Assembly (NCBI GenBank): GCA_016928395.1 | Contig: JAFGKV010000029.1 | Coordinates: forward strand, 1-54,904 | Source: Candidatus Fermentibacterota bacterium | GTDB taxonomy: Bacteria > JAFGKV01 | Reading direction: 5' to 3' | DNA length: 54,904 bases | Part shown: piece after piece, positions 1-54,904 of the stretch | How positions within the stretch are numbered: position 1 is the stretch's first letter | Layout: the number at the start of each line of letters is the position of its first letter | Notes under the pieces: generated by a model | The model's database searches: none | What the model saw: the letters and a program-made list of their open reading frames with translations, nothing else | What the model was told of the DNA's origin: nothing | Program-made: the position numbers and the translations under genes

Positions 1-131
1 CCACGAGGTGATTCTCGGACGGTCGAAGGCGCGATGCACGGACCAGCGCCGCGGTCTGTGAATCCCTGAGTTTCCGAATGCCGCCTCAGACTCCTGAACT
101 CGATCCATCTGCCACGATCATCGCTGGCGTA

Positions 132-791
132 TCAAGAACTGGCCGTTGAGCCCGACTCAAGCACCACTATATCCCGGCACCCGTGCCAGAAGATGGAACG
201 TTGCGTGACAGATACCCTGACACCCTCATCGGAGAGAATGCCGCTGATGCCTCCCGCGCCCAGGTAGTCAGCAAAGGAACGGTAGTGCTCCGGTCCGCCT
301 ATTGCCTCCACGAGTCGCAGCGCAATGCCATGGGCGTTTCTGGGGAGTGGAACTTGAGAATCGACCGCGATCACGCGCCGGGCGACGCGCGATGCCTCAT
401 TGAGCACGTTGATCTGCTTCCGTCTCGGTACCTCATGGAGCAGAAAGAGAACCGTGGCATAATCGAAGGCCCCCTGCTCAAGACCCTCGAGATCACTCCC
501 ATCACCGTGCACAAAGCGCACATTGTCGAATCCATTGCGTTTCTCAGCGAATGCGATCATCCGGCGCGACAAGTCGATTCCCGTGACCTGACACTCTTTC
601 CGTGCTCTCAGCTCGAGACAGAGCTGGCCCGTGCCACAGCCGACATCTAGAACAGTGGCCCCCTTCGGGATGGAATCAACGACACGCCTGCGGGCCTCGG
701 CGAGGGGGCGATCATAGAGTGCGTGATACACTGCACCATGGGTGAAGCGACTCGCATCTTCTGATAGAGCATTCCTGCTGGATCGCATCAT
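132..791 (-). CDS. Class I SAM-dependent methyltransferase
   Basis: Motif I VLDVGCGTG, post-I GIDLS, FVHGDG and FDYAT..LLHE; 219 aa. The start could be ATG 791 or 788. Confidence 0.9.
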   Translation of the reverse strand: MMRSSRNALSEDASRFTHGAVYHALYDRPLAEARRRVVDSIPKGATVLDVGCGTGQLCLELRARKECQVTGIDLSRRMIAFAEKRNGFDNVRFVHGDGSDLEGLEQGAFDYATVLFLLHEVPRRKQINVLNEASRVARRVIAVDSQVPLPRNAHGIALRLVEAIGGPEHYRSFADYLGAGGISGILSDEGVRVSVTQRSIFWHGCRDIVVLESGSTASS

Positions 792-839
792 CTGAACCCT
801 CCACGTTGGGTCGACTCAAGACTTGGCAGACTGAACGTC

Positions 840-3146
840 TCATGGCGTAACCGTCTGGGAGCCATGTCCCAGAGCCGCGTTCCCCCGGTCTCGGCAGTGT
901 AGATCTGGAACCGCATGGGGTAGGGCCCATCGGCTGTGGGCGTCGAGGGGTCTGAGGTTCTCCTCCTCCCGGATGGCCTCTTCTCTACTGAAGGATTGCC
1001 TCGCAATCGCCGGAGGTTTCAATGCTTCTCGGCTGAAGTCGAATCCCGTTTGCCCATTCTCCCTGGGCGTAACCGGCGCCGACGCGCGTGCCATGCGGAC
1101 CCGTTCGAATCCACGTCGCTTTGCGACGATCCTGTAGTCAAACATGATCGTGCTCGCTGACCCACTCAGCGCCCGGACCACAAAGGAGTCCGGGTTCTTG
1201 AGGGCCACATAGAGCCCGCAGTCACCTTGAGGCGTCACGAACACCTGGTAGGGCTCGTGCAGGCTTACCGTCTGTGTGAACACCGGATCGATGGCAACGA
1301 CAGCCTCACCATTCACGAGCCGCGCTGAACCGACATCCTCGAAGAGGACATCCGGGCTTTCCACTGTGTAGAGGTGAACCCAACCATGGTCTGCGGTTTC
1401 GACTACCGCCGCCTTGGTGCCCGTTGCCGCGAAGTTGCCGTAGGAATAGACGCCGTAATCGACATTGGTCCCATGTGCCCTTCCATAGACAGCGGTCCCG
1501 ACCGAGGCATTGGTCTCTCCGTAGACGGCATACCCATCCGGCGAATCGACCTCCCCGTAGATGCCGTAGGTCGTTCCCGTGTCTCTTCCCACAAAACCAT
1601 AAACGCCATAGAGCGGATAGGTGCCGCTGGAGTTTCCGGCAATGCCCAACACGCCGCACCCGGCTTGTCCATCGGCACAGCCGTATGCGCCACATTGTCC
1701 ATACGGGGAACTCGTGCTCGAACAATAGCCATAGACGCCGTACGCACTGGCGCTGCCGGAGGAGTTCTCGCCGTAGACCCCGCAGGCCGTATGCGTGGGG
1801 TGATGGGCAAGTCCGTAGACGCCTGCGCCATTGGCGGAGTGGGTTATCCCACGAACCCCATAGCCAGTCCCTGTTGTGCCATGACATGTGCCTTGTACGC
1901 CGATGCCATCTCCGGAATTGGTCTTGAAATAGCCACCATAGTTGACGCCCGAGTACGCATATGCGGAACCGTACACACCGCGTCCGCTTTCGGCGGAACT
2001 CGAGGCGCGGACACCATACGTTGTTCCAGTCGTGGCAGTAGCACTCCCCGAGACGGCTATGCCTTCTGACGATGCCGTCTCTCCCTTGACACCATAGGCC
2101 AAGTTGGTGGTGGCCCATGAACGTCCATACACCCCTATACCAGTACCACTAAAGCTCTCGCCGTAGACGCCGATCGCGTCTCCATGGGTCGCAAGAGCTT
2201 CACCCCATACTCCCCTTCCATTGGATGAGGAAGCCCTCCCCCAGACGCCGCTGGTATACCCTTCCGTCGCGTAGTTGGCGCCGAACAGCCCCCCGCCGTC
2301 AGGGGAGTTATCCTCGAATACCCCTCCGAAATTGACGCCAGCCGTGGCAGCCGAGAGGCCATAGACTGCCATGCCGTTAGTGGATTGAGTCTCGAACCAG
2401 CCGCCGCGCGTGACACCCGTGGCGGCCTCAGCCTTGCCAAACACGCCCGTACCCTGGCTTGACGAACTCACCCCGAACACACCGTAGTTGACGCCGGCAG
2501 TAGAGAATGCCTGGCCGGCCACTCCCATGCCGTCGGTGGCAAGGGTCCTGCCGAAGACGCCGTAGGGAGCTCCGCCCGTGGCGGTGGCGGTGCCGTATAC
2601 ACCGGCGCTCCCCCCTGAGGAAGTCTCACCATGAAGCCCGTGGGCGGTTCCCGCGGCAGCCATGTTCAGCGCACTGAGTACGGCCATCGCGCCTGATGAG
2701 ACCGCGCCACATACTTCCGTGCCAGGCACTATCCCGCTGGCCATGTAGGCGTACCCCACGCTCCCCAGGCGCTGCCTGGGGCTTTGGAGCTCATAGTTGA
2801 AATAGACCTGGAGCCAGTAGTCCTGATTGAAGGCCAGGTTGAGCACCGGCATCGTGCCCGCGCCCAGCATCACACTGAACACGCCCCCGGAGAGCGTCAC
2901 CGTTTGAGGCCCGCTGTCCCAGAGTTGGGTTCCTCCCGTTTCGGCAGTGTAGATCTGGAACCGCATCGGGTAGGATCCGTCGGTGACGGGAGTTCCACCG
3001 CTGTCCGTGACCTTCCCCTGGTAGCTCATGACCTGGGGGATATCGGCGAAAACCGGGGCGGGGAGTATGACCAGAACGATCTGAACGAGCAGAACCAGAG
3101 AAACGGAGAGGTGCCGGTTAGTAGCGGAAGCAGAGCGACTGAGCAT
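840..3146 (-). CDS. Exported Gly-rich (GVYG-repeat) fibre/beta-helix-like protein
   Basis: Signal peptide ending VFA-D; N-domain MSYQGKVTDSGG...MRFQIY..ETGGTQLW; about 400 aa of G(V/I)(Y/F)G repeats; C-domain LYTVESPDVLFEDVGSARL...YQVFVTP...FDYRIVAKR. GAGG RBS precedes ATG 3146. Confidence 0.8.
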   Translation of the reverse strand: MLSRSASATNRHLSVSLVLLVQIVLVILPAPVFADIPQVMSYQGKVTDSGGTPVTDGSYPMRFQIYTAETGGTQLWDSGPQTVTLSGGVFSVMLGAGTMPVLNLAFNQDYWLQVYFNYELQSPRQRLGSVGYAYMASGIVPGTEVCGAVSSGAMAVLSALNMAAAGTAHGLHGETSSGGSAGVYGTATATGGAPYGVFGRTLATDGMGVAGQAFSTAGVNYGVFGVSSSSQGTGVFGKAEAATGVTRGGWFETQSTNGMAVYGLSAATAGVNFGGVFEDNSPDGGGLFGANYATEGYTSGVWGRASSSNGRGVWGEALATHGDAIGVYGESFSGTGIGVYGRSWATTNLAYGVKGETASSEGIAVSGSATATTGTTYGVRASSSAESGRGVYGSAYAYSGVNYGGYFKTNSGDGIGVQGTCHGTTGTGYGVRGITHSANGAGVYGLAHHPTHTACGVYGENSSGSASAYGVYGYCSSTSSPYGQCGAYGCADGQAGCGVLGIAGNSSGTYPLYGVYGFVGRDTGTTYGIYGEVDSPDGYAVYGETNASVGTAVYGRAHGTNVDYGVYSYGNFAATGTKAAVVETADHGWVHLYTVESPDVLFEDVGSARLVNGEAVVAIDPVFTQTVSLHEPYQVFVTPQGDCGLYVALKNPDSFVVRALSGSASTIMFDYRIVAKRRGFERVRMARASAPVTPRENGQTGFDFSREALKPPAIARQSFSREEAIREEENLRPLDAHSRWALPHAVPDLHCRDRGNAALGHGSQTVTP
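845..943 (-). pseudogene. Relic of a paralog of the N-domain of the 840..3146 gene (diverged direct repeat of 2894-2993)
   Basis: About 78/100 nt identical to 2894-2993 by hand alignment, including an exact 26-nt run (891-916 = 2941-2966). There is one 1-nt gap, and most differences are synonymous third positions. Confidence 0.8.
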
Positions 3147-3345
3147 GACACACCTCAGGCTGGGCAGTGTACGTGGTCTTGCTTCGGATCGAGATCCGAA
3201 GAGGGGTCTTCATGTCAGACATACGCATTCCAGGAGATGATTCTCGTACGGATCGACCGGCTGGATTGCCCGAACCAGTCGGGCAATGACACGGGGAGGG
3301 GGACGGAGGGGCAGTTCCCACCGAAGGGGCCTGCGGCGTTCTGCG

Positions 3346-5994
3346 CTACAGGTTTAGGTCTTCGATCATATAGAGGAGGTCCCTGCTCTTGTTTACCAGC
3401 ATCAAGACGGTCGAACTCTCAGCTCCCTTGTCGAATGCATCGATGATGAAGGATCGTGCGGTTTCTATGGGACCTCTCAATTGCTGCGGTCCGCCGCCAT
3501 CCAACCCGGTCCGCCAGATACCGGCAAACTCTTCGTACCTGGTAAAGATGAGCGAATCGCCGTCTTGGTCCCAGACGGGGAATGCGCCATCGTGAGTGAG
3601 TCTTCGCAGTTGGGTGCCGTCGGACGAAACAACCCAGATTCCGCTGCTTGCGGTGTCGGCAGGACGTACTTCTCCGCCCCATGCAATGCGCGAACCATCG
3701 GGCGACCAGCGCGGCCCGACTATCCGTGATGCCGTTGCGACGATCGTCTCAACCCCGGTGTTCAGATCACGTACCACAAGCTCAGAATGCGTCTCATCGG
3801 AACGAACGGCAGCGAGTGTCTCACCTCCGGGCGAAAGATCCGGCCAGTCCCAGCGGTCGTCTGATAATGAGGTCACCAACACCGGCAGCCCCCCCTCAAC
3901 CGGGAGCCTCCAGATTCCGGTTTTATCCGCCGCGGTCGATCGGCCCGCCGCCAGCAGGAAAGCCTCGTCTTTCGACCAGCGGACTCGCCACGCGAGAATC
4001 GAACTCACGACCGACTCGGTTCCGCTACCCACATCGATAACACTGATGGTCGGATCACGCGCTTCGCTCCCGATCACAAGTGCGAGACGATCCCCTCGCG
4101 GCGAAAGGGAAGCCGAAAGAATTCTGTCTCTCGTGAGGAATGCCGCCGGGGGCTCTTCGGGTGCCGAAGCGACGTAGACCGTTGTCGCGTCGATGTAGTA
4201 CACGAACGCGACCCGGGTTCCATCCGGTGATACCGACGGCGCCGTGCATGTTCCCGGGCCGCTGGTCAGTTGAACTGCCTTGCCCCGTACTGATGTGGCC
4301 CAGAGCCCGAACACGCTGAACGCGTCGCTGGAATAGACGATCCATTTGGAATCCGGAGTCCATGAGAGACCGTAGAGTTGAGCGCTTTGGTCGGTCAGTT
4401 GTCGGCGATCGGATCCATCGGGGCGCGCTATGAACAGATGGCCATCCCCGCCTTCGGGATTGCTCGTGGTATAGGCAATCCACTCATCGTTGGGGGACCA
4501 GCGAGGCCAGTAACCTACATCCGCTACTTTGACGATCGAGCCCTCTGGATGCCGAACGAGTATCTCTGTTCCGCTATCTGTCACCGACGCGTAGACGAGC
4601 TTGGAGCCATCACGTGAGAAATCTGCGGCGGATGCACCCTCAACGATCTTTTCGACGTTGCCGCCCAGAACGGATACCTGCCAGACATCGGGAGTGATTC
4701 TTGAGGAATCGCCTCGGTAGCTCGTGAAGAGGATGTGGTTACCGTCCGGAGTGAATTCGGGTGTAGGCCCACGAACATCCATGTCAGGAACCAGCGTGAG
4801 CAGTTCCCGTGTCCCAAGCTTGGTCAGATTGAGAGTGTGGCGTCCAGTGGCGCCGTCCGGTGCGATGACTGCAAGCAGATCTCCCGATGGGGCGAAGGAA
4901 GGCTTGATAATCCCATGGGGCAAGCCCGGGATTTCGTGGATTCGACCGGTGATCGGTCGGTCAAAGAGCCGGTAGTCCTTCGTCAAGACGCGCCCGTCAC
5001 CATGTGTCCAAAGCCAGGAGTCCTTACGGACAAGCTGTGAGACAACTACCGCCATCATGGCCAGTGCGGCGGCTCCGATTCCTAATCTCCGTATCACGCG
5101 GAGGCGAACCCAAGGCGGCCCAATCCTGCGCATGGACAGGTCGGGGCCAGGGCCAAGATCCTTGGAGTGAAGTGACGTAGAATCCTGCAGCAAGCACGAG
5201 AGATCTCGTATCATCTGCTCCGCGTCTTGATATCGCAGGGCCGAGGTTCGCTGTACGGCGCGCGCAACAATGGACTCCAGGTCCCGGGGGACTGCGGTGC
5301 AACGTGCAGACACCGCGGGGACATCCTGGTTGAGAATGGCGTGGAGTACCGCACCCGGCGAATCACTCTTGAAGGGGAGCTCTCCCACGACCATCTCGTA
5401 CAGAATCACACCCAGCGACCAGAGGTCTGTCCGGTGATCTACCGCAGTGCCTTCGACCTGTTCCGGCGACATGTAGGCGATCGTACCGAGCTTGGAGCCG
5501 GTGTTGGTCAACCGCGTCTGGTCAACCATCTTGGCGACCCCGAAGTCGAGAATCTTCGCCTCGCCCTGTGCGGTGAGCATGATGTTCGCAGGCTTGACGT
5601 CACGGTGGATGATGCCGGCTCGATGGGCCCGCGCGAGTCCTTTGGCTACCTGCGTCGCGATGCGAACGGCATCGTGGATAACCAGAGGTCCCCGTTCCAT
5701 TCTCTGCTTGAGGGTCTCTCCCTCATAGTAGGCCATGACGATGAAGAGCTGACCCTCATCGGTTTCCCCGATCTCGTGGATGATGCAGATATTGGGATGA
5801 TCCAGGCTCGAGGCGGCCTTGGCCTCACGGATGAAGCGGTCGCGTGTGGGCTCGTCCTCTGCGACGGCAGGAGGTAGGAACTTCAGCGCAACGTAACGGT
5901 CGAGACGCAGGTCCTTCGCCTTGACGACGATGCTCATCCCACCCGCGCCGAGCCGTTCGAGGATTCGATAGTGTGAGACAGTGGTGCCAATCAT
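3346..5994 (-). CDS. Hanks-type Ser/Thr protein kinase with TM helix and C-terminal TolB/PD40-like beta-propeller repeats
   Basis: MIGTTVSHY start, LGAGGM, VALK, HRDVKPAN, DFG and YMSPEQ motifs; hydrophobic LGIGAAALAMMAVVV; repeated P.(W/F)SPDG motifs. Confidence 0.93.
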   Translation of the reverse strand: MIGTTVSHYRILERLGAGGMSIVVKAKDLRLDRYVALKFLPPAVAEDEPTRDRFIREAKAASSLDHPNICIIHEIGETDEGQLFIVMAYYEGETLKQRMERGPLVIHDAVRIATQVAKGLARAHRAGIIHRDVKPANIMLTAQGEAKILDFGVAKMVDQTRLTNTGSKLGTIAYMSPEQVEGTAVDHRTDLWSLGVILYEMVVGELPFKSDSPGAVLHAILNQDVPAVSARCTAVPRDLESIVARAVQRTSALRYQDAEQMIRDLSCLLQDSTSLHSKDLGPGPDLSMRRIGPPWVRLRVIRRLGIGAAALAMMAVVVSQLVRKDSWLWTHGDGRVLTKDYRLFDRPITGRIHEIPGLPHGIIKPSFAPSGDLLAVIAPDGATGRHTLNLTKLGTRELLTLVPDMDVRGPTPEFTPDGNHILFTSYRGDSSRITPDVWQVSVLGGNVEKIVEGASAADFSRDGSKLVYASVTDSGTEILVRHPEGSIVKVADVGYWPRWSPNDEWIAYTTSNPEGGDGHLFIARPDGSDRRQLTDQSAQLYGLSWTPDSKWIVYSSDAFSVFGLWATSVRGKAVQLTSGPGTCTAPSVSPDGTRVAFVYYIDATTVYVASAPEEPPAAFLTRDRILSASLSPRGDRLALVIGSEARDPTISVIDVGSGTESVVSSILAWRVRWSKDEAFLLAAGRSTAADKTGIWRLPVEGGLPVLVTSLSDDRWDWPDLSPGGETLAAVRSDETHSELVVRDLNTGVETIVATASRIVGPRWSPDGSRIAWGGEVRPADTASSGIWVVSSDGTQLRRLTHDGAFPVWDQDGDSLIFTRYEEFAGIWRTGLDGGGPQQLRGPIETARSFIIDAFDKGAESSTVLMLVNKSRDLLYMIEDLNL

Positions 5995-6232
5995 CCCGCA
6001 ACCCTCTTCTCGTGGGCCTGTCACCGCCCATGATACGGAAGCGGAGTCCGGGGATCAATGGTGGGGAGTGGTCGTGAGTGCGGAACACCCAATGTGGAAA
6101 CCCGTTCATGTGGATACGCCAGATGCGTGGCACTCGGGGTTACGGACGCGACAGCCTCCGTGCGCCTCGACCCCTGTAGCCCGTTCGCTCATTGCGGAAT
6201 CAGAGAGTAGCGGGCCATCCGTTGTGTGTGGC

Positions 6233-7294
6233 TCACTGGTCCTCGAAGTACTCGAACGCATCGACGATATCCAGATACGCGCCGTCAAACCCCGCCGCGA
6301 GGATCCTCCCGAGGTATGAGTCGCTGGTCCCATATATGAGCCGCTGCCACTCGGTGTCCCAATAGCGAACCTTGTAGTTGCCGGCCCAGTCAGGGTTCTC
6401 CTCGGTCAACCACGAAGGCGGTGAATGCTCCCACTCGGCGTTCCAGTAATAACGGTAGTCTTCTGCCTCGCCGATGCTCACGTAGGCGATCACGAGGCGG
6501 GAACCTCCGCCCACTTTGACGCCCAGAGACAGAACGTCCTCGGCAGTCAACATGGTATTCTGGTAGAACGCATCGATAAGCAGGACATCATAGTCGGTGG
6601 ACTTGAGCGCACCCAGGTAGGCTTCACGGTCTCGAAACCGCGAGGGATCAAGTAGATAGAGAAAGTTGCGGGATTCCGAGAGCGTCGTGATGTCGGAGGT
6701 GTTGCGCTCGAATGGAACAGCCGGGTAGGTGGGAATGGTATCCAGAGCCCTGTCGGTGGCAAACGAGACGTATCCCCGCTGCGCATTCTGAGAGTAGGAA
6801 TCGTCGACGTAGCGGGGAGTCGTGCAATAGTCGGTAATGAGCACGTCGACGCCAGAGGCCTCCGCCAGGTTGAGAAAGGAGATCATCCAGGATTGCTCCC
6901 CTGCGGGAGTCGGGATATCGTCACCGTGGTAGCCGTAGAAGAGATCTTCACGCCCCAATCCATCGATGGCCGCCACGTAAACGATACTGAGCGGACCATC
7001 GGGTGTTCCGGTATCCGTCAGGAGTTCCTGGCCATTCTGGGGTATAACGATGAATCGTGCGTGCGAGCTCTTGGCCCAGACACTGATCGCTTCGACGAAG
7101 TCGCGCATGTCCTGGCGGTAATCTCGTGGAAGTCCATTGGGATCGATACCATTGCTGCCGCACCCGCCAATGAGGCACGAGAGCACCAGCCACGGAATCG
7201 AAGCCACCTTGAGAAAGACAATCGAGCAAGGCCCGATCCGTCGGATGGATCGGACCGATCGCGCTCCTCTGCAGCTCTCTCCCCTCCGCCTCAT
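6233..7294 (-). CDS. GH114/TM1410-MJ1477-type putative alpha-1,4-polygalactosaminidase lipoprotein (circularly permuted)
   Basis: Motifs IAYVSIGEAEDYRYYW, NYKVRYW, GFDGAYLDIVD, IPQNG and GREDLFYG; lipobox-like LIGGC. The true start may lie downstream of 7294. Confidence 0.85.
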   Translation of the reverse strand: MRRRGESCRGARSVRSIRRIGPCSIVFLKVASIPWLVLSCLIGGCGSNGIDPNGLPRDYRQDMRDFVEAISVWAKSSHARFIVIPQNGQELLTDTGTPDGPLSIVYVAAIDGLGREDLFYGYHGDDIPTPAGEQSWMISFLNLAEASGVDVLITDYCTTPRYVDDSYSQNAQRGYVSFATDRALDTIPTYPAVPFERNTSDITTLSESRNFLYLLDPSRFRDREAYLGALKSTDYDVLLIDAFYQNTMLTAEDVLSLGVKVGGGSRLVIAYVSIGEAEDYRYYWNAEWEHSPPSWLTEENPDWAGNYKVRYWDTEWQRLIYGTSDSYLGRILAAGFDGAYLDIVDAFEYFEDQ

Positions 7295-8979
7295 CGGGCG
7301 ACCACCAGGGGGTGGATTGAGGGAGTGCCCCGAACCCTAAGCCTGCAAAAGTAGAGACCCCCCGGACATCGACGTTCCCAGTCATCGCATCCATCCCACG
7401 ACGTCTGATGCACGCCAGCCTCGAGAGGTCCCCCCACCAGGGATTTCACGCGGCGTCCCAAGAGATCATAGACCCCCAGACTCACTGCTCCTCCTTGAGG
7501 CAGCGAGTAGCAGATGGTGGTCACGTGGGAGAACGGGTTAGGCGAGCTTCCCATAAGGTATGCATGAGGCGATCCCATGGGCTGTGAGGGGCCATGTCCG
7601 TGGGCGCCGAATTGATGCTCGAACGCGCCGATGTCGTATCCCGAGCCCGCGGGCCGTGGATTGCCGTCGTGGTCCACCGGCGGTGCATCCGTTGCAGTTC
7701 CGTTGTCTACGGCCACGCTCGTTTCAAGCACGTGCAGATCGAAGCTCACCGGATCGACGAAGAGGTCTCCCAGCGAGTAGACCACCCGCGAATGTGCATC
7801 TTGACCGCTGTATGCGGCCCAGTCGCCCGCCGCTACCTGGTCCAGACTGAACTCATCCTCGTAGCCGACAATGATGACCCGGTCACCGTCATCATCATGG
7901 AATATGTTGTGATCGCCCTGATAGGTGCGTGCGTCCCGCTGCTCAAATGCGAGACCGATGTTGTCGTTGCCCGCGAGGATGCAGTTGTACATGCGGAGCG
8001 AATCGCTGCTGTTCTCGACCCAGACGTTGTACGTGCCGGCATCCATGAGCGTACAGCTGTGCAGCACCGTCGTGCCCGGATTGCCTCCCCAATCGAGTTC
8101 TATGTTGGAGACCGTATTGTGGTAGGCGAGGCAGTTCACCAGTGTCACCTGATGTCCCCAGAGTTTGAAGCCCCCGTTCCCACACTCATGCGCCGAACAG
8201 CAGTTCAGGAGCACGTTGCTGGCGCCTCCCCCCTCATTCTCGCCGATGTCGAACCCATCGTAGACGCCGTACGTCTCGCAGCGATTGAACACGAAATCGT
8301 GCTGAGTCCCATGGCCAATGGCGAAGCCGTCCACGTTCTGCTGGGGATCGCTGCCGGTATGAGATATGCACTCGTTGAACGTCCCATGATGACATGCTGC
8401 GCCGCCTGAGGGAGACGCATCGAAGCCGTAGAGCATGAAGTGATGCACCACGATACGGTTCATCTCGAAATCATGGGCGCCATGGGCCAGCCCAATGCCG
8501 CACCATACGTCATGGACAATGCAATCAGAGATTTCCAGATAGGCCGCTCCCTCCACCCAGACACCGTTGTCATTCCAGTTGCGGATCTCGAGACCGTTCA
8601 GAGTAATGTAGCTCTTGTCCACCACGATGCAGTTCTGCGATTCCTCCACGCCTATGCCGTCGATGATGGGCGTCTCCCCGGGATAGGCTGAGAAGACGAT
8701 CGACCCCTCCATGTCATTCCCATCGTGCTCGGTGTGGACGTGCTCAGTGTAGATGCCGGCCCGGATCAGGACGGTATCACCGGCCACCATGGTCTCCGAT
8801 GCGTGTTGAATAGTGCGCCATGGCAAACCGACCGTACCGGGATTCTCGTCACTGGCTGATGGATGATTGATGTCAACGCAGTATGTGGTGGCGTGTCCGG
8901 CGCCGGCGAACACAAGCGTCACGACGCACGCAAGGCGTGCTACCCTCGACGCCATCAGGGGTGAAGCGGTCGCATTCAC
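7291..8979 (-). CDS. Secreted right-handed beta-helix protein with choice-of-anchor-Q-like segment and C-terminal FlgD-Ig-type domain
   Basis: Signal peptide (GHA-T); SDENPGT..PWRTIQHA and AGDTVLIRAGIY; D.DGNPRP.G..YDIGAFE; C-terminal PNPF...TTI.YSL...VYDLLGRRV...WDG.D...GLYFCRL. Confidence 0.85.
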   Translation of the reverse strand: MNATASPLMASRVARLACVVTLVFAGAGHATTYCVDINHPSASDENPGTVGLPWRTIQHASETMVAGDTVLIRAGIYTEHVHTEHDGNDMEGSIVFSAYPGETPIIDGIGVEESQNCIVVDKSYITLNGLEIRNWNDNGVWVEGAAYLEISDCIVHDVWCGIGLAHGAHDFEMNRIVVHHFMLYGFDASPSGGAACHHGTFNECISHTGSDPQQNVDGFAIGHGTQHDFVFNRCETYGVYDGFDIGENEGGGASNVLLNCCSAHECGNGGFKLWGHQVTLVNCLAYHNTVSNIELDWGGNPGTTVLHSCTLMDAGTYNVWVENSSDSLRMYNCILAGNDNIGLAFEQRDARTYQGDHNIFHDDDGDRVIIVGYEDEFSLDQVAAGDWAAYSGQDAHSRVVYSLGDLFVDPVSFDLHVLETSVAVDNGTATDAPPVDHDGNPRPAGSGYDIGAFEHQFGAHGHGPSQPMGSPHAYLMGSSPNPFSHVTTICYSLPQGGAVSLGVYDLLGRRVKSLVGGPLEAGVHQTSWDGCDDWERRCPGGLYFCRLRVRGTPSIHPLVVAR

Positions 8980-9101
8980 TGTCGGTCTCCTTTCTGTCGC
9001 GAATCATGTCGTGGGGACTATCGATGCCTTCATCGGGGGATCTGCCGGGATACTCGCTCTCAGGGGGGCAAATCTCGCCCGAGACCCGCCGGTGGAGGAA
9101 G

Positions 9102-10931
9102 CTACTCGCAGCACGTCTCGACGAGGTCTGCGGTCCAGAGAAACTGGCGGAGGAATGCCCGCAGGACTTCCTGTCTAGTCGTACCCATGTGCTCTGAGAG
9201 CAGGTCGACGCTGGCGCTTCGTGACTGGAGCACCGCATAGAAGAGATGCTCGGGCCCCAGGAAGGTAACGCCGCAATCCTCTGCGGCTATCCTCGCGTCC
9301 TCCAGGCAGCGGCGGTAGTTCACGGTGGGAACCGGGATGGGCTGGAATGCGGTATCAGGCACGTCTCGCGAAGACGGAAGATCAGCGGGGCTGGCCCCCA
9401 CCTTCCGCAGGACTGCCTGGACGTGCTCCAGGTCTTCATCGACCAGTGCAGCCAGGAGATGTCCCGTCTCAAGCCGTTCGGCCCGCTCTGCGCGAGCCCG
9501 TCGTTCAGCACTTCTGATGACCCTCAGAGCCTCCGGATCCAGCGGCATATGCAGGGGAGTGACCGTCTGCCGAGCAGCGGCAATGTCAAGAGCGAAGACA
9601 AAAGCGTCCCGAGAGATGGGTGTTGATGAACCGACGAGCGCTTCCTCGAAGGTCAGCTTTCTCCCGCTGCTCGTCGCGTATCGATCGGTCAAGCCTGTTG
9701 GTTCGAGGAGCATGATCCCGCTCCGGGCCAGCTCGCGGTTCAATCGATCAACGTCGCTGATGACCGGCTCCACACGGGGGCTGACCGTGGTCCAGCATCC
9801 GACAACCGCGTGATACCAGCGGTGATCTCCGCGCAGCACAACCACCACCGGCTGCACATTCACATGTTCGAGTACCGAGGCGAGGAACAGCGCAAGATCG
9901 ATGCACGTACCCTCCCCCTGTCTGCCGCGCTGACCCGCCATGACCCGATGAGGAGGGCGAATCGTCTGGCTCCCGCTCTCGGATCCGGGGTCGGGCGGAA
10001 CATACTTGATGTCATACCGATCCCTCAGCGTCGTGTAGAGGGCTTTGAGTATCTCACGAATCCCGTGCCCGTTGAGGATCCGGAAACCCTGACAGGATGC
10101 CGACGCAAGCTCATGCATCTGTAGGGAGCCCATGGCCTCTGCGGCCACCGACGTCACCGAGGGATGGGCGGGTTGTACAAAACAGGCCAGACTCTTTCGG
10201 TACGCGGTATGAAGCGGCCACTCGTGAAAGCCGAGAATGTCGATTCCCTGCACAAGCGCAACTTCGTCGTCAAGGGCGACCTCCACCGTGGCCCGTCGCC
10301 GCCCCACCTGGCCTTCCAGTTGTTCATAGCGGAGACGGAGGGGTACTTCACCGAATTCTCGTGTGGATTTCCCCGGGATCTCTTCGCATGCCAGCTGGCA
10401 CGGATAGCTATAGCCGGGTATCGTGATCGTGATACGAAGGGGACCACGTACATCGGGGGAGAGGTTTTCGAGCCTAAGAGCGGTGATGACCGGGATACTG
10501 CAGTGATGCAGGCTGTAGGTAAGGGTCGGAATCATCCGCAGTCTGATGCCCATTTCATGCCACGTGGCACAGTGGACGTCAGACGGCGATATGACCCAGG
10601 TGGTCTCTCCCATCTGCACGGTGACCCCCGGCAGGATGGTGGTCGGATGCGAAATGCCCTGAATCTCGCGTCCATCGACGCGAGTGCCGCCCTTGCTCCC
10701 GGTATCTTCGACAAACCACGCGCCCCCCGTGAAGCCAAATCGTGCATGGCGGCGGCTTACCGAGGTGTCAGGAAAGAGATCGAGATCAGGGCGCCACTCA
10801 CCAGAATGCTCCCGACGCCCTATCGTGTATGAGCGGGAAGGATCGAGCGGGTATTCGCGGACTGCCGCGGGCCCGTGGAGGATGTGGAGGGTCCATCCCT
10901 GTGAACCGGCCAACGTATCCGATGAGGTCAT
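9102..10931 (-). CDS. FHA domain + transglutaminase/papain-like Cys-His domain + C-terminal Clp-N double repeat protein
   Basis: FHA: YTIGR...VSRRHA...EDTGSKGGT. Central GTCIDLALFLASVLE...HAVVGCW...LLEPT. C-terminal A+R+I+SAE..A..E...ETGHLLAAL and ...A...A...G..FLGPEHLFYAVL match Clp-N repeats. ATGA overlap with the upstream gene. Confidence 0.8.
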   Translation of the reverse strand: MTSSDTLAGSQGWTLHILHGPAAVREYPLDPSRSYTIGRREHSGEWRPDLDLFPDTSVSRRHARFGFTGGAWFVEDTGSKGGTRVDGREIQGISHPTTILPGVTVQMGETTWVISPSDVHCATWHEMGIRLRMIPTLTYSLHHCSIPVITALRLENLSPDVRGPLRITITIPGYSYPCQLACEEIPGKSTREFGEVPLRLRYEQLEGQVGRRRATVEVALDDEVALVQGIDILGFHEWPLHTAYRKSLACFVQPAHPSVTSVAAEAMGSLQMHELASASCQGFRILNGHGIREILKALYTTLRDRYDIKYVPPDPGSESGSQTIRPPHRVMAGQRGRQGEGTCIDLALFLASVLEHVNVQPVVVVLRGDHRWYHAVVGCWTTVSPRVEPVISDVDRLNRELARSGIMLLEPTGLTDRYATSSGRKLTFEEALVGSSTPISRDAFVFALDIAAARQTVTPLHMPLDPEALRVIRSAERRARAERAERLETGHLLAALVDEDLEHVQAVLRKVGASPADLPSSRDVPDTAFQPIPVPTVNYRRCLEDARIAAEDCGVTFLGPEHLFYAVLQSRSASVDLLSEHMGTTRQEVLRAFLRQFLWTADLVETCCE

Positions 10932-11629
10932 GCGGGGTTGTCCGGAGTCTTTTCTATCAACAACAGGAAGTCTCCCGACGGGATCTCCTCAAACTCTGTA
11001 AGAACGAACGCCTCACCTTCGACGGCCCGAAACGGAGCCACGTGCGCCCAGGAGCCATCTCTGGCCACCAACGCAACCAAGGGCCGGGGAACCGTAGGGA
11101 CGTCAGACTGCACGAGTGCTCTTCTTTGAGTAGGATCGAAGGTGACCTTGGTCCACTGTGGCGTCGGTGCCACAAACGCGGCCCACGGCTGGCCTCCCCC
11201 TGATCCTGCAATCGAGAACGGCACGGGGACCGGTTCGAATCGGGGAAAGCTCATGCCGTGTAAGAACTCCAAACCCTCTTGAGCGACACTCACCGCGTGT
11301 GTCGATGCATCGAGAAAAACGGAGAGGGCTGTGCCGACGCTCTCGGTGATGTGCGCCGCCCACTGTGCCAGCCGTTCGCGCAAATCAGGGGAGGCCGGGG
11401 CTCTGCTCAGCGCATAGCGAAGGCGTGCAACCTGGAACTCCTCGGCATGCGTTGTGACCGTCCAGGTTTCCCAAATCTGATCGAAGTTGCCCCGTACCGA
11501 CAGAAGAGCCTTCACACGCTCGGCACAGTGCTGGCAGGTAGCCAGGTGGATCTCCACGTCAAGGCATGTGTCATGATCCAGCTCATCGACGGCATAGGCA
11601 CGCAACTGGTCAGAGTTTAGGTGATCCAT
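10928..11629 (-). CDS. Soluble zinc-binding (zf-HC2/ZAS) anti-sigma-like protein
   Basis: N-terminal H-L...L.AY..DELD...VE.HLATCQHC (HxxxCxxC). It starts 2 nt after the sigma stop and has no TM segment. Confidence 0.85.
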   Translation of the reverse strand: MDHLNSDQLRAYAVDELDHDTCLDVEIHLATCQHCAERVKALLSVRGNFDQIWETWTVTTHAEEFQVARLRYALSRAPASPDLRERLAQWAAHITESVGTALSVFLDASTHAVSVAQEGLEFLHGMSFPRFEPVPVPFSIAGSGGGQPWAAFVAPTPQWTKVTFDPTQRRALVQSDVPTVPRPLVALVARDGSWAHVAPFRAVEGEAFVLTEFEEIPSGDFLLLIEKTPDNPA

Positions 11630-11631
11630 CT

Positions 11632-12468
11632 TCAGTTTCCTCGCTGACGTGGGCGCGATTGCCCGTGTGTCTCAATGTTCGTCGCAGCGATGAGTTTTCT
11701 CGTACAGGTTCTTACCCGGTCACACCAATCGCTTATGTTTGCTGCCGGATCACCCCCGAAAAAGACCTTCAGCGCAAGGCTTCCGACCGCCAGCTCGGAA
11801 CTCATACCCCGATCATCGTATTCGCGCTCGCCATACACCTCAACTGCGGGGGAATCCATGACAGCCAGGAGCGGAGCGCAAAATGTGCTGTGGAAGGTTC
11901 TCTGTGACATGTAGTGCTCGAGAGGTGCGTAATAGGACTCGAGAAACTCATCCGTCAGGCTCATGAGGGACGACTCGGCCCGCTCCTTGACTATCTCCCG
12001 AGGCCGCCATTGGAGAAGCTTCACAAAGCCGAACATGAGAATCTGATGCGGTTTGGCGCCGCAGACGAACACGAGCCTCAGCAGTTCAAGCCGCTCTAAC
12101 GGCTCATGGAAGGAGCGAGTCTCAGCCGCGAGACTCCGAATCCGGTGGCTCTGTTCGGATAGGCGGCTATCCGCTCTCGCACGATGCCGCCAATAGTCCT
12201 GTACCACATGAAGCGCCACATTCCGCAGGAGCGTGTAGAGACGGTATTGCCGGTCAAACAGCCCTTGGTCCAGGCTTCGACGTGCCCGGATGAAGCACTC
12301 CTGCGCAAGATCCTCTGCGTCTTCGGTAACCCCTATCCGCCCGGCGATGAACCCCCGAACGGGCAGGAGAAAGGCGTTGTAGAGAATCCCCCACGCCTCA
12401 GGATCGCCGGCGATAGCCGCCTCGACCAGCGCCAGTTCTTCACTCTCGGCAAGGAATCGTCTCTCCAT
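11632..12468 (-). CDS. ECF-type RNA polymerase sigma factor with atypical region 4
   Basis: Region 2: AGDPEAW..LY, EDAEDLAQECFIRA, L..VA....DYWR. Region 4 is split into PHQILMF....QWRPREIV and PAANISDWCDRVR. Start placed at ATG 12468 (AGGTGA RBS). Confidence 0.85.
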   Translation of the reverse strand: MERRFLAESEELALVEAAIAGDPEAWGILYNAFLLPVRGFIAGRIGVTEDAEDLAQECFIRARRSLDQGLFDRQYRLYTLLRNVALHVVQDYWRHRARADSRLSEQSHRIRSLAAETRSFHEPLERLELLRLVFVCGAKPHQILMFGFVKLLQWRPREIVKERAESSLMSLTDEFLESYYAPLEHYMSQRTFHSTFCAPLLAVMDSPAVEVYGEREYDDRGMSSELAVGSLALKVFFGGDPAANISDWCDRVRTCTRKLIAATNIETHGQSRPRQRGN

Positions 12469-13166
12469 GCTCTTCACCTGCCTCGGTGCCCCTCTGTGTC
12501 GGATCCTCACTGCGCGATCGTGCCCATCGCCCGGCAATGACTGTTCCAGGTTCTCGAGCAACCGGCATAGACCCCATCTGCTTACTCCGCCATGGCTGCG
12601 CGCCGAGCGCACACAAGAACAAGGGTGGGCTCCTCGAGCCATGACGTGCAATGATCATCTCAAACTACCTCCTCTTGGATGGAACCACACTGAAAAACGT
12701 CCACGACTCGGCACCATCGAGTGGCACCTCTACCGCACAGCACGACCACGTCTCGTAGATCCCCGAGAGTAGAGTGTTTGCCGTCCCCGCGCTCTGTGAG
12801 AACCGAGTGGTCGCGTATCATGCGGGTTTCTTGCCCTCGGCCGGTCTCCGTATGGGGGAATGAGGAGGTCGGCATCTCTCTCCTGTTTTCCTCCCTAGGG
12901 AAACCATGCGGGGATCCAGAGTCCCATCGACCGCGCCGGGCCGTGACCCGTGGCGACATGACCACAAGAATGTGCCACGTGGCCTTGGACGGCCGGGCAG
13001 TAACATGAGGCTCTCGAATGTCCCCCGAACCGGTGGCCAGCATGACCTGAGCGGCCTCCTGGAGAACTTCACAGGCAGTCACCCTCCTTCAATCGCCGTC
13101 ACTTGCGCGAACCCCGCTTTGCAGTTTTCTACCTCGCGGACGGATTGGCCTGACAAAGGAGATGTG

Positions 13167-15470
13167 ATGGCACATCAACAGAGAGAGTCTGGATGGCATG
13201 TTGTGCTGACACGAGGCCGGAGTGCGCTCAAGTTCTCGGCTCTGGTCTGTATGACCCTGGCATGCACCCGCCCAACTTTGGGCGTTCTCAGTCTTCTTGA
13301 TCAAATACCGGAGGAGGAGCCAGCGGGTCCCTGGACCGCCGTGGCATTCGTCAGGGAGCGGGGCGGTCCTCTCGCTGAAGAGCCGGCTGTGCTTCCATCG
13401 AATCTCAGTGCGCACAGAATTCGTCTGACGTCTCGCGAGGGTCTTCATCTTCCATCGGGCGGAATGATTCTCGCCCGCACCGCCTATCAGCGCCGATGGG
13501 GAGAAGGGCAGGTAGCGGAGTTGGCGGTGCGTCGAGGGGACTCTATCGTGGCAACAAGGGAAGCACCCTTGGGACCAAGCTGGCAGGAGTTCCGTCTTCA
13601 CATTCCACGGGATGGCGCCGACGCGCTGGAACTTCGGTGCAGTGTGCCGCCGGGCACTGAAGTTCCACCCTTCAGTCTTGTCGCCGTGGCCATGGAGCCC
13701 AGCGCTTCTCCGGCTGAGGTGCGCCGTGCCTCGTCACTTCTGGCCTGGGCTGCTCGTCAGTCCATATACATGACGCCCACACTTCTGAAGTGGAAGCGGT
13801 TTCATCTCGCCCTCGAAGCCGGAAGCTCGGAGATCGTCACCATGGCTGGCGGCGACACCCTCGCTTTCGACATCCCGACGCCCTTTTGCGGGGGCACTCT
13901 TAAGTTCGCGGCGATCGAACTGAAGATGGAGACGGGAACGGAGGCAGTTCTCCATCTCGAGGTACACAATCGCGACCGGTGGGAGCGCATGGCAGACTGG
14001 GCAATGGAGGATCGGCGACGAGAGGTATCACAGCGTCAGAGCTTCGACCTTCCGGTGATTGGCGACAAGATCCGCTTCACACTGACAGGCAAGGATGAGC
14101 TCATCGGTCTCGCCACGCCGATGGTCCTGCCGCGGCATGCCTCGGGCGCGGGCAAGAACCTTGTTGTGATCGTGCTGGATACGATGCGTGCCGATCGGCT
14201 GGGTTTCTATGGATACGAGACACGCCCTACTTCCCAGGCCCTTGACTCGCTTCTGGATGCCAGGGGCTTCTCGATCTTCCACGCCGCATCCTCCGGAGGG
14301 CCGAACACCCTATCGGCAACCCCGAAGTTCCTCGCCTCTCGATACTTGAACATCCATGAACCAGAGAGCGTCCCGCGCGGCAATCTGATGCTGGCGGAGA
14401 TGCTCAGGAGCCATGGCTACTACTGCGCTGCATTCACCGGTGGCGGGGTACTCCAGTGCCCGGGATTCGATCAGGGCTTTCACGAGTTTCACACGGCGCG
14501 CGGCCCGGGCAAAGTCGAGGAAGTATTCCCTCCCGCGCGAGTGTGGCTGGAGACCAACCCCACTCGCCCGTTCTTCCTGTTTGTCCACACCTATGAACCC
14601 CATACACCCTATACCCGCGACCTCTTCTGCCGGCATCTTCCCCATGGCGGATTGGGCGATATCTCCAAAGGAGAGCTACTCATGGATGGAACCGCTGGGG
14701 CGCGGGATGTCGTGGGTGACATCATGGAGCTGTCTTTTGAGGAAAGCCTGTATGTCGAAGCGGCATACGACGGCGGAGTGAGAGTCGCCACCGACGCTGC
14801 TGTCGAGCTGCTGACATTGCTGGACCGCCTCGGCCTCTGGGAGAACACGGTTGTCGTCATCCTGAGCGATCACGGGGAAGAATTCTGGGAGCATACCGGG
14901 TCGTATGCGCATCACTCCTCGTGGTCTGTCTACAATGAACTGCTGCACGTACCGTTCGCGTTGCGGGAGGCCGGCTCCGATGGGGGTAAGGCCCGCCACA
15001 TCCATCAGAACGTGAGTACCGTCGATCTAATGCCTACAGTCGTGGAGCTGTTGAGACTCCCGTCCGTACATCCCATGGATGGGGCCAGTCTCGCTCCCGC
15101 GCTGAGAGGCACGCCGGTGAAGAGAGCCATACCGATACTGGCAACCAGCAGTCCTCGCGGCGCAAGCCCGCGGGTATGCGTGATCAAGGATCGGATGAAG
15201 TACTGCGCACCGGACAGCGCGGGCCGCGGCCCCGAGCTGTATGATCTTCAGGCCGATCCTCGCGAGCTTCGCGACCTCGTACAGAAGGATTCGGCACGGA
15301 CACGGGAGATGGAGTTGCTGCTTCAGGCCGGAATACGGGCCGCTGCCAAACCGATGGCCTCTGAACCGGCCGGTGCATATGAACTCCCGGATGGGTTGAG
15401 GGCCCAGCTCGAGCTTCTCGGGTATCTCATTCCTGAGGAGCGCCGCGAAGGTCGAGACCGGGGAAGGTGA
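13167..15470 (+). CDS. Exported sulfatase/alkaline-phosphatase-superfamily protein with long N-terminal extension
   Basis: Motifs KNLVVIVLDTMRAD, FLFVHTYEPHTPY, SDHGEEFWEH, LHVPF, VSTVDLMPT, ELYDLQADPRE and QLELLGY. AAAGGAG RBS before GTG/ATG 13164/13167. Confidence 0.88.
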   Translation: MAHQQRESGWHVVLTRGRSALKFSALVCMTLACTRPTLGVLSLLDQIPEEEPAGPWTAVAFVRERGGPLAEEPAVLPSNLSAHRIRLTSREGLHLPSGGMILARTAYQRRWGEGQVAELAVRRGDSIVATREAPLGPSWQEFRLHIPRDGADALELRCSVPPGTEVPPFSLVAVAMEPSASPAEVRRASSLLAWAARQSIYMTPTLLKWKRFHLALEAGSSEIVTMAGGDTLAFDIPTPFCGGTLKFAAIELKMETGTEAVLHLEVHNRDRWERMADWAMEDRRREVSQRQSFDLPVIGDKIRFTLTGKDELIGLATPMVLPRHASGAGKNLVVIVLDTMRADRLGFYGYETRPTSQALDSLLDARGFSIFHAASSGGPNTLSATPKFLASRYLNIHEPESVPRGNLMLAEMLRSHGYYCAAFTGGGVLQCPGFDQGFHEFHTARGPGKVEEVFPPARVWLETNPTRPFFLFVHTYEPHTPYTRDLFCRHLPHGGLGDISKGELLMDGTAGARDVVGDIMELSFEESLYVEAAYDGGVRVATDAAVELLTLLDRLGLWENTVVVILSDHGEEFWEHTGSYAHHSSWSVYNELLHVPFALREAGSDGGKARHIHQNVSTVDLMPTVVELLRLPSVHPMDGASLAPALRGTPVKRAIPILATSSPRGASPRVCVIKDRMKYCAPDSAGRGPELYDLQADPRELRDLVQKDSARTREMELLLQAGIRAAAKPMASEPAGAYELPDGLRAQLELLGYLIPEERREGRDRGR

Positions 15471-15879
15471 GCGATCGCAGGCGGTTGTGGCGTTCCTTTG
15501 CAGACCGCCTTCCCGTATGAAGACAGAGGAGAGTGTCGGCTGCCCCTGTTCGAGAGCACGGGGGTCTGCCATTCTGTCAAAATCACACTAGCGAACCATG
15601 GCGTGCCACGATACCGAAAGCGATACCGATTCCGAGCCTCTTCTGCGGGCGACGGGAGATGGTCGCCCCTTCGACGGCGAAGTGTCATCGCCCATGCTCT
15701 CAACCCGAAAAATCCGACGGCCCCCCGCGCTCCGAGAGACCCGGCCGAACCTCAAACCCCGCCACCTGAGTGGCGTGGTGCAGCTCGCACGCAGTTCTTC
15801 CTTGACGAAACCACCCAAATTGCTTCTCACTTTCAGCACCTAGATGGCTTGAGCGATACGAGCGGGAGAGGAAACACAC

Positions 15880-17820
15880 GTGCCGCGTAGACCGACCCCC
15901 CAGGTGCGGCGGGTTGACCGCCCATGCGCCCCCGTGTTCGCCGTGCCGCTGAATCGGCGTCACGAGGCCTTCACCCTTGGTGTGGCCCTGCTGCTGTGCC
16001 TGGCGCTGTGCGGGGCCTACCTGGCCCAAGCGCGGCAGATAACTGAGAGTTTCGGCTTCCCTCTGGACGACGCCTGGATTCACCTCACCTTCGCCCGGAA
16101 TCTGGCTGTGCACGGCTCCTTCGCCTACTACCCGGGCGACCCGCCCGTGGCCGGCTCCACAGCGCCCCTCTACACGGGCCTTCTGGCCGCGCTGTATGGG
16201 ACATGGCACAACGAGTTCATCATCAGCTACATCCTGGGAATCGCCGCGCTGATCGCCGGGATGTTCCTCTTTTATGCCCTGGCCAGACGGGAATTCGCCA
16301 GCGGGCCGTGGAGTGCACTGGCCGCGACGCTGCTCTTCGCCACCCAGCCGCGCCTGATACTCCTTGCGCTCTCCGGCATGGAAACGACCCTGTTCATCGC
16401 CTTGATACTCGCGGCCCTCCTCGCCTACCGTTCGGGCCATTCCGTCCTACTGGGCGTCTGCTTGGGCCTGGTGCTCTGGTGCCGCCCCGACGGGCTTGTG
16501 CTGTGGCTGGCCATCGGCGCAGACTGGGCCGTCCGGCGACTGAACGGCGGGCACCATGATGAAGACCAATGGCGTATCCGGCCGATAATCCAGGCCTTCG
16601 TCGTCGCTCTGCTCTTCGCTGCTGGGTACGCGGCATACAACTGGGCCCTCTCCGGATCCCCTCTACCCACCACCTTCGGCGCCAAGGGTGTGTACTACCG
16701 CGCCACCATGACCCGCGGGCACTTCCTCACCGTGGAAGTTGCCGACGCATTCGGCCGGGGAGAGCTGTCAATCCTGTGGGTCTTCGGGGCACTCGCGCTG
16801 ATCACGACTCTGTGGAACGTATTCGAGGGGAGGCCTACACCCTGGCTGGTGCACGCCCTCTTCGTACTGGGGTTGGTGACGGCCTACTACGTGGTTCTGC
16901 CCTTTGCTCATCGTTTCGGCCGATACCTCATGCCTGCGTTGCCGTCATGCCTGTTGATGGCATGCGGTGCGGTCTACGATCTGGCGTGGCTGGCCGCCCG
17001 GAAGGGCCGGAGGACATGCGTGGTTGTTCGCTGGGCGCCTGCCGGAATCCTCGCCCTGCTCCTGGTTCAGTGGGTCGTGGGTGCCCGGCATTTCGCCGCG
17101 GTGTATGCCGCGTGTTGCGCCTATCATGACACCCATCATGTCGCGACTGCCCGCTGGCTGGCGCAGAACACGCCGGAGGATGCCCGAATCGCAACCCACG
17201 ACATCGGGGCCCTCGCGTTCTACAGCGGACGGAGGATTGTGGACATGGCAGGCATCGTCAGCCCCGAGGTCATCGCGCACATCGGCACGCCTGACTACAC
17301 GGCCTATCTGGATGAATTCCTCATCCGCTCTGGGGCTACCCACACGGTCACTCTGGGTGACTGGTTCGTGCCGGCCAACTCGCCGCGGCTGTACGTCCCA
17401 TCACCGGAACCAGAAATCCTGACGGTGCATTCCTTCCTTCCCGGCATTACCCATATCGAGCTTCCCATCGTCGCCTCGCTCATCGCCCAGGCAGGGAACC
17501 TGCTGGACCGGGGCAAACCCCATGAGGCCCTGGGACTGCTCCAGGAGATCTTCCGTCGGGACACTCGCTCGTCCCGTGCCCACCTCTTGGTGGGAGCGGC
17601 CCATGCGATGCTCGGGGATGATGCCCTCGCGCGGCAGATGCTCCACCGATCGCTGGAGCTGTATCCCGGCAGTGCCCTGGCCCACTTCGAACTGGCCCGC
17701 CTTGACCTGCGGGCCGGCGCCGCTGCGGAGGCTGCGGGCCGCCTACGCGCGAGCCTGAAGCTCGACCCGTCGTTCTCCCCCGCCCAAGAGCTCCTGGCGG
17801 AGATCGAGGCGCACAACTGA
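15880..17820 (+). CDS. Polytopic GT-C-type glycosyltransferase with C-terminal TPR repeats
   Basis: LDDAWIHLTFARNL, STAPLY, SGMET, RPDG, RYLMP and DIGALAFYS..IVDMAGIVSP; many TM helices; about 3 TPRs at the C-terminus. GAGG RBS before GTG. Confidence 0.8.
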   Translation: MPRRPTPQVRRVDRPCAPVFAVPLNRRHEAFTLGVALLLCLALCGAYLAQARQITESFGFPLDDAWIHLTFARNLAVHGSFAYYPGDPPVAGSTAPLYTGLLAALYGTWHNEFIISYILGIAALIAGMFLFYALARREFASGPWSALAATLLFATQPRLILLALSGMETTLFIALILAALLAYRSGHSVLLGVCLGLVLWCRPDGLVLWLAIGADWAVRRLNGGHHDEDQWRIRPIIQAFVVALLFAAGYAAYNWALSGSPLPTTFGAKGVYYRATMTRGHFLTVEVADAFGRGELSILWVFGALALITTLWNVFEGRPTPWLVHALFVLGLVTAYYVVLPFAHRFGRYLMPALPSCLLMACGAVYDLAWLAARKGRRTCVVVRWAPAGILALLLVQWVVGARHFAAVYAACCAYHDTHHVATARWLAQNTPEDARIATHDIGALAFYSGRRIVDMAGIVSPEVIAHIGTPDYTAYLDEFLIRSGATHTVTLGDWFVPANSPRLYVPSPEPEILTVHSFLPGITHIELPIVASLIAQAGNLLDRGKPHEALGLLQEIFRRDTRSSRAHLLVGAAHAMLGDDALARQMLHRSLELYPGSALAHFELARLDLRAGAAAEAAGRLRASLKLDPSFSPAQELLAEIEAHN

Positions 17821-18169
17821 GCCTCGTGCGGATCCCTTTCAGGGTTTCCGTGAGGAAGAACTCAGAATCCGGGATCCAGGAGTTTGAGTACCACAACAGC
17901 CTACCATTCAAGCCCTGAAAATGCGGCATTCTGACTGAGTGCTGGCTTCTGTCTCCCGAAGATCGTGAAAGCCCTTGACCCACAGAGCGGCAAGCAGGCG
18001 GGAGGGCACAGAGACCCTTGACACCGACGAACTCGTGCGACTCCGATTTCGAGTCATCACCGCCTGCATGGTGGTTCTCGGAGCGGCTGGTGCCCTGACC
18101 GATTCATACTCGGACGACGCGTCACGAGAACCATGAACCGCCAGAACCGAAGAGGGTCATGACCGGCGC

Positions 18170-18216
18170 TTGACACAACAGGAATCGTTCCTATTATGCT
18201 TTCTGAATAGTTCCTA
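18170..18216 (+). promoter_or_regulatory. Sigma70-like promoter with overlapping Fur-family-type operator boxes
   Basis: TTGACA (18170-18175)-16 nt-TATTAT (18192-18197). Inverted repeat AGGAA-TCG-TTCCT (18180-18192) and a second copy GAATAGTTCCT (18205-18215). Confidence 0.6.
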
Positions 18217-18230
18217 CATCGGAGGAGTTC

Positions 18231-18551
18231 GTCCGAGTTGATGAAGGCGAGATCCGAAATCGGGTCACGCGGTGTGGCGAAGCCTGCGCCTTGGGGTGAG
18301 TGCGACTGACGCACCAGCGTCTGGCGATCTTCCGCGAACTGGCCCAAAGTGGCGTTCACCCCGACGTTGATGCCATCTGGCAGGCGGTGCGGCAGCGGCT
18401 CCCCACCGTATCGATGGATACCGTGTACCGGCCCCTGTGGCTCCTGAACGACATCGGCGCCATCACCACGCTGAGGCTTCCCCGCGAACGGATCCGCTTC
18501 GATGCCAACATCGGCGTGACCGAAACCGCACGCCACGAATACCTTGACTGA
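18231..18551 (+). pseudogene. Fur/PerR-family regulator pseudogene
   Basis: VRLTHQRLAIF..L.....HP..D.I...VR..LPT+S.DTVYR.L...RFDAN. GGAGG RBS is followed by GTC (no start). In-frame TGA at 18297-18299. The C-terminal HHH/CxxC dimerisation domain is missing. Confidence 0.8.
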
Positions 18552-18603
18552 CTCCTCCGCGAGGAGGAACTTTGACACTGAGTCTCTCACCAAAGGAGGT
18601 ACG

Positions 18604-19320
18604 ATGACCGACGTGAAGAAACCGGAGGGCTGCGTGGCCGCCGCTGCGGGGCCCGTGAGCCCAAAGCCTGCAGCGGCGTCGTCGACATCAATCGATCCAG
18701 CCAGAGAGGAGACACACATGCACGTCACCGTTGGTAAGCCGGCACCTGACTTTGAAGCTGCAGCCTTCTACCAGGGCGGCTTCAAGAACATCAGGCTGTC
18801 AGATTATCTGGGGAAGTGGGTATTCCTCTGCTTTTATCCCGGCGATTTCACATTTGTGTGACCAACGGAATTGTCGGCGGTCGCCGGCAAAGCAGAGGAG
18901 TTCAAGAAGCTCGACGTCCAGGTGCTCTCCTGCAGCACTGATAGCCGTTTTGTCCATAAGATTTGGCAGGAACAGGAACTCTCCAAGATGGTCGACGGAG
19001 GGGTGCCGTTCCCCATGCTCTCCGATGCAGGCGGAAAGATCGGCACGGTCTACGGCGTGTACGACGAAGCCGGGGGCGTCAATGTGCGGGGGAGATTCAT
19101 AATCGACCCTGACGGCATCATCCAGGCCATTGAGATTCTGACACCGCCGGTGGGCCGCAAGGTGGCGGAGTCCATCCGGCAACTCCAGGCATTCCAGCAC
19201 GTGCGCGCCACGAAGGGCGCGGAGGTGTGCCCGGCGGGCTGGGAGCCCGGCAAACCGACCCTGAAGGTGCACCCCGATCTGGCGGGGCGAGTCTGGGAGA
19301 TCTGGAAGCCGGACGAATAG
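18604..19320 (+). CDS. prxU: Selenocysteine-containing 2-Cys-type peroxiredoxin (AhpC/PrxU family), Sec at UGA 18859-18861
   Basis: The two ORF-track pieces are in one frame: [17 protein letters not shown] places UGA at the peroxidatic Cys. Resolving EVCPAGW is present, a SECIS-like hairpin follows the UGA, and AAAGGAGGT precedes ATG 18604. Confidence 0.93.
18871..18890 (+). promoter_or_regulatory. Bacterial SECIS element
   Basis: TTGTCGGC-GGTC-GCCGGCAA forms an 8-bp stem (one G-U) with a G-initiated 4-nt loop starting 17 nt after the UGA. Confidence 0.8.
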
Positions 19321-19340
19321 ACAGGAAGGAGCCTGCATCT

Positions 19341-19841
19341 ATGGGAACCAAAGGTCGATCTATCGTCAAGATGGACATTGGCCGCGTCGTGGAGCTGCTC
19401 AACAAGGCATTCTCCGACGAGTGGCTGGCGTACTATCAATACTGGCTGGGCGCCAAGATCGTGTCCGGCCCCATGAAGGACGCGGTGATTGGCGAGCTCA
19501 TGCAGCATGCGGCCGACGAGCTGCGGCATGCCGACATGGTCTCAACCAGGATCATCCAGTTAGGCGGTACGCCGGTGACCACCCCCAAGGGCTGGTTAGA
19601 GCTCTCCAACTGCGGGTATGACGAGCCGGCGGATCCGTATGTACAAAGGATTCTGGAACAGAACATCGCCGGCGAGCAGTGCGCCATCGGGGTCTATCAG
19701 GCGATCATCGAAGAAGTCGGGCTGAAGGATCCCGTCACGTACAATATCGCGCTGCAGATCCTCAACGATGAGGTCGAGCACGAAGAGGATCTCCAGTCTC
19801 TTCTGGAGGACCTCTCCAGCTTGATCGCACGGCACGGATAG
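19341..19841 (+). CDS. DPS-like (DPSL/thioferritin-type) ferritin-family protein
   Basis: LLNKAFSDEWLAYYQYW, ADELRHAD, RIIQLGGTP, NCGY, GEQCAI..Y and DEVEHEED; two Cys near the di-iron ligands; GGAAGGAG RBS. Confidence 0.9.
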   Translation: MGTKGRSIVKMDIGRVVELLNKAFSDEWLAYYQYWLGAKIVSGPMKDAVIGELMQHAADELRHADMVSTRIIQLGGTPVTTPKGWLELSNCGYDEPADPYVQRILEQNIAGEQCAIGVYQAIIEEVGLKDPVTYNIALQILNDEVEHEEDLQSLLEDLSSLIARHG

Positions 19842-19863
19842 CGCCCCGGGGACTGATTGCCTT

Positions 19864-19894
19864 GGGATGGGCCCGGCCGGGCCCATCCCTTTCT
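19864..19894 (+). terminator. Rho-independent terminator
   Basis: GGGATGGGCCC-GGCC-GGGCCCATCCC followed by TTTCT, about 22 nt after the ferritin stop. Confidence 0.75.
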
Positions 19895-20538
19895 CGATGT
19901 TCGCTCCGCGCGCAGTCTCCCGGGTTCAGGGTCTATAATGTGGAATTATGGAACGATGGAATGACTAAATGATTGGATGACTCGGCCCGCTGCGCGGATA
20001 GTTCTCAGTCATCGGTTGTCAGTAAGGCCGCTGGATGCAACTGCACCCAGGTTTTTCGAGGTGGAGAGGACGGCCGGCAGTCAGCTATCGGCACTCAGCT
20101 ATCAGGCCCGCCCAGCGCTCCGAGGAACCGTTGCCGTCGTAGGGGCGACCGTCTCTGGTCACCCGCAGGGGCGGGGGTCGGTATCGCTCTCGAGAGGCGT
20201 ACCTCCGAGTAAGAGTGCGTGGATGTACTCTCAGACGAGTGGAGCCTCTGGATGCGAAGACACTCAGGGTTTTCACGGTGGAGAGTACACCGAGTTGTGG
20301 CCCCGGCGCTCTGCGCTACTGTCACGTCGCAGAGCGAGGCGAGCGAAGTCGGGGGTGTGAAATTGCGCCTTCTTCATGTCCTTCGTGGTGATCTTCCTTC
20401 TTTGCGGCTGTGCGTGAAGTTACAGCCCATGTCTGGATCGAGGGCTGCCGACCGCCGACTGGAACAAAACGCCGGAATGCTGCGCCACGGTGAGTGCGCG
20501 CGGAACTCCGGCCAGCAGCGCGTGGATCCGGGGAGGAG

Positions 20539-22752
20539 CTACCGGTCGATCCAGACCTGCAGCCACGATGATCCGTCGATCTGGCAGTGCTCGACGCGGA
20601 ATCGATGGGTCCCCGTGCCCACGGTGAAGACCCCTCGATCCTCCCGGGCGAAATGCGGCGTCCAATTCGTGATGACCGGTGCGTCGTTCACGAAAAGCCG
20701 TACGCCGTCATCCGATATGGTGTGGGCGGCATAGGTTCCGGTGGGGAGATTGATGGACGTTTCACAGACCGTGGCGAACCGCTCCGCGGGCACGGCATCG
20801 GTAGGGGCCTTGCCCCCCCACCAGAAGTCGACGGCATCCACCAGCAGCGAATCCAGGGGCGGCGCCGCGATCACAGCCGACCAGTCCTTTGGGAGATCGT
20901 CAGGGCCTGAACGCTCCCAACCAAAGAAGCGAACCCGCCACGGCGCCGAGGCCAGAGAGATCTGGCAATCGACAGGTTCCCCGGCGAGATCTATCTGCAG
21001 CGTGGTCGTCACGAATCCCTGCCGGTGAGGTGTTACCACGATCTCCGCCGGGATTCGCCCGGCCAACGGTTCGACAAACACCGGCCCCGTGACCAGCCCG
21101 ACATTGAAGTAGCCCGGTGGTCCTGTGATGAACACCGTGCCAGTGCCCCACGCCGCAGAGGCCAATGGAAAGAGATGGGGCAGGGAGACATCCACGGGTC
21201 CCCAGTCAGAAATGACAATACTCTGGCGTCCCCGAACCCGATCCGGGGAGAGAAAGGCATCGCCCGTTCCTCGCACAGGAGGCGGAGGAAGCGAGCGCTG
21301 GAAACCGCTGGAATCCGCTTCGGGAGCCGCAGTCAGTGAGTCGGTAATGACGACCTCGCCCTCGAAGTCATGGACGATGGTGAAGTTGGCCCCCAACCTC
21401 ACGGGCTCCCGTGCCTCGTTGTTCACACTCAGCGTGCCCCCAAGAACGGTGTTGCGCCGGAATGAAAGCGCCGGGCAGACAGACCGTACGGTGAGAGAGG
21501 TCTGCAGCGGATTGAACTCGTTTTCCTCGATGCGGATGTCCACCGAGTTGTCGAGCCGGATCGAGGTCGAGTCGGCCTGGAATCGGTTGCGGAGAATCCG
21601 GTACCGCTCCGACCGCGTGTTCTGCGCTCGCCCAAAGGGCAGAGAGTCGAAGTGGGCATTGGAGAAGGCCCACAGCAGTACGCCGACTCTGTTGGCTTCG
21701 AATATATTGCCCTCGATCCAGTTGTCATGGCCGTGCTCGATGGCAATGCCGGCCCGGGCGCACCGCGAAATCACATTCTCCACGATGTCGGTATTGTAGG
21801 AATACCCTGCCCAGATGCCGTACTCACATTCGTCCATGGTGTTCGCGATGAAGCGGTTGCCGTCGGAGAAGGTCGCCTCGATACCATTGGCCACGGCGTG
21901 GGAGAAGTCATTGCCATAAAGCAGATTCCGGTTGGAACCGCCGGTGCCGGTCCGCTCAAGCGTTTCGTGACCGGCGTAGAGAAAAAACCCGTCACCGCCA
22001 TGGGTCGCGCTGTTGAACGCAAACACATTATCGGAACACTGCTCGAACACCAAAATGCCTGCGGAATCCTGCCCGCGACGATACAGGTCGTGGCTGTAGC
22101 CTCTGACGCAGTAGTCGAAGCGGTTACGGCTGACCTCATTACTGCACGACCGCCACATCCCCAGGCCCCATCCCGACATGAACGACATGTCGTTGTCATA
22201 GACAAAGGAGCTGTCGGTTCTGGAGAGGATGATGCCGTTCTGGCCGTCGTGGCCGGTATTGCCTTCGACCACAACGCCAAGGCAGCGATCCAGGTAGATA
22301 CCTGCACCGTAGTTCGTCATCCACTCGTCTTCGTCATTGTGATGGGGCCACAACCAATCGACTAGATTCTCCCGCACAGGCGTCGAGTGCAGCCGCTGCC
22401 GGTAGTTTTCGGAGACATCGCACCCCTGGATGACCAGGCTGGTGCATGCACGGGCAAGAATGCCGACCTTGAAGCCCCGGATAGCAGCATTGGCAATGCG
22501 TACGTCGCGTACCCCCTCCGCCACGACGGCAACGCCATCGAACTCATCGGCTGCGCGGTCGGCCTGGGAACTTCTCAGCACCACGCCGGCAAGATCAAGT
22601 ATCGCTCCGTCCTCCACGACGCGGATCGGCTGAGAGATGACATAGGTCCCCGGCGATACCACCGTCGAACCACGGATTTCCATTCCATCGGTCAGCGGAA
22701 CAGCCCACGCAGCCACGGGAATCAACGCGGATAGAAACACCCGATACCGCAT
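20539..22752 (-). CDS. Secreted right-handed parallel beta-helix (NosD/CASH-like) protein with C-terminal PA14 domain
   Basis: Signal peptide MRYRVFL..AAWA; repeated G(I/L).L....N.+..N strands; PA14 motifs VDFWWG, SDDGVRLFVND..VI.NWT and FRVEH. GGGAG RBS before ATG 22752. Confidence 0.85.
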   Translation of the reverse strand: MRYRVFLSALIPVAAWAVPLTDGMEIRGSTVVSPGTYVISQPIRVVEDGAILDLAGVVLRSSQADRAADEFDGVAVVAEGVRDVRIANAAIRGFKVGILARACTSLVIQGCDVSENYRQRLHSTPVRENLVDWLWPHHNDEDEWMTNYGAGIYLDRCLGVVVEGNTGHDGQNGIILSRTDSSFVYDNDMSFMSGWGLGMWRSCSNEVSRNRFDYCVRGYSHDLYRRGQDSAGILVFEQCSDNVFAFNSATHGGDGFFLYAGHETLERTGTGGSNRNLLYGNDFSHAVANGIEATFSDGNRFIANTMDECEYGIWAGYSYNTDIVENVISRCARAGIAIEHGHDNWIEGNIFEANRVGVLLWAFSNAHFDSLPFGRAQNTRSERYRILRNRFQADSTSIRLDNSVDIRIEENEFNPLQTSLTVRSVCPALSFRRNTVLGGTLSVNNEAREPVRLGANFTIVHDFEGEVVITDSLTAAPEADSSGFQRSLPPPPVRGTGDAFLSPDRVRGRQSIVISDWGPVDVSLPHLFPLASAAWGTGTVFITGPPGYFNVGLVTGPVFVEPLAGRIPAEIVVTPHRQGFVTTTLQIDLAGEPVDCQISLASAPWRVRFFGWERSGPDDLPKDWSAVIAAPPLDSLLVDAVDFWWGGKAPTDAVPAERFATVCETSINLPTGTYAAHTISDDGVRLFVNDAPVITNWTPHFAREDRGVFTVGTGTHRFRVEHCQIDGSSWLQVWIDR

Positions 22753-22825
22753 GGTTCTCTCCCTTGGTGTTCGCCTCATGTGACCGTGGCCGCGAAACAG
22801 TTCGTTTGTCCGGGTGCAGCCATGC

Positions 22826-23251
22826 CTACGATGCCTCCCACACCTCCGGGTTCATGGACGCCATGGACTGAAGCTCGATGCGGTAGGGCTTCACCACGAG
22901 AACGGCGAGGTTGGGATCGTCAGGCCCGCTGAAGTAGACCTTGAGGCCATCGTGCCAAATGCGAAGGCGATCAACTTCATCGGTGCTCACCCGCGCCGTG
23001 GCTTGGATCTGGAGGTAGTCCTGGGCCTCGGCCAGAGAGCTGACACCACAGCTGATGTGTACCTCGGGAAAGCGGGCTATGTGGGAGGCCTTCCGCGACG
23101 TGGCAAATGTCGCGATACGCATGGTAAGGTCATCTTCGGTTACCGCAGTCACGTAGCGCACCCACGGCCTCCCGCCTTCACTTACCGTGGCGAGGTTGAC
23201 AAGCTGGGCGCCACCGAGTTTCTGTCTTATCCTTGCACGTAAGTCCGGCAT
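22826..23251 (-). CDS. Pyridoxamine-5'-phosphate oxidase-like FMN-binding protein (general stress protein 26 type)
   Basis: LATVSEGGRPWVR, T..SRK..I..P.V and W...LK.YF.GPDDP..L.+.P; AAAGGAGAG RBS. Confidence 0.85.
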   Translation of the reverse strand: MPDLRARIRQKLGGAQLVNLATVSEGGRPWVRYVTAVTEDDLTMRIATFATSRKASHIARFPEVHISCGVSSLAEAQDYLQIQATARVSTDEVDRLRIWHDGLKVYFSGPDDPNLAVLVVKPYRIELQSMASMNPEVWEAS

Positions 23252-23487
23252 AGTCTCTCCTTTCGTGCATGCACGTATCCTGCAAGATTAGCCCCCCGAC
23301 GGTGCGAACGCAACGAATCGGTGGGCATTCCCCCCACCACGGGGAACGCACAGCAGGGCTACGCGACGGTTCTGCAGGCTGTTCTCAGCGTGGGCCGTCG
23401 ATGTTTCGCCCGGTGAGTGTTCGAGACGGAGGAGATCGTTGGCACAGCCGGCCCTGCAAACAGCGGTCGGGCAAAGGAGGTGTGCTC

Positions 23488-24462
23488 ATGCATCGGTTGA
23501 TCTGGGTTTTGGTGACTCTGGAGCTCATTGCGGGTGCCGCATCCGCAACCGAGCCGGTCGCGACGTTCTCCATCGTGGCCTTCGACTCCGTCACCGGCGA
23601 TCTCGGCGTGGCCGTGCAATCAAAGTTCTTCGCGGTCGGCGCGGTGGTGCCTTGGGCACGGGCCGGGGTCGGCGCCATTGCCAGCCAGGCCTACGGCAAT
23701 CCCGCGTATGGGCCCCGGGGTCTCGATCTGCTGACATCGGGGCTTGTGGTGAAGGAGGTCATTGACGAGCTGTTGTCCGGCGATCCTCAGCGAGAACAGC
23801 GCCAGCTCGGCATCGTCGATGGTATGGGCCGCAGCGCCGCCTTCACCGGTGCTGAGTGCCTGGCATGGGCTGGGCACAGAGCGGGCAAGGGTTTCTCCGT
23901 TCAGGGAAACATCCTGGTCAGCGAGGCGACGGTTGCCGTTATGGCCGAGGCTTTCAGTTCGACGGACGACCTGCTAGGTGAGCGGCTGATGCGGGCCTTG
24001 GAGGCGGGGCAGCAAGCCGGAGGTGATTCCCGGGGCATGCAGTCGGCAGCGATGCTCATCGTGCGGAAAGCGGGCGGCTACGGCGGCTACAATGATCGCT
24101 ACTGTGATCTGCGAGTAGACGACCATGAGAACCCCATCGCCGAATTGCGGCGGATCTTCGATATCTGGAAGGTGCAGGCCCTGATCACCGAAGGGTATGT
24201 GCGAGCTGAAGCGGGTGATACCGAAGGCGCAATCTCTCTCGGTCACCGGGCGGTCATGGCCGACTCAGTCTCCGGAGAGCCCCACTATCACGTGGCCTGC
24301 TACTTCTCAAAGGCCGGCAGACGTGAAGAAGCACTGGGGAGTCTGGCCCAGGCCATCAGGCGAGACTCGACGCTGGCTCGCCGTGCGCCCGAGGATCCTG
24401 ACTTCGCGCCTCTCAGGGCGGATCCGCGTTTCATCGCAATGACGTCGTTGCCGAAGCCGTGA
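23488..24462 (+). CDS. Exported DUF1028 (Ntn-hydrolase-like) protein with C-terminal TPR
   Basis: ATFSIVA..TGDLGVAVQSKF.AVG..VPWA, RQLGIVD, QGNIL, GGDSRG.QSAA and DLRVDDH; C-terminal YHVACY...DPDF..LR.DPRF. AAGGAGG RBS. Confidence 0.9.
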   Translation: MHRLIWVLVTLELIAGAASATEPVATFSIVAFDSVTGDLGVAVQSKFFAVGAVVPWARAGVGAIASQAYGNPAYGPRGLDLLTSGLVVKEVIDELLSGDPQREQRQLGIVDGMGRSAAFTGAECLAWAGHRAGKGFSVQGNILVSEATVAVMAEAFSSTDDLLGERLMRALEAGQQAGGDSRGMQSAAMLIVRKAGGYGGYNDRYCDLRVDDHENPIAELRRIFDIWKVQALITEGYVRAEAGDTEGAISLGHRAVMADSVSGEPHYHVACYFSKAGRREEALGSLAQAIRRDSTLARRAPEDPDFAPLRADPRFIAMTSLPKP

Positions 24463-25169
24463 TCACCACTGTGGAGCCCTTTGCACCGTTCACTCCGGCG
24501 TTCCACGTTGCGCACCGGCATGGACGCCTGAGAGCAGTCTATCTTCCGAAGGACGCCGTACGCACAAACGAGGAGGATTTGAGCCATCTCGATACCGAGG
24601 AACGGAACCATGCAGAGCATCTTCCGCCCCGGCGACGAGTCCAGTTCGTCGGAGGCCGGCTGGCCATGCGCGCCCTCCTGGATGAATCTGCCGTCGCTTC
24701 ATGGGCCGTACTCTCCCTTTCGTCGGGCGCGCCGCTACTGCCCCCGGGATTCACGGGGTCCATCAGTCACACGAAGGGCCTGGCAGTAGCCATCCTTGCC
24801 CGCGGAGACCATGGTCTGGGCATTGACGTCGAAGACGTGACCCGGTGCTGCCGTGACGTGGGCCGCCATGTTCTGTGCGACGATGAACGGGAAGCCCTGG
24901 CCGGCCTTTCGGAATCAGAACGGTGGTCTCAAACCCTCCTACGTTTCTCCCACAAGGAGTCGCTCTACAAGGCGCTGAACCCTCTGCTTGGGAGATGGAT
25001 AGGTTTCCGGGAGCTGGCGGTATGGCCCAGGGACGATGGGACGGCCGACGTCGACTCCCGGGCCGATGACCTCAGCCAGTTTCCGCTTGAGGCGGCGTGG
25101 CTCACGGTCGACCGGTGGATCCTCACCACCGCGGTTGCCCGGCGACAGGGTGGTGCACTGACACGGTGA
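24459..25169 (+). CDS. 4'-phosphopantetheinyl transferase (EntD/Sfp-type)
   Basis: RR.QF..GR, GAP.LP.G..GSISH, GLGIDVE and FS.KESLYKA motifs; GTGA overlap with the upstream gene. Confidence 0.9.
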   Translation: MITTVEPFAPFTPAFHVAHRHGRLRAVYLPKDAVRTNEEDLSHLDTEERNHAEHLPPRRRVQFVGGRLAMRALLDESAVASWAVLSLSSGAPLLPPGFTGSISHTKGLAVAILARGDHGLGIDVEDVTRCCRDVGRHVLCDDEREALAGLSESERWSQTLLRFSHKESLYKALNPLLGRWIGFRELAVWPRDDGTADVDSRADDLSQFPLEAAWLTVDRWILTTAVARRQGGALTR

Positions 25170-25206
25170 GACACAAACGGGAGGGCACGCCCTGCCTCCC
25201 AAAAGA

Positions 25207-25244
25207 CAACGGCTGCCGCCGGGACTCGCCGATGGCAGCCGTTG
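25207..25244. terminator. Hairpin between convergent genes (probable terminator)
   Basis: CAACGGCTGCC...GGCAGCCGTTG 11-bp stem; the A-run at 25201-25204 gives a U-tract on the minus strand. Confidence 0.6.
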
Positions 25245-25257
25245 CTGAGAAGACCGG

Positions 25258-26508
25258 TCAGTTTACCAGCCAGTAGACGAAGTCAACGATCCCCTCGGGG
25301 GCATTGCTGGCAACATGGAAGCCTGCGCCCGGCAGAATACCGTCGATCCACCATACTCCAGCCGGAGGCCCGCCAGGGACCGACCCTGGGTAGGCGACCA
25401 TTGTCGGGAAAACCCAGATAAGGCTCATTGGGGTCACGTTGATGTCGGGGATGAACACCGAACTCGCACCCGCGCCCGAGGGGCTTCCGGGATTCCACAT
25501 CACCGGCCCTGGGAGCGCCATGGATGCGACATTGGCCGGCCCCATGCCCGGGCTAAGCAGCATCGGGTTCAGCCCGGGGTTGAACCCGGCCGCCGTGAGA
25601 TGACCCTGCCCGATGATGAGGGCGATGTCGTCTCCTGCCCCCGGCGCCGACGGACCACCCGGATGGTAGAACTCACCACCGGCGGCGTTGGGGCCATCGG
25701 CCATGCCGTAGACTCCGGCAGCCAGCGGCATGCCCATGGGCGAGAACTGGGGCTCCGCGGCGCACCCGATGGCGCCCTCGACCAGGGCATTGCCGTCAAC
25801 GCCAAAGACGCCTTCGCGCTCGGTGCCCAGCGATCCGAATCGCGGCATACCCATCTGAGCGCCCAGCGCTCCGACCTTGCTCGATCCTCGGGTCAGTCCG
25901 CCCATGTCTGTGCTGGAAATCGCACCCGTGGTACTGCTGACGGTATTGCGGCCACGGATGACATCGACTCCGTCGGTGATGCCGGTCCCGTGGAAGGCCG
26001 TTGAATCGACCGCTACCTTGAACCCCTGATAGCCTCCCTGAATGCTGAGGGCAAAGAGGCCCGCGGCATTGTTCCAGGTCTCATTCAGATGGTCATGGCC
26101 GGCCAGGGCATAGCCGCTGCCGTCGATGCCGTCCAGCGTGGCTGCATCAAAGGCCCACGGCACGCTGGTCAGCTTGACCCGGGGCGTGATCACCGTGGAG
26201 CCGACGGTGCTCTCCACCCAGAGGGATGCATTGTTGGCGAACAAGGTGTCGGGCAGCGCAGTCGTTGAGCCCAGCACAACATCAAACACACCATCGGTGA
26301 CGGTGATGCTGCTATGCGTCTCCGTCCACAGGCTCGTGCCGCCGGTGGAGGAGGCATATATGTCGAAGGTTATGGCCACGGTGCTGTCGATAGGGTCGCC
26401 ACCGGCGTAGGTAAGCTGACCCTGGAAGTTGGTTTCCTGACGGGAGGAGCCCCAGGCCGCCGCGCAAATGATTGCCAGAACGCCCACGCCGATGATAACC
26501 TGCTTCAT
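25258..26508 (-). CDS. Exported Gly/Pro-rich protein sharing the N-domain of the 840..3146 protein
   Basis: AAGGAG RBS and MKQVIIG signal peptide; NFQGQLT..GG.P......F.IY....GGT.LW.E...V.DGVF.V.LGS, PRVKLTSVPWA and A.TLDG.D...YA...H.H; GVYG-type repeats. Confidence 0.8.
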   Translation of the reverse strand: MKQVIIGVGVLAIICAAAWGSSRQETNFQGQLTYAGGDPIDSTVAITFDIYASSTGGTSLWTETHSSITVTDGVFDVVLGSTTALPDTLFANNASLWVESTVGSTVITPRVKLTSVPWAFDAATLDGIDGSGYALAGHDHLNETWNNAAGLFALSIQGGYQGFKVAVDSTAFHGTGITDGVDVIRGRNTVSSTTGAISSTDMGGLTRGSSKVGALGAQMGMPRFGSLGTEREGVFGVDGNALVEGAIGCAAEPQFSPMGMPLAAGVYGMADGPNAAGGEFYHPGGPSAPGAGDDIALIIGQGHLTAAGFNPGLNPMLLSPGMGPANVASMALPGPVMWNPGSPSGAGASSVFIPDINVTPMSLIWVFPTMVAYPGSVPGGPPAGVWWIDGILPGAGFHVASNAPEGIVDFVYWLVN

Positions 26509-27119
26509 CGTACACTCCTTCCTGTTGACCCCGGTTGAGACGGCACATCGAAGCCGTTCTTTAAAAGGGTTCCCGTACTTGAGAAATCGTGCTCGCCGAC
26601 GGTGTTGGACGGTGCGCCCTCGCCGCCCGAACTCCACGCGCGAACCCGATACGAATAGTCCACGGAGGTGTCGCCAATGCCGGTGGTGACCGTCAGCGTT
26701 GTGTCCGGCGCGTTGACGACGGTCCATGGGGCGCCGGTGGCATCGAAGTAGGCAACGCTCTCACGAAACACCCTGTACGCATCGGCGTAGGGCGTGGTGG
26801 TCCAGGTGAGTACTGCACTGGTGCTGGTGGCCAGAGAGATGAGAAGGGTATCCACTGAACCAGGGGTTACTTCAGGTAGGATCGAGTACCAGAACCCGAC
26901 GTTTTCGCAGAACGACCCGGCCGCCGTCCGTCCGATGCCGGACCCCTGGCCGACCGTGGCATTGAGCCGGAACACCCCGCCCGTGCCGGGTGCACCTCCC
27001 GCTGACACCACCGTGGCCTGCTGCTGAATCGTCTGACAGTGGGCCGCAGGGGGGGCCACTAGTACTGTGACGAGTACGGCCACACCGATGCATGGCCCTC
27101 TGGGCAGCCAACGACGCAT
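26505..27119 (-). CDS. Exported protein with small beta domain plus fibronectin-III-like domain
   Basis: AGGAGG RBS; signal peptide; VSAGG......F.L.ATVGQ...GFW; L.W......Y.V.R....Y.Y.VRA......SN; ATGA-coupled to 26508. Confidence 0.7.
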   Translation of the reverse strand: MRRWLPRGPCIGVAVLVTVLVAPPAAHCQTIQQQATVVSAGGAPGTGGVFRLNATVGQGSGIGRTAAGSFCENVGFWYSILPEVTPGSVDTLLISLATSTSAVLTWTTTPYADAYRVFRESVAYFDATGAPWTVVNAPDTTLTVTTGIGDTSVDYSYRVRAWSSGGEGAPSNTVGEHDFSSTGTLLKNGFDVPSQPGSTGRSVR

Positions 27120-27398
27120 GGAGCACCTCCTTTCAGGGCGATAACTGCGTCTGATGGGAGCACAGGGTAAATGAAACGGTGGGCCGCTCTATGGTCAACC
27201 GTCAAGGCCCAGATCTGGGATGGGAAGACGTATCAGGCTGAACTGAAGTCTGCCGGATCTCCCATTGTCACCGCCGTGTTGACTGAGGTGGTCAAGGAAT
27301 GGTTGACGTACATGGCGCCGTGTCCCGATACTTGGCGTGCCTCTCAGTCGTTGTTCTCCACGATGACTCTCTCCCTCGGCACGAAAGGAGTGCGACAT

Positions 27399-28547
27399 AT
27401 GGATAGGAGAATCTCTCTCCCTGCAGTGATGGTGGCAGCAGCACTGGCTCTATCGTCAGGCTGTGCCTCGACGCGGGCAATCATCGCGAACGTTGATGAC
27501 CCTAATGCTCGCGCAGCCTACGAATCGTCCATCGGGGCCACCCCGCTTCACGGCTGCGCCGCCTTCGGGTCCGTGGCACAGGTTGCTGATCTCCTGCGGC
27601 AGGGAGCCGACGCCAATGCCCGTGACCGGCTTGGACAGACTCCCCTCTTCCCCGCGGTGCTCCGAGGCGAACGGCGCGTCGTAGAGGAACTTCTGTCGCA
27701 CCGGGCCGATGTGAACGCCAAGACCGACCAGGGCGTCACTCCACTGCACGTGGTTGCATCGGGGGAAAAGGACCTCAAGGGCATCATGACCCTGCTTGTG
27801 TCGCGGGGTGCTGACGTGAACGCGGTAACCCGGCAGGGCGAGACCCCGCTCCACCTGGCGGTGAGACACGGCCACCGCGGGAGTGCCAAGGTACTCCTGG
27901 ATCGCGGCGCCAATGTCAATGCCGTCGACATCAGCGGTGTGTCGCCGCTATATGAATCCGCACGGCGGGGAAACACGGACATCGCCAAAGACCTTCTCAC
28001 CAAAGGCGCAGATCACAACGCTCGTTCGCAGACCGGGGCAACGGCCCTGCATGCTGCAGGACTCTACGGCCACGACGGCATGGTCAAGCTCCTACTGGAC
28101 AATGGCGCCGACCCCAATGCCCGGTCGACCAACGGTTCGGCACCCCTGCATGTCGCGGCCGCCGCCGGCCATCGTAAGGTGGTCGAGCTGCTCCTGGCGC
28201 GCGGCGCCAATGTGGGCGCCACGAATGATGACGATCTGACTCCGCTGGGCATTGCCAATAAGTTCGGCCAGGGCAAGATCGCCGAGGTCATGCTCAAGAC
28301 CATGCCGCCTTCTGAACCGGCAACGGGGACCAGCGTCGAGGCCTCGAAGACTCCGGCCGCCAAAGAAGTTCGCCAGCCTGACGATGAAGCTGAGGCCAAG
28401 CAACCGGCATCGCTGAAACAGCCAAGGGATGCCTCGCCGCAGTCAGTCACGCAGAGGCTTGAGAAGCTGAAGGAGCTCTTCGACAAGGGCCTCATAGATG
28501 AGGACGAATACCGGGACGAGCGCGCACGGATCCTGAAGGAGCTGTAG
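27399..28547 (+). CDS. Ankyrin-repeat lipoprotein with C-terminal SHOCT domain
   Basis: AAAGGAG RBS; lipobox LSSGC; about 7-8 G.TPLH..A...GADVNA repeats; C-terminal RLEKLKELFDKGLIDEDEY...RARIL. Confidence 0.9.
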   Translation: MDRRISLPAVMVAAALALSSGCASTRAIIANVDDPNARAAYESSIGATPLHGCAAFGSVAQVADLLRQGADANARDRLGQTPLFPAVLRGERRVVEELLSHRADVNAKTDQGVTPLHVVASGEKDLKGIMTLLVSRGADVNAVTRQGETPLHLAVRHGHRGSAKVLLDRGANVNAVDISGVSPLYESARRGNTDIAKDLLTKGADHNARSQTGATALHAAGLYGHDGMVKLLLDNGADPNARSTNGSAPLHVAAAAGHRKVVELLLARGANVGATNDDDLTPLGIANKFGQGKIAEVMLKTMPPSEPATGTSVEASKTPAAKEVRQPDDEAEAKQPASLKQPRDASPQSVTQRLEKLKELFDKGLIDEDEYRDERARILKEL

Positions 28548-28761
28548 GCACTCACCAGCGGGTGGTCCACCTGATCGGGCGCTCGCGACGCCGGCGTATG
28601 CGGAGACCTGCTATTCTAACCTTGGAATAGTCGAGCAGATTCTCTCGTCCTTTGGGTGGATGCCGTGTGGTACCCCCGCAACCTCGTGTGGTGCGCGGAT
28701 TGTGGGCAGGATATGCCAGGCGAGCGCCCCGCTTGACCATGAGGCACTCGTGGGCAGCGCC

Positions 28762-30018
28762 TCATGGTCGCCCCATTCCCCCCTCCACCATGGCCACCCC
28801 GTCCACGAGAGACAGCTCATGGATCGACCACAGATCTGCATATGACGGACAGCGGGCCGGGTACTGCCGCCCCACCGCGTCGCGCAGTGCAGGGATCGCG
28901 TCTGCCCGGACTACTGCGCCCGAAGCACCTTTGTCCCCGCCTCCCAGCATGCGTTCACCCCACACCCCGGGAACGGTGCGTGCGATATCGCACATGGCCT
29001 CCAGCTCCGGCCCAGATACTTGGTAGTCATCACGGAGGCCGATCCCATCGTGTCGGAAAATGCCGCCGACGGTTCTCATGTCGCCGCGGCGCCAGGCGTC
29101 GAGCAGTCGGGGGAAGCGTAGCTGAGCCTCGTGCAGATACGTGAGTCGTGGGAGCAGCCGGGGAGGCACGCTGATGACGCCACATTGGATGGCGGCATAC
29201 TGATCTGATGAGACCTCTGCCAGTGTCCGCACCGCGAGACCCGCCCGATTCAGGAGCCGCACCAGTTCATCACACTCCTGCCGCCTGATACGGTAGGTGG
29301 ACTCCTCGAGACCAGGCCGCGCAGTGCCCGTGTCGAGCATCACAAACCTGAAATCAGCGGCGGATTCGGGAAGGGCGACGTGACTCACCTCCTGACGGGA
29401 TGGATCGAAGAGCGTGCCTGTCCCGGCGCGGCCGAAGAGGATCATCACCTGATCCATAATGCCACACGGCGAGCCGATGTAGCGGTTCTCCACCGCCTGG
29501 GCCAACTCAGCCACGCGGAGCCGGTCATCCATGACACGGCCGTTCACATCCAGCAGTGCGAGAATCAAATTGATGGAGAGCGAGGCCGAACGCGACATGC
29601 CTCCCCCGGGGATCTCGCTGTAGATCACGCCCTCAATGCCCCGAGTCAGGGGGATGCCTGATTCTTGGAGGACATGCGCTACACCCAATGGGAATCTGGC
29701 CCATGTACCTTTGATCGAGGGTGATCGCGGCGGGGGAAGCTCATTCAAAGTGAACTCCACGAGTCCCTCGTGGGCAAAGGAGGCGCTGAACAGGCGAACG
29801 CTGCGGCTGTCCGTGCCCCGATATGCACACCATATGAAGCGATCAACACTGACGCCGAACAACTCCGTGCCATTATAGTCGCCATGCTCAACGCTGAGGC
29901 ACAGCCGCGATGAGGTACGGCGGACCGACGCCGTGTCTAGTACAAACCCTGCCGTTGATGCAGCATGAGCCATAGCCGCGATGGCGCGACGGTCTGCATC
30001 GTGTAGGTTGGACTGCAT
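28762..30018 (-). CDS. Divergent galactokinase-like GHMP kinase
   Basis: SRLCLSVEHGDYNG (cf. GRVNLIGEHTDYN), IPGGGMSRSAS, GSPCGIMDQ, Y..RR.EC, LRDDYQVS.PEL and GERMLGGG. The start is uncertain. Confidence 0.82.
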   Translation of the reverse strand: MQSNLHDADRRAIAAMAHAASTAGFVLDTASVRRTSSRLCLSVEHGDYNGTELFGVSVDRFIWCAYRGTDSRSVRLFSASFAHEGLVEFTLNELPPPRSPSIKGTWARFPLGVAHVLQESGIPLTRGIEGVIYSEIPGGGMSRSASLSINLILALLDVNGRVMDDRLRVAELAQAVENRYIGSPCGIMDQVMILFGRAGTGTLFDPSRQEVSHVALPESAADFRFVMLDTGTARPGLEESTYRIRRQECDELVRLLNRAGLAVRTLAEVSSDQYAAIQCGVISVPPRLLPRLTYLHEAQLRFPRLLDAWRRGDMRTVGGIFRHDGIGLRDDYQVSGPELEAMCDIARTVPGVWGERMLGGGDKGASGAVVRADAIPALRDAVGRQYPARCPSYADLWSIHELSLVDGVAMVEGGMGRP

Positions 30019-30320
30019 CACACTACTCCAGAGCGAGCGCGTTGATCTTAAGCACCAACGGTCTGGGCCTGAGGGTGCGGACACAGACCCAACGGCGATC
30101 CTCGATTCGGCCTCTACGGCTGTTGCCGGGATTCTCGGCGCCGCACTCCGTGTCGTGGATTGCACTGTATGGCCGCTGAGAGAGCCGCATGCTCATTGGC
30201 ATTGGCCGGCGTACCGATCATCACCCTTGAGCGTCTGGGCACACTCAGAGCTAATTGGGCGGAAGCCCCGTTCGTCAAGTGCGAGGACGTGCTCGCCGTC
30301 ACCCCCGGAAGGGCGCCTGT

Positions 30321-32090
30321 ATGGAAGCAGCGATTCTAGTCTTGATCATCATTGCTTCAGTCGTGCTGTTCGTAACCCAAATCGTACGCATCGAAGTCAC
30401 CTCTCTGTTTATCCTGGCGGCGCTTTCACTCACTGGCATTCTCGGCGGCGAAGACGTCCTGTCAGGTTTTTCCAGCCCCGCCACCATCACCGTGGGCGCC
30501 ATGCTTGTCTTGAGTGCGGGGGTCGCCAAGGCAGGCGTCGCGGACTACGCGGCGGCCCTCCTTCAACGGTGGGCCGGCACGACCCAATGGGGCCTCCTGC
30601 TCGCCCTGGGAGTGACGGTGAGTTTCTTCAGCGCATTCATAAATAACACTGCCATCGTTGCCATCACCGTTCCGATAGTATTGACGCTGTGCCAACGCAC
30701 CGGCCGGGCGCCCTCCAAGTTCCTCCTACCCGTGAGCTACTTCGCCATCATGGGCGGAACATGTACGCTCATCGGGACCAGTACCAACATCATCGTCGCA
30801 TCGATTTCCCGATCGTCGGGAGGCCCACCTGTCCATATGTTCGAGTTCACCAAAATGGGCCTGCTGTGCCTTCTTGCCGGCATCGCCTGCATCCTGCCTC
30901 TGGCCCGCTTCTTGCCGACACGCACCACGTTGGGTCTCATGCTGTCTCCGCGTGCCCGCAGCCAGTTCGTGAGTGAGGTGGAGATCCCGCCGGGAAGCAG
31001 GCATGCCGGTAAAGCGGTGGGCGAACTACTGAAGGAGATCAGGATCCTCGAGATCTTCCGGGGAGACGAATCGCTCCTGTGGCCCGCACCGGATCACACC
31101 ATCCTCGCGGGCGATATCCTCCTCATCGAGGGCAGTGCCAAGGCCATCGGCAATCTGATGGACAGTGCGGATGTGGCGCCGGCCACCGTGGTGGCGGACG
31201 ATGAACGGGTCACTATTCGACAGGTCGATCGTACGGTGACCGAGCTGGTTATCACCCCTGCCTCGCGGTTCGTCGGCCAACGCGTGAAGGACATAGGGCT
31301 TAGGAGGCGCCACGGCATTGTCGTGCTGGCGGCACGGCGCCTGGGGGTCGGGCATCACATGTACGGCCTGAGGAAGATGGCCCTTCGCCCTGGGGACGTG
31401 CTCCTGGTGCAGGGAAGCATCGAATCCCTGCGCGATCTTCAGGAAGGCGGCGATGTCCTACTGGTGGAAGGAATAGATCGAACCATGACCTTTCCACACC
31501 GGGCGCCGTGGGCGGTGGGAATCCTGAGCTCGGTGGTCGTGCTCGCTGCCCTGGATGTGGCGCCACTGGTAGCACTGGCGCTCTTGGGCGTCGCGCTGAT
31601 GCTAATGACCCGGTGTCTCACCGTGGCAGAGGCCACCCGGGCTTTGGACAGCTCGGTGCTCTTTCTGCTGGCGGGAACCATCCCCCTCGGTGTGGCGATG
31701 AACAAAACGGGGATCGCCCACTACTTGGCCGAGAATCTGGTAAGGCTGGCAGGCGGCCACGAGCTGGCCCTGGTCGGAGGCTTCTGCGTGCTGACCGGCC
31801 TCCTGACCGAAATCGTCTCGAACAACGCCACCGCCGCCCTCCTGACTCCCGTTGCCCTGGCGGTTGCCTCGACGTCAGGCGTAAATCCTAAAGCCATGCT
31901 CATGGCCATCATCTTCGGCGCCAGTTCGAGCTTCGCAACCCCTCAGGGATACCAGACCAATGCCATGGTGATGGGAGCTGGAGGCTACCTTGTCCGCGAC
32001 TACCTTCGGGTAGGCCTGCCGCTGAAGATCGTCATCCTGGCAACGGCCATCGCGCTGATTCCCCTCTTCTGGCAACTGCGAGCCGTCTGA
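30321..32090 (+). CDS. SLC13/DASS-family permease with two TrkA-C (RCK-C) domains
   Basis: SAFINNT, GGTCTLIGTSTN, SNNATA and SFATP.GYQTN.MV; central soluble region with two GD.LL+.G motifs. Confidence 0.93.
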   Translation: MEAAILVLIIIASVVLFVTQIVRIEVTSLFILAALSLTGILGGEDVLSGFSSPATITVGAMLVLSAGVAKAGVADYAAALLQRWAGTTQWGLLLALGVTVSFFSAFINNTAIVAITVPIVLTLCQRTGRAPSKFLLPVSYFAIMGGTCTLIGTSTNIIVASISRSSGGPPVHMFEFTKMGLLCLLAGIACILPLARFLPTRTTLGLMLSPRARSQFVSEVEIPPGSRHAGKAVGELLKEIRILEIFRGDESLLWPAPDHTILAGDILLIEGSAKAIGNLMDSADVAPATVVADDERVTIRQVDRTVTELVITPASRFVGQRVKDIGLRRRHGIVVLAARRLGVGHHMYGLRKMALRPGDVLLVQGSIESLRDLQEGGDVLLVEGIDRTMTFPHRAPWAVGILSSVVVLAALDVAPLVALALLGVALMLMTRCLTVAEATRALDSSVLFLLAGTIPLGVAMNKTGIAHYLAENLVRLAGGHELALVGGFCVLTGLLTEIVSNNATAALLTPVALAVASTSGVNPKAMLMAIIFGASSSFATPQGYQTNAMVMGAGGYLVRDYLRVGLPLKIVILATAIALIPLFWQLRAV

Positions 32091-32114
32091 ACTTAAGACG
32101 ACCTCCCTAACCCA

Positions 32115-33110
32115 TCACTCTCCATCCCGGACGATACGGCTTCCACCCGATGATTTGGCGCGGTACAGGTTGTGATCCACGCGGGAGAACAGTGATTCCC
32201 AGGTGTCTCCCTGCCTCAATAGCGTCACCCCGATGCTGGCCCGTACGGGCTTCGTAAGCGGAGGAAAGTCGTTCGTGCGGGCCCCAAGGCTGGCCAGGAT
32301 CTGCTCGGCTCTAAGCAAGGCATCATCCTCACTCATTCCGGGCATCACCACGAGGAACTCGTCACCCCCGAGACGAAATGGCAGATCGGTCTGCCGCACG
32401 GCGACCTTGAGTACGCTGGCCACCTCTCGGAGCACGGCATCCCCGATCTGGTGGCCAAAGCGGTCATTCACCTTCTTGAACTGATCGAGATCGATCAGGA
32501 GGGCGGCCAGCTCACTGCGACCTGCGCAGGCACGCTCCATCATCACGGGAATCTGGCAATCCAGGCATCGCCGGTTGTAGAGGCCGGTGAGCCCATCAGT
32601 CCGCGCGCGGAGTTCGGCGACGTCAAGCTCTTGCTGTGTTCTTCGGAGATAGTCGAGGCTCTGCTCAAGCTCTAGATTCCGCCGGGTGAGATCCGCCACA
32701 AGCTGCTGCTCGGACTCCACCAGATAGGCACAGGTCTGCACCAGAAGAACAGCCAGCAGGGCGGGCCGGTCCCGGAGAATCTGGTCGAAAGCGGCCTGAT
32801 CCAGTTCCCGGAGAACGCTATCCGCGGCAGCAGCTGCCCCGGCGGTGCGCGGTCTCCGTCCAGTGAGCAAGGCCAACTCGCCGAAGAAACTCCCCGGTCC
32901 CAGCTTCTTGCGGGCCTTGCCGTGCTCGAAGATCAGCTCAATCTCTCCCTGCTCAACGACGTACATGGTCTCGCCCTCGTCTCCCCGGCTGAAGACGGGT
33001 GCTCCGGCGCCGAACTTGGTCTTTCGGCCAAAGCCTGAGAGTTCCCTGATGAGTTCCGCAGTCAGGGTAGCCCGGGGCGAACGCTGCATGACAATGGAGG
33101 GGGATTCCAT
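32115..33110 (-). CDS. Diguanylate cyclase with N-terminal cyclic-nucleotide-binding domain
   Basis: cNMP domain: GD....MY+V..G...GSFFGELALL...PRTA. Coiled coil, then TDGLTGLYNRR, DLD.FK.VND.FGH..GD, RQTD I-site and RLGGDEF. Start is ATG 33110 or GTG 33158. Confidence 0.93.
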   Translation of the reverse strand: MESPSIVMQRSPRATLTAELIRELSGFGRKTKFGAGAPVFSRGDEGETMYVVEQGEIELIFEHGKARKKLGPGSFFGELALLTGRRPRTAGAAAAADSVLRELDQAAFDQILRDRPALLAVLLVQTCAYLVESEQQLVADLTRRNLELEQSLDYLRRTQQELDVAELRARTDGLTGLYNRRCLDCQIPVMMERACAGRSELAALLIDLDQFKKVNDRFGHQIGDAVLREVASVLKVAVRQTDLPFRLGGDEFLVVMPGMSEDDALLRAEQILASLGARTNDFPPLTKPVRASIGVTLLRQGDTWESLFSRVDHNLYRAKSSGGSRIVRDGE

Positions 33111-33433
33111 GGGCGCTCCACTACGGCTCGGAGAAAGGCGCAATTCGGTGGTGAGCACGCCCTGATATTACGCCCGAACACTCCTGGGATCAAATTCGAT
33201 GTGCCCCACGGCGGCGTAGGACAAGAGACGAAGGAAGGAACCATGCCTCCTGGCGAGCCGGTTGAACACCGCACGATTACACCCTCCTGAAGAATGGGAT
33301 GAACCCCGAGCTCTTTCGCGCGGCGAGAGTATGATCTCTTGTGTTTCGGCTCATCGCTGCCCTTGCCAACGAAGCTCCCGCCACGAGAGGCAGACCATCG
33401 TCCGCAAGATCCTCTGAAAGAACAGCAAGGATT

Positions 33434-33495
33434 ATGTTGACATGGAATACTCCGTTCTATACTATTCGTCGATGATTTAGTCACTCATGGAATAC
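33434..33495 (+). promoter_or_regulatory. Sigma70-like promoter with repeated putative PadR operator
   Basis: TTGACA (33437-33442)-17 nt-TACTAT (33460-33465); CATGGAATAC repeated at 33441-33450 and 33486-33495. Confidence 0.6.
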
Positions 33496-33550
33496 CTCAC
33501 GCTCTGCCCAATCGCACGGGCGTTGAGAATACGCTGAGAGGAGGCATTGA

Positions 33551-34153
33551 ATGGCGCAGTTGAGGAAGAACGAGCTTGCCGCTCTTGGCCTGGTGAATCG
33601 CGAGCCGATGCACGGCTACGCACTCACCCAGGCGATCCAGCATCTTGGTCTTGAGCAATGGACCACCGTGTCCCGGTCATCGATCTATGCCGCGCTTCGT
33701 CGGCTCGCTCGGGAAGGGGCCGTCTCCATCACGCACGAGCGAGAAGGGAATGCCCCGGAACGGACCGTCTATCATATCACCGCAGCAGGCCGTTCACTGC
33801 TGCTGGAGATACTTCGCGAAGCGGTGAGCTACATCGGGCCGGAGGATCGATACTTCTACCTGGGCATGGCGTTCGCTGAGGCGCTTCCCATGGGGGAGAT
33901 ACTCGATCTCCTCGCTCGCCGACTCCGGCAACTCACGGAGGGCATGCTGCACGAGATAAAGGATCACGAGGATGTGATCTCCTCCGGCAGGTGTCCTAAT
34001 CAACTCAGCATCATGACGCAGGGGGGCATTCGCCATCACGAGATCGAGATCGACATCTGTTCGCAGCTTCTGGACATGTATCGCTCCCGACAGGGCGACC
34101 TCGATGTCGACCGTCTGTCCCGGCATGGAGGTCGAAATGGCGAATCATCATAG
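33551..34153 (+). CDS. PadR-family transcriptional regulator
   Basis: LGL+...PMHGY.L, SIYAALRRL..EG and P.RTVY.IT..GR; GGAGG RBS. Confidence 0.92.
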   Translation: MAQLRKNELAALGLVNREPMHGYALTQAIQHLGLEQWTTVSRSSIYAALRRLAREGAVSITHEREGNAPERTVYHITAAGRSLLLEILREAVSYIGPEDRYFYLGMAFAEALPMGEILDLLARRLRQLTEGMLHEIKDHEDVISSGRCPNQLSIMTQGGIRHHEIEIDICSQLLDMYRSRQGDLDVDRLSRHGGRNGESS

Positions 34154-35627
34154 TATGGCTCGCTTTCTCCGGCCTCTCGCCAGACGGTGCATCATCGCAG
34201 GGTGCCTGATCCTGCTGGTTGCGGGCGGCGCCACCACGCCCGCCGCGCAGCCGGGCCTGGATTCATCGGGCAGCGCCACGGGCGCCGATGCGGTCATCAC
34301 GCTCCCCGAGGCAGTAGGAAAGGCATTGGCCAGCAATCATGGTCTCGCGGCTGCCCGTGAGGGCTACCGCGCCGCGACGTGGGCGCACCGTCAGGCCAAG
34401 GCCAATCTTCTCCCCTCGATCTCCCTCGAATCCAGCTACACACGGCTGGACGACGAGACGGTCGCCCGAGCCAATGCGTTCGGTCGAGAGATCACCATGT
34501 TCTTCCCGGATAGTACGGGCCAGCTCCAACCCTTCACCATCCAGATACCCCAGACCGTGTTTCGTGATGGGTATCAGACATCGGTGAACGGCCAACTGCT
34601 AGTGCTCAATCCGGCCGTATGGAACGGAGTCGGCCTGGCCGGTGCCGCCAAGGGGATGGCTGAGGGGGAACGAAACCTGGCCGTGCAACGGGCCGTGCAT
34701 CAAACGGTGCGGGCCTACACAGAGCTTCTGAAGATGCGATCATTGAGTCTGCTTCAGGAGGACCATGTTGCCCAGGCCGAGCGCAACCTGGCCCAAGCGG
34801 AGCGCTTGGCAGGCGTTGGGCGTTACGGCGAAGCCGATGTGCTCCGCTGGCACGTAGAGGTTGCCCAGCAGCGCGGCCTGCTGGCAGATACCCGCCGAGG
34901 TCTTCGTGTGGCCTCGCTGACGCTGGAGAACCTCCTCGGCCTGGATCCCAAGGGGATTACCCAGGCGGACTCCTCCCTGCCGGGGTCACTCAGGAATGCC
35001 GTTGACCACTATCGAAACCTGGATGCCAAAGGCTGGGATGAGTTCTTGAACCGAAGCCTCCAGGATGTGGTCGTCCGGAATCCCCAGCTGGATGTGCTGG
35101 CGCAGAGCCAGGCTCTGGCACGCCTGCAGCACCGCCAGAGTCTGACCTCATTCCTCCCCAGCATGACTATTGCCGGATCCTATGGCTGGCAGAACAATGA
35201 CACACCCGAGATGGATGGGGAGAAGACATGGTCTCTCACTGCGGCGGTCAGCGTGCCCCTATTCACCAGTTTCTCCAACCTCTCGGGATACCAGAACACC
35301 AAGCACAAGGCTCGGCAGGCCCAAGAGGCAAGCCACGATGCGCGCCGTGGCATCTTGCTGGCGGCCGAAGCGGCGCGGACCGCGATGAGGAGTGCCGCCG
35401 TGCACCTCGACCTGGCAGAAACCGGTCTGATCAGCGCCCGCCGGAATTACGAGATCCAGCAGAATCGGTTCACCTTGGGTCGACTGGGAAATCTGGAATG
35501 GATCGATGCCAATCTGGCGCTGCGATTGTCTGAACAGGGATACCACACCAGCTACTACGACCTGGTTCTTGCCATTGCAGACTACTACGAAGCGATGGGC
35601 GAGATTCTGGCACTTCTGGAGGAGTAA
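34137..35627 (+). CDS. TolC-family outer membrane efflux protein
   Basis: ITL.EAV..AL..N, LLPSISL, FLPSMTI and VSVPLF; C-terminal Y..G....L+..DA motif; GGAGG RBS. Confidence 0.88.
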   Translation: MANHHSMARFLRPLARRCIIAGCLILLVAGGATTPAAQPGLDSSGSATGADAVITLPEAVGKALASNHGLAAAREGYRAATWAHRQAKANLLPSISLESSYTRLDDETVARANAFGREITMFFPDSTGQLQPFTIQIPQTVFRDGYQTSVNGQLLVLNPAVWNGVGLAGAAKGMAEGERNLAVQRAVHQTVRAYTELLKMRSLSLLQEDHVAQAERNLAQAERLAGVGRYGEADVLRWHVEVAQQRGLLADTRRGLRVASLTLENLLGLDPKGITQADSSLPGSLRNAVDHYRNLDAKGWDEFLNRSLQDVVVRNPQLDVLAQSQALARLQHRQSLTSFLPSMTIAGSYGWQNNDTPEMDGEKTWSLTAAVSVPLFTSFSNLSGYQNTKHKARQAQEASHDARRGILLAAEAARTAMRSAAVHLDLAETGLISARRNYEIQQNRFTLGRLGNLEWIDANLALRLSEQGYHTSYYDLVLAIADYYEAMGEILALLEE

Positions 35628-36790
35628 TGCTCATGGCACGAGTACCATCCACTACGCTCACGAGAACACGAGTGCTCTCTGTTGTTCGAGGCATCTTCAC
35701 TACGGCTCTGACCGCGGTGCTGGCAGCAGGGTTAGGCTGCCAGAAGCCTGCGTCTCGGGCTGAAACCCTGGCAGCCGTCCCCGTGGAGATCATCGAGGTC
35801 ATCCCTGCATCCCTGGAGGAGACCACTGCACTCTCCGGCGTCTTGGCGGCTATCCGCGGGGTGGATGTCGTATCGGAAGTCGCCGGTAGGATCGAGACCA
35901 TTCACCGGGACGTCGGGCAGACCGTTCGCGAAGGTGATCCTCTGGCAACCCTGGATACGCAGGTCATGCGCGAGACGCTGAATCAGGCGGAGGCGGCTCT
36001 GCTGGCTGCGGGGGCGCGCCATGCAATGGCCAAGGAAGACCTTTCCCGCGATTCGACTCTCTTCAGCCATGGCGATATCGCCCAGGCGGCCCTGGATGCC
36101 GGCACCATGGCGTATACCGCAGCCTTGGCGGATCTCAAGGCGGCCCGAGCCGCTCGGGAGTTGGCTGCCAGAAGCCTGAGCGAAGCAGACATCCGCGCGC
36201 CTTTTGCAGGCGTAGTGGCACGGCGTCACTGCGATCTTGGCTCCTACGTAGCACCGGGGATGCCGGTTTTCCGCGTCGTAGCCCTTGATTCCTTGCGTCT
36301 GGTGGTAAACGTGTCACAGAGGCACGTCGGTCGTCTCTCGGTGGATGGGAGCGTCACCATGACCACCGATGCACTGGGTGACCGCCAATTCGTGGGACGA
36401 ATCCGCTCCATCTCCCCGGAAGCGGATAGCATGACCCGCACGTTTCCCGTCGAAGTCCTGTTCGCAAACCCTCCTGGCAGGCCGCTGCGCAGCGGCCTGG
36501 TGGTCAGGGCAACGCTGATGCTGGGGGCACTGGATGAGCGTATCGCCGTGCCTCGGGAGGCGGTCATCCGTCGGACAGGTGGGCACTTCGTATTCGTGGT
36601 GGCCGATTCGGTTGCGACGCAGCGGATCGTGACCCTTGGTCCCCTGATCGGCGACCAGTACGTGGTCGAAGAGGGATTGGAGTCGGGCGAGCAGCTGGTA
36701 GTGGCCGGTGTGCAGAATCTTCACGACGGGGCACCGGTCTCCATCGAGGCCCATGGCACCGTTCAGAAGGGTGAGGAGGAGAGTCCATGA
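35627..36790 (+). CDS. RND periplasmic adaptor (membrane fusion protein), lipoprotein
   Basis: LGC lipobox; SEVAGRI..+..DVG..V..GD.L, IRAPFAGVV, TRTFPVEV, VPREAV and GL..GE.+VV.G. Confidence 0.93.
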   Translation: MLMARVPSTTLTRTRVLSVVRGIFTTALTAVLAAGLGCQKPASRAETLAAVPVEIIEVIPASLEETTALSGVLAAIRGVDVVSEVAGRIETIHRDVGQTVREGDPLATLDTQVMRETLNQAEAALLAAGARHAMAKEDLSRDSTLFSHGDIAQAALDAGTMAYTAALADLKAARAARELAARSLSEADIRAPFAGVVARRHCDLGSYVAPGMPVFRVVALDSLRLVVNVSQRHVGRLSVDGSVTMTTDALGDRQFVGRIRSISPEADSMTRTFPVEVLFANPPGRPLRSGLVVRATLMLGALDERIAVPREAVIRRTGGHFVFVVADSVATQRIVTLGPLIGDQYVVEEGLESGEQLVVAGVQNLHDGAPVSIEAHGTVQKGEEESP

Positions 36791-39700
36791 GCTTCTCCAC
36801 CGCCCGTTTTTCCGTTGGTCAGCCGGTCCTGGTGAACCTGCTGATGATCGGCATCATCGTGGGGGGGCTCTTTGCGATCTTCTCGATGCCCCAGGAGCTC
36901 AACCCCAATATCAGCTTCAACTGGGTCTTCGTCACCATTCCCTACCCAGGGGCCTCGCCACAAGAATCCGAGGATCTGGTGGTGATCCCCGTGGAGAAGG
37001 AGATCGACAAGATCGACAAAGTCGATGAGATCAACACCACCGCGGGCGAGGGCTTTGCGTTCTTCCTAGTCAAGTTCGAGGAGATGTCATCCTCTGACTT
37101 CACGGCTAAGATGCAGGAAGTTCGCCTGGCCGTGGACAAGGCGGTCATTCCCGATGAGACCGAGGATCCCATCGTGGAAGATTTCGGGTCTGACGACTTC
37201 GTGCCGGTGTTCTCCGTCGCCATCACCTACGATACCAATGCGGAAGTCGCGGCCGCGGTGGCGGATGACATCGTAGACGAAATCGAGCGGGTCTCCGATG
37301 TGGCCAAGATACAGGTGTCGGGCCTGGAGGATCGGGAGATCTGGGTTGAGGTCGATCCGGTCCGACTAAACGCCCAGCACCTCACCTTGGGTTCAGTGGT
37401 CCGCGCCCTGGCTTCCCGCAATGTCAATCTTCCCGGAGGCACGGTCGAAATCGGCCGTTCGGAGTTCCAGGTGCGCATGTTGGGGCGGTTCACGTCGCCT
37501 CAGGAGATTGAATCGCTGGTGCTCACGGCGGAACCCGACGGGCGTGCCGTGCGTCTGGCAGATGTCGGGTCGGTGCGAATGACCCGGGCCGAGAACTCGG
37601 TGCTTTCCCGTATTGATGGGCAGCCCTCCCTCACGATCTCCGTATCCAAGAAGGCCGGTGGCTCAACCTTCGAGATCGTGGGACGGATCAAGGAGATCCT
37701 GGCCCAGTATCAGGAGCGAATCCCCGAGGGGATTGAATTCACCACCACCATCGATACGACCCGGCACATCCGTGATATCTTGAGCGTTCTCCGTAACAAC
37801 GCCGTTGTCGGGCTCGTGCTCATCTTCGGGATTCTGTTCGCATTTCTGGGCAAAGGAAATGCCCTGCTGGCCGGGCTGGGGATCCCCATCTCGTTCCTCG
37901 TGGCATTCATCCTGATGTGGCTCACGGGGCAGACCATCAACGGATCCAGCGTGTTCGGCATGATCATCGTCTTGGGGATCATCGTCGATGATGCCATCAT
38001 CGTGCTGGAGAATGTACACCGCTACCGTCAGCAGGGAGTACCACTGAAGGATGCCGTCATCCAGGGCACTGAAGAGGTCTTGGGGCCTATCACGACCGGC
38101 ATTCTGACTACCGTGGCGGCATTCGTTCCGCTGATGCTGATTCCCGGCATCATGGGCAAGTTCATGCGGGTCATCCCCATCGTGGTCAGCCTGTCACTGC
38201 TGGCGTCGCTGTTCGAGGCCAGCACGCTTCTGCCCTCACACATCAACGACTGGACCAAGGGCTCGACTCGGCACAAACGGCCGGAGTTCAAGTTCTACCT
38301 GTGGCTCAGAGATCGTTATGAACGTCTCCTTACCAAGCTGCTCTGCCGACGCTACTGGGTGGTTGGTGGGGTTGTGGTGCTTCTCTTTATCTCCATCGGC
38401 CTCATTCCGCTGGTCGGTGTGCAGATGTTCGGCAGCGAGGATCTGGACTTCTTCCGGGTGTTGGTGAAGCTGCCCGAAGGCACCTCGTTGGAGGAGACGG
38501 ATCGGGTCATCGGCAAGATCGAGGCCGAAGCCCTGGCCCTGCCCGAGCAGGAGCTGGCCTATGTGGAGGCCAACAGCGGGTTGTATCAGGGGAACAGCGA
38601 GTGGACCATCCGGAAGAACGTCGGACAAGTCATTGTCAACTTGGTCGATCGCCATGAGCGTGACCGTTCCCTGGATGAGGTCATCGTCGATCTCCGCGAG
38701 CGAATCAGTGGCATCAGCGGAATCTCGTCGCTGGAGTTTGAACTGCCCACGAGCGGGCCGCCCACGTCCAAGCCGGTCAGCGTCCGCATCACGGGGAAGT
38801 ACTTCGCCGAACTCCGTGGTGCAGCGGATGATCTCGAGGCACTCCTCGCACAGACCGATGGCGTGTTCGACATCGCCGATGACTTCCCGGCGGGCAAGCA
38901 GGAGATCCGCATCGCCATCGATGAGGAGCGGGCAGCCCTCCGGGGTCTCACCGTACAGGAGGTCGCCCTGGAGGTGCGCACGGCACTCTCGGGCTTCACC
39001 GCTACCACGTATCGCGATGGCGACGAGGATGTCGATGTCATCGTGAAACTGCCCGAGAGCGCCCGCAACAGCATGGAGGAGATCCTGGCGCTGCGGATGA
39101 GCAACTACGCAGGCGCGACCGTGCCGTTGGCCGATGTGGCCGAGTTCTCCCTGCATACCACGGTGACCGAGATCCATCGCCGCGATCTGGCGCGCACCCT
39201 CATCGTCGGTGCCGATATCGACAAGTCCACCACCACCGTGGACAAGGTGATGCGACAGATTGCTCCGCACTTTGACCGCATTGCCAACCGCTACGAGGAG
39301 ATCCGGTTCGAGATCGGAGGGGAGTTCGAGGAGTTCAGCGAGGCGTTCCAGGATATGGCGAAACTCTTCGCCATCGGCGTGATTCTGATCTACCTGATCT
39401 TGGGAACCCAGTTCAGGTCATACATCCAGCCCCTGATCATTCTTGCCACCGTACCCTTCGCATTCATCGGGGCCATGGTGGGGTTGATTGTGGCCGGCGA
39501 CAAGTTCAGCATCACGACCCTGTTCGGAGTCGTGGCCCTGGCGGGTATCGTGGTCAACGACTCCATCGTCCTGATCTCGTTTATGAACAATGCACGCCGG
39601 GAGGGGGTGGACCGCTGGAAATCAGTCACCGATGCGGCGGTCACCCGCCTTCGGCCCATCATTCTGACCTCGGTGACCACCATCGGAGGCCTCTTGCCCA

Positions 39701-39900
39701 CCACGCTGGGCATCGGAGGTAGCTCGGCGGTGTGGCGACCTCTGGCCAATACCATTGCATGGGGCCTGCTGTTCTCCACCATTCTGACCTTGATCGTGAT
39801 CCCCTGCATCCTCTCCATCGTGGATGACATCCGTGTCAAGGCGGGCAGAGATCTGGTCAGGTCTGAGAATGGCGTGAAGCCGCCGTGTGAGGCGACCTAG
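36787..39900 (+). CDS. RND efflux permease (AcrB/HAE1-like)
   Basis: 1037 aa; YPGASP, GIIVDDAIIVLEN, GIVVNDSI and RLRPIILTS motifs. Confidence 0.95.
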   Translation: MSFSTARFSVGQPVLVNLLMIGIIVGGLFAIFSMPQELNPNISFNWVFVTIPYPGASPQESEDLVVIPVEKEIDKIDKVDEINTTAGEGFAFFLVKFEEMSSSDFTAKMQEVRLAVDKAVIPDETEDPIVEDFGSDDFVPVFSVAITYDTNAEVAAAVADDIVDEIERVSDVAKIQVSGLEDREIWVEVDPVRLNAQHLTLGSVVRALASRNVNLPGGTVEIGRSEFQVRMLGRFTSPQEIESLVLTAEPDGRAVRLADVGSVRMTRAENSVLSRIDGQPSLTISVSKKAGGSTFEIVGRIKEILAQYQERIPEGIEFTTTIDTTRHIRDILSVLRNNAVVGLVLIFGILFAFLGKGNALLAGLGIPISFLVAFILMWLTGQTINGSSVFGMIIVLGIIVDDAIIVLENVHRYRQQGVPLKDAVIQGTEEVLGPITTGILTTVAAFVPLMLIPGIMGKFMRVIPIVVSLSLLASLFEASTLLPSHINDWTKGSTRHKRPEFKFYLWLRDRYERLLTKLLCRRYWVVGGVVVLLFISIGLIPLVGVQMFGSEDLDFFRVLVKLPEGTSLEETDRVIGKIEAEALALPEQELAYVEANSGLYQGNSEWTIRKNVGQVIVNLVDRHERDRSLDEVIVDLRERISGISGISSLEFELPTSGPPTSKPVSVRITGKYFAELRGAADDLEALLAQTDGVFDIADDFPAGKQEIRIAIDEERAALRGLTVQEVALEVRTALSGFTATTYRDGDEDVDVIVKLPESARNSMEEILALRMSNYAGATVPLADVAEFSLHTTVTEIHRRDLARTLIVGADIDKSTTTVDKVMRQIAPHFDRIANRYEEIRFEIGGEFEEFSEAFQDMAKLFAIGVILIYLILGTQFRSYIQPLIILATVPFAFIGAMVGLIVAGDKFSITTLFGVVALAGIVVNDSIVLISFMNNARREGVDRWKSVTDAAVTRLRPIILTSVTTIGGLLPTTLGIGGSSAVWRPLANTIAWGLLFSTILTLIVIPCILSIVDDIRVKAGRDLVRSENGVKPPCEAT

Positions 39901-40073
39901 GGCGACTGCGGCGGCCAAGAGTCGTGGGCATAGACGCCGCACGCCGAGTTCAGCGGAGAGACCTGATGGCGTGTGCCTGTGTGGAAGCATATCCGAAACC
40001 CCAACACGTACAAAGAGGCGTGCTCGATTTGCCCCGGTTTTTCGACTGCGACCCCGCCGCAACCCCATCCCGC

Positions 40074-40255
40074 GGGCGGAGTCAGAGCTCCGCCCCTACT
40101 GGGCAACGGTGCCGCGGATATCCGTAGGGGAGGGCGCCTCTGCCCTCCCGCGCAGCGCGATCGAAGAGGGATCTCGTCGACTGCGATACCCCCCCCGCAA
40201 GCGACCAGGGGCGGTCGCCCCCACGGCGGGCGGAGTCAGAGCCTTGTGCCCCTAC
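40074..40255. repeat. Cluster of four GTAG/CTAC-type REP-like palindromes
   Basis: GGGCGGAG-N6-CTCCGCCC-CTAC (40074-40099); GTAG-GGGAGGGC-N6-GCCCTCCC (40124-40149); GCGACC-N6-GGTCGC-CCCCAC (40201-40224); GGGCGGAGTCAGAGC..GCCCCTAC (40228-40255). Confidence 0.7.
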
Positions 40256-40728
40256 AAGGAGGGGTGAGGGAGATGAGTCACCATGAAGAGCATGAAGGGT
40301 GAAGGAGTAAGGAGTGAGGAGATGAGTTGCAGGAGTCAGGACCGCTGAGAGGATTGAGAACTCGTTTGAGAGCCCTCGCGCACGCCGCACCGACGGATGC
40401 GGGGCGGCGTGGCTCCAGTGGGCCGTACTCTCAACCCTAACAAAGTGTGTAGGCCACACAGACAACTGCTGACTCGTCGCGCCGCGAGGTTTTCTGTAAC
40501 CAAAGCCCGGTCTCATGCCACCATATATGATGGTGCGGTTCCATACATAAGCGCGCGATACCCAGATCGGGTTCCCTGCAGTAATTTCCTCTGTTCGAGA
40601 ATCGAACCGGGATCCCAAGAGAGATCCATGCCACCGACATCGCCCATGATGTGCCGCCCGTTTTCCTCACGGTGCTTTGCGGCTGCCCGCGCCGGAGGCC
40701 GACGGTTGCACCCAGATCGGACAGAACC

Positions 40729-41913
40729 ATGAGAAGAAAGCTCATTATCGGCATCGCGGCGGTGTTCGCCGTCGTTCTTGTTTGGCGCATCACTGCGCTT
40801 GTGTCGTCGGGTGAAGGAGGGCAACCCGGGCGAGGGGGCAGGCCACCGGTGGCGGTTGAAGTCGACAGCATCCGAATCGCTTTGATTCGCGATGTGCGGA
40901 CGCTGACTGGAACGGTCCATCCGAACTACCAGTACGTCGTCGCTCCGAAGATCGCGGGAAGGCTGACTATGCTGCGACCTCGGATCGGCGACTGGGTCGC
41001 GGCAGGAGAAGTCGTCGGCGCACTCGACGATGCGGAGTACGAACAGAACGTCATCGAGGCTGAAGCCAACCTCCGGATCGCCCGGGCTTCCCTCGCCGAA
41101 ACCGGCACGCAGTTCGAACTGGCGCGACAAGAGAAGGAACGGGTCGAGGCCTTGCAGGCCAAGGGAATTGCCTCTCCCTCAGAGCTGGACGCCGCCGTGT
41201 CAACCCATGCCGTCCTCGCTTCACGGATAGACCTCGCCACCGCGCAGGTAGAGCAGCGGGCGGCTGCCCTGCAATCTGCCAAGATTCGGCGGGGCTACAC
41301 GAGGCTTACCGCTTCGAGACCCGGGTTCGTGGGGGAGAGATTCGTCGATCCCGGCGCTCTGCTGTCACCGAATACTCCTGTGCTGTCAGTGGTCTCCATC
41401 GATTCGGTCATCGTCAAGGCAACCGTCACTGAGCGAGACTACGGCCACCTGAGGCCCGGTCAGACCGCCGAGGTCATGGTGGATGCCTTCCCTTCCCGCC
41501 GTTTTGTCGGCAAGGTTGCCCGCGTCTCGCCTGTACTCCAGGAGGCATCGCGCGTCGCCCAGGTCGAGGTAGTTGTCGGGAATGACTCACTGCACATCAA
41601 GCCAGGCATGTTCGCCCGGGTGGAGGTGGTGATCGAACAGAGGGAGGCCGCGCTGGTTGTGCCGGCCCGTGCACTGGTCATGAGGAACGGGCAGGGAGGG
41701 CTGTTCGTCGTTCCCCGTGACACAACGGTGGCCCGCTACCTGCCAATCAGGATAGGCATTCAGACGGCCACACACATCGAAGTGGTGGAACCCATGATTG
41801 AGGGATTGGTGGTTACCTTGGGGCACCACCTGCTGGAAGATGGTAGCCCCGTGGTGCTGCCCACGGCAGGCGAGCCCGCCCCTGGGGGAGGCAAGGCGAG
41901 GAAGCCGCAGTGA
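40729..41913 (+). CDS. RND periplasmic adaptor (membrane fusion protein)
   Basis: N-terminal TM (MRRKLIIGIAAVFAVVLVW); PKIAGRL, IGD.V..GE, KPGMFARV and VVTLGH. Confidence 0.92.
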   Translation: MRRKLIIGIAAVFAVVLVWRITALVSSGEGGQPGRGGRPPVAVEVDSIRIALIRDVRTLTGTVHPNYQYVVAPKIAGRLTMLRPRIGDWVAAGEVVGALDDAEYEQNVIEAEANLRIARASLAETGTQFELARQEKERVEALQAKGIASPSELDAAVSTHAVLASRIDLATAQVEQRAAALQSAKIRRGYTRLTASRPGFVGERFVDPGALLSPNTPVLSVVSIDSVIVKATVTERDYGHLRPGQTAEVMVDAFPSRRFVGKVARVSPVLQEASRVAQVEVVVGNDSLHIKPGMFARVEVVIEQREAALVVPARALVMRNGQGGLFVVPRDTTVARYLPIRIGIQTATHIEVVEPMIEGLVVTLGHHLLEDGSPVVLPTAGEPAPGGGKARKPQ

Positions 41914-44900
41914 GCATCGCCCGCGGTCCTGTCCATCGTCCCGTACTGACCACGGTCGTCTTCATCGTGGTGATCACCATCGGCGTCGTGGCGCTGTCCC
42001 GGCTCTCCATTGATCTCATGCCGGAGATCACCTTCCCCAGCGTCTCGGTTGTCACCGAATACGGCAATGTGGGCCCGGAAGAGATCGAGGAATCCATCAC
42101 GAAACCCATCGAGGAGGCTCTGGCGGCAGTGCAGGGCGCGGAGGAGATCACCTCCACGTCGTCTGAGGGTTCCAGCCAGGTGCAAGTGGCCTTTGCGTGG
42201 GGCACCGATCTCGATGTCGCCACCAACGATATCCGCGATCGGCTTGACAGGGTGATGGACCGGCTGCCTGAGGATGCCTCCCGGCCCATGATCAGGAAGT
42301 TCGACCTCTCCGCCTTTCCCGTCATGATTCTCGGTGCAGCCGGGAACCTCAGCCTCCTTGAGTTGCGGCACATCGTCGACGAGCAGGTTGAATACCGCCT
42401 GGAACGAGTACCGGGGGTCGCCGCGGTGGATATTCGTGGTGGGCTCTCGCGCGAAATCCACGTTGATCTGCACGCCCAGAAGCTCAAAGCGCTGGGAATC
42501 TCACCGGATGCCGTGGTCGCGACCCTTCGCAGCGAGAACCAGAACCTGCCCGCGGGTCCGTATCGTGAAGGCACCCTGGAGGTGTTGGTTCGCACGCAAG
42601 GGGAGTACCGCTCGCTGGAGGAGATCCGCCAGACGGTCATCATGGTTCGTGGCGGCACGCCGATCAGGATCTCTGATGTGGCCGAGGTAAACGACTCATG
42701 GGAAGAGGTGCGGCAGGTGGTCCGAATCGACGGTGCATCGGGCATCAGGATTGCGGTGAACAAGCAGTCGGGGGCCAATACGGTGAGCGTCGCCGAGGGA
42801 ATTCGTGCGGAGGTGGCACGGATCAATCGCGACATCCCCCAGATTCGCCTGACCCCAATCATCGACACCTCGACCTACATCAAGCAGTCCATCGCCACGT
42901 TGCGCGCCTCGACCCTCGTGGGCGGCACCCTTGCCGTCATCATTCTCTTCACCTTCCTCAGAAGCATCTCCAGCACACTGATCATCGCCACGGCGATCCC
43001 CATCTCCATCATGGCCGCCTTCGGGCTCATGTATTTCGGGGGATTCACCCTGAACATCATCACGTTCGGAGGGTTGGCCCTGGGCATCGGCATGCTGGTG
43101 GACAGCGCCATTGTCGTGCTAGAGAATATCTACAGACATCGTGAGTCTGGGCTTTCGCCGGTGGAAAGCGCTTTGACTGGAACCGGCGAAGTGGCGGCGG
43201 CAATCACGGCCAGCACATTGACCACGCTGGTGGTGTTTTTTCCCGTGGTCTTCGTCCGCGGGATGTCCGGAATACTGTTCCAGCAAATGGCCTACGTGGT
43301 GAGCTTCTCACTGCTGTGCTCCTTGGCGGTTGCCCTGACGCTGATCCCCATGCTCTCGTCGCGAATCCTTGCCCACCGGGGGGCCGACACCGGGCGACCC
43401 GGCGGAAGGCTCGCGCGGATCTATGCCGCCAGCGAGAACGCGTTGTGCTGGCTCGAAGAGCGGTATAGCAGCGCCCTGTTGTGGGCTCTGGGCCATCGGC
43501 GGCGGGTGCTTCTGGCTGCGGCCGGTATGTTGGCTGTCTCGCTCTTCCTGATGCGGTTCGTCGGCGTTGAGCTCATGCCGGCCGCAGACGAGGGGCAGGT
43601 GCGCGTCACGATCGAAATGGCGCCGGGCACGAGAGTAGAAGTCGTGGACAACGTCGCGCAGGCGGTGGAAGAGATCGTCCGTCGCCAGGTCCCGGAAGCG
43701 ACCTCGATTCTCGCGAGGGTCGGCAACGTTGGATTCCGTTCATCAGGGTCTCACACTGCTGAGGTCACCGTCAGCCTGGTGCCCCGGGCCCAGCGACGAC
43801 GAAGCAGTGAACAGGTCGCCAATGACCTGCGTAAACCTGTCAGCGGTCTCCCAGGTGCTACGACGCGGGTCCGCGCGGGGCAGGGCTTCTTCGTGTTGCG
43901 GATGGGCCAGTCATCGTCCAACTCCGTGACTATCGAGATCCGAGGCTATGACTTGGAGACCGCCGAGACTCTGGCCCAGCGCGTGGATGCGGTGGTCAAG
44001 ACTATCCCCGGCATCACGGATACGCGGCTCAACAGGGAGGAGGGCAGCCCGGAAAGGATCGTGCGCATCGATCGGCAGCGCGCGGCTGACTTGGGCCTGG
44101 GAGTAGCCCGCATCGGTGACGCGCTACGCACGGCAGTCGGGGGGACACGCGCGTCCTTCTACCGGGAAGGTGGGACACAGTATCCGATTCTTGTACGGCT
44201 GAGCGAGGCCGATCGGCAGAACTTGGGTGAACTGCTCGACCTCTCAGTGATCAATACGCGAGGAGAGGCGGTCGCCCTACGCAATGTCGTGACCCTCGTA
44301 ACCGCTGAGGGACCTCTCGCCATTGCCCGAAAAGACCAGGAACGAGTCATTAGCATAGAAGCCAACTACACGGGCCGCGACATGGGGTCGGTGATTCGCG
44401 ATATCCGAGCCGGGCTCCAGGGCGTGCCCATACCGAGAGACTTCGCCGTGCTCTTCGGCGGCGACTACGAGGAACAGCAGGAGGCGTTCAGGGAACTGCT
44501 GCTTGGCCTAATTTTGGCGATTTTCCTCGTCTATCTCGTGATGGCGGCGCAGTTCGAATCGTTCCGAGATCCGTTCGTGGTGCTTTTTGCGATCCCGATG
44601 GGCCTGGTCGGCGTGGTGTTTACCATGATCCTGACCGGCACGATCTTCAGCATGCAGGCGTTCATCGGTTGCATCATACTGGCGGGCATCGTGGTGAACA
44701 ACGCCATACTTCTGGTAACCTACACCAACCAGCTTCGGCGTGCCGAACGGCTTCCTCTGAGAGACGCCATAATGACCGCGGGTTCGCGGAGACTGCGACC
44801 CATTCTGATGACGACGTTGACCACGTCATTGGGGCTCTTGCCCCTGTCCATCGGTCTGGGCGAAGGGGGGGAGACTCAGGCCCCCCTGGCGCGGGTGGTG

Positions 44901-45008
44901 ATCGGAGGGCTCTTAGGCGGCATGCTCATTACCTTGATTGTGATTCCGGTCATCTACTCGCTGGTTGAGCAGAGACTCGCGTCAGCACGGGGGGAGGCGA
45001 GACAATGA
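41910..45008 (+). CDS. RND efflux permease (AcrB/HAE1-like)
   Basis: 1032 aa; RPV, LSIDLMPEI.FP, GMLVDSAIVVLEN, GIVVNNAILL and RLRPILMTT; GTGA-coupled. Confidence 0.95.
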   Translation: MSIARGPVHRPVLTTVVFIVVITIGVVALSRLSIDLMPEITFPSVSVVTEYGNVGPEEIEESITKPIEEALAAVQGAEEITSTSSEGSSQVQVAFAWGTDLDVATNDIRDRLDRVMDRLPEDASRPMIRKFDLSAFPVMILGAAGNLSLLELRHIVDEQVEYRLERVPGVAAVDIRGGLSREIHVDLHAQKLKALGISPDAVVATLRSENQNLPAGPYREGTLEVLVRTQGEYRSLEEIRQTVIMVRGGTPIRISDVAEVNDSWEEVRQVVRIDGASGIRIAVNKQSGANTVSVAEGIRAEVARINRDIPQIRLTPIIDTSTYIKQSIATLRASTLVGGTLAVIILFTFLRSISSTLIIATAIPISIMAAFGLMYFGGFTLNIITFGGLALGIGMLVDSAIVVLENIYRHRESGLSPVESALTGTGEVAAAITASTLTTLVVFFPVVFVRGMSGILFQQMAYVVSFSLLCSLAVALTLIPMLSSRILAHRGADTGRPGGRLARIYAASENALCWLEERYSSALLWALGHRRRVLLAAAGMLAVSLFLMRFVGVELMPAADEGQVRVTIEMAPGTRVEVVDNVAQAVEEIVRRQVPEATSILARVGNVGFRSSGSHTAEVTVSLVPRAQRRRSSEQVANDLRKPVSGLPGATTRVRAGQGFFVLRMGQSSSNSVTIEIRGYDLETAETLAQRVDAVVKTIPGITDTRLNREEGSPERIVRIDRQRAADLGLGVARIGDALRTAVGGTRASFYREGGTQYPILVRLSEADRQNLGELLDLSVINTRGEAVALRNVVTLVTAEGPLAIARKDQERVISIEANYTGRDMGSVIRDIRAGLQGVPIPRDFAVLFGGDYEEQQEAFRELLLGLILAIFLVYLVMAAQFESFRDPFVVLFAIPMGLVGVVFTMILTGTIFSMQAFIGCIILAGIVVNNAILLVTYTNQLRRAERLPLRDAIMTAGSRRLRPILMTTLTTSLGLLPLSIGLGEGGETQAPLARVVIGGLLGGMLITLIVIPVIYSLVEQRLASARGEARQ

Positions 45009-46558
45009 GACGTTCTGGCCGACACATTTACCAAGGTCTTTGCGGTCTAGATTCCCCGGCTGCGCTTGTCTTGGTTGGTCTGCTCTGTGCCGTAGTGCCA
45101 GCCAGGGGCGAGGCGGATCGCGCTGTTGAGACGCAGCACCGAGCCCCGCGAGGCGCCTCTCTGCGCCTGGGCGTGTGCGATGCGATTTTGATGGCGCTGG
45201 AGCACAATCAGACCGTGGCCATCAGCCGATTGGACCCGGCCATCACCGAGACCTATGCGGCGGAGCACCGCGCAGCGTTTGACCCTGAACTCAGCATCAC
45301 CGCCGAGCGTAGTGAAGCAAAGACGCAGCGGCGACTGGGATCACAGCCTGCGCCGTTCGACCTGGAAGATGAGCAGTTCGAGGGGACTGTGGCGCTCTCA
45401 CAGACGCTCCCCACCGGAACATCTTTTACCGTCAGCGCCGGCATGACGGGCTCGGTATCCAACCTCTACACCGATCAGTACACCGGCACGGCGGGGTTGA
45501 CCGTGACCCAGTCGCTGCTGCGGGGCGTCGGGTTCGGCGCGAACCTGGGGCGGCTGCGCAGGGCGCGGCTGGATGTGGCAATCTCCGAGGCGGAACTGAG
45601 GGGGGTGGCGCAGCAGGTCGCCGCCGATGTCGAACAGCGCTATTGGGATTACTATGTCGCGGGGCAGGAAGTCGCGATTCAGGCGGCCTCGCTGAAGCTC
45701 GCGACGCAGCAGTTGGCGGAGTCACTGGAGCGAGTTCGCGTGGGCAAGCTCCCCGAGTTGGAGCTGGCGGCAGTAGAGGCGGAGGTCGCTGCCCGCCAGA
45801 GCAACCTGATTGATGCGGAGAGTGCCCACGAGAAGGCGCGTCTGTACCTTCTGAACCGGCTGGGTCCGGTCGCCGAAGCACCCTGGTCGTTGGTGATTGA
45901 GCAACTCGATGCACCATTCACGCCCGATGACACCCTGGATGCCGTGGAGGCTCACGAGCAGGTGGCGCTGCGTTATCGGCCCGATCTGGAACAGGCCCGG
46001 CTGGCACTCAAGAAAGGCGATCTCGCGGTAGCCGAGACGGCAAACGGCCTCCTGCCGAGGCTCGACCTCTTCCTTACTTTGGGGCGGACCACGTACGCCC
46101 AGTCATTCGAGGAGGCCTACCCTGACCTCCAGAGCCCCTACTACCAGGTGAGCGCGGGCGTGGCGTTGGATTTCCCCGTACCGAACCGGGCACCTTCGGC
46201 CCAGTTGCGTCGGGCGAGGCTTTCCCGTGAGCAGCAATCCCTGGCAGTGGCGAATATGGAGCGTCTAGTCGAGCTTGATGTCCGTCGGGCCTATCTGGAA
46301 GTAGTCCGCTCGCGACAACAGATCACCGCGACCCGCCTTACTCGGGAACTCCAGGAGAAGAAGCTCGCGGCGGAAGTGGAGAAGTTCCGCGTCGGCAGGG
46401 CAACCAACTTCCTCGTGCTCCAGGCGCAACGTGACCTGACGGGCAGCCAACTGGGCGAGGCACGGGCGAAGGTTTCTTACCTCACGGCGCTGGTGCAGCT
46501 CTATGTGGCCGAGGGAACGCTCTTGGATCGCCGCGGAATCGCCGACCGCGGCATCTGA
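45005..46558 (+). CDS. TolC-family outer membrane efflux protein
   Basis: AI.MALE.N, AFDP.L, LTVTQSLLRG.G, RPDL, LLPRLDL and EKFRVG.AT.F.VL.AQ; ATGA-coupled. Confidence 0.9.
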   Translation: MRRSGRHIYQGLCGLDSPAALVLVGLLCAVVPARGEADRAVETQHRAPRGASLRLGVCDAILMALEHNQTVAISRLDPAITETYAAEHRAAFDPELSITAERSEAKTQRRLGSQPAPFDLEDEQFEGTVALSQTLPTGTSFTVSAGMTGSVSNLYTDQYTGTAGLTVTQSLLRGVGFGANLGRLRRARLDVAISEAELRGVAQQVAADVEQRYWDYYVAGQEVAIQAASLKLATQQLAESLERVRVGKLPELELAAVEAEVAARQSNLIDAESAHEKARLYLLNRLGPVAEAPWSLVIEQLDAPFTPDDTLDAVEAHEQVALRYRPDLEQARLALKKGDLAVAETANGLLPRLDLFLTLGRTTYAQSFEEAYPDLQSPYYQVSAGVALDFPVPNRAPSAQLRRARLSREQQSLAVANMERLVELDVRRAYLEVVRSRQQITATRLTRELQEKKLAAEVEKFRVGRATNFLVLQAQRDLTGSQLGEARAKVSYLTALVQLYVAEGTLLDRRGIADRGI

Positions 46559-46695
46559 TCCGCCCAGGTTCGAACGCGGTCCCCGCTCCACGGCGGCATG
46601 ATATCTGTCGTACGGTGTGGCCGTGCGCGGTGGCCATGCCGATTCCGAATTGCCTCGTTCAAGACCGCCTGCAAAGACCGTCGAGGAAGGCCACC

Positions 46696-47832
46696 CTAAC
46701 GCCCGGTTCCATAGTGCATGTCATACAGCTCCTCGAAGCGAGCGACCCCCCGCTCCCAGGGAAACAGGGAGGCTGTTTCGCGGGCTTTGCGGCTCATCTG
46801 TTCGGAGAGCGCCCGGTCCGCAGCCAGCGCATCTAGCCGCTCCGCCCAGAGCAGTGGGTCAGCCGGTAAGACCCATCCACTTTCCCCGTCAATGACCAAC
46901 TCCTCGGTACCGCTGACTCGCGAGGCGAGTATCGGCAGCCCGCTGGCGGCAGCCTCCAGGCTCACCAAACTGAAGGCCTCGTAGAGACTGGGCATGAGCA
47001 GAGCCATCCCAACCCGGTAGAGGGCCTGGATATCGGTTCGGGAACCGAGGAAGTGGATTCGGTGCTCGATGCCGAGCTTTTCGGCCAAAGCACGGTAGCA
47101 CGCCTCGGGCCCCGATCCCGCGACTATCAGATGCACGCCCTCGGCGGAGGCCGCGACGACACGGATGGCGAAGGGCAGGCCCTTCCTTGCCCACTCGCCG
47201 CCGACGAAGAGCGCATACGAGTGCTTTCGGGGAAGGCCCAAGGTGTGGAGCACGTTCTCACGCTCCCCGGGCCTCGCAGGAAGGAAGGTGTCGAGGTCAA
47301 CGCCGTTGGGGATGGGCTCGACCCGCTCGGGGGGAGTCTTGTAGGCATCCCGCAGCTCGCGGCCCGTGCCCTGGGAAACCGGCAGCAGCACACCCCCGGG
47401 CCGCGGGTAGAGCCGGCGTTCAACGGCCATGGCCAGGCGGTAGTGCGTCCGCCATGACGCGTACTGGCGGGCGGTCATCTCCTGCCGAAACTCCCTGCTG
47501 CGGCGCAGGATGCGATACTTGGCCCGCACCACGGTATGGACGCTGGAGAAGTCGAAGACGGGGCAGTTGGGGCCTTGACTGTGGATAAGGTGATCCTTGA
47601 GTGTGCGAGCTCGAGCACCCGCCAACACGTAGAAGCCAAGGTATTGCAGCGCGGCCGGGCCAGGGATTCGACGGATGGGTTCGCAACGGACCAGGCCGCC
47701 GGGCAGGTCACTGAGCGAATGGGAAATAACCGTCACTTCATGGCGCGTCGCTAACCGCCGTGCCCACTCGGCCACGCAGCGCTCATGCCCGCCGCGCAGG
47801 TGGCAGTGTTCAACTACGAAGGCAATCCGCAT
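46696..47832 (-). CDS. GT4-family glycosyltransferase
   Basis: MRIAFV, GG.ER, PVS, IPNGVD, RKG and MPSLYEAFSLVSLEAAASGLP (EX7E). Start placed at ATG 47832. Confidence 0.93.
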   Translation of the reverse strand: MRIAFVVEHCHLRGGHERCVAEWARRLATRHEVTVISHSLSDLPGGLVRCEPIRRIPGPAALQYLGFYVLAGARARTLKDHLIHSQGPNCPVFDFSSVHTVVRAKYRILRRSREFRQEMTARQYASWRTHYRLAMAVERRLYPRPGGVLLPVSQGTGRELRDAYKTPPERVEPIPNGVDLDTFLPARPGERENVLHTLGLPRKHSYALFVGGEWARKGLPFAIRVVAASAEGVHLIVAGSGPEACYRALAEKLGIEHRIHFLGSRTDIQALYRVGMALLMPSLYEAFSLVSLEAAASGLPILASRVSGTEELVIDGESGWVLPADPLLWAERLDALAADRALSEQMSRKARETASLFPWERGVARFEELYDMHYGTGR

Positions 47833-48262
47833 CACAGAACCATCCGGGTCGCAGGGTTCGGGTTTCAATTCATGGGGGAACAGGTTACAGGGAAGAGGAA
47901 ACAGGGGAAAGTGCACAATGGGCAGGAAGACCCGTGCTCGCTCCCAGGCTCCGAGTGGGCAGACGGCAGGAGCCCGCGATCCGAGATCCACAGCGTCTCA
48001 TGCGCTCATCCGCATCAAGATCAATATTCGGTGGGCAAGGAAGGTCAGCCAGCGGGAAGAATCCTTCTTCTGGCAGAACTCCCATCCCTTCCACTTCGTC
48101 CGGATTGACCCGGTGGCGAACCTGTGCCCCCTCGCATCCACGGGAAAGAACAGAAGATCATCCGCGTCTCCAGGCGTGATCTGATCTTGACTTCGACGGG
48201 CCACCTGGCACTTTGTCCCCGCTGTCATTGATCTGGGCAGCCGCGCCACGGGAGGAGGTCGC

Positions 48263-49843
48263 ATGACAGAAATGCACGCTACGACCATCGCAGCCTCACA
48301 GGATGACCTCATCGCTCGGGTCATGGCGCTGGCACCCCTACCCAGCCTCACCCATGAGGCTCATCGCAGCGCCGACGCATTGATTCGGGATCTGCTGTCC
48401 CAACTCCGGAGCGATTCCGCCTTCTTGAGTTTTGATAGCCTCTTCAAACTGGTTTCCCACCTTGCGACCATCGGCGACCCTTCTGCCGCGGAATCAATCG
48501 CACGCATGAGTGCCGATCATTTTACCGGCGAGGATCGACCGATGTGCGCGGTGTCAATGCTGAACCTCGCGGGTCGCTCCTGCTACGACCAGTGCGCATT
48601 CGATGATGCGGAACACTGCTTCTCCCGTGGGCTCACTCTCGTTCCCAAGCCCGACGTGAGGCTTCAGACGCCCGTGCTGCTGATCAACCTGGCAAAGCTG
48701 TACACGGAGATGGGCAGATTCAGCGACGCCTTGAAGAAGTACGACGAGGCCAAGCGAATCGTCCGCTCCACGCTCAGTGGCGTGTTCGCAGATCTAGACT
48801 TCTTCCTTCCCCACGAAGTCGTGGGCCTTATCGTCAACAATACTGGATGGGTGCATCTTCGGACTGCCCGCGGGGCCGGCAACGACCCTGGACTCCTGAG
48901 ACAGGCCGGCAAGTCATTCGACGCGGCCCTGGGTCTTCCTCTGCATCCCAGAACCCGGCTTATCGCCTTGGGAAACCGTGCCGAGACCTATATCCGGCTA
49001 AATGACACGCGCAAAGCCGAGCGCATCCTGGGACCCCTCGAAACGGAATGCCTTGCCAATGGGCATCGGCTTCTGCCCCTGATCCATGGTAGATGGGCCC
49101 AGGTCTGCGCCGCCCGTGGTGATATCCTGTCCGCGGTGGAGTGGTCCAGGAGAGCCCTGCGGTCAAGTCTCCTGGCGGGCAACCCTCGGCAGGAGTTGCG
49201 GATTGTCGAGGTCATTGTCGACATCCTCCGCACCCTGCTGTCTGGGGTCTCTGACCCTCTGACTGCGCTGGGATCAACTGGAGAGCCCGTAGTCGCCCAT
49301 GTGCTGGAGTTGCTCCAGAGCAAGGATACCTACACCGGCGGCAATCACTCCGCGCGGGTCGCCAGCCTTGCCCGGAAGGTCGCCTGCGTAGGCGTGGATG
49401 ATACACCCACGCGGCAGCGATGGATTCGGCGCGTAGAACTCGCCGGGCTGCTGCACGACATGGGTAAGCTCTGCATTCCGTGGAGCTTACTGAACAAGGT
49501 CTCACCTCTGTCCAGCAGAGATTGGCAGCTTCTCAAGGCCCATACGACCATGGGGAAGACTATGTTGGAGAGTATCGGGCTCGGCCAGTTGGCCCTTGTT
49601 GCCGGCGGTCACCATGAACGGCCTGACGGCCATGGCTATCCAACCGGCTCGCCGAGCAGGCGACCGGAGCCTGCCATCGTAGCCGCTGCCGATGCCTTCG
49701 AGGCCATGACGTCGCCATCTCGCGTGTATGTGCGCCCCAAGACCCCCTCGGAAGCCCTGTGGGAGATCCGCAAGGCATCCGCTACCCAGTTCCGACCGGA
49801 GGTGGTCAAGGCCATGGTAGCAGTGCTGCAGCGACAGACCTGA
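48263..49843 (+). CDS. TPR-containing HD-GYP phosphodiesterase
   Basis: GGAGG RBS; N-terminal TPR-like helices; KDTYT..HS.RVA, LLHDMGK, LLNK, HHERPDGHGYP, AADAFEAMTS and QF.P.VV. Confidence 0.9.
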   Translation: MTEMHATTIAASQDDLIARVMALAPLPSLTHEAHRSADALIRDLLSQLRSDSAFLSFDSLFKLVSHLATIGDPSAAESIARMSADHFTGEDRPMCAVSMLNLAGRSCYDQCAFDDAEHCFSRGLTLVPKPDVRLQTPVLLINLAKLYTEMGRFSDALKKYDEAKRIVRSTLSGVFADLDFFLPHEVVGLIVNNTGWVHLRTARGAGNDPGLLRQAGKSFDAALGLPLHPRTRLIALGNRAETYIRLNDTRKAERILGPLETECLANGHRLLPLIHGRWAQVCAARGDILSAVEWSRRALRSSLLAGNPRQELRIVEVIVDILRTLLSGVSDPLTALGSTGEPVVAHVLELLQSKDTYTGGNHSARVASLARKVACVGVDDTPTRQRWIRRVELAGLLHDMGKLCIPWSLLNKVSPLSSRDWQLLKAHTTMGKTMLESIGLGQLALVAGGHHERPDGHGYPTGSPSRRPEPAIVAAADAFEAMTSPSRVYVRPKTPSEALWEIRKASATQFRPEVVKAMVAVLQRQT

Positions 49844-49992
49844 AAGGAAATGAGGAATGCAGACAGAGCAAAGCCCCCAATAACTGCGACTTCATCCCCG
49901 ATTCGCCGAATCGAGAAGCCCCATGTGCTGACGGCGGATGAGGTCGTGCGTCAGCTACGCGCCGGGCCTGCCGGCCCTCGCGGCGTTCGAGA

Positions 49993-51195
49993 TCAGGAGG
50001 CCGCTTCGGGAGCGCTCTGCAGCATCGTCTCAGCGGCGGCCGGATCCAGTGGTGCGCCGCGCAGAAGCATGCCTTCCACCTGCTTGGCGAGTGCCTTGTT
50101 GCCGATGACTATTGCCCCGGCCAGCCGGCTTTCGTGCAGCAGGAGCTTCCCGTAGGAGAAGGCCGCGGCATTTTCGCGCCGCACTACGGTGAACCCCTCT
50201 TCGGGTGGATCTACCACCCCCATTGAGCTGACATCAATCCCCATGACCTTGAGCGCCGTGATGGGAGGAGTCTCCCTATACCGCTCGTTGCCGCCGGCCA
50301 TGTTGGCGGCAGCGACGCGTGCCTGCGCCTGGGCCACCGGTACGATTGCCCAGCAGCGGCCCTCATGGATAGCCGCATCACCCGCCGCGTAGATATCGGG
50401 GGCACTGGTGCGCATGGCGTCATCTACCTGCACGCCCCGAGACACCTCCAACCCGGCAGCTTCGGCCAGTGCGGTGTTGGGCCGCACGCCCGCCGCGACA
50501 ATCACGAGTTGTGCCCGAAGTTCACGACCACTGCTCAGGGTCACGCCAGTCACCGAGGCCTCGCCCACGATGACGTCCACGGAGTCCGCCAGATACACCG
50601 CGAAGCCCTGCCCCCCGACAAAGGCCTTGAGGATAGCTGCCCCCTCGGCATCGAGCTGGAGCGGCATCAGCCGAGGCTGGAGTTCCACCAGTGACACCTG
50701 AAGACCGAGGGTCTGCACGCCGCGGGCCGCCTCCAGCCCCAACAGCCCTCCGCCTATGACCACCGCCTCCCGGCACCGCGCCGCGTACTCCCGGATCGCC
50801 TGCGCGTCTGCCAGGGTGCGGATGGTGAACACACCGCGAATCTCGCGCCCCGGAATGGGGGGCACAAAGGGAGAACTGCCGGCAGCACAGAGCAGCCGGT
50901 CATACTCGACCTTCGTCCCATCTGCCAGCGTCATTGTATGCGCGTCCGGCGACAACCGGGTGACCGGGGCCCCCAGGTGCAGGGTGATCCCCTTCCGGGC
51001 GTACCAATCCTCCGTGCGGAGGATTACCCTTTCCAGAGGCATGGTGCCCGCAAGGTAGTCGGTAACATGGGGACGATAGTAATAGGCGTAGGGCTCCTCG
51101 GAGTAGACATGGACCTCGCCTGTTCCCCCCTTGGCAAGCTCCACCGCGGCGGCCATGCCCGCGACCCCATTGCCGATGATCAGATGTTTCATCAC
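49993..51195 (-). CDS. NAD(P)H:FAD oxidoreductase (rubredoxin reductase / NirB large-subunit N-domain family)
   Basis: IIGNGVAG, Y.RP, YDRLL.A.GS.PF.PP, VIGGGLLGLEAA, GV.PN and IYAAGD; no Fe-S domains. Confidence 0.92.
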   Translation of the reverse strand: MMKHLIIGNGVAGMAAAVELAKGGTGEVHVYSEEPYAYYYRPHVTDYLAGTMPLERVILRTEDWYARKGITLHLGAPVTRLSPDAHTMTLADGTKVEYDRLLCAAGSSPFVPPIPGREIRGVFTIRTLADAQAIREYAARCREAVVIGGGLLGLEAARGVQTLGLQVSLVELQPRLMPLQLDAEGAAILKAFVGGQGFAVYLADSVDVIVGEASVTGVTLSSGRELRAQLVIVAAGVRPNTALAEAAGLEVSRGVQVDDAMRTSAPDIYAAGDAAIHEGRCWAIVPVAQAQARVAAANMAGGNERYRETPPITALKVMGIDVSSMGVVDPPEEGFTVVRRENAAAFSYGKLLLHESRLAGAIVIGNKALAKQVEGMLLRGAPLDPAAAETMLQSAPEAAS

Positions 51196-51489
51196 TGAGC
51201 GTATCCTCCCGGAGTATGTCGGAATGAGATCATCGGACCAGCAGTCCTCACTGCCCTCACTGCCGCGTGATCGTTCACTGCCGCTGTGTGTGGCCGTTTT
51301 GGGCCGTTGTCAAGTTGTCAGAATGACGAGCGGCAGGGCCACCGTCGCTGCAGCCCATTCCCGACCATGCGTCTCCTGCGTCCGCCCCCACTCCGCACGT
51401 ACGGTCGCCTCGCTGCGTGACCCCGGTGCCCGATGGCTGTGCTTTGTACTCCGGAGCCTAATCCAGGCGCAACGTTCTCGGGAGGTCTC

Positions 51490-52410
51490 ATGCTGGTCTC
51501 TCACTATGCCTTGTCGGGGTGTGTCTCCGTGACCAGAGCATCCGCCGCGGTGAGCGTCGTTCTGGCGTTCTTCACGGCCACCTCGGCCGCGCAAGACCAG
51601 GTTCTCCGCTTGGATGGCGACGGCGACTACGTGGAGTTGCCGTCGGGCATCTTCCAGGATCTGACCGAGGCGACCATCGAGGCATGGATTCGGTGGGACG
51701 ACTTCGGTTACTTCTCGCAACCCATCGGCTTTGGGGTGCGCGAAGGATGGCGGGCACTGGCCATCAACAATGCCCCATATTCCCCGACACTCCATTACTT
51801 CATTCATGTCGGAATGGAGCGGCATCTCATCATCATCCCGGAGATCCTCAGACTGGGCCACTGGTACCATATCGCGGCGGTGTCCGGTCACGGAGGCATG
51901 AAGCTTTATCTGAATGGCGTCCTGGTCGGCTCCGATCCATACGGGGGTAGCTTCGACAGCATCGCGACCACACAGCACTGCTACCTCGGCAAACCCCACT
52001 GGGCGGCCAACGCCGACTTCAAAGGATGCCTTGACGAGGTGCGAGTGTGGAGCATGGCGAAGAGCGACGACGAGATCCGCAGGAGCAGGCATCAACACCT
52101 GCGGGGAGATGAGTCCGGCCTCGCCGGCTGGTGGACTTTCGATGGGGGCGACGCCGCCGACTCATCATCCCACCGGAGTCATGGCGTGTTGCGGGGTGAC
52201 GCACGGTGCGCAGAAGCGGATCTCGCCGGCGCGGGCGAGTTGCCGCGCCCCATTGCTCTGTCGGGCGTAGTGGCAGATGTGGAGGGTGCCCGCCTCCCGA
52301 ATGCCACGGTGACGCTGGAGCATGATTACCAACTGGTTGTTGCCGGATCAACAGACGACAGAGGGAACTTCCGACTCGTCACCTGGCCCAGACCGGGCGA
52401 GGGGGATTGA
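51490..52410 (+). CDS. Exported LamG/concanavalin-like domain protein, apparently C-terminally truncated
   Basis: GGAGG RBS before ATG 51490; signal peptide; LDGDGDYV, TIEAWI, WYHIA, LYLNG, FKG.LDEVRVW and GL.G.W.FD; then only the start of a carboxypeptidase-regulatory-like domain before the stop. Confidence 0.78.
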   Translation: MLVSHYALSGCVSVTRASAAVSVVLAFFTATSAAQDQVLRLDGDGDYVELPSGIFQDLTEATIEAWIRWDDFGYFSQPIGFGVREGWRALAINNAPYSPTLHYFIHVGMERHLIIIPEILRLGHWYHIAAVSGHGGMKLYLNGVLVGSDPYGGSFDSIATTQHCYLGKPHWAANADFKGCLDEVRVWSMAKSDDEIRRSRHQHLRGDESGLAGWWTFDGGDAADSSSHRSHGVLRGDARCAEADLAGAGELPRPIALSGVVADVEGARLPNATVTLEHDYQLVVAGSTDDRGNFRLVTWPRPGEGD

Positions 52411-52463
52411 AGGATGTGTGATCCGATCGTGTCCATCACGGCCCCAGGGTGAAGGTGTCCCTT

Positions 52464-52636
52464 GAGTGAGGAGATGGGAGATAGGAGTAAGGAGATGAGA
52501 GAGTCAAGAGGTGAAGAGGGAAAGGAGTCTGCAGTAGGCAGTTCGGGCTGAACCCCGAACCCTGAAACCCGCGAGCGAAGCGAAGCGGCAGTCTGCTGTC
52601 GGCTGGCAGAGAGCTGATAGCAGAAAGTTGAGAGCT
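52464..52636. repeat. Mosaic of degenerate short (7-9 nt) tandem repeats
   Basis: Purine-rich GGAGTAA/GGAGATG units, then AACCCCG/AACCCTG, GCGAAGC and AGCTGATAGC units; each motif recurs elsewhere in the window. Confidence 0.55.
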
Positions 52637-52920
52637 GCCGCGCAGTGGCTACGTGCCCGCTTTACACCACAGATTCGCGTTCGGCGGCTGCGGTCCCGGC
52701 GCCTGCGGTTCCCCGTAGCTTGACATTTTGCCTACTTCCCAGACAGCCCCCAGACTTGGGATGCACGACAGGTGCGTATCGCGTAGGGAGCTTGGCGAGA
52801 CCGCAGGTAGTCATGCGGCACTCCGGCCCCACTTTACTCGCAGATGGCTCGATGTTCTGAGGGCCGACCTCTCGCTCCAAGATGGCCGTTGACCGGCACT
52901 CGCGCCCCGTTATGCCTCCC

Positions 52921-53066
52921 GGCTGGCAATCCGCACGAAGCTGTGCCATATCCGATTGATCTGATCACACACCCCCAACACTGCGGAGAGCCATGGCCGA
53001 CCTGTTCACGCCGCTCTTCAACGCCTCGATCCTCCGCGCCCGGCTCGGTACGTTCGCGCCTGAGCT
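52921..53066 (+). repeat. Diverged direct repeat, copy 1 (upstream region plus gene start MADLFTPLFNASILR)
   Basis: Aligns with 54701-54844 at offset 1780; shared GG.TGGCAATCC, GCCATAT.CGA.TG.TC, CCAACA.TGCGG, CCATGGCCGAC and GCCGCTCTTCAACGCC. Confidence 0.75.
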
Positions 53067-53260
53067 GAGTACCGAGCTGGCTGCTGCCCTCGAAGTGGCG
53101 TCCTCCTTCGGCGCTGGCCCGTCATGTGGACATCGTGAGCCAGTCGATTCGTGGCAAGGCCGAAGCCGAATCGACTCTGGTGACTGGCGAATCTGTCACC
53201 CACGCTCCACACGCTCTGCGCCAACGTCTCGGCCCAGATGGCTCCCGTGTGCCTTGTCCC

Positions 53261-53289
53261 TTGACACACACCACCCGCCCGGCAATACT
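53261..53289 (+). promoter_or_regulatory. Sigma70-like promoter for the yhcG-family gene
   Basis: TTGACA-17 nt-AATACT, about 80 nt upstream of the GTG start. Confidence 0.5.
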
Positions 53290-53366
53290 ACTCCTAACAA
53301 TACCCGCCAAGCCTCTGGCCTTTGGTCACGCTCAAATCGGCGGGTTACTCCTTTGGGTGGGCTGCC

Positions 53367-54527
53367 GTGAGTGATGCCCCGCTCCCCGCGGGAAGGCCAT
53401 TCGACTACGCGGGCATGCTGCAGGACATCAAGGGTCGCATCCGTGCGGCCCAGCTCAAGGCGGTCATGTCTGCCAACCGGGAGCTGATCCTGCTCTACTG
53501 GGACATCGGCCGGATGATTGCCGAACGCCAGGAAGAACAGGGCTGGGGCGCTGCGGTGATTCCCCGGTTGTCGCACGACATCCGCAGCGAATTGCCTGAG
53601 GTGAAGGGCTTTTCGGAGCGCAACATCGGATACATGATCCGGTTTGCGCGGGAGTACGGCACCCCCCTGATTTTGCAGCAACCTGCTGCAGAATTGGAAA
53701 TCCCTGATGGCAAGGGCGAAACAAGAGCGCCGCCGCCCGCAGCGCGATGGGCCGAAACCGATCCAAGGAGGATTTTGCAGCAGCTCGCTGCGCAAATCCC
53801 GTGGTTCCATAACGTGATCCTGATGGAGAAGGTCAAAGACCTCTCCATCCGCGCCTGGTACATGCGGCAGACCATCGAGCAGGGCTGGAGTCGAAGCGTG
53901 CTCACCACCATGATCCAGAGCGCCTCCCACGAGCGGCAAGGCCGCGCCGTCACGAACTTCCCCCGCCGCCTCCCGCCCGCGCAGTCGGATCTGGCTCGAC
54001 AGACGCTGAAGGACCCCTACGTCTTCGACTTCCTGACGCTGGATGAGTCCTTCCGCGAGCGCGAGCTGGAAACCGGCTTGGTTCAGCATTTGCAGAAGTT
54101 CCTGATCGAACTCGGCCGGGGCTTTGCCTTCGTCGGGCGGCAGTACCACATGGACATCGGCGACGAGGATTACTATCTCGACCTGCTCTTCTATCACCTC
54201 ACGCTCCGCTGCTTCTTCGTGATCGAGCTCAAGCGCGGCGCATTCAAGCCGGAGTATGCCGGCAAAATGAACTTCTACCTCAGCGCGGTGGACGATCGCC
54301 TCCGCCATCAAGACGACCGTCCGTCCATCGGCCTGATCCTCTGCCAGGAAAAGAATCGCGTAGTGGCCGAGTACGCCCTACGTGACATGCGAAAGCCGAT
54401 TGGGATTTCCGAGTATCAGCTTACGCACGCGCTGCCGCGGGAACTGCAGTCGGCCCTGCCCACGATTGAAGAAATCGAGCGGGAACTCAGCCAAGAGGAG
54501 AGCGCGGATACCCCCGAAAGAGGGTGA
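53367..54527 (+). CDS. yhcG: YhcG/DUF1016-family PD-(D/E)XK nuclease
   Basis: N.ELI.LYW.IG, WG..VI..LS.D, KGFS.RN, LKDPY.FDFL, ELG.GFAFVGRQ, DLLFYH, IELK and GKMNFYL. Start is GTG 53367 or TTG 53322. Confidence 0.93.
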   Translation: MSDAPLPAGRPFDYAGMLQDIKGRIRAAQLKAVMSANRELILLYWDIGRMIAERQEEQGWGAAVIPRLSHDIRSELPEVKGFSERNIGYMIRFAREYGTPLILQQPAAELEIPDGKGETRAPPPAARWAETDPRRILQQLAAQIPWFHNVILMEKVKDLSIRAWYMRQTIEQGWSRSVLTTMIQSASHERQGRAVTNFPRRLPPAQSDLARQTLKDPYVFDFLTLDESFRERELETGLVQHLQKFLIELGRGFAFVGRQYHMDIGDEDYYLDLLFYHLTLRCFFVIELKRGAFKPEYAGKMNFYLSAVDDRLRHQDDRPSIGLILCQEKNRVVAEYALRDMRKPIGISEYQLTHALPRELQSALPTIEEIERELSQEESADTPERG

Positions 54528-54700
54528 ATCAACCAGCGTCACCATCAAGGCAGCCAAGGGCCAAACCATGCTCCAGTGTGTCGGCAAACGACCGCTGACA
54601 CGCCTGAACGCCTCCCCGGCACAGAAGGTCGAGGTTTTCGGAGAAGATCCCGAATCCGGAGGCCGGCTCTACGACCCATACCGTGTCGAGCCACCCACGG

Positions 54701-54904
54701 GGTTGGCAATCCTAACGCCAACCGGCCATATTCGACTGGTCAACCATCTGAACACCAACATTGCGGGAAACCATGGCCGACTTCAAGCCGCTCTTCAACG
54801 CCCGCATTCTCCGTGTGGGGCTGGCGAAGTCCTCGCCGGAGCTTGCTGCGGTGGGGAACGTGTCGTCTTGGTCAAGAGGAGAGCGGGCGCACGGGATGTT
54901 TGTA
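54701..54904 (+). repeat. Diverged direct repeat, copy 2 (ORF from ATG 54773, MADFKPLFNARILR, open to window end)
   Basis: Matches copy 1 through about 54844. The frame from 54773 has no stop before 54904. Confidence 0.7.

Follow-up and report, generated by a model that had tools for sequence, protein, structure and literature searches.

Several described systems tie a Ser/Thr kinase to a sigma factor or to an FHA-domain protein. In the SigE-RseA system of M. tuberculosis, and likewise in SigH-RshA, an ECF-type sigma factor is held by a soluble ZAS protein (accessible text of PMC8999054). As told in the accessible parts of PMC11173970 and PMC8999054, RseA is phosphorylated on a threonine by the Hanks-type kinase PknB and is then degraded by ClpC1P2, and this Clp-dependent removal frees the sigma factor. 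An ECF sigma factor is also linked to a Hanks-type Ser/Thr kinase in the ECF43 type, such as EcfP/PknT and EcfK/PknS (Casas-Pastor 2021), and passages of PMC8999054 and PMC13147305 report kinase-ECF linkage as well. Finally, sensor-coupled Ser/Thr kinases signal through FHA-domain output proteins whose effector parts vary, both in the Esr pathway of Actinomycetales (accessible text of PMC13622651) and in the MoxR-vWA ternary conflict systems (accessible text of PMC7159879). The word "sigma" has no occurrence in the main text of PMC7159879.

Here we describe a three-gene locus in a window of 54,904 nucleotides (the whole stretch of DNA that was analysed), which looks like an undescribed way to switch genes on. 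The initial annotation did not recognise the architecture as a described one, and our literature search found no account of this three-gene module in the accessible text of the sources.

Organization of the three-gene locus

The three genes lie on the minus strand at 11632-12468, 10928-11629 and 9102-10931, the same coordinates as in the initial annotation, and they are tightly coupled as had been claimed there. The TGA of the sigma gene is followed by AG and then by the ATG of the ZAS gene, leaving a 2-nt gap, and the stop of the ZAS gene overlaps the start of the third gene (gene 3) in an ATGA. AGGA- and AGGTGA-like ribosome sites are found 5' of the ZAS and sigma starts.

The first gene (11632-12468) encodes an ECF-like sigma factor of 278 aa starting with the ATG at 12468. 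A longer TTG-initiated reading frame extending to 12651 was rejected on the basis of four homologues of 278-279 aa with a query coverage of 95-100%. The only Pfam match is Sigma70_r2 (residues 29-98, 29.5 bits, cut-off 24), and the family alignment shows a sigma-2 domain whose 2.2 motif is of the DAED type. The family profile matches only sigma-2 of ECF sigma factors among PDB sequences (best 6dxo, E 4e-15), and hhalign against 14 ordinary ECF sigma factors aligns columns 6-98 only, with a probability of 99.4%. The C-terminal domain of some 150 aa, which is conserved and has the motifs LLRLVFxCxAKPHQ...WRPRE and SDWCxKVRxRTR, is not recognised as sigma-4 by any sequence method (Pfam, NCBIfam, the profile against PDB and hhalign). 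The protein has no membrane helix (top 19-residue Kyte-Doolittle mean 1.19). Since the DAED motif is kept, it should bind core RNA polymerase without phosphorylation, unlike ECF43. From its sequence it is a putative sigma factor, whose C-terminal domain might bind DNA or the core polymerase.

The second gene (10928-11629) encodes a soluble ZAS-type anti-sigma factor of 233 aa. Its zf-HC2 match (residues 8-36, 20.1 bits) is slightly below the Pfam cut-off of 22.2, which homologues exceed with 27.4, 24.1 and 32.1 bits. The N-terminal zinc motif HxxxCxxC is intact, with H28, C32 and C35 invariant in 9/9 aligned sequences, and there is no membrane helix (top 19-residue mean 1.24). An extra, beta-rich C-terminal domain, covered by no Pfam or NCBIfam family match, is conserved and co-varies with the family. 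Thr57, in a W-T motif, is a candidate phospho-acceptor: this threonine is found in 10 of the 13 ZAS proteins linked to an FHA domain, in contrast to none of the four paired with an FHA-less gene 3. In L041 and L027/L072, sigma and ZAS are fused into a single protein.

Gene 3 (9102-10931) encodes a protein of 609 aa, for which the AlphaFold2 model has a mean pLDDT of 83.1 and a pTM of 0.68. At its N-terminus (residues 13-135; 10527..10895) is an FHA domain (Pfam 35-108, 45.3 bits, E 1.2e-11), which VIA-align superimposes on GarA (6i2q_B; Z 15.5, rmsd 1.9, 97 aligned). In an alignment of 32 sequences, conservation of the phosphate-binding residues G38, R39, S59, S79 and T83 is 90% or higher. The canonical Asn of FHA domains, by contrast, is not conserved, and the window protein has Gly at residue 82. 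The FHA domain is absent from 36 of the best 150 relatives, about a quarter, and therefore reading of phospho-threonine is not obligatory.

Residues 136-465 (9537..10526) are modelled as an Ig-like beta-sandwich followed by a transglutaminase-like (papain-fold) domain, with pLDDT 87.9 and pTM 0.87. The best Foldseek matches of this core are factor XIII, TG2 and TG3 (E 5e-4). VIA-align places it closest to 3kd4_B (Z 9.6, 139 aligned, rmsd 3.4) and TglA (Z 8.9), with further matches to PeiW, PNGase and LapG. According to the model, therefore, what had been called a Cys/His core is a transglutaminase-like fold. Cys343 (codon 9903-9905) and His374 (codon 9810-9812) are invariant in 74 diverged representatives with a mean column identity of 27%. 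Residue 410 is acidic (E or D) in 23/23 sequences, and Asp449 is more than 90% conserved in alignments of 23 and 32 sequences. Gene 3 also matches NCBIfam NF058533 at positions 2-338 (E 6.6e-41), and the profile of its central domain matches residues 54-370 of L051.

The C-terminus (residues 466-602; 9126..9536) is a complete Clp_N double-repeat domain (Pfam 475-519, 28 bits) similar by VIA-align to the N-domains of Hsp104 (5u2l_A; Z 16.0, 134 aligned) and ClpC (3pxg_A; Z 15.4), with no AAA+ ATPase attached. Pfam, models and alignments thus agree with the initial annotation that FHA, Cys/His and Clp-N parts are joined in one protein; its other two assignments, an atypical ECF sigma and a zf-HC2 protein lacking a membrane helix, also hold.

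Conserved neighbourhood and associated kinases

The homologue and neighbourhood search called for by the initial annotation yielded 25 distinct loci with a member of the gene 3 family. A ZAS-family gene lies upstream of gene 3 on the same strand in 19 of them, and a sigma-family gene is present in 16 (15, plus a sigma end-fragment in L028); contig ends cut three further loci at ZAS. A Hanks-type Ser/Thr kinase is found in 16 of the 25, or 17 if a cut kinase TPR end in L039 is counted. In contrast, 72 control loci, in which the transglutaminase-like module is part of other, mostly very long proteins, contain the sigma family in 0/72, ZAS in 0/72 and a kinase in 4/72. Far from never being co-located, the genes recur in the same order in many loci; the arrangement is therefore more than chance, and the three genes are supported as a conserved functional unit. 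The start/stop overlap of ZAS and gene 3 also occurs in L038, L042, L044, L041, L027 and L048.

Many uncultured bacteria carry the module next to protein kinases. Kinase and gene 3 can even be fused, with the kinase at the N-terminus (Pkinase-FHA-X-ClpN in P0119, Pkinase-TPR-FHA-X-ClpN in P0136) or the C-terminus (X-ClpN-Pkinase-TPR-S in P0099 and P0104), and kinases of the relatives carry TPR, TPR-S, STAND, WD40 and LRR parts. Four loci (L031, L079, L040 and L045) have neither sigma nor ZAS despite at least 4.8 kb of upstream DNA; gene 3 and kinase can therefore exist without a sigma output. Two Terriglobales loci (L067 and L068) have the sigma/ZAS pair followed only by a short ZAS-like reading frame in place of gene 3.

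The probable partner in the window is a receptor-type Hanks Ser/Thr kinase of 892 aa (3346..6024), on the same strand 3 kb downstream of the module. It consists of a kinase domain (residues 19-258; Pkinase, E 6.2e-49), one membrane helix at about 310-333 (hydrophobic peak 2.13 at residue 314) and an extracytoplasmic PD40 beta-propeller (E 5.4e-25). Two of the seven kinases above cut-off in this genome adjoin its two module copies, the second lying beside the paralogous module on C186. Two unrelated-looking genes on the same strand (6233..8979) separate gene 3 from the window kinase. One (7291-8979) encodes a right-handed beta-helix protein whose end is FlgD_ig-like, the other (6233-7294) a GH114-like hydrolase. 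Neither adjoins the module in the other loci examined, and they may be context or possible regulon members.

The initial annotation viewed the switch as entirely cytoplasmic. This is doubtful and probably wrong, because the window encodes, on the same strand, a transmembrane kinase with a beta-propeller; the family as a whole is tied to sensor-bearing kinases. Of that interpretation, the conserved unit, the atypical sigma, the soluble ZAS and the make-up of gene 3 stand; cleavage or modification of the anti-sigma factor by gene 3, or its delivery to a Clp machine, remains a prediction.

A possible kinase-controlled switch and its alternatives

Our preferred reading, to which we give a probability of about 45% on sequence grounds, is that the module is a sigma/anti-sigma switch controlled by a Ser/Thr kinase through a dedicated third component. 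Directly observed are the domain identities, the conservation of catalytic residues, the recurrent neighbourhood, and fusions of sigma with ZAS and of kinase with gene 3; the binding, phosphorylation and cleavage steps we infer as follows. At rest, the soluble ZAS would keep the sigma factor inactive, the latter combining a normal core-binding sigma-2 with a C-terminal domain that is peculiar to the family and replaces a recognisable sigma-4. On a signal, the Hanks-type kinase, which in the window would be the membrane receptor with its beta-propeller facing outward, would phosphorylate a threonine, candidates being Thr57 of ZAS or one in the kinase itself. Gene 3 might then dock on this phospho-threonine through its FHA domain, so that its Cys343/His374 transglutaminase-like centre and its Clp_N domain come close to the anti-sigma factor. 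The latter would be cleaved or modified covalently and might be passed on to a ClpC-type unfoldase, and the released sigma factor would transcribe its targets.

Complex prediction weakly supports binding of ZAS to gene 3. The median score was 0.44 (runs 0.00, 0.60 and 0.44), and the best of three controls scored 0.00. Of 80 solved complexes 58 reach the score mark, against 2 of 110 mismatched pairs; scores of up to 0.60 include only 7 of the 80 solved complexes and both mismatches that passed. The three runs disagree, with at least 0% of contacts shared and a partner pLDDT of at least 69.

Theoretically, gene 3 may do no chemistry on the anti-sigma factor and serve only as an adaptor, its FHA domain binding phosphorylated ZAS and its Clp_N docking on, or replacing the N-domain of, a ClpC/ClpB-type unfoldase that removes ZAS as in the RseA/PknB/ClpC1P2 route. 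The complete Clp_N fold is consistent with this, and so is the mycobacterial precedent (accessible text of PMC11173970). Moreover, the cassettes of L027 and L047 contain ClpC-like double AAA+ genes. The first 200 aa of the L027 ATPase have no Clp_N match, and the L047 ATPase has a weak one of 17.4 bits, below cut-off. However, a Clp ATPase gene is nearby in only these 2 of the 25 loci, and the invariance of C343 and H374 is hard to explain if catalysis is dispensable; we regard the adaptor role alone as quite improbable. Also very improbable, in our view, is that ZAS by itself is an RsrA/RshA-like thiol or zinc sensor, the gene order reflecting co-expression only and gene 3 acting elsewhere, for instance in kinase regulation or in the cross-linking of some other protein. 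Redox sensors are known among soluble ZAS proteins (accessible text of the review PMC8999054), the HxxxCxxC motif is intact, and relatives of gene 3 exist without sigma and ZAS. Nevertheless, the ZAS-gene 3 overlap is kept across phyla, the absence of sigma and ZAS from all control loci argues against a loose association, and ZAS has its extra C-terminal domain co-varying with the family.

A further alternative, which we consider unlikely, is a conflict or defence cassette of the NTPase/kinase type. Kinase and gene 3 would then form a threat sensor in which the transglutaminase-like module recognises an invader protein or attacks it, a role that it may also have at the N-terminus of antiphage ProA, and sigma and ZAS would be merely the transcriptional output. 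Along its full length the central module has homologues in the N-terminus of ProA-like proteins and in the C-terminal part of a CHAT-domain protein (L050); the STAND, TPR-S, WD40 and LRR parts of the partner kinases are typical of such systems. Occurrence is patchy both from phylum to phylum and inside the window's own family, one member of which (G002, 98% complete) has none. In addition, the sigma family adjoins a caspase-domain gene in L068, and ECF sigma factors coupled to caspase systems have been published (accessible text of PMC8195603). On the other hand, none of the three proteins was matched by PADLOC, the ProA match scores 139.8 bits where the cut-off is 1500, and killing domains (nuclease, TIR, pore-forming or other) are absent from the cassette. 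The neighbouring genes in the window encode carbohydrate-active enzymes and a sulfatase rather than defence proteins.

Comparison with known systems

The RseA system shares with the window the pairing of a soluble ZAS with an ECF-type sigma factor. It differs in that the window operon encodes a dedicated FHA-transglutaminase-like-Clp_N protein, of which none is described for RseA in the accessible text of the sources. Moreover, the window sigma lacks a recognisable sigma-4, its ZAS has an extra C-terminal domain, and the kinase is encoded beside the module in most loci. In ECF43-type groups the kinase phosphorylates the sigma factor itself, and there is neither an anti-sigma factor nor DAED (accessible text of PMC8999054); in contrast, the window module has DAED, a ZAS and a third protein. 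ChrR-type soluble ZAS proteins likewise have an N-terminal ZAS domain followed by a C-terminal accessory domain. The ChrR family is the best NCBIfam match of the window ZAS, at 25.7 bits far below the cut-off of 124.5, and the C-terminal domain here is not a recognised cupin.

As to gene 3, LapG/BTLCP, BDI_1141, PeiW/PeiP and TglA have the same fold and Cys-His-acid order (best Z 9.6 to 7.8). Unlike these transglutaminase-like cysteine peptidases, gene 3 has no Pfam Transglut_core match, is cytoplasmic and carries its domain between FHA and Clp_N; an insertion of some 20 residues separates its His from the acidic residue. Prometheus ProA (NF058533), a single-protein antiphage system, has an N-terminal module of about 340 residues homologous to gene 3 residues 139-486, comprising the Ig-like sandwich and the transglutaminase-like domain with the GxGTCxDLA and HA motifs. 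However, ProA continues with DUF4011, a DNA2-type helicase, a nuclease and DUF3320, all absent from gene 3, and none of the 72 ProA-like loci has sigma or ZAS. Finally, the module differs from the Esr and MoxR-vWA systems in showing neither MoxR nor vWA genes and in having a sigma/anti-sigma pair as its output.

The coupled genes and their products

Three ORFs on the minus strand make up the locus. They encode a sigma factor (11632-12468, 278 aa), a ZAS protein (10928-11629, 233 aa) and a 609-aa protein, here called gene 3 (9102-10931). Their coordinates match those of the initial annotation exactly, and the tight coupling that it described is borne out: the TGA of the sigma gene is followed by two bases and then by the ATG of the ZAS gene, and the ZAS stop and the gene 3 start overlap in the sequence ATGA. 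The ATG at 12468 was taken as the sigma start because four homologs have matching length (278-279 aa, covering 95-100% of the query with this short start). A scan of 8700-13000 found no sigma-70-like promoter. The same region contains five terminator-like sites against 2.5 expected, none of which separates one of the three genes from the next. Four fall within coding sequence or at its edges, the fifth in the intergenic DNA ahead of the sigma gene, and all were taken as chance matches rather than real terminators. Divergent from the sigma gene, and sharing this 437-nt intergenic region with it, is an 854-aa sulfatase (12906-15470, plus strand), of which roughly the first 400 residues have no Pfam match.

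The sigma protein carries the sigma-2 domain of ECF (group 4) sigma factors, as seen by Pfam, profile search and hhalign. Its sole Pfam match is Sigma70_r2 (PF04542, residues 29-98, 29.5 bits, cut-off 24). Searched against PDB sequences, the family profile matches the sigma-2 domain of solved ECF sigmas only (best 6dxo, E 4e-15), and hhalign against 14 ordinary ECF sigmas gives a probability of 99.4% with columns 6-98 alone aligned. With 22.5 bits, the protein stays below the cut-off of 42.9 set for NCBIfam's sigma70-ECF superfamily model. No sigma-4 domain was detected by Pfam, NCBIfam, the PDB-sequence profile search or hhalign, and none appears in the precomputed Pfam lists of the nine members of this small family found by word-based search, where PF04542 is the sole annotation. 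The C-terminal 150 residues are well conserved in the family, with the motifs LLRLVFxCxAKPHQ...WRPRE and then SDWCxKVRxRTR, and are tied to sigma-4 by no sequence method; they may represent a very diverged sigma-4. Look-alikes of this half in the ESM Atlas gave no usable feature match, and its structural neighbours, taken on an Atlas model of pLDDT 0.52, all have TM below 0.45. Having kept sigma-2 but no recognisable sigma-4, the family prompts the question of how its members read the -35 element.

In the ZAS protein, zf-HC2 matches residues 8-36 at 20.1 bits, just under the cut-off of 22.2, which three homologs exceed. The motif H28-x3-C32-x2-C35 is invariant in 9/9 aligned sequences, and HxxxCxxC is kept in 16 of 17 members of a wider set, the exception (at locus L129) having Ser in place of His. 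With this motif in its N-terminal anti-sigma domain, the protein belongs with the zinc-binding (ZAS) anti-sigma factors. The C-terminal domain is beta-rich and conserved, and has no family match in Pfam or NCBIfam. The protein is soluble, as the initial annotation had proposed: its highest 19-residue Kyte-Doolittle mean is 1.24, against 1.19 for the sigma, and neither of the two has a segment hydrophobic enough for a membrane helix. The ZAS gene adjoins the sigma gene, and the two are fused into one protein at two places (L041 and L027/L072). We infer that ZAS is a putative anti-sigma holding the neighbouring sigma.

Gene 3 was described initially as a union of FHA, a Cys/His core and Clp-N repeats, and Pfam, fold matches and the invariant Cys and His agree with that description. 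An AlphaFold2 prediction from 23 relatives (mean pLDDT 83.1, pTM 0.68) divides the protein into an FHA sandwich (13-135), a further beta-sandwich (147-239), a layer of helices (242-305), an alpha/beta core (307-453) and a helical Clp_N domain (466-602). Pfam places FHA at residues 35-108 (45.3 bits) and Clp_N at 475-519 (28 bits), both with a cut-off of 20.7. In a fold comparison against 48,161 solved chains, the FHA part resembles GarA (Z 15.5, rmsd 1.9, 97 aligned). It has the fold and the phospho-threonine residues of FHA domains (Gly-Arg, Ser-x-x-His), the phosphate-binding G38, R39, S59, S79 and T83 being at least 90% conserved; the canonical NG-turn Asn is not conserved in the family. 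Residues 461-602 match the N-domains of Hsp104 (Z 16.0) and ClpC (Z 15.4), and form the Clp_N double repeat with no AAA+ module after it. Fold searches with the whole 609-aa model returned matches to FHA and Clp_N only.

The central domain modelled alone (pLDDT 87.9, pTM 0.87) begins with an Ig-like sandwich in its first 100 residues. Its best Foldseek matches are factor XIII and transglutaminases 2 and 3 (E 5e-4, 85-94 columns). VIA-align, a search independent of Foldseek, gives the putative protease BDI_1141 (3kd4_B, Z 9.6, rmsd 3.4, 139 aligned), followed by TglA (Z 8.9), the pseudomurein endoisopeptidases PeiW and PeiP, PNGase and LapG (Z 7.8). Down to Z 7.0, the matches over residues 100-325 of the piece are either members of the transglutaminase-like, papain-fold superfamily (transglutaminases, peptidases, PNGase, XPC) or flagellar axoneme proteins, left unclassified here, which also rank near the top. 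In the gene 3 model Cys343 opens a helix (343-356) and His374 lies in the next strand (373-380). Both are invariant in 74 representatives with a mean column identity of 27%. Residue 410 is Glu or Asp in 23/23 sequences, and Asp449 is kept by more than 90% of the members of each of two alignments (23 and 32 sequences). The predicted fold and the order of these residues place the centre of gene 3 in the transglutaminase-like, papain-fold thiol superfamily. It does not reach the gathering cut-off of Pfam Transglut_core (PF01841), which gives no match with the window protein (E up to 1) or the isolated domain (E up to 0.1). The sole Transglut_core match is a weak one in a ProA-like relative at L051 (E 0.053), and no transglutaminase is among the matches listed for the whole-family profile against PDB sequences.

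Conservation of the neighbourhood and the probable kinase partner

The loci surveyed came from collections of genomes and metagenomes, the window's own genome and two more genomes, and their ORFs were scored with profiles for the sigma, ZAS, the FHA part, the central domain, Clp_N and the kinase, the last built from ten Pfam-confirmed kinase domains. As a scan query a single protein returned FHA look-alikes only, while one family alignment (A1) gave three true loci; a later one (A7) proved too diverse, and a smaller one (A8) worked. In the current dataset, 25 distinct places have a gene 3 family member. At 19 of them a ZAS-family gene lies upstream on the same strand, and 15 have a sigma-family gene; one more (L028) holds only the C-terminal end of a sigma, at the contig edge. 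At three loci (L038, L043, L046) ZAS is present and the contig ends there, so that the sigma is not judgeable. Four (L031, L079, L040, L045) have neither gene in at least 4.8 kb upstream, and in two (L073, L039) the upstream DNA is too short to judge. The control comes from the last genome scan, whose 80 loci comprise eight with an FHA-type protein and 72 with the central module (X) in other proteins, mostly of 1,400-2,500 aa. Among these 72, the sigma family and ZAS occur in 0/72 each. The possibility, raised together with the initial annotation, that homologs of the three genes are never co-located is clearly contradicted by these counts.

A Hanks-type Ser/Thr kinase is present in 16/25 family loci, against 4/72 control loci, and L039 adds the cut TPR end of one. 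These neighbouring kinases carry TPR, TPR-S, STAND NTPase or WD40 parts. Fusions are found among the best 150 representative proteins: Pkinase-FHA-X-ClpN (P0119), Pkinase-TPR-FHA-X-ClpN (P0136) and X-ClpN-Pkinase-TPR-S (P0099, P0104). The kinase of the window (3346-6024, minus strand) has a kinase domain at residues 19-258, one hydrophobic helix at about 310-333 and a PD40 beta-propeller. Between it and gene 3 lie a gene for a beta-helix protein with a FlgD_ig-like end and one for a GH114-like hydrolase (6233-8979, minus strand), which overlap by 4 nt. The two genes may be under the control of the sigma, or may encode unrelated polysaccharide enzymes; neither was seen in other loci, and they are not counted as cassette members. 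Directly downstream of the kinase is a 768-aa ORF (840-3146, minus strand) whose N-terminus holds a hydrophobic segment and which matches no Pfam family at E up to 0.001. Of seven kinases above the Pfam cut-off in the window's genome, two adjoin the two copies of the module. By a rough estimate, a 4.79-Mb genome with seven kinases would have one within 6 kb of a given point by chance in about 2% of cases. The second, paralogous copy lies on another contig of this genome (C186, 1928-9326) and consists of sigma, ZAS, an FHA-less gene 3 (41% identity over residues 131-606), a 137-aa ORF without family, and a 1,079-aa Pkinase-STAND-TPR protein.

Several loci depart from this arrangement. ClpC-like genes stand inside the cassette in L027 and L047; being found in 2/25 loci, they are not a constant member. 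In L042 a calcineurin-like metallophosphoesterase (4761-5654) follows gene 3 at the usual place of the kinase and may be a phosphoprotein phosphatase partner. One Chloroflexota contig (L064 and L076) encodes a sigma extended by 280 aa at its N-terminus, ZAS, an LRR protein, two small ORFs, a Pkinase-WD40 protein and FHA-X-ClpN, with a second, cut gene 3 copy (L030) at its end. In L049 (3127-9663) the whole cassette of sigma, ZAS, gene 3 and kinase is present, with ZAS, gene 3 and the kinase split over several frames, which indicates either a decaying copy or poor assembly. Two Terriglobales genomes (L067, 6735-9090; L068, 5191-8738) have a sigma of the family followed by a short ZAS-like ORF only, and no gene 3. 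Their sigmas consist of sigma-2 and the novel C-terminal domain, as in the window; in L068 a caspase-domain gene is immediately upstream of the sigma ORF, and an astacin gene lies slightly further upstream.

The word-based search, with 26 members, had suggested a very rare family. This was overturned by an exhaustive profile search of 1.84 billion representatives, which yielded 4,919 proteins with E up to 0.001, of which 1,149 have E up to 1e-30. With 4,919 representative clusters, the family is large and not a curiosity. Among the best 150, 92 are FHA-X-ClpN, 36 X-ClpN, 13 FHA-X and nine X alone, several in the last two classes being truncated proteins. Family loci occur in Eisenbacteria, Chloroflexota, Gemmatimonadota, Omnitrophota, Desulfobacterota, Verrucomicrobiota and others. 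Among the three genomes compared in the window's own phylum, the same-genus genome has an FHA-less copy only, and the same-family genome (98% complete) has no copy. The module is therefore accessory and patchy in its presence.

The window stretch was found whole in one sediment-metagenome run, possibly its source; short contigs from a sediment run belonging to another study match it at 95-99%. A metatranscriptomic library contains one 176-nt contig identical to 10710-10885, which is at most a hint of transcription because RNA libraries can carry DNA. In another RNA run one contig piece of 33 bases fits partly in the kinase gene, and the RNA runs leave the rest of the operon uncovered.

Possible function and relation to ProA

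The central module of gene 3 is shared with ProA of the Prometheus antiphage system. In the NCBIfam model NF058533 (ProA), residues 139-486 of gene 3 correspond to positions 2-338 of 1,903 (E 6.6e-41), with a score of 139.8 bits against a cut-off of 1500. Along its full length the central-domain profile aligns with the N-terminal part of proteins some 1,970 aa long (residues 54-370 in L051), in which the GxGTCiDLA and HA motifs are kept. In these relatives Pfam places DUF4011, AAA_11/AAA_12 helicase parts and an MTES_1575 nuclease after the module; two of them (L052, P0222) have DUF3320 as well. Pfam finds neither DUF4011 nor helicase domains in gene 3. Given the low score and the partial, N-terminal match, gene 3 is therefore not ProA, but carries the enzyme module that stands at the N-terminus of ProA. 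Among loci L072-L151, ProA-like giants headed by the X module are common in Planctomycetota MAGs, with others in Arthrobacter echini, Oscillospiraceae, Myxococcota and a contig labelled Escherichia coli (L136). The module is found in other settings as well: at the C-terminus of an 824-aa protein with a weak CHAT (caspase-like) match (L050, 4660-7134, E 3.6e-4), and behind N-terminal regions of about 360-450 residues without family match (L053, L055).

The locus is best explained as a kinase-gated switch made of sigma and anti-sigma, a tentative reading to which we assign a probability of about 0.45. ZAS would hold the sigma; the sensor kinase would phosphorylate a threonine, which the FHA domain of gene 3 would read; the conserved Cys/His centre would then inactivate ZAS, possibly handing it through Clp_N to a ClpC-type unfoldase, and the sigma would be set free. 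Bearing on this are the ClpC-like genes within the cassette of L027 and L047, and a precedent in M. tuberculosis, where the account consulted (PMC11173970) describes phosphorylation of RseA by PknB followed by its degradation by ClpC1P2. A candidate threonine is Thr57 of the window ZAS, in a W-T motif: this threonine occurs in 10/13 ZAS proteins paired with an FHA-bearing gene 3 and in 0/4 paired with an FHA-less one, a small sample of related sequences. Complex prediction lends weak support to a complex of ZAS and gene 3. The median score is 0.44 (runs 0.00, 0.60, 0.44), against 0.00 for the best of three controls; the mark used was reached by 58/80 solved complexes and 2/110 mismatched pairs, and scores up to 0.60 were seen in only seven of the 80 solved complexes, whereas both mismatched pairs above the mark scored in that range. 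Partner pLDDT is 69 or higher, and the runs agree in at least 0% of their contacts.

The Clp_N domain and the two ClpC neighbours (L027, L047) would also fit a gene 3 that only brings ZAS to a Clp unfoldase, with no chemistry of its own. We consider this quite improbable, as it leaves the invariant Cys and His unexplained. A ZAS responding to redox state, with gene 3 as an unrelated neighbour, is at odds with the conserved start/stop overlap of the two genes and with the 0/72 result in the control loci, and seems very unlikely. A role in conflict or defence would fit the homology of the central module to ProA, the company of STAND, TPR-S, LRR and caspase parts, the patchy spread, and ECF sigmas beside caspase systems, as mentioned in the consulted text of PMC8195603. 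It is nevertheless unlikely: the cassette has no killing domain and no defence neighbours, and none of the three proteins matches any family in PADLOC-DB v2.0.0 at E up to 1.

The kinase-gated switch can be extended to a widespread, undescribed device, in which a phospho-threonine mark would permit ZAS to be destroyed by a cytoplasmic thiol peptidase or transamidase, the freed sigma would use a new C-terminal domain instead of sigma-4, and the trigger would be shared with ProA. This extended form is rather doubtful. If true, the cassette of kinase, FHA (optional), transglutaminase-like and Clp_N parts would be a cytoplasmic counterpart of regulated intramembrane proteolysis. The sigma would recognise promoters through its new domain in place of sigma-4, and the module heading ProA would be a regulated trigger domain common to transcriptional signalling and antiphage defence.

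Comparison with described systems

The initial annotation had not recognised the three-gene architecture as a described ECF group. A full-text search for literature combining ECF or sigma factors with FHA, transglutaminase and Clp found nothing relevant. FHA and transglutaminase have 0 occurrences in the main text of the Casas-Pastor 2021 ECF reclassification, FHA does not occur in the consulted text of a review of non-canonical ECFs (PMC8999054), and 'sigma' has 0 occurrences in that of a 2020 paper on conflict systems (PMC7159879). The module thus appears undescribed in the searched literature, which for the numbered ECF groups comprised the main text of the reclassification.

According to the main text of Casas-Pastor 2021, kinase-linked ECF groups are typically without anti-sigmas. 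The kinase-activated sigmas of ECF43 are described in the consulted part of PMC8999054 as lacking both the DAED motif and an anti-sigma. In contrast, the window sigma keeps DAED in region 2.2 (as EDAEDLAQE) and has an adjoining ZAS gene, both of which argue against an ECF43-type sigma.

PMC13700489 describes Prometheus with this layout of DUF4011, helicase, nuclease and DUF3320. Gene 3 has the N-terminal enzyme module of ProA, whereas the DUF4011, helicase, nuclease and DUF3320 parts are ProA's alone. Because the module is shared with ProA, a validated antiphage protein, its chemistry becomes approachable in a small three-gene system.

Finally, for the soluble anti-sigmas of ECF sigmas, the consulted text of PMC8999054 names three mechanisms: a change of conformation or redox state, partner switching, and a mechanosensing complex. 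A dedicated protein of the same operon that inactivates the anti-sigma enzymatically under kinase control, and so joins Hanks kinases and ECF sigmas, two of the main bacterial signalling systems, in a single cassette, would be a possible fourth.
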